Below, piece by piece: positions 1-32,000 of a stretch of 32,000 bases of DNA (positions are counted from its first letter, which is position 1; each line of letters begins with the position of its first letter). Made by a program: the position numbers and the translations under genes. Origin of the DNA: Vibrio vulnificus CMCP6 (lineage in GTDB: Bacteria; Pseudomonadota; Gammaproteobacteria; Enterobacterales; Vibrionaceae). The stretch is from positions 3,249,867-3,281,866 of the forward strand of contig NC_004459.3 of NCBI RefSeq assembly GCF_000039765.1, read 5' to 3'. Under the pieces are notes generated by a model. That model saw only the letters and a program-made list of their open reading frames with translations, had not been told where the DNA came from and ran no database searches.

Positions 1-166
1 GATGGTTTTTGATTTTCTCGTTCAAGAAAAAGTGTTGTTAGTGCAGGGTTCTGGATTCAACTGGCCAAAACCAGACCACTTCCGCATTGTCACTCTACCG
101 CATATCGAAGATCTCGAAACCGCCATTGGCCGCTTTGAACGTTTCTTACATGGCTATAGCCAGTAG
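1..166 (+). CDS. alaA: Class I aminotransferase AlaA/YfbQ-like, 3' end only (gene starts upstream of window)
   Basis: Frame 2 reads ...FLVQEKVLLVQGSGFNWPKPDHFRIVTLPHIEDLETAIGRFERFLHGYSQ*, with the stop at 164-166. This matches the conserved C-terminus of AlaA as I recall it. An alaA-yfbR neighbourhood is known from E. coli. Confidence 0.8.
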   Translation, partial: MVFDFLVQEKVLLVQGSGFNWPKPDHFRIVTLPHIEDLETAIGRFERFLHGYSQ

Positions 167-193
167 TAATTATTGTTAAACTTTCATATGCTT

Positions 194-221
194 AAAGGTG
201 TTCCATAGGAACACCTTTTTT
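194..221 (+). terminator. Rho-independent terminator downstream of alaA
   Basis: Perfect 11-bp stem AAAGGTGTTCC (194-204), loop ATA, stem GGAACACCTTT (208-218), running into a T tract. Confidence 0.7.
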
Positions 222-237
222 CTAACTGCGTTTTGAG

Positions 238-480
238 GTGACTATCGTGCAAGAAAGCCATTTTTTCGCTCATTTGGCTCGTATGAAGCTAATTCAACGC
301 TGGCCATTAATGCGCTCTGTCTCCAGTGAGAATGTCTCTGAGCACAGTTTGCAGGTCGCCTTTGTTGCCCATGCTTTAGCGCTGATCAAAAACAAGAAGT
401 TTGGTGGTCACATCAATGCAGAGCGGGTGGCCGTGTTGGCCATGTATCACGATAGTAGTGAGGTTTTGACTGGTGATTAG
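238..480 (+). pseudogene. yfbR: 5'-deoxynucleotidase YfbR (HD domain), N-terminal 80 codons only, interrupted by island insertion
   Basis: The 80-aa ORF ...[74 protein letters not shown] is colinear with E. coli YfbR up to the EVLTGD motif. It then hits TAG at 478-480, where base composition changes abruptly. The expected continuation LPTPVKY... is absent. Confidence 0.8.
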
Positions 481-521
481 TTCGTTTTTCTAATATGAGT
501 AAACCAGTGACTTAGTTCGTT
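478..521 (+). repeat. 10-bp direct repeat TTAGTTCGTT x2 at the chromosome/island junction
   Basis: TTAGTTCGTT occurs at 478-487, overlapping the premature stop of yfbR, and again at 512-521, 34 bp downstream. Confidence 0.5.
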
Positions 522-563
522 AATACACATAAGTTACCATTAGACTATTGTAAGGATATTCAG

Positions 564-1163
564 TTGAAAAAATCACAAAGTACATTCATGGCATGGGTGA
601 CACGTATGCCATTAATAAAACGCTGGGCATTAATGCACTGCTTTCAAGAAGAAAATGTTTCAGAACATTCTCATCAGGTTGCGGTAATAGCTCACTTATT
701 AACTGTCATTAAAAACAAACGATATGGCGGTAACTTAAATCCAGAAAAAGCTGCAGTTACCGCCATTTATCATGAAATATCAGAAACAAAACTTCAGGAT
801 ATAAATTCAAAAACCAAGTACCACAGCCCTGAATTTACAGCAGCATTTAAAAAACTTGAAGATATTGCAGAAAAAGAATGTTTAGAAACATTACCAGAGG
901 ATTTACGTAATGAGTTCTCAGATTTACTTGTTCAAAAAAATGTAGACGCTGAATATAAAGCGATTGTAAAAGCAGCAGATATTCTATCAGCTTATATAAA
1001 GACTCTAAACGAACTTCGATTTAACAATGATGAATTTTTACATGTCAAAAAAGGACTTGATCCAAAAATTAAAAGACTTATTACTGAAATGCCTGAAGTA
1101 AAAGATTTTATGGATGTATTTTGTGATAGTTGCACTACTACGTTTGACAAAATATCAGGATAA
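564..1163 (+). CDS. Island-borne YfbR-like HD-domain 5'-nucleotidase, full length (199 aa), with HE in place of the HD dyad
   Basis: The protein is colinear with YfbR over its whole length (RWALM, ENVSEHSHQVA, KNKRYGGN, VKAADILSAYIK). By eye it is roughly half identical to the truncated chromosomal copy, and it is much more AT-rich. It has a TTG start, or ATG at the MAWVTRM position. Codons 70-71 are CAT GAA (771-776). Confidence 0.75.
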   Translation: MKKSQSTFMAWVTRMPLIKRWALMHCFQEENVSEHSHQVAVIAHLLTVIKNKRYGGNLNPEKAAVTAIYHEISETKLQDINSKTKYHSPEFTAAFKKLEDIAEKECLETLPEDLRNEFSDLLVQKNVDAEYKAIVKAADILSAYIKTLNELRFNNDEFLHVKKGLDPKIKRLITEMPEVKDFMDVFCDSCTTTFDKISG

Positions 1164-1481
1164 ATAATACCTCTCGGTATCTATAGAGTTTTAAAAAAAA
1201 GCAGAATCTGTAATCACGCATAACTTCATCACACATGCGTTATCAATATGAGTAACGTATGTAAAATGTGTTTTAACTCAAACTTTTACATAAAATCAAC
1301 ACATCAAAATTTACATACAACGCCAAGTTTGGTAACGTAAAATTGTAAAGGTTATCGTCACCTAGCCCGACTCAAGGCAAAGACGATAGTTTTGAATAGA
1401 CAAAGTAATCACTTTTCAGTGGCATTTTGCATGAGAGTCGCATAGCAAACTTCAATGCTGCACTACGACCAAGGTGAAACT

Positions 1482-2066
1482 ATGTCTAAAAACCATTCAT
1501 TACCTCAAATTTCTCCATCCGACATCTTTAAGTTAAAAGCAAAACAATTTTCATTGTTAATAACCAAAATATCAGGTTTTAGTAATATACCGTCAAAAAA
1601 AAGGTATGATTGGTTAGCTCATGCTCTAGGTTATAAAGACCACAATGATTTATTACACTCTAATTATCTTAGAAGAATTACTGATAACCGTAATATCCTA
1701 AATATTTTTAGTAATAAAAAACAACGAGAAGACATAATTAATATTTTCTGCTCTAACCTTCCTGACGTATCAAAGAAACATATAAGTGATGCTACTATTT
1801 TAATGGCTATTATAGAAAAGCCAGAATATAAAAAGTTACTATTTTCACTAATACATAGTGGAATTAGATACCCCTCAATTTCTGGGTTAATTACACCTAA
1901 AAATAATAAAATAATCACATATAAATTAAACATCCCAAGAATAAAATCAGCACACCAAAGCCTACCAAATAACACCATCAACAAAAACCATATATTTTCG
2001 TTTTCAAAATTTCGTGAAGATTATGTTAAAAACACATTATCAGAAAACTTAACGACAAATAAATGA
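1482..2066 (+). CDS. Hypothetical protein, first gene of the recombinase operon; paralog of 8334-8789
   Basis: ATG at 1482 is preceded by AGGTGA. Its stop overlaps the next start (ATGA at 2063-2066). It shares the blocks KxRYxxLAxxLGYKDHxxL and FCSNLPxVSxKHI with the 151-aa ORF at 8334. Confidence 0.6.
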   Translation: MSKNHSLPQISPSDIFKLKAKQFSLLITKISGFSNIPSKKRYDWLAHALGYKDHNDLLHSNYLRRITDNRNILNIFSNKKQREDIINIFCSNLPDVSKKHISDATILMAIIEKPEYKKLLFSLIHSGIRYPSISGLITPKNNKIITYKLNIPRIKSAHQSLPNNTINKNHIFSFSKFREDYVKNTLSENLTTNK

Positions 2067-3940
2067 AATATAGATTTGGTGAAATGGGAAATAAAAAAGT
2101 ATCTATCGGAAACTTATCCGCAAAAATAATAAGTGGGAAAAACATAAGTATCGGTGATAAAAGTGCACTTGGTGAATTAATTAAATATTTAAAAAAAGAG
2201 AATAAAAGTAAATTAATAACAACCAACTTTGATGATGTTGAATTTCTTAAATTTCTGAAATATTTATCTACGATTAAAACGACAAAACGCCGATATCAAA
2301 TTTCTGTTGCAGTAAGACGCCTTATTGCTGAAGAATTTCACAACGGAGTTGTTTTCACTATATCACCCGACGAATGGCCTGTTCCGGAAAAACCGAGACC
2401 AACGCATTTTCAACCACTAAGCTCAGAACAAATAGTCAAATTGGAAGAATTTCTAAGAGAAGAAATTGACGTTGCTTATAAGAAAGATGAAATTTTTCAG
2501 AGTGCCCGAAAATCAGGAGTGGTTAGCAACAAAATCGGCATCGACTTTTGGCACCGAGCTAACCCAGATCCAGCGTTACCTAGATTTACTGACTGGCATG
2601 AAAGCCTAAAAAATGCCATTGCTACAATATATTCTATTCATCCAAATTTTCCTAATAATGCATCAAATGAAGATTTGGCAGAAAATGGAAAATTTTATAT
2701 TCCCAAAGACCTTACATATACAAATCTTACAACAACATTTAAAACCCTCGCAAAGAGAATGGTCATGCAAAACATTCCTGGGTACACTTCATTTGTATTA
2801 GAAGCCCCAGAACTAACATATACAAAATTAATATCATATATCTACCCGGATTTACGTGAACTGATCGCTATTAAAATAGCGATTTGCTTCGAAACTGGTT
2901 GGTCACCCGATATCACCGAACGAATAGATCCAGATGATTATATTTATGACCCAATTCCTATGGAAAATGACTGGGTATTTATTAAATCAACAAAAGCAAA
3001 GGGAGCTTCTGTAAATAAGAAAACAAGACTTCGCGAACAGAGATTGATGATTCATCCTAGTTCAAAAACTGATAAATACAGTGCGTATAATTTAATAAAA
3101 TTACTAGTAAAAAGAACTTCAACATTACGAAAAGGACATTTATACGAGAAAGCAACTACAGATCTTGACGTTCACCCTGCATTCATAAGTTTAGTAGTAA
3201 ATGCTGGTCTAAAATTTGTAGCGCATTACCCATGCCGTAAAGGTGTTAATAGAAGTTCAAGTAGCAAGTTCATTGAAAAAAGTATTGGGTATAAGTTGGA
3301 TCTAAGACGACTCAGGCCAACTCGATTGTATCTAAATGAAAAAGAAAAAAAGCTGCCGCTATTGCTTCAAGTCGCGCTATTTGGGCACTCAACATCTGCA
3401 ATTACTGACGAGGTTTATAAAGACAACTCCCACTTCCAACAGCTAAGAAATGACAAACTAGCAATGGAATTAGATAGTATATTCGACAGTATTCGTGATG
3501 GTTCTTTCAAAGGAAAACTAGTTCCATTAAAACAAAGAACATGTATCAAAAAAAAGATAATAAATATCTATACAAACCACAATGGCGAGTCACCATTAGC
3601 AATCTGTAATAACCCATACTACCCCACCTGGCACTTGTCTGATGGTGGACAAATTCCCAGATCAAATAAACCATGCAAACAATTTAACAAATGTCTTACG
3701 TGTCAACAATCATCCGTTACCAGTGACAACATTCCATTTGTAGTAGATAGATTCCTCTATTTAGATCAGAAACGACGCTCAATGCGAAGTGACCAGTTTG
3801 ATTGCATGTATAGGGAAGAATATGAAGCAGCAAAAGAAGTCATCGAATCATGGCCTTATCAAGAAGATATTCAAGAAGCTGAGTTGAGAAACGCTGTTGA
3901 TGGATACCTACTTCCACCTATTATTTCAGAGAGTAACTAA
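2063..3940 (+). CDS. Large (625 aa) tyrosine-recombinase-fold protein with non-canonical box I and a C-terminal Cys cluster
   Basis: Box II-like LRRLRPTRL (codons 414-422) and LFGHSTSAITDEVY (putative Tyr452) are present. The box I position reads ETGWSPDI instead of TGxRxxE. The Cys cluster is C515, C538, C544-x2-C547. The gene is translationally coupled on both sides. Confidence 0.7.
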   Translation: MKYRFGEMGNKKVSIGNLSAKIISGKNISIGDKSALGELIKYLKKENKSKLITTNFDDVEFLKFLKYLSTIKTTKRRYQISVAVRRLIAEEFHNGVVFTISPDEWPVPEKPRPTHFQPLSSEQIVKLEEFLREEIDVAYKKDEIFQSARKSGVVSNKIGIDFWHRANPDPALPRFTDWHESLKNAIATIYSIHPNFPNNASNEDLAENGKFYIPKDLTYTNLTTTFKTLAKRMVMQNIPGYTSFVLEAPELTYTKLISYIYPDLRELIAIKIAICFETGWSPDITERIDPDDYIYDPIPMENDWVFIKSTKAKGASVNKKTRLREQRLMIHPSSKTDKYSAYNLIKLLVKRTSTLRKGHLYEKATTDLDVHPAFISLVVNAGLKFVAHYPCRKGVNRSSSSKFIEKSIGYKLDLRRLRPTRLYLNEKEKKLPLLLQVALFGHSTSAITDEVYKDNSHFQQLRNDKLAMELDSIFDSIRDGSFKGKLVPLKQRTCIKKKIINIYTNHNGESPLAICNNPYYPTWHLSDGGQIPRSNKPCKQFNKCLTCQQSSVTSDNIPFVVDRFLYLDQKRRSMRSDQFDCMYREEYEAAKEVIESWPYQEDIQEAELRNAVDGYLLPPIISESN

Positions 3941-5883
3941 TGAAACTAATAAACTTTGGCGAGATCAACATTGATAAAGACATTCAAATATCAGAAGAAA
4001 TAAATTTCAAATATAATGTTTGGAGAATTCAATATTCACAATCAGAACATATATCACTAAACTTTGAAAATTTTAGTGAAAATAATAATGTATCTAACTA
4101 TAACGATTTGGTAATTTTAATAAAAATACTAACTTATTATGAATTCCCTAAATTATTCAATTTAAACATAACCAGTTGGTTGACAACAAATCATCGCCAT
4201 TCATATTTTATTAATGTCGCTAAAAATTTTCTCCTTGATTCTGGATTTACATCTAGAAAAATGCTTTCTAATATTACTTTAAGTCAATGTAAAGGATATA
4301 TTGAAGATTGCATTTCACTATTTAAAAAAAGAATACCAGGTTCAATAACAAAACTGGATAGTGCAATATATTTTTTTGACAGATGGAGTGAATTATCTCA
4401 CAAAAAAAGGTTACCAAAAGAATTCAGATTTGAATACGATAAGTATGATATTTTAGATAAAGAAAAACGTGCTGAACTAAGAACTCTCAAAGATGAACAA
4501 TGCGATCCATGGCAACCATTGGATTCAGAAATTGTAAAATCCGTTTTCGATGAATCATTAAAATATATACAAACTTTATCTCCAACAATTATTAAATGCT
4601 CCAATTTAGTAAAAGAAAAAGGACGACGAGACGATGGTTCTTCTTGGGGAACCATAAGAAAAGATGGTCGTACAAAACATATTTTTAAAGTACTCGAGAA
4701 CATGGAAATTCCAGACATATATGATGGAGTTAAACTTTTCAATTTTAAGCCTGTAACCAAAGAGGTTACTTCTTTAGGTTACGCCAGTGGGAAGCAAGAT
4801 AGAACAACAATACCAACCAATGAAATACGGCCAGCAGTTATAAAACTAAAACGAAGTTGTATATTTATTATAGGGTTATTTACTGGTTTAAGGCGTCGTG
4901 AGATTGCATCACTAAAGGCTAAGCCAGCATATAAAAAAAATGATTGTTTATACTTAGATATTATACGTTTTAAGCAAGCCGCCGATTCAGAACAAGAAGG
5001 TGAAGAAGATAGTATCCCTATACCAAAAATTGTTGGTGATGCTATTGATATATTAATTGAATTATTTGCTATCAGCCGAAAGACATTAAATAGCCAATAT
5101 CTTTTGGTAACAGATATGCCTTCTAAAAAGAATTTCGAAAAAATAAAAATTGATACAATTACAAAAGACATTAGAAAAATAGTCGCTGATATGACAGATG
5201 TAACAGATGCTCACCCACACCAGCTGCGAAAAACTATCGCATGGTTACTGATTTCTAGAAGTGAAAAAAACATTGATCTTATTCGTCAGCTCTTTGGTCA
5301 TAAAAGTTATGGTATGACACTTCGATATATAATGCGCAACGAATTAATGGTAGAGAGTGTAATAGAGTTGTTAGAACACAACTACACAGAAGATCTACAA
5401 GAAATATTCGAGGCTATCAATAATAATAATACAGCGGGAGATCTATCAGATAAAATCAAAAAACGTATGGAAGAGCAAATTTATCCAGGTAGCATATTGG
5501 TAACCGATATTGAATCCTATGTGCGTGAATCACTAAAAGCTGGTATACCTTTGTTCGTATCGAGAGTCCCCATTGGTGGTTTCTGCATAAACGCGGGTAA
5601 TGAAGATTCTATCCCACCATGTATGATGAAAACCAATTCAAAAAGACCATGCGTTGATTTCTGTAACTACAAAGTGTGTGATTACCTAATTTTTAATGAT
5701 GAATCAATTTCTAATATTCACTCTCAAATTAACTACTACAAACAAAAGTTAAGCTATCTAGATGAATCAAGCAATGAAAAAGTTGTGACTTATTATCAAA
5801 AAGAAATTCTTGAACACAGAGAGCTTCTTGAGAGATTAGAAAATAAGAAAAATAACCAGAATTTTAAAAAGGCTCAATTATGA
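3940..5883 (+). CDS. Large (647 aa) tyrosine recombinase (phage-integrase family) with a C-terminal Cys cluster
   Basis: Canonical motifs are present: FTGLRRREIASL (Arg I), HPHQLRKTIAWLL (HxxR) and LFGHKSYGMTLRYI (His/Tyr). The Cys cluster GGFCINAG...PPCMM...RPCVDFCNYKVC spans 5584-5679. Start and stop overlap the neighbouring genes. Confidence 0.8.
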   Translation: MKLINFGEINIDKDIQISEEINFKYNVWRIQYSQSEHISLNFENFSENNNVSNYNDLVILIKILTYYEFPKLFNLNITSWLTTNHRHSYFINVAKNFLLDSGFTSRKMLSNITLSQCKGYIEDCISLFKKRIPGSITKLDSAIYFFDRWSELSHKKRLPKEFRFEYDKYDILDKEKRAELRTLKDEQCDPWQPLDSEIVKSVFDESLKYIQTLSPTIIKCSNLVKEKGRRDDGSSWGTIRKDGRTKHIFKVLENMEIPDIYDGVKLFNFKPVTKEVTSLGYASGKQDRTTIPTNEIRPAVIKLKRSCIFIIGLFTGLRRREIASLKAKPAYKKNDCLYLDIIRFKQAADSEQEGEEDSIPIPKIVGDAIDILIELFAISRKTLNSQYLLVTDMPSKKNFEKIKIDTITKDIRKIVADMTDVTDAHPHQLRKTIAWLLISRSEKNIDLIRQLFGHKSYGMTLRYIMRNELMVESVIELLEHNYTEDLQEIFEAINNNNTAGDLSDKIKKRMEEQIYPGSILVTDIESYVRESLKAGIPLFVSRVPIGGFCINAGNEDSIPPCMMKTNSKRPCVDFCNYKVCDYLIFNDESISNIHSQINYYKQKLSYLDESSNEKVVTYYQKEILEHRELLERLENKKNNQNFKKAQL

Positions 5884-6980
5884 CTTTAAAGGAAAAGGAT
5901 GTAGAAAATGTAATTGATATCCTTATCTCATCAGATTCTTTTAATGTAAAAAAACTAGCTGAGTATCTTAAGGTTTCTCGGTCCTATTTATATAAAGAAT
6001 TCCGACATCTACTACCTAAACCAGCAAGTATCACCCAAAAAAGAATAGAAAATGCTATTTTACGAATTAGACAACGGACAGGTCGCTCTCTCTTAACTAT
6101 TTCGGAAGTAGCAATAGAATCAGGAGTAAGCAGGCAAAGTATTTCTAGAGATTACAGTCATCTTTTATCTATGATAAAAGGTAAAAAATCTGTTGATATA
6201 ATTCCTAATTCAACAACAGAATCAGAAGAAAAAATTAAATTCCTAGAAGATCAAATTTCTTCTCTTAGCATGAAAAATGAAGAATATGAAGAGAATATTA
6301 AGTTAAAGGTTTACTCCGATATGATGAAGCAAGATCTTGCTTCATTTACAGCCCAAAAGGACAAAGCAAATGCTATCAAGCTACAAAATCAAAATGATGA
6401 AATAATAGCTATTAATAAACAACAAATATCAGAACTAGCGGATCTACGATCGCAATTATCAGAATTAAAAAGAAAGTCTAAAACAATCATTCCCGGGTGT
6501 AATATTATTGCTCATATCAAACCAGATTATAGTAGTATTTCATCAAAAATGGATTTAAAAACTTCAATGGAGATTTTCTTCGAAATAGAAGAAAAAAACA
6601 TAAACGATGCCATTGATATCTGCTTCACTTCACAACCTAATTCAGTAATATTTTTTCAACCTTTTCTTAGTTGCAACTTTGAAAGTCTTGGTATTACTTT
6701 ATCAAAAGGTGATGTTATTCTTATTGAAAGTAATTTTCCTCTTGCCAAGCAATTCAAAAAACTTTTACTAAATATAAGCGAAATTCCTGTCCATTCAATA
6801 TCATGTAAAGGTCACGAATTACAATTGGCAAATTTCTATTGTCGAAAGAATCACACCAATAAATTTAGCGAAGAGTTTATAGATAAGTTATATAAACTAA
6901 TATCTTATCCAGATCAGAATGATGGTTTTAAATCTGTAACGCTCGTAAAGCCTAGCCCTTCTATTTCGGCGGTAAAATAG
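5880..6980 (+). CDS. Accessory protein with two N-terminal HTH-like segments, a central coiled coil and an unknown C-terminal domain
   Basis: The HTH-like segments are VKKLAEYLKVSRSYLYKEF and ISEVAIESGVSRQSISRDY. A heptad-rich region spans about aa 115-200. The gene is embedded between recombinase genes, with an ATGA overlap upstream and a 1-nt gap downstream. Confidence 0.55.
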   Translation: MTLKEKDVENVIDILISSDSFNVKKLAEYLKVSRSYLYKEFRHLLPKPASITQKRIENAILRIRQRTGRSLLTISEVAIESGVSRQSISRDYSHLLSMIKGKKSVDIIPNSTTESEEKIKFLEDQISSLSMKNEEYEENIKLKVYSDMMKQDLASFTAQKDKANAIKLQNQNDEIIAINKQQISELADLRSQLSELKRKSKTIIPGCNIIAHIKPDYSSISSKMDLKTSMEIFFEIEEKNINDAIDICFTSQPNSVIFFQPFLSCNFESLGITLSKGDVILIESNFPLAKQFKKLLLNISEIPVHSISCKGHELQLANFYCRKNHTNKFSEEFIDKLYKLISYPDQNDGFKSVTLVKPSPSISAVK

Positions 6981-6981
6981 T

Positions 6982-8268
6982 ATGCTTATTGAACGGAAAT
7001 TAATTACATATCCATATGAAAGAACCGATTACTCTCATTACATCCTAGTTTTAAAAATAAATGATAAGATAATATTGATGAGTGCTGTAAATCTATTTTT
7101 AAAAGAAAGGACATACAGAAGTTTTAAAACCAGCGAACGGTATTCCAATATTTTAAAACGTTTCTTTCATTTTATAATAAAAAATAATGCCAACATAAGC
7201 CAAAATTTCTGGCGAGAAGTTACGGATAGCGATATTCGTGAATGGCAAGGATATATAATAAAAAAGAGAGATAATGAACACAAGAAAAGGCCAAAGGATG
7301 ATACTATATATTTAGATGCTTGTATCGTTTTCGACTTCTATTCTTGGGCAGAAAGGAACCATTTTCCGGTTTTAATAAATTCAACAAGTGTTGACTGGAA
7401 ATTTAATTTTCGAGATGAAAGCAAAATTTTATCAAGTAAAGGCATCCTATCAGGAAGTGTTCCAGATTATGCAAACATTGATATTCGTAACACACGAAGA
7501 AAGCAATTTAGAAGCTTTAATAATAAATCTGATACTATAATGGAGTTTGAAAATATCATAGCTTTAGTAACATCATATAGTGATCTAGTTTATCCAGTAA
7601 TGTTTCTTTTAGCACTAGCTACTGGTATGCGTGAACAGGGAGTATGCTCTTTCCCTTATATTGGAATCGGTGAAAATGATCATATTAGAACATATCCTGA
7701 AATAAAAAATTTGGTTCCCAAAGACCCCAAAGGAAAAACTCCCAAAACATTTCCTTTCACTACTATAGAAAAAGGGAATAAAAAAAGAACTTTAAAGGTC
7801 AACATGTCTGCCTGGAAAATAATATGCAAAACATACTTACCACTTTATTACCAAAGAAAAAAATTATTTAGACAGAAATTTCCTCATAAAAACGATAATG
7901 CTGTATTCTTCTTGAATAAGGTCGGTAAACCCGTAACACCCAAAATGGTGTCAGATGCGACGAACCGAGCAAAAAAGAAACTTAATGACCAGCACTTTCA
8001 TTGGTCATTTCACAGTACAAGGGACTGGTATGCCACAATGTTTATTATCAAACACTTAACTCGAGAACAGATCAATGTAGCACATTATGACGCAGCTATT
8101 GAAGATGCTTTACGCAAACAACTAGGACACAGTGATATCAGAACAACATACATGCATTACATCCGTGTAGCTTCTCTTCTGTTGGCAACACGTAATGGTG
8201 AATTAGATTTTTCGTTGGGGAATTCTGATGATTTTTGGAATAATATTGCTAAAACAATAACTACCTAG
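6982..8268 (+). CDS. Tyrosine recombinase/integrase (428 aa)
   Basis: Motifs ALATGMREQG (Arg I), FHSTRDWYATMF (HxxR) and QLGHSDIRTTYMHYI (His/Tyr) are present. There is an N-terminal SAM-like region with a conserved W. Confidence 0.8.
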   Translation: MLIERKLITYPYERTDYSHYILVLKINDKIILMSAVNLFLKERTYRSFKTSERYSNILKRFFHFIIKNNANISQNFWREVTDSDIREWQGYIIKKRDNEHKKRPKDDTIYLDACIVFDFYSWAERNHFPVLINSTSVDWKFNFRDESKILSSKGILSGSVPDYANIDIRNTRRKQFRSFNNKSDTIMEFENIIALVTSYSDLVYPVMFLLALATGMREQGVCSFPYIGIGENDHIRTYPEIKNLVPKDPKGKTPKTFPFTTIEKGNKKRTLKVNMSAWKIICKTYLPLYYQRKKLFRQKFPHKNDNAVFFLNKVGKPVTPKMVSDATNRAKKKLNDQHFHWSFHSTRDWYATMFIIKHLTREQINVAHYDAAIEDALRKQLGHSDIRTTYMHYIRVASLLLATRNGELDFSLGNSDDFWNNIAKTITT

Positions 8269-8333
8269 TGCCTCCTCGCCATTCAGCCTAATCCATAGCG
8301 AAGCTACACACTACGCATAATAGGGATAAATCT

Positions 8334-8789
8334 ATGCATAAGGAAACCTTTAAAGTTGCTCCTTTTAATCTTGATAATTTTAAATCGAAAGCAGTACGAT
8401 TTACGTCACTGATAGCAGAAAAGTCAGGACATGATAAATTTAAATCAAAAGAACGTTATAATTTGCTTGCTCAATCATTGGGTTATAAAGACCATGGAGC
8501 TCTCGTGAAGTTATCGCGTTCCTGGAAAATCAGTAACAATAATGCCGTTTTTAGCATTTTTGTTTATGAGAAACACAGAAAAAAAATCATTCATACTTTT
8601 TGCTCAAACCTTCCATCGGTCTCCAACAAACATATCGAAGCGGCTGTAAAGGAAATGATTGTGGACGAAAGACTAGAAATCTCTAATTTTTTACGCTGTA
8701 CTCCCATGAGCCGAGAATCGTTTGTTCAATATCATAACCGAAACTATTTCGAAGAAGTGACTTGGAGTAACTTTGATTCCCATAACTGA
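8334..8789 (+). CDS. Hypothetical protein, paralog of 1482-2066
   Basis: It shares ERYNLLAQSLGYKDHGALV and TFCSNLPSVSNKHIE with the 203-aa ORF. The upstream DNA also shares CACTACG...CTATG. It looks somewhat less AT-rich than its paralog. Confidence 0.6.
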   Translation: MHKETFKVAPFNLDNFKSKAVRFTSLIAEKSGHDKFKSKERYNLLAQSLGYKDHGALVKLSRSWKISNNNAVFSIFVYEKHRKKIIHTFCSNLPSVSNKHIEAAVKEMIVDERLEISNFLRCTPMSRESFVQYHNRNYFEEVTWSNFDSHN

Positions 8790-8934
8790 GGATCTCGAAC
8801 TTATCAATCACAAAGTCTCAAACTATGTTAAAACAATTAACAAAAATGACTTCAAGCATTAATGCAACTCTTTCGAGAAGGCGGATACAACTATATAGGA
8901 TGGTCCGCCTCACGCCAAATTTATATTAACGTCT

Positions 8935-9983
8935 GACTTTGTTGCGTAAATCATTTTCGAAGCCGAACAGCCCTATTTAGATTAATTGTCAGCCAATACG
9001 ACAAGTTTTAGGCATACCAAGCCCTGTAAGCTTGTTCAACGCTTCGATCATCGCGTAAATTTCACCAACTTGTGCGTTGTAATTTTTTAGACTTAGCCGT
9101 CCACCAAGCAACTGTTTGACTCGATACATCGCCGTTTCAGATAGCGAGCGCTTGTGGTAGCCATAGCGCTTTTTCCAATGCTTGTTCGAACCATGTAGCT
9201 TTGGCAACCAACTGCTAAATTTCTCGGATGACCTCTTTCCCAGAATGCCGCTCCCTCTCTTGGAGGGATAAGAGCCACGGTTCGTCTAATACGGATTGCT
9301 TCGTCGCAATCCCTCGTGTCATAAGCCCCATCGCCTATCTCAAGGATTTTTCGACGTGTTTGCTTAAGCAAATTGGGCAGCACTTCTGCATCACTCACCG
9401 TTGATAAACTCAACTCTGCGGCAATGATTTCGTGCGTACTCGTATCTACTGCGAGATGTAATTTCCGCCACACTCTTCGTTTACCATCCGAGCCATGTTT
9501 TTTGACTTTCCACTCGCCCTCGCCATAAACTTGAGACCTGTCGCATCGATAGCAAGATGCTGAATCGGTCCTTTGGTTTTCGTTTTAAAACTTACATCAA
9601 CATCTTTGGCTCGACGACTGATACAACTGTAGTGTGGGCAGTGCAGTGCAAGTTGAGCAAGTCGAAACACGGAATCCATAAACCCTTGCGAAGCGTGAAG
9701 TGGCATTGAAAAAATGCGCTTTACCATCAAAGCGGTTGTGATGGCCAAATCACTGAAAATACGAGGTCTCCCGCGCTTGTTTTGCTTGCCTTGTCTCCAC
9801 TCTCTTATCGCTTCTTCATCAATCCAAAACGTCAGAGTGCCGCGGTTGATGAGAGCTTGATTGTATTGCTTCCAGTTGTTTGTTTTGTAACGTGGTTTAG
9901 GCATGAGACTAAAGAGTTGAATGAACGTAGCCGATCAGATCGTAAGCTTTGAATTTAGTTCCATCGATTTCCGCAACAAAGCC
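8935..9983 (-). mobile_element. IS5-family, IS903-group insertion sequence (about 1049 bp), transposase inactivated
   Basis: The terminal inverted repeats are GACTTTGTTGCGTAAATCA (8935-) and GGCTTTGTTGCGGAAATCG (reverse complement, ending at 9983). The translated ORFs match the IS903 transposase (MPKPRYKTNNWKQYNQALINRGTLTFW..., IWRKLHLAVD, ETAMYRVKQL). Confidence 0.85.
8989..9904 (-). pseudogene. IS903-like DDE transposase split into three ORFs by two frameshifts
   Basis: ORFs 9446-9904, 9093-9473 and 8989-9207 together cover one colinear transposase of about 307 aa, but in three different frames. Confidence 0.85.
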
Positions 9984-10796
9984 TCGATGGCTTGGAAAGC
10001 TCAACTCGAGGTAAACGCTGTATTGACTGCTTTACTCGCACTGAATCCTCAAAGTCTTGGATATCAACGTTCACGTTGGAGAACTGAGCCGATGGCGATT
10101 GAGGTGAATCGGATATTTGGGTTTAACGCGCACTCATCGACCATTCGTCGATGGGTGCCTAAACTTGGGATCGTCTGGCGAAGAGCCTGCATATCAAAGA
10201 TCCAGATAAAGAAGCCAAACTCACCAGAATCAAAGAGGCATTAGCGCGTTGCGACGCTGACAATCCGGTGTTTTATGAAGACGAAGTCGACATTCACTTA
10301 AACCGCAAAATTGGGTCAGATTGGATGCCCAAAGGTCAACAAAAGAAAGTAGCGACACCGGGACAAAATGCCAAATACTATCTCGCAGGAACTCTGCATG
10401 CCAACACTGGTAAAGTCTCGTATGTCGGAAGTAGCAGTAAAAACTCAGAACTGTTTATTGCGATGCTAGAGTAGTTGAAACGCCAGTACCGCCGAGCAAA
10501 AACCATTACTCTTATCATAGATAATTACATCATTCACAAGAGCAGAAAAACACAGGGTTGGTTAAAGCAAAATCCGAAGTTTGTTTTGCTTTTTCAGCCA
10601 GTGTACTCGCCTTGGGTAAACAAAATAGAGAAGCTTTGGCATACGTTGCATGAAACGGTGACACGGAATCATCAATGCAAAGTAATGTGGCAACTTTTAA
10701 AGCGGGTTCGATACTTTATGGATAACGTTTCACCATTTCCCGGCGGCGGTCATGGGCGACAAAAAAGTGGAGCATAATTAGGAACAGTTATTTAGG
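9984..10796 (+). mobile_element. IS630-family element, copy A: 5'-truncated by the IS903-like element, with a frameshift and an in-frame TAG
   Basis: IS630-type transposase blocks are present (GYQRSRW, PVFYEDEVDIHLN, LAGTLH, IIDNYIIHKS, YSPWVNKIEKLW). The right inverted repeat TAGGAACAGTTATTTAGG lies at 10779-10796. There is an in-frame TAG at 10472-10474 and a frameshift near 10190-10270. The left end is missing. Confidence 0.8.
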
Positions 10797-10996
10797 CTCA
10801 AGCAGCGTATCTAAACGTAATAACACCACATAGGCAAAATGACATCGCGGTACTTACCCCGAACATAAACGTCACGCAGACAATCGTCGGCGATATTCCA
10901 GATAAATGAAACAAGTTTATTATGTACACTGTGGTCCATCTGTTTATCTTAATTCTGTTGAGCGTATGGCTCGAAATTCTTCTTGTTGTGAGTTCG

Positions 10997-11887
10997 TTAT
11001 GCCTTTGGGGCAATATCGAGCTCTGCAATATCTTTTAACTGGCTGGCATTACGCAGCCACAATAAATGTTCTCGCCCTGTCAGGCTGTGATCTTCCGTAC
11101 AATCAACATTCCAGTAACGTAGATAGTATCCGGCAAGGGGAAGTCTTAACTTGATGCTACGATGCCAATCCGGTGAGGATTCCATAGAGAAATCCAGGGC
11201 AATAGCCTGATGAAATGATTGTGAGGGATGGGGGACTAACTCAAGTTCAACCGACTGATTCCAACTATCATCACTTTCTCTCTGTTCACTTTCCAGAACT
11301 TGTTCTTCTAGATTTTCAACCTGAGTAAACCGAGTGCAAACAAAGTCACGAAACTGATTATGTTTGCGGTCAAACGCTCTGACATGCCAACGTTGCCCAT
11401 TATTAACCAGTGTATGGGGTACGAGAATGCGTTGTGTCTCGCCTGAACTCAAAGACCAATAAGTCACTTGAATTGGTTGCTGATGGACAATACCGCGCAT
11501 TAGTCCCGCGACAATGTCGCTACTCGGGTTAAGTTGGCTAAAAGACTGAATGCATATTTCAGAAGGCTTAACAGGCATAGAGATACAGTCACCAAAGCCT
11601 TCCACTAAGCGTTGTAGTATGGCACTGCTATTATGCTCAAAAAGTGGCTGAAATTGTTCTGTGCGGTAGTAACGTTTATCTTCATGCTTGAGGACCAAAT
11701 TATCCGGCATTAACTCACGATAGAGAGTAAAGTCACGCGAACAAGACGCCAGTCCTGTTTTAAAATGCTGTATAAGGTCTGTTCTTGCAACATCACCAAA
11801 GTACTGCAAGCAAAAGTCTATAAAAGCCAATCGCTCTTTATGCGCGTAGCTTAAATCCTCTAAAGCTTTATTTCTCTGAGCTCCCAT
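10997..11887 (-). CDS. Putative WYL-domain transcriptional regulator (N-terminal HTH, central WYL-like domain)
   Basis: The N-terminus reads KERLAFIDFCLQYFGDVARTDLIQHF...SRDFTLYRE (HTH-like). The WYL-like core is GQRWHVRAFDRKHNQFRDFVCTRF. I prefer the start at the MGAQRN Met (11887) over the ORF-track start at 11947. Confidence 0.5.
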   Translation of the reverse strand: MGAQRNKALEDLSYAHKERLAFIDFCLQYFGDVARTDLIQHFKTGLASCSRDFTLYRELMPDNLVLKHEDKRYYRTEQFQPLFEHNSSAILQRLVEGFGDCISMPVKPSEICIQSFSQLNPSSDIVAGLMRGIVHQQPIQVTYWSLSSGETQRILVPHTLVNNGQRWHVRAFDRKHNQFRDFVCTRFTQVENLEEQVLESEQRESDDSWNQSVELELVPHPSQSFHQAIALDFSMESSPDWHRSIKLRLPLAGYYLRYWNVDCTEDHSLTGREHLLWLRNASQLKDIAELDIAPKA

Positions 11888-12034
11888 TCCATACCTTGAT
11901 ACTTGCAACTTGGTGGATATATTAAGGAATGCAACCGATAGGTACAATCATTTTGATAGGATGATTTTGATGTTACCTGTATCAGTTCAAAAACAGGCTG
12001 TACTGCTGTTTTCACAATACATAACAGGGAAGTT

Positions 12035-12331
12035 ATGAAAGTTTACCTAGATGACGCACGACCTACTCCAGATGGGTGGCACCGAGTCTACAGGCCTGAA
12101 GAAGCCATTGTATTACTCAAGCAAGGGACAGTATCTGAAATCAGCCTTGATCAAGATCTTGGTGATCATGAACACGGCACTGGCTATGATGTGCTTTTAT
12201 GGATTGAAGAGGCAGCTGTAACGTAAAGTTTTCAACCACCTATAATACGGGTTCACAGCGCTAACTCGTCTGCGAGAAAGAAAGTGGAGTTCGGTATCGT
12301 GAATATCAAACGTGTAAGTATGTTAGCTTGA
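12035..12331 (+). pseudogene. Small receiver-like (cyclic-phosphate-processing-receiver type) protein interrupted by an in-frame TAA
   Basis: MKVYLDDARPTPDGW...ISLDQDLGDHEHGTGYDVLLWIEEAAVT is followed by TAA at 12224-12226. The same frame continues SFQPPIIRVHSANSSARKKVEFGIVNIKR... to TGA at 12329-12331. That gives the full expected domain of about 98 aa. Confidence 0.5.
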
Positions 12332-12365
12332 GCTAATAGAAAAATGGCAAGACATACTCTATTTA

Positions 12366-12671
12366 TCACACAAGTTGAATTACATATACAGCAGTGGTTG
12401 CAGCGAAAATAGCTGCTACCTTTAGCGAAAATAATATCAATTGCCTCTTGTATCCATAAGAAATCGCTTGCTCAAGTTCGTATAGTTCAATCTTTGTTCG
12501 CTTGTCTTGATACAAAAATATGCCATCAAGTATTCTTGAGGTCATTCCTAACTTCCACTGTTCATAAAGTTTCAGTCTTTCAGCAGAAGGGAAATCATCA
12601 ATGTGGTTTCTGCTTCTGATTGCAGCCGCTATCTGGTCTACAGTTCGTCTCTTTTTCAAAAGCACCGGCAT
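12366..12671 (-). CDS. Hypothetical tail-anchored membrane protein (101 aa), last gene of the helicase operon
   Basis: A single hydrophobic segment, LILFSLKVAAIFAATTAVYVIQLV, sits at the extreme C-terminus, and the N-terminus is charged. A 16-nt gap separates it from the upstream gene. Confidence 0.5.
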   Translation of the reverse strand: MPVLLKKRRTVDQIAAAIRSRNHIDDFPSAERLKLYEQWKLGMTSRILDGIFLYQDKRTKIELYELEQAISYGYKRQLILFSLKVAAIFAATTAVYVIQLV

Positions 12672-12687
12672 TGCCCCAGTAAGTTAA

Positions 12688-13209
12688 TTAATAATCCGCT
12701 GATTTTAAGGCGCGTATTTTAGAAATCAGTTCACTAGTAACGCCCTTTCCAGACTCTGAACGTAAGTAACGATCCGGATAATGTTGCAATAGCTCTTCAG
12801 AGCCGACATCGCCACAGACGTACCATTGGGCGTTCAGACTGTGAGCATGGACTAACATCTGACGGACTGAATTATTGTCGTCCATATGCGTTCTGAAGGG
12901 TAATTCTGTCTCAGGGGCTAATTCGTCGCCAGTAAACACACCATGTTCAATAAGGTATGAACGATTGTAAAAAGCCCCCAACGGGTAAAGTAGTAGTAGC
13001 CCCGCTTCTGACGTTGCACTTCTTAACTTGTCGATAGCTTGAAAATCCGGTTCCACCATTTCTAAAAGTGTCGTTGTTCGAGCATTGAACCAATCTTTAT
13101 ACTTGGCATGTACACTTGCATTATGGTCAAAATATTCATTCGAATAGAACAAACTAAGCATGTCGAAATATAAAATCTTCACTGAAATTCCCTGCTTTAC
13201 ATTAGGCAT
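12688..13209 (-). CDS. Hypothetical protein (173 aa), no family recognised
   Basis: The ORF overlaps the upstream gene by 8 nt, which suggests translational coupling. I could recognise no motif. Confidence 0.5.
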   Translation of the reverse strand: MPNVKQGISVKILYFDMLSLFYSNEYFDHNASVHAKYKDWFNARTTTLLEMVEPDFQAIDKLRSATSEAGLLLLYPLGAFYNRSYLIEHGVFTGDELAPETELPFRTHMDDNNSVRQMLVHAHSLNAQWYVCGDVGSEELLQHYPDRYLRSESGKGVTSELISKIRALKSADY

Positions 13210-13507
13210 AGTTAAAATGGTGCTTCATGAAAAAGTCCAGATGACATCCTCTTTCTAATGCTCTTTGCTCAATTTGCTTCCATAATACCGGTAAATAGGT
13301 TTTAAGATCTTCCGCATCCGATTGGTGATATTCATCCTCACAATCTCCAGCAGCAGCTTTTAGCCACCCTGAAGGGGTCAAAATAGTGAGCCCCCGATGA
13401 AAATACTCAGGAATCGACTCCCGAATGAATTCTTCGCTACCGCTAGCAACATAAATTGTGACACCTTCACCCGTCGCGTAATAATAACTAACACCGATAT
13501 AGAACAT
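13202..13507 (-). CDS. Hypothetical protein (101 aa), no family recognised
   Basis: The ORF starts 45 nt downstream of the helicase gene on the same strand and overlaps the next gene. Confidence 0.45.
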   Translation of the reverse strand: MFYIGVSYYYATGEGVTIYVASGSEEFIRESIPEYFHRGLTILTPSGWLKAAAGDCEDEYHQSDAEDLKTYLPVLWKQIEQRALERGCHLDFFMKHHFNYA

Positions 13508-13552
13508 ATAAACTCCTTAAAAATCTCTTGCTTGATGAAACATCTTCTCTGA

Positions 13553-14944
13553 TTATAAAAATGCTGAGACTACACGCTCACGAAATTGTCCTAACCAGAT
13601 TTCATCATAAATGTCATCAGAGCCCCGGCCTGAATTGGACTGTGTAGAATAAGTTCCCCATTCTAACTGGCTGTAAATATTGATAGTTTTTATTGGTTCA
13701 GATTCAACTTCACCGCTTTGATTTGTTGCTTTTAGCTGTGTGACATACTCATCTTTAACGATTTTGGCAAAGAGACATGTTTCAGGAATGTCATGCTCTA
13801 TACGTTCCGCGTATTCAATTAAATTCTGCTCGGCAAACGTATAAAGCCAGGCTTGTTGATTTGGACTTTCGTTGACTCGTAATATCCGACCAAGTACTTG
13901 TCTAAAGTAAAGTTCTGTTTTTACAGAGCTGATATGACAACACACTTGTAATCGGGGAATATCGGTACCTTCGCTTATCATACCGACACTCACAATCCAT
14001 TGGGTCGTTCCTGTTTGATAGGCCTTAATTTCAGATTGTGGATCATCATGATGGTAGGTTACTAATGTTGCTGACTGGCCAAATTTTTCGGTCAATATTT
14101 TTTGTACTTGTTTTGCATGCTTCACCGATGACGAAACAACGAGACCACCGGCATTAAAAGACTCTTTCCGGATTTCACTAAGTTTCTGACATCCCAAGCC
14201 GAGGATATACTCCATTGCTTGAGTATTATGAATCACATCCTGATAAGACGTCTTTGATTGCTTAAGGAGTTCAAGAATAGAAGCAAATGACTTTTTCTCC
14301 GAACCTTCTGAAATCGTTAAATGTTCATTATCAACCAAAACTAATTTCGGCTTACGGCAAACTTTGTCAGCTATAGCTTCAGCTAACCCATACTGGTAAT
14401 CACAAAAAAGCTTGCCTTCCGGATCACTATATTCAGCTAAAACAATCGGAAATTTATCTGAGCGCCAAGGAGTTCCTGAAAGAGCCAAAGTATAGGTGGC
14501 AACACCTTGTATACGCGCTAATATCTGTTGTCCCCAAATGTTGGCTCTGTCTGGCCCATCGCCAGAACAGTGATGTATTTCATCAAATACGACAAGCAGC
14601 CGATATTTTTCAATGGTCCGCCAAAAGTCGTCGCCTAAATACTGAATTGACTGATAAGTAAGCGACTGACCAATTGAGCCTAGACTTCCGTTAAATGGAC
14701 AATTTATGGTTATCGAGAACGTAGCCCTCATGCCATCAGCTACAGCGACTGAAGGTGAAAAGCAAAGAATAAGATCGATCATGCCTTTATCGAGTAGTGT
14801 CTTAGCCAGTGTAGCTGACATGATGCTTTTACCGGCTCCAGGTGTTGCCTGACAGAAGAAATGGTTAGAACCGGATTCGTACTTTTCCAACGCCTGAGCA
14901 ACACATTCTGCTTGCCATTTTCTTAACATACTATGTTCTCTCAT
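13553..14944 (-). CDS. Superfamily 2 DEAH-type helicase (ResIII-like N-lobe plus helicase C-lobe), 463 aa
   Basis: Motifs present are LRKWQ (Q-like), ATPGAGKS (Walker A), VVFDEIHH (motif II), LSGTPWR (motif III), SEGTDIPRL (motif V) and FRQVLGRILR (motif VI). Confidence 0.8.
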   Translation of the reverse strand: MREHSMLRKWQAECVAQALEKYESGSNHFFCQATPGAGKSIMSATLAKTLLDKGMIDLILCFSPSVAVADGMRATFSITINCPFNGSLGSIGQSLTYQSIQYLGDDFWRTIEKYRLLVVFDEIHHCSGDGPDRANIWGQQILARIQGVATYTLALSGTPWRSDKFPIVLAEYSDPEGKLFCDYQYGLAEAIADKVCRKPKLVLVDNEHLTISEGSEKKSFASILELLKQSKTSYQDVIHNTQAMEYILGLGCQKLSEIRKESFNAGGLVVSSSVKHAKQVQKILTEKFGQSATLVTYHHDDPQSEIKAYQTGTTQWIVSVGMISEGTDIPRLQVCCHISSVKTELYFRQVLGRILRVNESPNQQAWLYTFAEQNLIEYAERIEHDIPETCLFAKIVKDEYVTQLKATNQSGEVESEPIKTINIYSQLEWGTYSTQSNSGRGSDDIYDEIWLGQFRERVVSAFL

Positions 14945-15488
14945 GTGACAATGAATTCAACATATTCGTAATTGCATTAATGTTACCCATAAACAAAGCT
15001 GCCTTTTCGTTAGCGGCAACGTGCAGACGGTCAAGAAGCTGAAATTGATCGGGATATTGTTCTTTTAACGTTTTGTACTGCTCTATCTCACCCAAAGTGA
15101 CTTCCAACTCTCCCTTTAATCTGTTGCGCTCAACCGTTAATTCTGAGTAATCGTTACTATCACTGTTTATAACTGAAACTTTTGGGAGACACTTTTTTAC
15201 ACGTGATTTAGGTTTACGAGGCTCAAAAGAGAGCGAATAAAACTCGTCAGTTTTGAAGTAACGCTTTTCCCTACCAGAACCTTCACAGCGCAACCATCCG
15301 CTTTCAATACACTTTAATAACTGTCGATAAACAATCTTTCGAAGCTCATTGATATCTTTAGGACTTTCGGAGAACAAGCGAGCGGCATCTCGAGCCTCGA
15401 CAACGGAAAATCCATCCATCTCTTTTTCTATCAATAACTTATAAATATACACGTTTATCTTTTGAGAACGTTTCACATACAACTCCAA
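14931..15488 (-). CDS. Hypothetical winged-helix-like / coiled-coil protein (185 aa), first gene of the helicase operon
   Basis: The N-terminal approx. 90 aa resemble a wHTH (IVYRQLLKCIESGWLRCEGSGREKRYFK). The C-terminus is heptad-rich (RNRLKGELEVTLGEIEQYKTLKEQ). The gene overlaps or abuts the helicase start. Confidence 0.5.
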   Translation of the reverse strand: MELYVKRSQKINVYIYKLLIEKEMDGFSVVEARDAARLFSESPKDINELRKIVYRQLLKCIESGWLRCEGSGREKRYFKTDEFYSLSFEPRKPKSRVKKCLPKVSVINSDSNDYSELTVERNRLKGELEVTLGEIEQYKTLKEQYPDQFQLLDRLHVAANEKAALFMGNINAITNMLNSLSHERT

Positions 15489-15498
15489 AACACCAAAA

Positions 15499-15549
15499 AC
15501 TTAGGATTGCTAAGTATACAAAAATAAGTAAAACTTAGACAATCTAAGT
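15499..15549. promoter_or_regulatory. Two related 17-bp palindromic operators in the divergent XRE/helicase-operon promoter region
   Basis: ACTTAGgattgCTAAGT lies at 15499-15515 and ACTTAGacaatCTAAGT at 15533-15549. Their centres are 34 bp apart, within the 92-bp intergenic region. Confidence 0.55.
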
Positions 15550-15580
15550 TATCGAAGGATTTAAGAGAAATGAATCGTCT

Positions 15581-15898
15581 GTGGAAGACAACCCGATACC
15601 TATGCGGCTTAAAAAAGCTCGCAAACATGCCAAAATTACCCAGAAAAACTTGGGGATAATGATCGGTATGGATGAAAGCTCTGCAAGTGGCCGAATGAAC
15701 CATTACGAAAAAGGGCGACATACGCCGGATATCAGCACATTAAGAAAAATGGCTGATGCTCTTGGCGTGCCGTTAAATTACTTTTTTTGTGAGGATGAGG
15801 CGTCTGCTGAGTTAGCGACGGCAATCTCGAGATTATCTGAAGCTAAAAGAAATCAAGTGCTTAAATTTGTAAAATCACTAGAAGAAAGTGACGAGTAA
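15581..15898 (+). CDS. XRE/Cro-C1-family HTH transcriptional regulator
   Basis: MRLKKARKHAKITQKNLGIMIGMDESSASGRMNHYEKGRHTPDISTLRKMADALGVPLNYFF is a typical HTH_XRE domain. The start is GTG at 15581 or ATG at 15602. The gene is divergent from the helicase operon. Confidence 0.8.
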   Translation: MEDNPIPMRLKKARKHAKITQKNLGIMIGMDESSASGRMNHYEKGRHTPDISTLRKMADALGVPLNYFFCEDEASAELATAISRLSEAKRNQVLKFVKSLEESDE

Positions 15899-16133
15899 AG
15901 CAGGGATTCAAGCCCGTTCGTGCATTGCCCCAACAGTTACTATAAGGCGTCCCAAAAGTCTCAAATGCATTACATACAATTTTTTGCATCCAAGGATTGG
16001 GGAAATTATTAGCCGCCAGAGAAAATGGGCTAGTTTGAACCGATACCACTCTGACTAAAGTTAATTTACTTATATTCGTGGTGATAGGTTTGGTAGATTA
16101 GTCCTACTGTGGGAGTAGTAATATAGACTCATA

Positions 16134-17182
16134 CCTAAATAACTGTTCCTAATTATGCTCCACTTTTTTGTCGCCCATGACCGCCGCCGGGAAATGGTGA
16201 AACGTTATCCATAAAGTATCGAACCCGCTTTAAAAGTTGCCACATTACTTTGCATTGATGATTCCGTGTCACCGTTTCATGCAACGTATGCCAAAGCTTC
16301 TCTATTTTGTTTACCCAAGGCGAGTACACTGGCTGAAAAAGCAAAACAAACTTCGGATTTTGCTTTAACCAACCCTGTGTTTTTCTGCTCTTGTGAATGA
16401 TGTAATTATCTATGATAAGAGTAATGGTTTTTGCTCGGCGGTACTGGCGTTTCAACTACTCTAGCATCGCAATAAACAGTTCTGAGTTTTTACTGCTACT
16501 TCCGACATACGAGACTTTACCAGTGTTGGCATGCAGAGTTCCTGCGAGATAGTATTTGGCATTTTGTCCCGGTGTCGCTACTTTCTTTTGTTGACCTTTG
16601 GGCATCCAATCTGACCCAATTTTGCGGTTTAAGTGAATGTCGACTTCGTCTTCATAAAACACCGGATTGTCAGCGTCGCAACGCGCTAATGCCTCTTTGA
16701 TTCTGGTGAGTTTGGCTTCTTTATCTGGATCTTTGATATGCAGGCTCTTCGCCAGACAATCCCAAGTTTAGGCCCCCATCGACGAATGGTCGATGAGTGC
16801 GCGTTAAACCCAAATATCCGATTCACCTCAATCGCCATCGACTCAGTTCTCCAACGTGAACGTTGATATCCAAGACTTTGAGGATTCAGTGCGAGTAAAG
16901 CAGTCAATACAGCGGCAATTTGAAGAAATGGGAGCGTCGCGGCTCTACCTTGAGAAAGAAGCAATATGGCATTCAAGTGTCGGTAATGGTCTTTATCCTT
17001 AGTCTTATGCATCTTTTTAGTGATACGACGTCGCTCAGCGCGGTCAGGTAACCTTAGAATCATGGAAACTCGGTAACGGTTGCGGGTTTGTATGTTTGGT
17101 GACTGATCAGATCGCTCAAACGGTACCGAGTTCCCTTCTTTTTTACATACCAGTGATCTACATTTAGGAACAGCTATTTAGG
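16134..17182 (-). mobile_element. IS630-family element, copy B: both inverted repeats present, with an internal N-terminal deletion and the same frameshift and in-frame TAG as copy A
   Basis: The inverted repeats are CCTAAATAACTGTTCCTA (16134-16151) and TAGGAACAGCTATTTAGG (17165-17182). ORFs 16153-16455 and 16456-16662 are identical in protein to those of copy A. The complement of TAG lies at 16456-16458. Confidence 0.85.
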
Positions 17183-17280
17183 TTGAAAGTGAATGTTCAT
17201 TATAGAAAGGCAGAGATATTTCTACTTAACCTAGATGCTTCCTCGAATACATTTAAAAACCTAACAAAGACAAAGAGTTA

Positions 17281-17430
17281 ATGATGGAAATTAGAACAGC
17301 TAGCCTTAAGGATATTGAAGAACTTTCTAACCTATTTCATAAATTTAGGCAGCTATCAGTGAGTCTAGACAATTCAGCAACTATAACGGAATCGGAACTG
17401 TGGGTGATGGATACTACCAATCATGGTTAA
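17281..17430 (+). pseudogene. Possible N-terminal fragment of a GNAT acetyltransferase
   Basis: MMEIRTASLKDIEELSNLFHKFRQLS... resembles a GNAT N-terminus. It stops after 49 codons, next to the truncated IS110 element. Confidence 0.3.
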
Positions 17431-17439
17431 GCGGCTTTT

Positions 17440-17845
17440 TTAGTAGCCGAAAGAAATGGTTCTTGCATCGTTTGCGTCGTTCTTTTGTCTACCGACGAAC
17501 GACTTAACATGTTGTGCTGGTATGCGTGATACCTTAAAACTAAGCCCTAAAAAGACTCGCCCCCAATATTGTGATGAAGCATATGACTCCCTAGCCAGTG
17601 GAGTATTATCTGGAAGTTGACGGATTGTATGGAGCAGTTTGTTTCGAAGGACCTTAAGATTTAACGAGATGGTACCGTCAATATTCAATAAGCATACTTG
17701 AAAGAAGTTCTTAGCTAAATCGATCCCAATAACTTTAATCGACATGGCTGTTACTTCTGCTTTTAATGGCTGTACCTATCGTGTTGTACAACAATGCAAG
17801 AAGGGAGGTGTATCCATCACATCAAAGCCGCTTGCTTGGCATGTA
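17440..17845 (-). mobile_element. IS110-family element, 5' fragment only (N-terminal approx. 100 codons plus upstream end)
   Basis: MSIKVIGIDLAKNFFQVC...QKNDANDA is an IS110-type DEDD N-terminus. The DNA upstream (17746-17845) is homologous to that upstream of the second IS110 copy (GTACAAC..AGAAGG.AGGTG...CATCACATCA.AGCC). The outer boundary is approximate. Confidence 0.65.
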
Positions 17846-17908
17846 TTAAATGTTCAATTAAATGGTATACTTTCGCAAATTAGCTTAACGCAAAATAGAG
17901 AATTACTG

Positions 17909-18973
17909 ATGTCTGACACGCAATCATCATCGAGAAAACTAAGTATCTACATTATTACCACGATTTTAGTAATTTGGCTTTATAGTCTTTGGGCCGACAG
18001 GGTTACACCAATCACCAGCAGTGCCCGGATCCATTCTTATCTTGTACAGATCGCACCTGAGGTAACAGGCAATATCATTGACGTTTCAGTCAGTGACAAT
18101 CAGATCGTGAATGCCGGCGACCTTTTGTTCCGAATCGATCCAAGAAACTACGACATTGCTCTTAGAGCGGCTCAAGCAGAGTTGGAGTTAGTCGGTCAAA
18201 GTATTGGTGCAAATACTGCGGCCGTAGAGGTTGCACAGGCTAGAGTTGTAGAAGCTCTGGCTGCGAGAAATAATGCTCGTGAGCAAGCAGCCAGAACGGA
18301 AACACTGGCTAAGCGGGGGGTCTTAAGTAAGGCAGATCTGGACAATGCACTAGAATCAAAAACTCGTGCGCAAGCTGGGCTGGAGGCCGCGGAAGCAGCA
18401 TTAGTGCAAGCAAAACAAAACTTGGGGCCTGCTGGTAATAACAACCCGCAAATTCTCGCGGCGATGGCCAAACTTGAAAAAGCTCAGCTTGACCTTCAAA
18501 AAACCAATGTTACTGCGCCTTCAAAGGGAGTTTTGACTAATGTCCAACTCACGAACGGACAACGTGCTAATGCTGGCACGCCATTATTAACATTCATTGA
18601 CCCTCGTGGCGTATGGATCTCGGCCCAGCTACGAGAAAACTCTCTTGAACATATTCGAGAAGGGCAACGTGTCGATATTGTATTGGATGCGCTGCCAGGT
18701 CGTGTTCTCTCCGGAAAAATTGACAGCATTGGCTGGGGGACAGGAGGCAGTAATAATGTAGATGCCACTACAGGTTTTTTAGTCGCAGATAACAAGGCAA
18801 TCAGTGCCCAGCGTTACCCTGTTAATATTGTCTTTGATGACGTAGAGAGACTTTCAAACGTCCGATTTGGTTCTCAAGCTACCGTTGCAGTCTATACTGA
18901 GAAAAGCAAATTTGGTGAGTGGCTAGCAAGCATTTGGATGCATGTACTGAGTGTTTGGACTTATGTTTCGTAG
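17909..18973 (+). CDS. HlyD/EmrA/AaeA-type membrane fusion protein (MFP)
   Basis: There is an N-terminal TM segment (LSIYIITTILVIWLY), a lipoyl/hairpin region (VQIAPEVTGNIIDVSVSDNQIVNAGDLLFRIDPRNY) and an Ala/Gln-rich coiled coil. I prefer the start at MSDTQ (17909), because 17744-17908 is IS110 end sequence. Confidence 0.8.
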   Translation: MSDTQSSSRKLSIYIITTILVIWLYSLWADRVTPITSSARIHSYLVQIAPEVTGNIIDVSVSDNQIVNAGDLLFRIDPRNYDIALRAAQAELELVGQSIGANTAAVEVAQARVVEALAARNNAREQAARTETLAKRGVLSKADLDNALESKTRAQAGLEAAEAALVQAKQNLGPAGNNNPQILAAMAKLEKAQLDLQKTNVTAPSKGVLTNVQLTNGQRANAGTPLLTFIDPRGVWISAQLRENSLEHIREGQRVDIVLDALPGRVLSGKIDSIGWGTGGSNNVDATTGFLVADNKAISAQRYPVNIVFDDVERLSNVRFGSQATVAVYTEKSKFGEWLASIWMHVLSVWTYVS

Positions 18974-19970
18974 CGCCGCGAATCCGGTGCTTCGTTTGGT
19001 TTTAGCACCATCAATACTGCTCTTTTATCTCTCAGCACATGGAGCGCTCTTGCCCATACTTGCCCCAATTTTTGTGGTGATTTTTTTAACGATCATGCCA
19101 TCAAAACCTCCCGTAGATATGCTGATTAAGCTTCTTGCGGTTATGGTATTTGTCAGCCTTGGTGTTGTATTGTTAGGGGAACAGCTCATCGATTCTCCAA
19201 CGGGCTACGGGCTTTATTGCTGGGCGCTTTTATTCTGGAGTTTTTACCGAAGTCACGAAAATCCCAAAGACATTTTGGCCACATTTGTCTTATTGGTTGT
19301 GATTATGATGAGTGTCATCAATCTGCAATTCGGTATATCAAGTTTTGGCTTGCCAGCACTGATGCTTGAAGCGAGTGTCATCGCGTTGATCGTCACTTAC
19401 TTTAGCTTTTTGCTGTTCCCAGGCGATGAAAAAGAAATAAAGACTGATGAAGAGGACCCCAAAGGAGCAAACTCCCACCTGGGGCTTATCTTTTTCAAAA
19501 GTATTGCAATGGCCTTAGTGATGGTTGCACTTATCGCTTCAGGAAGCTCCCAATCCATATTAATTGGTATTACCATCAGTAGTATGATTAGGGTTCCATT
19601 TTCTGATGATCACCGCTTATTTAGTCGGAATCGTATCACGACCACCGCTATCGGTATACTCTTCACGCTCCCAATGGTTCTGCTTTCGATTGTTGGCTGG
19701 CCTACATGGGCACTGTTCGGCGCTACGTTGTTTTTAGGCTTGCAATTGGCTTGCTTCGCTATGCGCCAGCGATGCCGTATGAGTATCTATCAACTCCTGT
19801 TTACCAACTTTTTTGTTCTGGTCAGTCAGGTTCTAAATTATCAGGGAGATGACCCATTCTCCTCTCACTTGACGCGATTAATATCAATCGCAACAGCCAT
19901 TTTGATTGGTTACTTGATACTTAACCTTACTCAGACTACTTCTCACTATGTGGTTGATAAAGTAGATTAA
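18951..19970 (+). CDS. Polytopic inner-membrane protein, DUF2955 / half-size FUSC (AaeB-like) family candidate
   Basis: The protein has multiple hydrophobic helices throughout. The gene overlaps the MFP gene end, and the pairing resembles aaeA-aaeB. The family call is from memory only. Confidence 0.55.
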   Translation: MFGLMFRSAANPVLRLVLAPSILLFYLSAHGALLPILAPIFVVIFLTIMPSKPPVDMLIKLLAVMVFVSLGVVLLGEQLIDSPTGYGLYCWALLFWSFYRSHENPKDILATFVLLVVIMMSVINLQFGISSFGLPALMLEASVIALIVTYFSFLLFPGDEKEIKTDEEDPKGANSHLGLIFFKSIAMALVMVALIASGSSQSILIGITISSMIRVPFSDDHRLFSRNRITTTAIGILFTLPMVLLSIVGWPTWALFGATLFLGLQLACFAMRQRCRMSIYQLLFTNFFVLVSQVLNYQGDDPFSSHLTRLISIATAILIGYLILNLTQTTSHYVVDKVD

Positions 19971-20021
19971 TCGTCATTACTTGGGTTCAACTTTGACTAA
20001 CTCGTTCTTAAGGAGGTTTTT

Positions 20022-21536
20022 TTGAAATGGATGCGTGTTCTAGTTGTTGCTAGCTGTTTTGGATTGCTTGCGTGTTCAGCTTCCAACCCATTAGTGACTG
20101 AAAAAAAGCTTAGCTACCACTCTGGCTATCAGGAAGGTAGCACTCTGGCCAAATATTATGAGCAGCTTCGCCCTGAAACGGTGAAAGACAATTTAACCGG
20201 CTTTCACTCTCTCAATAATGGCGATGACGCCCTACTCGCCCGAATCGCCTTGATTACAAGTGCTCAGCACTCGTTGGATTTGCAGTACTACCTGTTTGGA
20301 GATGATGAAACAAGCAAAATCATCACATGGCGGCTCTATGAAGCAGCGCAACGCGGCGTCAAAGTGAGACTTTTGCTTGACGATATGCAGCGTCGGGACG
20401 ACCAGGTCATGGCGCTGTTGAATGACCATCCGAACATCGAAATACGTCTGTTCAATCCATACACCAACAGGTTTTTCCGGGGTTTATCTTTCCTCACCGA
20501 TTTTTCTCGACTCAATCATCGTATGCACAATAAATCGATGACTGCCGATGGTGTGGCAGCTATTGTGGGTGGTCGTAACATCGGCAACGAATATTTTTCA
20601 TTTTCCACCCAAGTTGAATTTGGCGATTTTGACGTGCTGCTTTTTGGTCCTGCGGTTGTTGAAACAGCAACTCAGTTTGATTTGTACTGGAACAGCGACC
20701 AAACACAACCCGTCAGTGCGCTTGTTTCGCTCTCTGATTACGAGACGCAATACGCCTTGGAAGACCTTGTTGATGTGAACGCATTAGTAGCGCCTTTTAG
20801 AGACGGTGAATATGACATCAGCCAACTAGAGCTATTTGAGCACCTAAAGCACGGTACGCTCAAGCTTTACTGGGGTGAAGCAGTACTCTGGTATGACTTA
20901 CCAGACAAGGTAGAAACCCGTGATAGTCAGGTAGCGGAACAACTCGCCGAAAGACTAAACAATGTAACTGACTACATCTTGATCATTTCTCCTTATTTTG
21001 TGCCCACTGAAGCAGGTACCCTAGGACTGAAAAGGTTGGCGGAGAGCGGAGTGAAAGTTACGATTGTCACTAACAGCTTGGCTTCAAATGATGTTTTCGC
21101 GGTTCATGGCTGGTATGCCAAATATCGAGAAGAATTGCTGACAAGTGGCATTACCCTTTGGGAAATTAAAGCCAGTGCAGAAATCAAACGCCAATGGAGT
21201 TTGATCGGGAGTCAGCGAGCAAGCCTCCATGCCAAAGTCATCGTCATCGATGATGCTGATTTTATTGTTGGATCGATGAACTGGGATCCTCGCTCAGCCT
21301 ATATCAATACTGAAATGGCAGTTCATATTACACATCCTGAATATGTTAAAGAGGCCACTGTTCAATTAAACAGTGCGTTGCCTAAAGACGCATATTACGT
21401 TGAGATTCGAGAGGGAAATTTACATTGGACAGATTTAGGGAATGGTAAAGTTTATGACAGCGAGCCAGAATCTAGTATCTGGAGAAGCATTGGAGCTTGG
21501 CTCTCTGGTGTTTTACCTATTGAAGGTATGCTTTAA
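20022..21536 (+). CDS. Phospholipase D superfamily lipoprotein with two HKD motifs
   Basis: The signal peptide carries a lipobox (FGLLAC). HKD motif 1 is HNKSMTADGVAAIVGGRNIGNEY and HKD motif 2 is LHAKVIVIDDADFIVGSMNWDPRS. An AGGAGG ribosome-binding site lies 5 nt upstream of the TTG start. Confidence 0.85.
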   Translation: MKWMRVLVVASCFGLLACSASNPLVTEKKLSYHSGYQEGSTLAKYYEQLRPETVKDNLTGFHSLNNGDDALLARIALITSAQHSLDLQYYLFGDDETSKIITWRLYEAAQRGVKVRLLLDDMQRRDDQVMALLNDHPNIEIRLFNPYTNRFFRGLSFLTDFSRLNHRMHNKSMTADGVAAIVGGRNIGNEYFSFSTQVEFGDFDVLLFGPAVVETATQFDLYWNSDQTQPVSALVSLSDYETQYALEDLVDVNALVAPFRDGEYDISQLELFEHLKHGTLKLYWGEAVLWYDLPDKVETRDSQVAEQLAERLNNVTDYILIISPYFVPTEAGTLGLKRLAESGVKVTIVTNSLASNDVFAVHGWYAKYREELLTSGITLWEIKASAEIKRQWSLIGSQRASLHAKVIVIDDADFIVGSMNWDPRSAYINTEMAVHITHPEYVKEATVQLNSALPKDAYYVEIREGNLHWTDLGNGKVYDSEPESSIWRSIGAWLSGVLPIEGML

Positions 21537-21639
21537 ATATAATCATTTCTTAAATATGGGTTGGTCCGTATTTTTACTCGCGCTGATAGAACGTTCGGTT
21601 CCTTCAAGAGTTTTTCGTCGCTAGCCCTCTTCAGGCTGA

Positions 21640-22680
21640 AGTTGATTTAGTTACATCAAATTACGCAACATATATCGACACACCTCAGTATGCAATGAGT
21701 CTTCCATAGCATCCGCTTTGTTAGTTCCGCAACGAACCACTGTGTGAGCACCGTGAATAAGTCATGTTCTTAATTCACGATTGCCATTTTTCGATAGAGA
21801 GCTAAGACAACTTTTTCCGCCTGTACTATTTTGTTTAAGAATCAGACTACACCATGCAGAGAACTGGCGATCATTTTGGAGTTGGTTTCCAGCTCCTACC
21901 TCACTAATCAGTGCCGCTGTCAAAATCGGCCCAAAATCAGAAATATTCCGAATGACCTCATATCTTTGGTTTTGCTGACTCAATATGGTGACACTTTGAG
22001 TCATTGCATCTATCTCTTCGCTAAGGCTGACAAAGTAATAGTATAAAGTTTGCAGTAAGTTCCTCATTACTGGAGAAAGCTTATTCTCTGCATCTTCAAG
22101 AGCTCTCGGTAAATGACACCGCAAAGCTATAATGGAAATAGGAAATACAACACCGTACTCAGCAGTCAATCCCTTGATCTGGTTCGCTAAGGCAGTTCTG
22201 TTCTCCACCAAACGTTTAAGGACACTGCGTATCGCTTTGAGGTCTTGTTAATCAATAGATTTAACAGGGTCAGGCATAGAAAAGGCATCGAAAATAGCTC
22301 TTGCATCATTGGCGTCGTTCTTTTACCGATCAACAAATGGTTTTACATGCTGAGATGGAATAAGCGCTACTGTATATCCCAGCTCTTGAAATATTCTGCC
22401 CCAATGATGAGAAGTTGCACATGAGTCATTGCAAGAGCAGTTTGCTCTGGTAGTTGACGGATAGTATCAAGAAGCTTATCTCGCTTTACCTTTATGTTTG
22501 ACAATATTTGTCCATCAGTACTCAACACACATACTTGGAAGAGATTTTTTGCTGTATCGATACCGGCAACTTTAATAGACAGACGTGTTACTTCTTTTCT
22601 CACTGGTTGTACTATTAGTTTGGTACAACGACGCTAGAAGGTAGGTGCGTGCATCACATCACAGCCTTATCCATAGATAA
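21640..22680 (-). mobile_element. IS110-family element, degenerate (transposase broken by stops and frameshifts); boundaries approximate
   Basis: ORF 22367-22603 is the N-terminal part (SIKVAGIDTAKNLFQVC). ORF 21762-22211 is the C-terminal part (NRTALANQIKGL...ISEVGAGNQ...KNGNRELR). The sequence between them is in other frames. Confidence 0.7.
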
Positions 22681-22975
22681 TCTAACGAAAACATTTCTTT
22701 AAATAAAAAATTAAAGACTATTTCATCATAGTAAATGACTTTCTAGTAAGAATGTTCATAAATAATATCTTATTGATGGAGTGAATGTATCGCACGAGTA
22801 TTCCTACTTTATCTATGCTTTATTATTATGTTACAAATTAGTGATTTTGGGTGCTTTTATATTGTAGCGAATATTAGTATTTTTACATCTGGGTGATGTA
22901 GATTTGTACAATATTTAGTAGTGCCATGTATATTATCTATGTATATGGTCGCGGTATTTATGAAATTAATGTGAC

Positions 22976-24622
22976 GTGAAAGAAGACTATAGTAACTATA
23001 AAGTGTTAATCGCAGATGATTCTAGGTTGGTGGTAAATTCAGTTAACCTAGCTATTAAACAATTGGGGTTTCACTCAGATAACATTCATCTGGCCTATAA
23101 ACCTTCAGAGGTTATTGCCTTGTGCAAGTCAGTTGATATGGACATAATCATACTAGATTATAATTTCAACTCAAATTTAAATGGGCATCAGATTTTTTAT
23201 GAGCTATCCCATTATAAAAGTATAAAACCCACCACTATTTTTGTTTATGTAACGGGCGAGAATGCGCTTAAAACTGTCAAGACGATACTTGAGTCTGGCC
23301 CTGATGACTATATTTTAAAGCCATTTACTCAACCAGCTATAAAAGGAAGGCTTAGAACTATAATTAAAAAGAAAAATAGTCTAATGCCTATATATGAACG
23401 TATTGAGCATAACGATTTTGAGCAGGCAATTACAGAGTGTGATGACTTGTTACCTTTCTTTCCACAACACAACTTAACGATTCGTCAACTAAAGTCTAAA
23501 TCTTTAATAAGTCTTAAACGTTACGAAGAGGCTAAACAAGAGTATCAACAACTACTTAAAGAAAATAGTTATGACTGGATAAAAACTAGCTTAGCCAATG
23601 TTATGATCCTCAATGATGAAAATGAAGAGGCAAAAAATATTCTTGAGCAAGTTTCAGATAAGAAGCTTAATCATCTTTATCATGATGAAATGTCGAATGT
23701 AAAAGCATACGAAAATGATGTCCCTGCTGCAATAAAGCACCTCAAAGTTGCAACAATGTTATTAGAGGCCGGGCTCGATCGTGAACTGATTATTGCGAAC
23801 TTATCAATATCGTGTGATTCGTATGATGAAGCGTTTAAGTACATTAAATTATATTATACGCACAACAATAATACCTTTAAGGTAACAGATAGAACGCGTC
23901 TACTCTACGTACAGTATTTTCTATATAGATGTTTTAGTTCAAATACTCTCAATAATATAGACAATGCATTATTAACAGTTAAGTCGGAAATTGATAGGCT
24001 TGGTAGAGTTGAAAGCTTTTCACTTCAATATGACTTGGTTATGTCCACTATTGCATTACTTAAACAAGATCTCGGTGAAAGCTATCGGTTGCTTAGCCAT
24101 GTTATGAGTAAGCTAAATGATGGAAATTTTGACTTTTATGATATGTACCATTTGGTATTCGTATTAGAAAAAATGTCATTTATCAACCAACTTCCAGAAT
24201 ATGTATTGAAGTGTAAATCACTCATCGATGAAAGTATGCATCCTAATATTATGAGAAGTCAAATTCATATGCAAAATAGTCAAGAACGAAGATTAAAAGA
24301 CAAAATTGATCGTTCAGAGGAAATAAAAAGAGATATACGCAAACTTAGTAGCAATCCGGCTAATTTTTCGAAAATAATTGATTTGTTTTGTCAGCTTCAT
24401 GAGATCTTTCCTAAATCAATTGAATTTTGTTTATTCTTTGTCAAGTTTGTGGCAGTTAATGAAAAACAGTACCAAGGTGAAAATAGTATTCACCTAATGC
24501 TCAATCAATGCAATAGAAACCTTAATGAACTTCTCTCCGCTGAAAAGATTAAAAAAATAGGTTATGAAAAAATATATAGTACAGCTTTGGGAAATGTCAA
24601 TGGTTATAAGAAAACAGCATAG
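22976..24622 (+). CDS. Response-regulator receiver domain fused to a long helical-repeat (TPR-like) domain; VieB-like
   Basis: The REC motifs are VLIADDSRL, IIILDYNFN..LNG and ILKPF. The remaining approx. 420 aa are helical-repeat-like with no output domain that I recognise. Size and architecture resemble V. cholerae VieB. Confidence 0.65.
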   Translation: MKEDYSNYKVLIADDSRLVVNSVNLAIKQLGFHSDNIHLAYKPSEVIALCKSVDMDIIILDYNFNSNLNGHQIFYELSHYKSIKPTTIFVYVTGENALKTVKTILESGPDDYILKPFTQPAIKGRLRTIIKKKNSLMPIYERIEHNDFEQAITECDDLLPFFPQHNLTIRQLKSKSLISLKRYEEAKQEYQQLLKENSYDWIKTSLANVMILNDENEEAKNILEQVSDKKLNHLYHDEMSNVKAYENDVPAAIKHLKVATMLLEAGLDRELIIANLSISCDSYDEAFKYIKLYYTHNNNTFKVTDRTRLLYVQYFLYRCFSSNTLNNIDNALLTVKSEIDRLGRVESFSLQYDLVMSTIALLKQDLGESYRLLSHVMSKLNDGNFDFYDMYHLVFVLEKMSFINQLPEYVLKCKSLIDESMHPNIMRSQIHMQNSQERRLKDKIDRSEEIKRDIRKLSSNPANFSKIIDLFCQLHEIFPKSIEFCLFFVKFVAVNEKQYQGENSIHLMLNQCNRNLNELLSAEKIKKIGYEKIYSTALGNVNGYKKTA

Positions 24623-27600
24623 GTTGTTAATTCCCAAGTTTTTATTGTCAATTTTTATTGGCTTAATCTTGATTGGAAAAACTACTCTAGCCATTGCCGA
24701 AGAAATTAAAGTCGGGATGCTTGATGATGATGATATTTATTCTTCATTGCAAACTAAAGTCTATCTAAGCGACTTTGAATCAGTATTAAATCTAACCAAT
24801 TTCACTGCTGGCTATTATTATTTCGGCAGCATTGACACACTACTTTATGCCGTAGATACAGGGACTATTGATCTAGCAATTGGTTTTAGTCGAAATAGAA
24901 ATCGAGAAAGTATATTCGATTTTTCTATGCATACCACAGAAAGTAAGGTTGTTGCATGGCACGCCAATTATATCGACATAAATCAAAACAGTTTAAAGTC
25001 ATATCGGTGGGCTTGTATTAAGTCGTCAGTATTTTGTAGTCAGCTAGAAACTAATGGTATAAGAAACATTCTTGAAGTTGAAAACTATACAGAGATGTTT
25101 CTATCAGTGGTTAATAAACGTGCTGATATTTTATTGAGTAGTTATGTCTCCATTGCACAGTTTATAGAGTCAAGCAGTGTAGAAGGTAAAGTTGTTCTAC
25201 CCAAGTGGGTAGAAGATGAGTATGTAAGTATAATGGTGAGTAAGAAAAATCCTCGCTTACTTTCTGAAATTAATCAAGCTATTATCCAATCAGCAAACGT
25301 CGATAATAACACCCATGATTCACAAGAAAGATTTGACGAATTACACAGGCTTGATAATGCAATCATGTCATTAGAAGATAAGTTTTCTAGTGATAAAGTG
25401 TTTACTTATTATATAAGTGATGAAGCATATCCATTTTCATTCTTGAATTCTGATGGGGAAAATGTAGGTTATATACCTGATTTATTTGATTTGATTGAAT
25501 CGAGGACAGGTATATCTTTTACTCTTGTATCTAATAGAAATGACGCATCTAGCCGATTTGATATTTATCCCTTGTCAATCGCTTCGGACAAAAAACACAA
25601 TGGTTATAATGAAACCATCCCGTACATGAATTTAAAATATAAAGCACTTGTCAGCCAGAGAGATGAAAATATATATAATGAAAATATTTATTTCGCAGGT
25701 GTGTTATTTGCAAATGGCTTATACAACAAGGATATGAAAAATCAACACTTTGGCGATATGTCAATTGTATATACAGATATTGATGATCTCTTAAAATCGT
25801 TAAAATATGGTGCTATTAGTAAAGCATACATCCGTGAGGATGTTCTTTCTGAATATGTTGCACTAAATAAGCTCGATGGCTATACCATACTAAGAGATTC
25901 TGACATTCAGTTTAGTACTGGTATGTATGTGAGTGATCCAGATCTTCACCAGCTTTTAAATTCGTTCTTTGTCACACTCAAGGAGAGTGACATTGAGAAA
26001 ATTAAGAAAAAATACTTTAGCTACAACGTAGGATATGGTTATCAAGAATCACATGTTGTATTAGCTTCAAGTATCCTAATTGGCATCATCGTATTACTCA
26101 TAGCAGTATATTTTATTGTTACCAAAAATCTCACTAATAAGGTAATAACTAAAGACAAAGACATTTTCAATATAGAACAAAGTCGTGCTTTTCTTCAGTC
26201 GATTATAGAAACCATACCCGCAAAAATATGGATTCATAACTCAAAACATGAGTTGATATTAACCAATTGCGTAGAAAAAATTGATAATAACTGTGTTGGT
26301 TGTGATATGTCAGTAGCTAGCACATCTCAGCTATTTGTTGAAGATTGGCATGAAATCGATCGCGTTTTAGAGACCGGTGAAAAGCTTTCCTCATATGTTC
26401 AAGCTGGGTGTTCATTCGGCACTCAAAAGCATTACAACTATTCACGTATTCCGGTGAAAATTAATCGTATAGAGAGATGTGTTCTCACGATAGCCAACGA
26501 TATTACTGAAGAACGAGCCAACCAGCAGTTATTAATTGAAGCTAATACAAAAGCAGAGAAAGCCGTACAAGCTCGTCAGATGTTTTTGGCGACCATGAGT
26601 CATGAGCTAAGAACTCCTATCGCGGGAATGATGGGTCTACTCGAGATGGTTACGTCTAAAACAGAAGATAAAGAATCATTATTTTTATTAGATCAGATCT
26701 CAGCGTCTGCAAAAAACCTAAATTTCTTGGTTAATGATATTCTCGATTTTTCAAAGTTAGAATCTAATCAAGTAGTGATATGCAACGAAGAAACATCAAT
26801 ACTTACCGCTTTGTGTGAAAGCCTTAGAGGCCATTATGTAGCAGCTAGAAATAAAGGGCTGAACTTTGAATTAGATTGGCCTGCAAATGATATTAAAACG
26901 ATTAATATCGATTTTTTGCGTCTTAATCAAATAATTAATAATTTATTGACCAATGCTATTAAGTTTACCCATAAGGGAACAGTAAGGGTTCAAGTTAGTT
27001 TAGAATCAGAACGTATCCAAATTATCGTGGCAGATACTGGCGTAGGGATGACGCAAGAGCAAAAAGAAAATGTGTTTTTACCATTTGTTCAAGCTGATAA
27101 TAGTATCACCCGTAAATACGGTGGCACTGGGTTGGGGCTGTCTATCGTCCATGATCTAGTTTCACTGATGGGCGGTACTATATTTATTAATAGTACGCTA
27201 GGTCTTGGAACTGAAATTACAGTCTCAATGCCTACTATGGTTGTTGAGCGTTTCCAAGTTATATTCCCTCAACTGAATGTGATGGAGTCTGGGCTGAATA
27301 CGAAAGTTAAAGAGTGGATATCAATGTGGTGCCCATCTCAAAGTAAACAATCGACTGCTACCAATGTTATGGTTCATAGCAATGATGTTTCTTTCTACGA
27401 TGATAATCTTATCCAAATATCAATCCGAGAAAATATTCATGATTACATAGAAACTACTGGAAACATCACTACTATTTTAGACAAACCATTTTTCCCTGAT
27501 CTGCTATTAACGGCACTTCATCAAATTTCAAGCGAAGAGAACGCGAGTTCAAAACAAACTAGGCGTAAGCAATTGTCGGGTAATGTCCTAGTGGCAGAAG

Positions 27601-28328
27601 ATAATGCCATCAACGCAATTCTTTTTAGTAAACAACTCTCTGAGCTCGGTATAAATGCTGACGTCGTCCCCAATGGCTTAATTGCATTTAATAAGCTAAC
27701 CGAAGAATCACATGGTTATGATCTGTTAATCACCGACTACCATATGCCAGAGATGGACGGTATGCAATTAGTAGCTAACTTGCGCGAAATAGAGTGTCAC
27801 ATCCCAGTCATTGGATGTACAGCAGAAGATTTTCGCCATATTGATCAAGAGTTTTCTAGCAGTGGTTTTGACCATGTACTGTTTAAGCCATACACCCTAA
27901 AACAGTTAATAAAAATATTATCTAAACATCTACCGGTTGCTGAATACCTTAATAAAGTAGAGCAGGCGATACATTTCCAGGCTGGAGACTATTGGCTAAA
28001 CCAATTTTCAGCTGAAGATGCCCGTGATATGTGCACAATTTTCTTAGAGTCTATTGCGGATGATGTTGCTGAGTTAAAACAAGCGGTAAGTCATGAAGAT
28101 ACGCTGCGTATAAGAAACATTTCTCATCGGATTAAAGGTGGGATGGGCACAATTGGCTTAATGAGACTATACGAGCTTGCCAGAACAGTCGAAGAAAAAG
28201 CGTCGCTGCGCAGTCATGATACGTTAGAGCTATGTGCTGATCTAACTAAACAGCTCGATCTTGAACTGAGTTCCGTATCGCAATGGCAGTGTAATAACGT
28301 AGCGGAAGCTGAAATAGGTTGTGTTTGA
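24564..28328 (+). CDS. Hybrid sensor histidine kinase (2x periplasmic solute-binding-like domains, TM, PAS-like, HisKA, HATPase, REC, HPt); BvgS/EvgS/VieS family
   Basis: Motifs present are the H-box MSHELRTPIAGMMG, N-box NLLTNAIKFT, G-boxes DTGVGM and GGTGLGLSIV, REC VLVAEDNAIN...LLITDYHMPEMDG, and HPt ISHRIKGGMGTIG. The TM segment is ILIGIIVLLIAVYFIV. The true start is probably an internal Met (MSMVIRK...). Confidence 0.85.
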   Translation: MKKYIVQLWEMSMVIRKQHRLLIPKFLLSIFIGLILIGKTTLAIAEEIKVGMLDDDDIYSSLQTKVYLSDFESVLNLTNFTAGYYYFGSIDTLLYAVDTGTIDLAIGFSRNRNRESIFDFSMHTTESKVVAWHANYIDINQNSLKSYRWACIKSSVFCSQLETNGIRNILEVENYTEMFLSVVNKRADILLSSYVSIAQFIESSSVEGKVVLPKWVEDEYVSIMVSKKNPRLLSEINQAIIQSANVDNNTHDSQERFDELHRLDNAIMSLEDKFSSDKVFTYYISDEAYPFSFLNSDGENVGYIPDLFDLIESRTGISFTLVSNRNDASSRFDIYPLSIASDKKHNGYNETIPYMNLKYKALVSQRDENIYNENIYFAGVLFANGLYNKDMKNQHFGDMSIVYTDIDDLLKSLKYGAISKAYIREDVLSEYVALNKLDGYTILRDSDIQFSTGMYVSDPDLHQLLNSFFVTLKESDIEKIKKKYFSYNVGYGYQESHVVLASSILIGIIVLLIAVYFIVTKNLTNKVITKDKDIFNIEQSRAFLQSIIETIPAKIWIHNSKHELILTNCVEKIDNNCVGCDMSVASTSQLFVEDWHEIDRVLETGEKLSSYVQAGCSFGTQKHYNYSRIPVKINRIERCVLTIANDITEERANQQLLIEANTKAEKAVQARQMFLATMSHELRTPIAGMMGLLEMVTSKTEDKESLFLLDQISASAKNLNFLVNDILDFSKLESNQVVICNEETSILTALCESLRGHYVAARNKGLNFELDWPANDIKTINIDFLRLNQIINNLLTNAIKFTHKGTVRVQVSLESERIQIIVADTGVGMTQEQKENVFLPFVQADNSITRKYGGTGLGLSIVHDLVSLMGGTIFINSTLGLGTEITVSMPTMVVERFQVIFPQLNVMESGLNTKVKEWISMWCPSQSKQSTATNVMVHSNDVSFYDDNLIQISIRENIHDYIETTGNITTILDKPFFPDLLLTALHQISSEENASSKQTRRKQLSGNVLVAEDNAINAILFSKQLSELGINADVVPNGLIAFNKLTEESHGYDLLITDYHMPEMDGMQLVANLREIECHIPVIGCTAEDFRHIDQEFSSSGFDHVLFKPYTLKQLIKILSKHLPVAEYLNKVEQAIHFQAGDYWLNQFSAEDARDMCTIFLESIADDVAELKQAVSHEDTLRIRNISHRIKGGMGTIGLMRLYELARTVEEKASLRSHDTLELCADLTKQLDLELSSVSQWQCNNVAEAEIGCV

Positions 28329-28412
28329 TGTGATTTTAATTGATAAGCGCGAGATAATCGAGATTTGCATGCAGTTAAGTCAGAATAATTGCATACTTTG
28401 TGAGGCTGTAAA

Positions 28413-29960
28413 ATGAAAGTTTTGATCGTAGAAGATGATAAGATCCAATCATCAAAGCTGAAAATAGATCTACGTAATCTTGGCTATAGCCAGGTTTATA
28501 TAGCGCCATCTTGCCAAGTTGCAATCGATTTGTATAAGGAGCATCGTTTTGAGCTTATTTTCTGCGATATACAACTGCCAGATAATGATGGCATCTATTT
28601 ACTCAACCAATTAGCGCATATTTCGCGTAGTCCCCATGTAATTATTATGAGTGCTAGCAGTAAAAAAGTTCTACTGCTTGTTGAGCAAATTAGCTCTATG
28701 CTGAAATTCAAGCGCGTATCGCGTATAGATAAACCTTATACAAAAGGTCAATTATCTGAGGTTGTCGAAGGTTCTCAAGCACGCCATCATTCCAGTGTTC
28801 AATTGAAACAAGCTAGGGCGTTGGAGTTTACAGAAAGAGAAATTGCTGAAGCAATCGCTCTACGTGAAATATTCGTCCACTATCAGCCTCAGGTCAATGT
28901 AGGTTCAGGATTTATTGTCGGTTTGGAGGTTTTAGCTCGTTGGGATCATCCGGATTATGGTTTGGTCTCTGCTGGTGAGTTTATTGATGCTATAACCAGT
29001 GATGAAATTTACATCAACTTGTTTAGAACCGTATTGGAGAAAGCCCTGATCGGAGCGAAAACACTCCACAAGTCAGTGACACTTTCAATCAATATCACTT
29101 ATCAAGATCTACAATGGGACGGGTTGTATGATGAGCTTGTCAAACAGTGCTCTAAGTATGAATTTGACGTTAGTCGGCTAACTCTAGAACTAACCGAAAG
29201 CCATTTGTATCAATCGGATATTCCCGCGCTATTAACCCTTTCGCGGTTAAAGCTACTTGGGGTAAACCTTTCGATAGATGATTTGGGGTCAGGCTACTCT
29301 TCGTTAAGTAAACTAACTCAAATTCCATTTGATGAGATCAAAATCGATAAAAGTTTCGTTCAGGGTATTGAGACAGATTACCAAAAATTTGTCATCGTTC
29401 AGTTATTACTAAACTTGGCAGAGCAATTGGGATTTTCGTGCGTTGTAGAAGGTGTAGAAACCGATGCCACGCTCCATTACTTAAAATCTATGGGGCGTTT
29501 TACGTGTCAAGGCTATTTGACAGGTCGACCAATGCCAATAAACCAAGTACAGGCTATGCTGAATCAACGGCTTTCCTCATCAGACTCAGTAGATCCTATT
29601 CACTGTTTAATTGTTGATGATCATCCAGTTGTTGGCTCTGCACTATGCCAAGCGTTTACGCGAGTCCACCAAGTACAAACTGTAGCGAGCGAAACCACTA
29701 TTCTCAAAGCGCTTAACTATATTCGAGATAGTTCTTGTAACTTGCTTTTGATTGATGTTGATTTACGTGGTGAGCATGGCTACGAGTTGATAAAGCAAGC
29801 TAAAAAGATTGGCTTTAATGGTAAGGCCATATTGATGACTTCGAGTGGGAATCGTTTTATTCCCGTTTCGCAGTTCGATGAAACAATCCAATTCGTAGAT
29901 AAAGAAATTCAAGTAGATCAGTTAGTTCATCAGGTAATTAGTATTGCAACAACTGACTGA
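28413..29960 (+). CDS. REC-EAL-REC protein: response regulator with an EAL c-di-GMP phosphodiesterase domain and a second C-terminal receiver domain, no HTH
   Basis: REC1 is KVLIVEDD...LIFCDIQLPDNDG. The EAL domain motifs are YQPQV, EVLARW, NIT, ELTE, DDLGSGYSS, IKIDKSF, EGVET and QGY. REC2 is CLIVDDHPVV...LLLIDVDLRGEHG...ILMTS. The protein ends at aa 515. Confidence 0.85.
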   Translation: MKVLIVEDDKIQSSKLKIDLRNLGYSQVYIAPSCQVAIDLYKEHRFELIFCDIQLPDNDGIYLLNQLAHISRSPHVIIMSASSKKVLLLVEQISSMLKFKRVSRIDKPYTKGQLSEVVEGSQARHHSSVQLKQARALEFTEREIAEAIALREIFVHYQPQVNVGSGFIVGLEVLARWDHPDYGLVSAGEFIDAITSDEIYINLFRTVLEKALIGAKTLHKSVTLSINITYQDLQWDGLYDELVKQCSKYEFDVSRLTLELTESHLYQSDIPALLTLSRLKLLGVNLSIDDLGSGYSSLSKLTQIPFDEIKIDKSFVQGIETDYQKFVIVQLLLNLAEQLGFSCVVEGVETDATLHYLKSMGRFTCQGYLTGRPMPINQVQAMLNQRLSSSDSVDPIHCLIVDDHPVVGSALCQAFTRVHQVQTVASETTILKALNYIRDSSCNLLLIDVDLRGEHGYELIKQAKKIGFNGKAILMTSSGNRFIPVSQFDETIQFVDKEIQVDQLVHQVISIATTD

Positions 29961-30451
29961 GTAGCCACCGGCTACTCTAGAACACCTAGTTTGACTGGAT
30001 GTTTGAGATTTCCATTGGTATTTATATAGGAAACATATTGTTTTCTTTCCTATATCAAGAAACGCCTTAAGGTAGTTTGGCAACCCAAATTTCTCTTTTG
30101 AGAGGATATTGACGTAATTTATTGCATGTCGTCGCCGCTGGAAGGTGCTGATTACTGTACTAATTTTCAGCAATTTCTTTCGTAAATAACTGAGTGAGAA
30201 TCTAAACCTCCCACTAATTAGAGTTTTCGTCTTGTTCATTCATCATTAAACATTCCCATGGTGTCAGATCGTTGAGGGCATCATGATTTTCTCATTGCCT
30301 TCAATATCCTTTGATACCTCAGGCAATTTGTTTTTCTTCCATCAAAACACCCATGTCCATATGGCGTGTTTTGATGTTTAAGGATATTCATACTGCCGAT
30401 AGATATCTACCAGAAACTATTATTCCCGTGAATTGATATCTTTTGCTCATC

Positions 30452-31960
30452 CTACTTATCGAACACCGATCCAGATAGGTCGAACTCGTTAACCGCACCT
30501 TCACCGCGAATAAAGATTCTGTGGTTGAAGCGCACGTAGTTGAGTTCGCCAGATGGGTCTTTCAGCAATTCACCAAGCGCTCCCTTATTCGGACCTTCGG
30601 TGATGATAAAATAACCCTCGGCGGTGTTTTCTACATTGGCAGGGGCAGGATCCGCTCCTTTAGTCAATGCTGAAAACTGGACAAACACATATTTGTCGCC
30701 ATCTTTACGGATCTCAATGTTTTGGGAATTACCCTTAAACACGCCGACGAAGGGGTCGAGCACAGACGGAGTCGCACCAACGGAGACCGGAGAGTTGGAT
30801 TCGATCTTCGTAAAGGCTTTGACCATTGCGTTAGCCACTTTTTTGTACGCTTCAGCTCCGCGATCGCTGTGAACCAAAACCACTACGGCAAAGTCGTGAT
30901 CCGGGATCAACTGCAGAAAAGAACGCGTACCGGGCCAATTCCCCCCATGGCTAGGGCTTGTGGTCCCATCGTAGTCGTGGACGAACCATGTCAGTCCGGT
31001 AAAGTCTCCGGTCGAAGCCTCGACTGCAGGTGCATGGGCATAGTCCAGCGCTTTTTTAGACAACAACTGCTTACCGGAGGCATCCTTACCGTCTAGCTGA
31101 AAGCGGGCGTATTTAAGCATGTCGGCCACCGTAGAGCGGAGTGCACCGGAGGCTGCGGACTCTCTAATCAACGGAATGTAGTACGGCTTGAGTTCACTGA
31201 TGCTGCCTTTCCCGTAGATCGGCGGATGGCCCCATGCGTAATCTTTAGCAGGAGGGGTAGCATCGTAATTAAAGGATGACGAATTCATGCCGAGCGGAGT
31301 TAACAGGTTCTCTTCGATCAGTGTCTCGATCGGCTTTCCACCGACATGAGACACTACATGTGTAGCGAAAGTGATACTGGTGTTGTTGTACATCCAGGTT
31401 TGATCGAACGGATAGATCTGCTGGGCGTAAGCCCCTTGAAGCATGACTTTCTCAGATATCGAACCACCTGGAGGAACACGAAGGAACCCATGGTCGCCAT
31501 ACCAGCCAGCACGATGGTGGAATAGGTCAACAACCCGCGCTTTAGATGTCGCCTCGGGATCTGAAACCCTCCACCACGGCAGAATATCGACGACACGTGC
31601 GTTTAAATCCAGAATGCCCTGTTCGGATTGCTGCATGGCTAGGGTCGCAAGGAAGGTTTTGGTCACAGAGCCAATTTGAAATTGTGTATCAGGGGTAACG
31701 GCCTCGTTGGTGCCCACCTTGGTGATACCGAGTCCGGCACTGTAGGTGTTAGGTCCATGAATAACACCGACAGCAAGTCCCGGTATGTGCATTTCTTTGA
31801 TCATTTTATTGACATCGGCAACGACGGCATTGAAGGTTGCTTGGCCTTCTTCCTGTGTCATTTTATTATTTTGATGTGCCAATGCCGGCTGCATTGTCAA
31901 TAAAGACGAAACTATTACGGTAGGTAATAATTTCATTTTCTTCTTATTGGCTTGATCCAT
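30452..31960 (-). CDS. Secreted beta-lactamase-family serine hydrolase (class C/PBP4*/esterase-like) with an extra C-terminal beta domain
   Basis: There is a signal peptide (LLTMQPALA). The motifs are SxxK (GSVTKTF), YxN (YNNTS) and an HGG triad position (SHGGNWPG). The C-terminal approx. 110 aa are lipocalin/DUF3471-like. The gene is noticeably more GC-rich than its neighbours. Confidence 0.8.
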   Translation of the reverse strand: MDQANKKKMKLLPTVIVSSLLTMQPALAHQNNKMTQEEGQATFNAVVADVNKMIKEMHIPGLAVGVIHGPNTYSAGLGITKVGTNEAVTPDTQFQIGSVTKTFLATLAMQQSEQGILDLNARVVDILPWWRVSDPEATSKARVVDLFHHRAGWYGDHGFLRVPPGGSISEKVMLQGAYAQQIYPFDQTWMYNNTSITFATHVVSHVGGKPIETLIEENLLTPLGMNSSSFNYDATPPAKDYAWGHPPIYGKGSISELKPYYIPLIRESAASGALRSTVADMLKYARFQLDGKDASGKQLLSKKALDYAHAPAVEASTGDFTGLTWFVHDYDGTTSPSHGGNWPGTRSFLQLIPDHDFAVVVLVHSDRGAEAYKKVANAMVKAFTKIESNSPVSVGATPSVLDPFVGVFKGNSQNIEIRKDGDKYVFVQFSALTKGADPAPANVENTAEGYFIITEGPNKGALGELLKDPSGELNYVRFNHRIFIRGEGAVNEFDLSGSVFDK

Positions 31961-32000
31961 ATTTATACCTTTTTAAACACTAACAGTTGAATTTAATTCG

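Follow-up and report, generated by a model that had tools for sequence, protein, structure and literature searches.

What kind of mobile element is marked by the block of recombinase genes that follows a broken yfbR gene in Vibrio vulnificus CMCP6? The window analyzed here is a stretch of 32,000 nucleotides from contig NC_004459.3 (positions 3,249,867 to 3,281,866, forward strand). [quoted passage not shown] The answer that we consider likely is that window positions 478 to about 8790 are the conserved left arm of an integrative island of the PDE1 type, which uses a four-gene, SE-like machine in permuted order.

Target gene and left junction

The window opens on chromosomal flank, with the 3′ end of the host aminotransferase ORF alaA (yfbQ; 2..166, + strand) followed by codons 1-80 of host yfbR (238..477, + strand), which match PF12917 and NF003009 over profile positions 1-77 only. 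The alaA-yfbR neighborhood, marked by Aminotran_1_2, recurs in L002, L005, L024, L025 and L050. Host yfbR is broken after codon 80, between positions 477 and 478; the left end of the island is 478 (codon 80/81), and the TAG stop of the truncated gene (478-480) is island DNA. The window holds no 3′ remnant of yfbR. Homology with two relatives, L001 and L002, begins at 478 with the left terminal motif TAGTTCGTTTTT (478..489, + strand), one arm of a putative terminal imperfect inverted repeat. In 11 loci, drawn from four genera and from metagenomes, host ...GAT is followed directly by the motif TA[GAT]T[TGA]CG. The block does lie at the left end of an island, as initially annotated, and the exact junction is common to many genomes. 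By analogy with L035, a complete metagenomic element, we mark CTGGTGAT (470..477, unstranded), on the host side of attL, as a candidate crossover or overlap region. A direct copy of TTAGTTCGTT (512..521, + strand; family D6) lies 35 bp from the first, and the second copy is found at the same spacing in L005, L011, L012, L014 and L017; it is a probable second binding site for a recombinase.

Next comes yfbR* (564-1163, + strand), encoding a full-length 5′-deoxynucleotidase (PF12917, 5e-62; NF003009, 2e-75) that is 53% identical to the host yfbR fragment and reads YHEISETKLQD at the target site instead of YHDxxEVLTGD. It stands directly upstream of the module in L001, L002, L005, L011, L012, L014-L017, L032 and L034-L037. 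These comparisons show that the island integrates site-specifically in the HD-motif codons of yfbR (...TGD|), truncating the gene, and that the divergent yfbR* is the island's own copy at its left end. Two further ideas about yfbR* were set aside. Immunity to insertion through its diverged site is weakened by the secondary target of L001, which shares the CAGGAT core with yfbR*. Use of yfbR* as a constant island marker fails in Shewanella and Tatumella, where the allele sits at the native locus, free of any island.

A truncated yfbR accompanied by a divergent copy has been described for PDE1, a phage-defence element of Vibrio lentus (Hussain et al. 2021, bioRxiv 10.1101/2021.03.26.437281). PDE1 was treated there as a defence island 'with integrases on the periphery', and its recombination genes, ends and mechanism were not analysed. 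In V. lentus locus L050, a type I restriction gene (HsdR) comes after this same module, there yfbR*-614-650-367-427. The window island shares insertion in yfbR, truncation and the divergent copy with PDE1, but its cargo differs. On these sequence features the two probably belong to one element family. The island type has thus been seen before, as PDE1; its recombination module was previously unclassified.

The gene block

Five consecutive plus-strand ORFs (1455-8268) had been reported as start/stop coupled, and every overlap was reproduced: ATGA at 2063, TAATG at 3940 and ATGA at 5880. One nucleotide, the T at 6981, separates the TAG stop of the 366-aa gene from the ATG of the 428-aa gene. The ORFs are small1 (1455-2066, 203 aa, of no known family), an accessory gene ATGA-coupled to the module; the tfp-like gene (2063-3940, 625 aa); the intB-like gene (3940-5883, 647 aa); the accessory gene (5880-6980, 366 aa); and the intA-like gene (6982-8268, 428 aa). 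Downstream, small2 (8334-8789, + strand, 151 aa) is a paralog of small1 (44% identity over 107 aa, E about 1e-25), in agreement with the duplicated small flanking gene of the initial annotation. All window ORFs are intact, with catalytic residues conserved. Promoter and terminator scans gave no more sites than shuffled sequences.

The coupling of the five genes stands, whereas their status as a conserved unit does not: that unit is the yfbR copy plus the four large genes, with small1 outside it. Likewise the block between 1455 and 8789 is real, but drawing it there leaves out the conserved upstream yfbR*. Homologs of small1 occurred only in L001 and L002 among the loci compared, and the distribution marks small1 and small2 as accessories specific to the V. 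parahaemolyticus-type lineage. The segment common to the window, L001 and L002 stops at ~8772, with variable cargo beyond it. Since the four large genes keep their order and tight coupling down to 35-45% identity, the comparison indicates a non-random arrangement rather than chance.

Proteins of the module

The 625-aa protein has no Pfam match, and its family profile found no match among PDB sequences. Its AlphaFold model (pLDDT 80) resembles Tn1549 Int, XerH, IntI, Cre and lambda Int (Foldseek probability 1.0), placing it in the tyrosine-recombinase fold. Serine occupies the Arg-I position, while Arg-II (R418), His-III (H442) and the tyrosine (Y452) are retained, followed by a C-terminal C4 motif (C515, C538, C544 and C547). 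Across its superfamily (n = 106) the Arg-I position is N or S, and the other residues are kept nearly throughout (Arg-II in 105/106, His in 101/106, Tyr in 104/106), as are the four cysteines in all 106. The label of degenerate recombinase, given to this first large protein, is right for Arg-I and goes no further than that residue.

The 647-aa and 428-aa proteins are catalytic recombinases by Pfam match and motifs, and together with the fold of the 625-aa protein they bear out the description as a multi-tyrosine-recombinase module. The 647-aa protein matches PF00589 (2e-10), its motifs GLRRRE, HQLRKT and GHKS..LRY align with recombinase motifs, and it has a C-terminal extension with a Cys cluster; exact-sequence look-up returned no record of it. 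The 428-aa protein, of ordinary size, matches PF00589 (1.4e-9) and has the motifs TGMRE, FHSTR and GHSD..TTYMHY. Its sole PDB match by phmmer, GldM, is spurious.

The 366-aa protein, called a double-HTH/coiled-coil protein in the initial annotation, keeps that description. It shows two HTH units (weak HTH_11, HTH_7 and TetR_N matches), its profile picks up TetR N-terminal domains (E 0.03-0.1) and coiled coils in the PDB, and a long helix spans 113-199 in a single-sequence model that is itself poor (pLDDT 42). The predicted build is a DNA-binding protein of two HTH units, a coiled-coil helix and a C-terminal alpha/beta domain.

Similarity to SE proteins was absent by BLASTP, tblastn and HMMER. 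Profile-profile comparison by hhalign, using on the SE side small local profiles of 3-4 sequences each, did pair the proteins: the 647-aa protein with SE IntB (92.2%, E 5.7e-7, 294 columns including the extension), the 428-aa protein with SE IntA (92.7%, E 4.1e-7, 317 columns) and the 625-aa superfamily with SE Tfp (probability 77.5%, E 1.9e-5). These pairings are reciprocal and specific, and cross-pairs and XerD/Cre score far lower. The C4 motif is also found in all four SE Tfp proteins, and the pattern TGxN...LR...H...Y...C-x(n)-C-x5-C-x2-C is common to Tfp and the 625-aa family. The 366-aa protein matched Srap only weakly (11.5%, E 0.0026) and is 2.5 times longer than Srap; we infer that it may have a role like that of Srap, GinD or TnpC.

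Distribution and mobility

The conserved unit of yfbR copy plus four genes occurs in Vibrio, Photobacterium, Paraglaciecola, Marinobacter and marine metagenomes, and a distant version of the module is on IncP-2 megaplasmids of Pseudomonas. A scan of viral contigs gave no match. Some members have a RecD2-like helicase gene embedded in the recombinase operon.

It could be supposed that the 428-aa integrase alone moves the island in the classical way, the 625/647/366 trio being a nested Tn554-like transposon or a passenger. The 428-aa gene is indeed the least tightly linked of the four, with 2.6 kb separating it from the other three in Marinobacter-type elements and an extra ORF at the same place in the Pseudomonas plasmids, and Tn554 too pairs a large recombinase with a small accessory gene. 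However, all complete members, whose identities range from 96% to about 22%, have the four genes together and in constant order. The genes inserted before the 428-aa gene in L035 are themselves translationally coupled, so that the operon extends into the 428-aa gene. The trio was never seen with ends of its own, and the conserved block starts exactly at the island terminus. Moreover, core genes of SEs and GInts are needed for attL x attR recombination (PMC10214605, PMC5385486): three of four SE genes were tested and found to be required, the tfp mutant being unobtainable (PMC10214605), and all four GInt genes are required (PMC5385486). We judge an island moved by the 428-aa protein alone to be improbable.

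Recent movement is indicated by L001 and L002, near-identical copies (99.993% identity over the 13,465 bp that start at the junction) that are inserted in two different HD-domain genes, at the same codon cut and with unrelated upstream DNA. This speaks against reading the module as an inactive relic, or as serving a non-mobility role such as cargo inversion or phase variation, as do the intact ORFs and conserved catalytic residues of the window and the presence of an identical core with differing cargo downstream. Losses are seen in L005 of V. tasmaniensis, where the 366-aa gene is truncated and the 428-aa gene missing, and the IS fragments that litter the window cargo would also suit a relic; this is nonetheless the least credible of the readings considered.

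Ends of the element

The window contains the left end only, the right end lying outside its 32,000 nucleotides, and inverted matches to the end motif within it did not exceed chance. Both ends are seen in relatives. In L035 attL reads ...CCGGGGAT|TAATGCGGAAAA and attR reads TTATTCGTATTA-ACGGGGAT-ATGCCC; the CCGGGGAT of attL recurs as ACGGGGAT, which has the right inverted repeat on one side and the resumed host gene on the other. L003 and L031 are laid out in the same way at their right ends, where all three loci carry an inverted copy of the terminal motif. Relatives with both ends have short imperfect terminal inverted repeats of the TA[GT]TTCG type, and the host GGNGAY core is directly repeated, imperfectly and over 7-8 bp, on either side of the element. 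By extension from these relatives, at 35-55% protein identity, we infer a corresponding attR, inverted repeat and direct repeat for the window element. The inverted repeat is visible only when anchored at the termini, and unanchored local alignment of left with right ends was not significant. Short contigs carrying yfbR* yielded left ends only, and a search for homologs of the left junction in T6c yielded only fragments.

Relation to known elements

SEs are the closest comparison, and the initial annotation had named them among similar elements whose gene order did not obviously match; the profile pairings of Tfp, IntB and IntA bear this out. In both systems a four-part core, made of an ordinary and a large catalytic recombinase, an Arg-I-less recombinase-fold protein with a C4 motif and an HTH/coiled-coil accessory, occupies the element's left end. 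Both have short, imperfect inverted repeats at their termini, the right one adjoined by a host-like spacer (known here from relatives), site-specific targets and marine gammaproteobacterial hosts, and conjugation genes were not seen. The bcp gene is the integration target of SE-6283-like elements, which also bring a bcp copy with them (PMC9345347), comparable to yfbR and yfbR*. The order differs: intA-tfp-intB-srap in our SE references, loci L010, L047, L048 and L049, which include the tmexCD1 SE of pHNAH8I-1, against tfp-intB-accessory-intA in the window and all its relatives. Srap has about 140 aa, whereas the accessory here, at 366 aa, contains a pair of HTH units and, beyond what Srap has, a further domain at its C terminus. 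SE ends are 13-19 bp imperfect inverted repeats (C/C′) with a 6-bp footprint spacer; the relatives here have 9-12 bp repeats and a 7-8 bp host-like segment between right repeat and host.

GInts (Bardaji et al. 2017, PMC5385486), compared here by their published description, similarly place four co-transcribed genes at the island's 5′ end, with cargo directly after them. Their third recombinase-like protein (GinC) is without the first arginine but has the remaining motif residues, and they share a small helical (HLH) accessory and imperfect flanking direct repeats. Their order is again different, with two catalytic genes, the degenerate one and then ginD (ginA-ginB-ginC-ginD), while here the Arg-I-less protein comes first and the ordinary recombinase last; their repeats are 10-11 nt, and in pseudomonads they insert into an ABC-transporter gene. 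The Tn554 family (tnpA, tnpB, tnpC) shares an ordinary and a large tyrosine recombinase, a small accessory protein, site-specific insertion and imperfect terminal inverted repeats. It lacks the third recombinase-fold protein that is present and conserved here, and its hosts are Firmicutes; tblastn with the 647-aa protein found no staphylococcal plasmid copies at E <= 1e-3. RIT elements have three adjacent catalytic recombinases of ordinary size, in contrast to two catalytic ones here, one of them of 647 aa, an Arg-I-less third protein and an interposed HTH protein.

Could the module then be a plain member of the characterised SE or GInt families? Its component set equals theirs, and the hhalign pairs, an Arg-I-less protein as reported for GinC, hosts like those of SEs and the carried copy of the target gene all point that way. 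Against this, the order matches neither family, the sequence searches with BLAST and HMMER found no SE proteins, and an exhaustive profile search gathered only 133 representatives, none resembling SE Tfp. A published SE survey with 11 PSI-BLAST rounds scores the module-carrying chromosome NC_008228.1 as 0 SE (PMC10214605, Additional file 4). Going by that scoring, tfp-srap synteny detected through PSI-BLAST, the published operational definition of an SE, does not extend to this module family, which the survey missed. NC_008228.1 is also absent from the tfp/srap list (Additional file 3) and from the portion covered of the ginC/ginD list of the same study (PMC10214605). Plain membership seems unlikely to us. 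The suggestion of a distinct variant gains from both the survey, which did not capture a carrier genome, and the gene order.

Proposed mechanism and significance

For the PDE1-type island with a permuted SE-like machine, integration and circularization would be performed by the operon-encoded four-protein machine. The two catalytic recombinases, IntB-like (647 aa) and IntA-like (428 aa), would exchange strands; the 625-aa protein would probably be a subunit with a structural or regulatory role at the repeated end motifs, and the 366-aa protein probably a DNA-binding accessory factor. The profile comparisons suggest that the four are distant homologs of SE IntB, IntA, Tfp and, weakly, Srap, and by this distant homology the machine most likely works as SE and GInt systems do.

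A replicative, single-strand-biased copy-out with a shared or trans active site would fit the Tyr, Arg-II and His kept in 104-105 of 106 Tfp-like proteins (His 101/106 in the residue count). The RecD2-like helicase in some operons fits such a route as well.

We offer more tentatively, and lean somewhat against, the wider proposal that the module is the first member to be recognized of a third, unclassified lineage of multi-tyrosine-recombinase elements. The lineage would be a sister to SEs and GInts, defined by permuted core, targeting of yfbR HD codons and replacement by a variant allele, and would carry phage-defence islands of fast turnover in marine Vibrionaceae. The group made up of SEs, GInts and Tn554 is poorly understood from few studied examples, and the questions it poses include copy-out versus excision and the role of the non-catalytic subunit. 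A third lineage with the four parts reordered would show what is essential: the component set, the loss of Arg-I, the C4 motif and the architecture of the ends. For annotation, a yfbR 5′ stub followed by a variant yfbR and four genes gives a rule for naming proteins now called 'hypothetical'. The module would also link multi-recombinase machinery to the phage-defence islands that drive the turnover of phage resistance in wild Vibrio.

Module genes and proteins

The initial annotation had described five start/stop-coupled plus-strand genes, and the ORF list and the junction sequence bore this out in every coordinate that it gave. The ORFs are at 1455-2066 (the small ORF small1), 2063-3940 (625 aa), 3940-5883 (647 aa), 5880-6980 (366 aa) and 6982-8268 (428 aa), joined by ATGA at 2063, TAATG at 3940, ATGA at 5880 and a single stop-to-start base at 6981. 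The small gene is indeed duplicated, since the ORF at 8334-8789 (small2) is its paralog, with 44% identity over 107 residues. The module region is AT-rich (G+C ~30–36%, vs 38–51% elsewhere in the window).

The 647-aa and 428-aa proteins match PF00589, retain the Arg-I, HxxR, His and Tyr motifs and are catalytic tyrosine recombinases; their tyrosines are the LRY tyrosine of the former and Y393 of the latter, and that of the 625-aa protein is Y452. The 625-aa protein had no match to known families, and only 133 relatives turned up when 1.84 billion representatives were searched exhaustively by profile. Both domains of its structural model (pLDDT 80) match Tn1549 Int, XerH, IntI, Cre and lambda Int. 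Among 106 full-length members the Arg-I position is N or S in 104 and T in the other two, never R, while Arg-II is R in 105, His-III is H in 101, the nucleophile position is Y in 104, and each cysteine of a C4 motif, C-x(15-26)-C-x5-C-x2-C, is present in all 106. The model and these counts show a protein of predicted recombinase fold that lacks Arg-I. The 366-aa protein has two weak HTH matches, the second resembling TetR N-terminal domains, then a long helix (113–199) and an uncharacterized C-terminal domain, in a model that is poor outside the helix.

Left end and insertion target

5′ of the module come, in this order, the last part of alaA, the first 80 codons of host yfbR (238-477), and yfbR* (564-1163), a complete, divergent island-borne copy with 53% identity to the host fragment. 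Alignment with related loci sets the left boundary at 477/478, where host ...ACTGGTGAT is followed by TAGTTCGTTTTT. A junction of host ...GGNGAT with TA[GAT]T[TGA]CG is common to 11 loci from Vibrio, Photobacterium, Marinobacter and marine metagenomes. TTAGTTCGTT has a second direct copy 35 bp inside the left end, kept in relatives, and TTAGTTCG is a repeated motif with two copies near that end. Separately, the exact 11-mer AATATGAGTAA of the left-end region (492-502) recurs at 1245-1255, upstream of small1, and an 85% inverted copy of the terminus (473-485), GTGATTAGTTCGT, is found at 1400-1412; they may serve as additional binding sites or be left over from the acquisition of small1, and either could be chance.

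The element has moved recently. Over 13,465 bp starting at the junction, its copies in two Vibrio parahaemolyticus assemblies (L001 and L002) differ by 1 base, and the DNA upstream of them is unrelated. One copy interrupts the canonical yfbR adjoining alaA, the other a second HD-domain gene, 38% identical to yfbR (L001:8162-8395 vs L002:8165-8395), that is cut after the same aspartate codon, the last of ...LHDVAEVLCQD. Insertion is site-specific, at a fixed position in yfbR-type genes. Core 475-8772 of the window is 93% identical to these two copies, and the cargo past 8772 is different. The second target gene lies within an unrelated region with a DNA methylase, and its core is CAGGAT, equal to that of yfbR* itself; this shared core argues against a simple target immunity of yfbR*.

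The yfbR* allele is of a type, YHE[IV]SETKLQD, that is 73–99% identical across genera (clade sequences P0034-P0153). Shewanella (L018-L020) and Tatumella saanichensis (L021-L023) have this island-type allele as their sole yfbR, at the native alaA locus, and at these loci neither an island nor a 5′ stub was found beside it. It may be either the native source of the captured island copy or a gene-replacement scar.

Right ends

No host yfbR 3′ remnant was found anywhere in the window, so the right end of the island must lie beyond it. Three independent right ends are available, from Paraglaciecola sp. T6c (L003, NC_008228.1) and the metagenomic loci L031 and L035 (L041 is identical to L035), and in all three the host gene resumes at residue 79. 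These ends have, in reverse complement, 8 bases resembling the host core (top strand GGTCGGAC, ACGGGGAT or GTGATGAT), after which a TATTTCGA- or TAATACGA-type sequence repeats the left terminus imperfectly, in inverted orientation. L035 is the sole element with both ends, and its attL CCGGGGAT is repeated as ACGGGGAT at attR. A TGTAAAC motif lies ~20 bp inside each terminal repeat in L026 and L031. The relatives thus have short inverted terminal motifs and a 7–8 bp imperfect flanking repeat; because these short repeats gave no significant result in an unanchored alignment test, the evidence for this architecture is their position and recurrence rather than statistics. We infer the same architecture for the window's own element, whose right end is predicted to have an inverted TAGTTCG and ~8 bp similar to CTGGTGAT ahead of the 3′ fragment of yfbR, which would resume at codon 79 (D-L/M-P-T-P).

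Gene set in relatives

All complete relatives encode, in the same order, a yfbR copy, a 607–625-aa protein, a 644–664-aa recombinase, a 360–372-aa protein and a 416–429-aa recombinase, a conserved four-gene operon at the element end; beyond the window, the pair of small ORFs is seen only in its close relatives from V. parahaemolyticus. Cargo is on the left side of the module in T6c and L031. One metagenomic group (L026, L027, L029, L030, L031) has its yfbR copy 3′ of the last recombinase gene and on the opposite strand; since this copy also shares only ~39% identity with yfbR*, the family has found a way to replace the target gene at least twice. Marinobacter-type relatives (L035:5681-8337; also L015, L034 and L037) have genes for a 153-aa coiled-coil protein and a 732-aa RecD2-like SF1 helicase (AAA_30, HHH_RecD2 and UvrD_C_2 domains) between the third and fourth genes, both translationally coupled to their neighbors inside the recombinase operon. 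The window lacks this helicase; its place in the operon of these relatives is a hint that some step of the reaction is replicative or involves single strands.

A more distant version, with 21–26% identity and the same order without yfbR, occurs on Pseudomonas IncP-2 megaplasmids (L006, NZ_CP096928.1; L007, NZ_CP104587.1). Its genes encode 784, 700, 314 and 426 aa, with a PAPS-reductase-family gene before and an AAA ATPase or DNA methyltransferase gene after. A 1.5-kb contig filed as Bacteriovorax sp. DB6_IX (L013, NZ_AUNJ01000384.1) matches the 3′ part of the 625-aa gene at 100% identity; most likely that assembly contains some DNA from the Vibrio prey.

Relation to known multi-recombinase elements

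[quoted passage not shown] GInts carry ginABCD, all four genes being required, with a GinC that lacks the first arginine and 10–11 nt imperfect direct repeats (PMC5385486). Tn554, with tnpABC, is the third related group in the literature.

BLASTP, tblastn and HMMER found no similarity between the module and the SE proteins of pHNAH8I-1. Profile–profile comparison, with small profiles of the SE proteins of four plasmid-borne modules (L010, L047, L048, L049), paired the 428-aa family with IntA (92.7%, E 4e-7, 317 columns), the 647-aa family with IntB (92.2%, E 6e-7, 294 columns, through the C-terminal Cys-rich extension) and the 625-aa superfamily with Tfp (77.5%, E 2e-5, 276 columns). The 366-aa family matched Srap weakly (11.5%, E 0.0026, 49 columns, second HTH against the Srap N-terminus). 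Cross-pairs gave 0.1–1.9%, except the 647-aa family with IntA, where the match reached 65% and was limited to the catalytic domain. Against XerD and Cre sequences as baseline, the 428-aa, 647-aa and narrow 625-aa profiles gave ≤6.4%, and the broad 625-aa superfamily profile gave 63.7% with XerD, over only 37 columns in the box II-to-tyrosine region. In the Tfp alignment TGxN (without Arg-I), LR, H, Y and C4 are in register with the 625-aa superfamily, the C4 motif being PDCxxxxGCLFC in SE Tfp vs PCxxFNKCLxC in the 625-aa family. All four SE Tfps examined retain Arg-II, His and Tyr, with Asn at Arg-I and the PDCxxxxGCLFC motif; the published description is that SE Tfp lacks the RHRY motif, and what these four show is more like a loss confined to Arg-I, as reported for GinC.

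By these pairings, of which that with Srap is weak, the components of the module appear to correspond one-to-one with those of SEs, in a cyclically permuted order: intA is first in SEs, whereas the intA-like gene is last here. Comparison with descriptions of ginABCD sets the module apart from GInts, again by gene order. The mismatch of order with known elements noted in the initial annotation thus holds, and the module is homologous in parts to SEs but by its gene order falls outside both SEs and GInts. The T6c chromosome, a carrier, was scored SE-free in the published SE survey and is absent from its tfp and srap loci (PMC10214605); it is likewise absent from the part of the survey's ginC/ginD list that was compared. 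The operational definition of SEs therefore does not capture the module, and, for that part of the ginC/ginD list, the same applies to GInts. In the literature searched we found no paper on this gene order or on a yfbR-targeting multi-recombinase element.

Island type and cargo

The island type has already been noticed for its defense cargo. PDE1, a phage-defense element of Vibrio lentus, inserts into yfbR, truncates it and encodes a divergent copy (Hussain et al., bioRxiv 10.1101/2021.03.26.437281); that study left the recombination genes unexamined. A V. lentus-type locus (L050) has alaA, a 77-aa yfbR stub, yfbR*, genes for 614, 650, 367 and 427 aa, then a type I restriction subunit, and with this combination of stub, yfbR*, module and type I gene it matches the PDE1 description. 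Another V. lentus element, PDE2, interrupts a thiol peroxidase gene of which it brings along a further copy (bioRxiv 10.1101/2021.03.26.437281). This agrees with what is published on SE-6283-like SEs, which likewise insert into bcp and carry a bcp gene (PMC9345347), and multi-recombinase elements may thus be behind more than one PDE.

The cargo of the window contains IS pieces at 8989-10777, 16153-16455, 17440-17745 and 21762-22211, with broken transposases of IS5, IS630 (one 100-aa DDE_3 fragment, present twice) and IS110 types; the first piece begins ~200 bp past the end of the conserved core. These remnants suggest IS-mediated cargo turnover. A minus-strand cluster at 10997-15898 encodes a WYL-domain protein, several small ORFs without known role, a divergent HTH "control protein" and a 463-aa ResIII/Helicase_C protein with weak PbeA-like matches, and is possible defense or regulatory cargo. 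The low-G+C (32–40%) cluster at 22976-29960 encodes two response-regulator fusions, one to TPR and one to EAL, along with a hybrid histidine kinase of 1254 aa that has periplasmic binding domains; it may be either island cargo or host DNA.

Proposed mechanism and significance

If the module works as its homology and analogy to SEs and GInts suggest, its four proteins would jointly carry out both attL x attR and attP x attB recombination, with the strand exchanges divided between the two catalytic enzymes. The Tfp-like and HTH/coiled-coil proteins would assemble a complex on the repeated end motifs, and yfbR* would compensate for the broken host yfbR. The reaction may be either excision or strand-biased copy-out. 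The left junction, the recent movement and the SE pairings with a different gene order support the original reading of an integration module at an island end, and its suggestion of a distinct variant: the module is a variant type among the multi-recombinase elements, within an island type already noticed for its defense cargo. As a third system for comparison while the recombination mechanism of such elements is still being worked out, it is of moderate-to-high interest to mobile-element specialists.

Follow-up and report, generated by a model that had tools for sequence, protein, structure and literature searches.

Five packed minus-strand genes and a divergent regulatory gene occupy positions 12366–15898 of the 32,000-nucleotide stretch of the Vibrio vulnificus CMCP6 genome analyzed here (the window). 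An ORF check placed the five, in 5′ to 3′ order, at 15488–14931, 14944–13553, 13507–13202, 13209–12688, and 12671–12366, encoding proteins of 185, 463, 101, 173, and 101 aa. It reproduced exactly the overlaps of 14 nt (between the first two genes) and 8 nt and the gaps of 45 and 16 nt given in the original prediction, all of whose sequence features, namely genes, motifs, operators, and context, are present.

The Xre controller, the VspR-family regulator, and the helicase

The divergent gene (15581–15898, plus strand) encodes a 105-aa Xre-family controller protein of the C.Csp231I/RtbC type (HTH_3, 4.7e-10; PADLOC Control_protein, 1e-27), which matches the C.Csp231I structure (PDB 3lfp) over residues 8–98 with an E-value of 7e-19. 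Between it and the operon lie, as had been proposed, paired palindromic operators: two perfect copies of ACTTAG-N5-CTAAGT, at 15499–15515 and, 34 bp away, at 15533–15549, with no other perfect copy anywhere in the window. Both overlap the predicted promoter of the minus-strand operon (TTGTCT-18-TATACT, 15513–15542, minus strand), which has 9/12 consensus matches. Box 1 holds the same position in related loci, and the pair recurs at identical offsets in ~60 of them, in two specificity variants, which is far beyond chance. The divergent gene and its operators are real, but Xre is no repressor peculiar to this operon; the class to which the protein belongs, that of C.Csp231I and RtbC, has already been studied in I-F3 CASTs. 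Published work on homologs shows that they bind and repress the gene facing them, and by analogy Xre would be expected to act likewise here.

The first operon gene (14931–15488, minus strand) had been read as a wHTH/coiled-coil protein, in agreement with its AF2 model (pLDDT 83), in which a winged-helix domain and a helical hairpin are joined by a disordered linker; the closest PDB folds are those of PadR-family AphA, VanR, and PadR. Pfam domains VspR_N and VspR_C are found in 33/33 homologs, some of which are labelled VspR in UniRef, and these matches suggest that the protein encoded here belongs to the VspR family as a diverged member. Judged by alignment, translation probably begins at the GTG at 15476, giving 181 aa. 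The gene that follows (13553–14944, minus strand) encodes a 463-aa SF2 helicase/translocase that is ResIII, XPB/RadD-like (Pfam ResIII, 3e-12; Helicase_C, 7e-6). The core motifs noted previously (GAGKS, DEIH, SGTPWR, and QVLGRILR) are all in the translation, and the catalytic residues are invariant across 13 homologs. Profile searches match the helicase weakly to XPBII, RadD, and Rad25 structures, its RadD equivalog score is 53.6 against a cutoff of 720, and its match to phrog_16, a family of phage replication type, reaches 4e-35. As anticipated, no named defense system fits the locus: PADLOC returned only a partial PbeA match for the helicase (1.9e-12).

Behind the helicase lie three small genes, all on the minus strand, for whose products PADLOC gave zero matches. 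The first, s101a (13202–13507), encodes an acidic 101-aa protein with no family match. The second, s173 (12688–13209), encodes a 173-aa protein with a three-layer α/β fold in its AF2 model (pLDDT 84, pTM 0.82); the fold matches are weak and weakly HAD-like, and the DxD motif is absent. The third, s101b (12366–12671), encodes a basic protein of 101 aa that carries a transmembrane anchor at its C terminus, and the hydrophobic character of this tail, recognized in the original prediction, is kept in four homologs that are 52–74% identical.

The locus sits, as described earlier, in a defense-rich integrative island with IS630 copies and a WYL neighbor. A truncated cREC_REC gene (12035–12226, plus strand; PF20274, 5e-18; 63 aa vs 97–98 aa in relatives) is followed outward by a WYL-domain regulator, a neighboring cargo gene (10997–11947, minus strand; PF13280, 1.8e-13; PADLOC WYL, 4.6e-16). 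IS630-family copies at 10016–10796 (plus strand, by a DDE_3 match) and 16134–16914 (minus strand, by DDE_3 search and inverted-repeat comparison) form 781-nt inverted repeats that are 100% identical and bracket everything from WYL through Xre. The Xre side faces only IS debris, and any former regulatory target there is gone. A mobility module of ~30% GC (1455–8789, plus strand; Phage_integrase, 2e-10 and 1.4e-9) encodes proteins of 203, 625, 647, 366 (HTH), 428, and 151 aa, those of 647 and 428 aa being tyrosine recombinases (genes at 3940–5883 and 6982–8268). The 428- and 647-aa proteins belong, as distant relatives, to the c7 and c9 recombinase families (HMM E-values 1.6e-19 and 1e-8), which elsewhere flank the trio discussed next.

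A portable trio and an exchangeable cassette

A survey by tblastn and ORF clustering covered 88 loci, across which the order Xre< VspR> helicase> is near-invariant and all else is variable. This trio comprises a divergent Xre of ~105 aa, the VspR winged-helix regulator, and an SF2 helicase whose gene overlaps that of VspR, and it ranges over Vibrio, Shewanella, Psychromonas, Pseudomonas, and enterobacterial IncHI plasmids (80+ loci). Xre is divergent from the VspR gene in ~60/80 loci, and the VspR gene lies immediately upstream of the helicase in ~76/80. Their overlap, which suggests translational coupling, is 1–22 nt in most loci, the remainder (1/33) having gaps of 2–12 nt. The pairwise distances for VspR track those for the helicase closely (r = 0.91, vs 0.66 for Xre and helicase), and VspR diverges faster than either of its two companions (mean distance 0.61). 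No conserved noncoding DNA outside the operator region, and no iterons, were found in the related loci.

The trio keeps company with mobility genes, usually 0–2 genes from the Tn7-like tnsABC of I-F3 CASTs or from a multi-tyrosine-recombinase module (for example, in loci L094 and L038 and on the IncHI plasmids). A Tn7-like or tyrosine-recombinase gene lies in the examined flank of 48/82 loci, with 0–1 intervening genes in 31 of the 48. Its other neighbors are varied defense cargo, including type I restriction–modification, CBASS, AvcD, and T6SS genes.

Divergence among related loci begins right at the helicase stop codon. Most trio loci hold wholly different genes beyond it, the first of them co-oriented in 57/79. 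This bears on the earlier proposal that all five genes form an abortive-infection-type system under the Xre repressor, in which the helicase would be the sensor/motor, the 101- and 173-aa products its partners, and the tail-anchored 101-aa product the membrane effector. The genes are indeed co-oriented and tightly packed, s101b keeps its transmembrane tail in homologs, and s101a, found in 13 loci, stands directly behind this helicase family in 13/13. What is shared across the 80+ loci, however, is Xre, VspR, and the helicase alone. The full set of small genes comes after the helicase in just 3/80 genome loci (L009, L010, and L041), to which L093, in V. natriegens, adds a truncated extra copy of the set; a few further loci have s101a alone or s101a with s173, so that the small genes are confined to few Vibrio loci as nested subsets. 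The protein s101b is known from only 4–5 loci, s101a has no match in plasmids, and s173, whose 52 clusters are all from Vibrio, also occurs in islands lacking Xre, VspR, and helicase. At L093 the helicase has apparently been lost and the small genes retained. Moreover, the cassette DNA is 80–87% identical where the preceding helicases are only ~66% identical, s101a remains 88–91% identical even where helicase identity is 58%, and the cassette joins such helicases at a sharp junction within the 45-nt spacer. The cREC_REC gene accompanies the cassette in L010, L041, and L093.

The five-gene "operon" thus consists of genuine genes and yet is no evolutionary unit, and outside this locus the five largely do not co-occur; roles of the small proteins as partners and of the anchored protein as effector of one system find no support in their distribution. 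The locus is instead composed of two layers, a portable trio (15898–13553) that occurs in gammaproteobacterial mobile islands and exchangeable Vibrio cargo (13507–12366 and the truncated cREC gene), sited where conservation ends.

Relatives among known systems

In I-F3 CASTs, a conserved xre gene of a 68-aa or a ~100-aa class separates tnsABC from tniQ-cas; its product is an autoregulator and a repressor, for which zygotic induction has been put forward as a model (Petassi et al. 2020). Both size classes recur among our surveyed loci. RtbC and VpxR (VPA1391, in VPaI-7) share with the window a ~100-aa C.Csp231I-like Xre, two palindromic boxes upstream, and divergence from an operon under Xre repression, VpxR of V. 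parahaemolyticus repressing the "hypothetical" gene VPA1392. Close relatives of the window trio lie directly after tnsABC in CASTs (L038, L051, L054, L066, and L094). Unlike I-F3b CASTs, the window has no tnsABC, tniQ-cas, or CRISPR array, its trio being IS630-bracketed in a tyrosine-recombinase island. The published work dealt with how the expression of guide RNA and tniQ-cas is controlled, and there the divergent VspR–helicase operon figures only as a "hypothetical protein" without a known relation to the CAST. In V. cholerae VSP-1, VC0176 and VspR (VC0177) likewise form a divergent Xre–VspR pair in a mobile island, flanked by AvcD on one side and CBASS on the other, and the order AvcD-Xre<>VspR is also found at L007. 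This VspR negatively regulates the adjacent CBASS operon and binds inside it. According to the published gene order of VSP-1, however, capV comes right after vspR and the helicase is absent; the cargo differs, and the window VspR-family protein is diverged. Xre (as RtbC and VpxR) and VspR are components already studied; a literature search found no study of their helicase partner and no experiment on the trio helicase or on the VspR subfamily of the window.

C.Csp231I itself, the controller of a type II restriction–modification system, resembles the window Xre across the whole protein and recognizes CTAAG-N5-CTTAG with an 18-bp spacer (PMC4321490); in the window the half-sites and the N5 are the same, with 19 bp between the 15-bp cores, but the half-site order is swapped to CTTAG-N5-CTAAG. 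The window Xre, in addition, controls no restriction or methylase genes and is divergent from its operon rather than co-oriented. The helicase shares ResIII, Helicase_C, and intact core motifs with XPB, RadD, and type III-restriction "Res" translocases; it falls far below the RadD equivalog threshold, lacks a nuclease, zinc-finger, or Bax1-type partner, and has a family-specific conserved C-terminal tail and an obligate VspR neighbor. Finally, the module at 1455–8789, like those adjacent to the trio elsewhere, is similar in gene make-up to the Gamma-Mobile-Trio (GMT) and other multi-recombinase defense islands of Vibrio, with their several tandem recombinase genes and rich defense and T6SS cargo. 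The GMT paper makes no mention of Xre, VspR, or helicase, and the trio, which is also present in Tn7-like elements, is not GMT-specific.

Possible roles of the trio

The likeliest role for the trio, to which we give roughly an even chance, is that of a regulatory or establishment module of the mobile island, timed by its controller and with swappable cargo behind it. In the mechanism that we infer, with respect to burst timing and VspR targets at this locus and to any helicase role, Xre would occupy the two boxes between the divergent genes, a promoter region of 92 bp, autoregulating and repressing the facing promoter, from which the VspR-family protein, a winged-helix dimer, and the SF2 DNA translocase would be expressed. 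Entry of the island into a controller-free cell would release a burst of VspR–helicase expression (zygotic induction), with which co-oriented cargo directly behind would likely be expressed, until accumulating Xre switched the operon off. VspR would then repress genes nearby in the island, just as CBASS is repressed by the V. cholerae homolog, and the helicase, which coevolves with VspR and would act with it on DNA, might remodel or clear nucleoprotein at island promoters or sense foreign DNA. In favor of this model are the conservation of the trio, the identity of the controller and its operators, the published functions of homologs, the VspR–helicase linkage, the position beside mobility genes, the diversity of the cargo, and the independence of the cassette. 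Several points count against it. A translocase is no obvious part of a transcriptional switch, no VspR–helicase fusion exists among 462 family representatives, and the trio is dispensable (L089 carries the c7-c15-c9 recombinase family without it, and VSP-1 lacks the helicase). In addition, loss of vspR in V. cholerae had no effect on one CBASS-dependent phenotype under the conditions tested, and baseline VpxR failed to repress its CRISPR target in the native host. In the window, moreover, the trio lies between IS630 copies, with only IS debris on its Xre side.

The VspR–helicase pair could instead be an uncharacterized anti-phage or anti-plasmid system in its own right, which we regard as unlikely though far from negligible. 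The winged-helix protein or the translocase would recognize invading DNA and block its replication or transcription, and the controller would delay or limit expression, as with restriction enzymes. Controller proteins classically gate toxic defense genes, the trio is always among defense cargo, and, like accessory defense genes, it is dispensable to the mobile element and sometimes pseudogenized (L047, L060, and L080); the rapid divergence of VspR fits an arms race, one genome may hold two to three copies, and the helicase has its weak PbeA likeness. Yet the trio lacks an effector domain, nuclease or otherwise, and is covered by no PADLOC model; the documented activity of VspR is transcriptional repression, and the stereotyped site beside mobility genes in unrelated element types would be unusual for shuffled cargo.

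We consider it improbable that the trio serves replication, maintenance, or establishment of an excised element, with the winged-helix protein binding an origin or centromere and the helicase unwinding, or that it protects the incoming element as an early counter-defense function. The phrog_16 match, the resemblance of the VspR model to AspA and TubR, winged-helix proteins that bind centromeres, the occurrence on large conjugative plasmids, and the suitability of an entry burst for establishment functions are consistent with such roles. Against them, the operator region is the sole conserved noncoding DNA, without iterons, and no primase or partition ATPase is encoded; Tn7-like elements, being mobilized by cut-and-paste, do not require a replicon; and SF2 XPB/RadD-like enzymes are not known to be replicative helicases, the low RadD equivalog score likewise counting against this reading. 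The related suggestion of a phage-satellite replication module fails because there is no primase and the only PHROG matches are to generic helicase and regulator families. The five-gene abortive-infection system, already largely refuted by its distribution, is highly improbable.

Whatever its role, the trio is a module widely distributed among mobile defense islands and CRISPR-guided transposons.

Composition of the five-gene locus

The original prediction treated five tightly packed minus-strand genes, running from 15488 to 12366, as one self-contained, XRE-gated system of the abortive-infection type. The features on which it was built are borne out: the reading frames are present, neighbouring frames overlapping by 14 and 8 nt at two junctions and standing 45 and 16 nt apart at the other two; the 463-aa SF2 helicase (13553-14944, minus strand) carries the core motifs GAGKS, DEIH, SGTPWR, and QVLGRILR, with ResIII and Helicase_C matches; a divergent gene encodes a 105-aa HTH_3 protein, Xre (15581-15898, plus strand), with two perfect palindromes between the genes; Pfam places genes for a WYL regulator and a cREC-domain protein beside the block; and the segment from WYL to Xre lies between two 781-nt, 100% identical inverted copies of IS630. 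The setting in an integrative defence island also stands, with a tyrosine-recombinase module at 1455-8789 and related islands rich in defence genes. As had been proposed, no named defence system matches the locus: a search against the anti-phage systems of PADLOC 2.0 gave only a partial PbeA match to the helicase (1.9e-12), with no Pbe partner genes, and zero matches to the VspR-family protein or to the three small proteins encoded behind the helicase. What did not survive is the reading of the five genes as a single system. The operon is a conserved trio, formed by Xre, a VspR-family gene (14931-15488, minus strand), and the helicase, followed by a swappable cassette of small genes, here called s101a (13202-13507), s173 (12688-13209), and s101b (12366-12671), all on the minus strand. 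The locus thus joins Xre and VspR, a regulatory pair of a known kind, to a helicase partner that is unstudied, and unrelated cargo follows.

We draw this division because the trio is constant, the subsets of the cassette are nested, there is a DNA junction between the two, and s173 occurs without the trio. Eighty loci from species-representative genomes of Vibrio, Photobacterium, Aliivibrio, Shewanella, Psychromonas, Pseudoalteromonas, Moritella, Neiella, Motiliproteus, Ferrimonas, and Pseudomonas, some of which hold two to three trio copies, were compared with the window proteins, and their ORFs were clustered all against all. Constancy is limited to three genes: the helicase, the ~180-aa gene directly upstream of it, and a divergent small HTH gene of ~100-105 aa or 68 aa, depending on the locus. 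All other genes vary, and similarity stops at the helicase stop codon. In the related loci no conserved motif that could represent a recombination site or terminator lies downstream of the helicase, divergence beginning at the stop codon itself. The first gene beyond reads in the same direction as the helicase in 57 of 79 loci. The full five-gene set was found in only three of the 80 genome loci (L009, L010, and L041), and these, together with a truncated Vibrio natriegens locus (L093) in which the helicase seems to have been lost, are the only ones with all three small genes. A few further loci have s101a alone, or s101a and s173, behind the helicase. In three related loci (L041-L043), the helicase is 58% identical to that of the window in protein and ~66% in DNA; DNA identity then rises to 80-87% at 13512-13518, a few bases ahead of the s101a start codon, and the high-identity stretch stops after s101a, after s173, or within s101b, depending on the locus. 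Finally, s173 also exists without the trio. One V. parahaemolyticus island has it flanked by a recombinase module and an AAA_13 ATPase, and at another locus it adjoins glmS. A small V. parahaemolyticus island (L089-L091, beside rsmJ) comprises the recombinase module, an s173 homolog, and a 735-aa AAA_13 ATPase and nothing else, a hint that s173 may have another partner, to act with or against.

The cassette proteins gave only subthreshold noise against Pfam, PADLOC, PHROGs, and NCBIfam. The s173 family is small (52 clusters) and confined to Vibrio. Its AF2 model is a confident three-layer alpha/beta fold (pLDDT 84, pTM 0.82); a HAD, flavodoxin, or nucleotidase identity was not assigned, as fold matches were weak in both the PDB (E 0.04 or worse) and BFVD (1e-3, to phage proteins without names) and the DxD motif of HAD proteins is missing. 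The s101a protein is acidic, and s101b retains its C-terminal hydrophobic anchor. Judging from its length, the cREC_REC gene at 12035-12226 (plus strand) is probably inactive, since it encodes 63 aa, compared with 97-98 aa in L010, L041, and L093. In four other loci (L021, L025, L031, and L032) the place of s101a directly behind the helicase is taken by a very basic protein of ~95-100 aa (ORF cluster c46, pI ~10). One possibility for the s101a-s173-s101b(-cREC) cassette is a small, new conflict system of Vibrio that acts through a membrane effector.

The controller, the VspR-family protein, and the helicase

Xre belongs to the ~100-aa HTH_3 proteins, resembles C.Csp231I (PDB 3lfp, E 7e-19 over residues 8-98), and matches PADLOC Control_protein at 1e-27, which identifies it, at the level of sequence, as a C.Csp231I-type controller protein. 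C.Csp231I recognizes CTAAG-N5-CTTAG, present in two copies 18 bp apart (PMC4321490). In the window, the 92-bp Xre/VspR intergenic region contains two perfect ACTTAG-N5-CTAAGT palindromes (15499-15515 and 15533-15549), the 15-bp cores of which lie 19 bp apart upstream of Xre's own gene, and a minus-strand promoter-like site overlaps both boxes. They are the only perfect operator palindromes in the window; extra copies, which would hint at other regulated promoters, did not emerge from a scan of its full length, the best having two mismatches, the level of chance. Operator pairs of this kind occur at fixed offsets in related loci as two variants, ACTAAG-N5-CTTAGT and ACTTAG-N5-CTAAGT; the window has the latter, with swapped half-sites, and most relatives the canonical order. 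Within the Xre-VspR intergenic regions of related loci (L002-L088) the spacing is always 34 bp, for both variants. The variants may permit orthogonal regulation where several trio-bearing elements share one cell. One genome, that of Psychromonas sp. GE-S-Ul-11, has three trio copies.

Homologs of this Xre have been shown to regulate their own gene and to repress the divergent promoter, depending on concentration. Petassi et al. described an xre gene between tnsABC and tniQ-cas that is kept in nearly all I-F3 CASTs, distinguished two classes (68 aa, C.AhdI-like, and ~100 aa, C.Csp231I-like), demonstrated binding, autoregulation, and repression, and put forward zygotic induction as a model; the proteins were later named RtaC and RtbC. 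The window differs from these settings: a C-protein proper controls an adjacent restriction endonuclease and RtbC sits between tnsABC and tniQ-cas, whereas R-M, tns, and cas genes are all absent from the window. The RtbC setting is seen in its relatives L038, L051, L054, L066, and L094. In V. parahaemolyticus, VpxR (VPA1391) represses a divergent "hypothetical" gene, VPA1392, which is additionally silenced by H-NS, ToxR, and LeuO, and the relation to CAST was stated to be unknown in that study. From the loci compared here, VPA1392 is very probably a VspR homolog.

The 185-aa product of the gene divergent from xre was assigned through the Pfam domains of its homologs: all 33, at 89-38% identity, contain both VspR_N (PF27213) and VspR_C (PF27192), several bear the name VspR in UniRef, and genes adjoining helicase homologs likewise carry the two domains. 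By this homology the protein is a predicted member of the VspR family, the namesake of which, in the VSP-1 island of V. cholerae, represses the adjoining CBASS operon. Its AF2 model (pLDDT 83) consists of a wHTH (residues 8-91), a disordered linker, and a helical hairpin (112-184), which agrees with the DNA-binding winged helix and helical dimerization domain of the VspR family; the top PDB matches, PadR-family regulators, are weak (E only 3e-3).

The helicase has Walker A, DExH, motif III, and motif VI in two RecA-like domains, and its catalytic residues are invariant in an alignment of 13 homologs. Its C-terminal tail (about residues 445-463) is conserved as well. It is a ResIII/XPB/RadD-like SF2 enzyme; orthology to RadD (YejH) was rejected, as its score with the NCBIfam equivalog is 53.6 against a cut-off of 720. 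The family exceeds 3,500 clusters at 90% identity, mostly from Vibrionaceae. Its entries are often named "diguanylate cyclase" or "GGDEF domain protein," yet the GGDEF domain is absent, and these names look like a propagated misannotation. Because the VspR and helicase reading frames usually overlap by a few nucleotides in related loci and their pairwise distances correlate at 0.91, compared with 0.66 for Xre and helicase, these two genes appear to be tied together. A search for fusions of the two, using a VspR profile against 1.84 billion representatives, yielded none long enough to contain a helicase among the 150 matches listed of 462 clusters, those 150 all being 64-284 aa. While Xre and VspR are already known as regulators, the helicase partner is unstudied: no paper on it was found, and literature searches on VspR and helicases, RtbC/RtaC, Tn7 cargo, and GMT islands turned up no account of the VspR-helicase pair or of the trio as a unit.

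Mobility modules and island setting

A mobility gene is recognizable in the analysed flank at 48 of 82 loci, and in 31 of these it is zero to one genes from the trio. The modules are of several types: the Tn7-like TnsA-TnsB-TnsC of I-F3 CASTs, in which tniQ-cas lies beyond the cargo; multi-tyrosine-recombinase modules of at least four kinds; and an Integrase_2-type module. The flanking cargo consists mostly of defence genes, including type I R-M, AvcD, and T6SS modules, components of CBASS, HEC-06, and MADS, and SspE. Some recombinase islands are associated with thyA (L042, L043, L069, and L080) and others with bcp (L031, L032, L027, L060, and L073). The copy between recombinases and trio was considered as the edge of the element and rejected, as the truncated copy lies outside and an intact one inside, with the inside thyA in the opposite orientation. 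This arrangement of truncated and intact copies suggests insertion into a housekeeping gene by an element that carries the replacement.

IncHI plasmids of Klebsiella oxytoca (L095, IncHI1B) and Escherichia coli (L098, an IncHI2A blaNDM-6 plasmid), both clinical resistance plasmids, likewise carry a helicase of this family together with an Xre and a VspR-like gene. Their trio-type locus, comprising an HTH regulator, an upstream gene of ~190-225 aa, and a helicase 50-55% identical, has a four-gene recombinase module on one side and a DncV-type CBASS on the other, a layout that mirrors VSP-1 of V. cholerae.

The window module at 1455-8789 is low in GC (~30%) and has six genes, which encode tyrosine recombinases of 647 and 428 aa, a 366-aa HTH protein, and three proteins without a family; it is possibly GMT-like. 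Since the two recombinases are distant members of the families (ORF clusters c7 and c9) that border the trio elsewhere, in other genomes as well as on the IncHI plasmids, the window is one such recombinase island, with the trio probably at its far end. Gene order within it is disturbed by IS630, IS5-like, and IS110 insertions. The inverted IS630 copies (10016-10796 and 16134-16914), both with identical split reading frames, enclose a 5.3-kb WYL-to-Xre segment, for which either mobility as a composite element or a past inversion through recombination between the two copies is conceivable. N-terminal and C-terminal fragments of IS110-family transposases (17440-17745 and 21762-22211), whose order does not fit a simple interruption, enclose HlyD-like, DUF2955, and PLD-like genes (17744-21536), and a drop in GC near 22.3 kb may mark the other island boundary. 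tRNA and Rfam scans of the window detected nothing.

Proposed working of the trio and its significance

The best-supported reading of the trio is a controller-timed module. Xre, acting on its two boxes, would set the expression level of the VspR-helicase operon and of any co-oriented cargo behind it, with a burst of expression upon entry into a naive cell and then shut-off. VspR would repress island genes, and the helicase would act together with it, possibly as a translocase that remodels nucleoprotein at silenced island promoters or senses foreign DNA. The main rival, in which the VspR-helicase pair is a stand-alone defence system, draws on the classical use of controller proteins to gate toxic defence genes, the fast divergence of VspR, and the dispensability of the trio, the same recombinase family being also found without it; however, the pair lacks an effector domain, and the trio's position is stereotyped. 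A replication module is a poorer candidate, as the trio comes without origin, iterons, or primase. The alternative offered with the original prediction, a regulatory or replication leftover of a phage satellite, fails when taken as a PICI-type module: PHROGs and Pfam show no primase or packaging genes in the window, there are no iterons, the neighbours of the trio in related loci are transposases and recombinases rather than phage genes, and a prophage module was rejected because the phage database gave only distant helicase homologs, at ≤32% identity.

The broader proposal, that a VspR-helicase pair gated by a restriction-type controller is an unrecognized functional system in mobile islands that number thousands, CRISPR-associated transposons and IncHI resistance plasmids among them, we consider possible but unlikely. 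In one form the pair could serve defence or exclusion without a nuclease, and in another it could be a translocase-assisted switch that times the defence cargo or the transposition machinery of the island. If the region from 12.3 to 15.9 kb were cloned as "one system," two modules with no relation to each other would be combined, an effort that the present result spares. The trio is widespread, touches on both CAST and VSP-1 biology, and is testable, and it could serve to show where mobility genes give way to defence cargo, an aid to the search for new systems in islands. The regulation of I-F3 CASTs is a subject of current study; should the trio work as a unit, then two genes beside the transposition genes of many CASTs and beside VSP-1-like islands have been overlooked. 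If true, this would unite three lines of work so far pursued apart, on the C-protein switches of R-M systems, on how VspR controls CBASS in pandemic V. cholerae, and on the Xre control of CASTs, and a DNA translocase would join that regulatory circuit.
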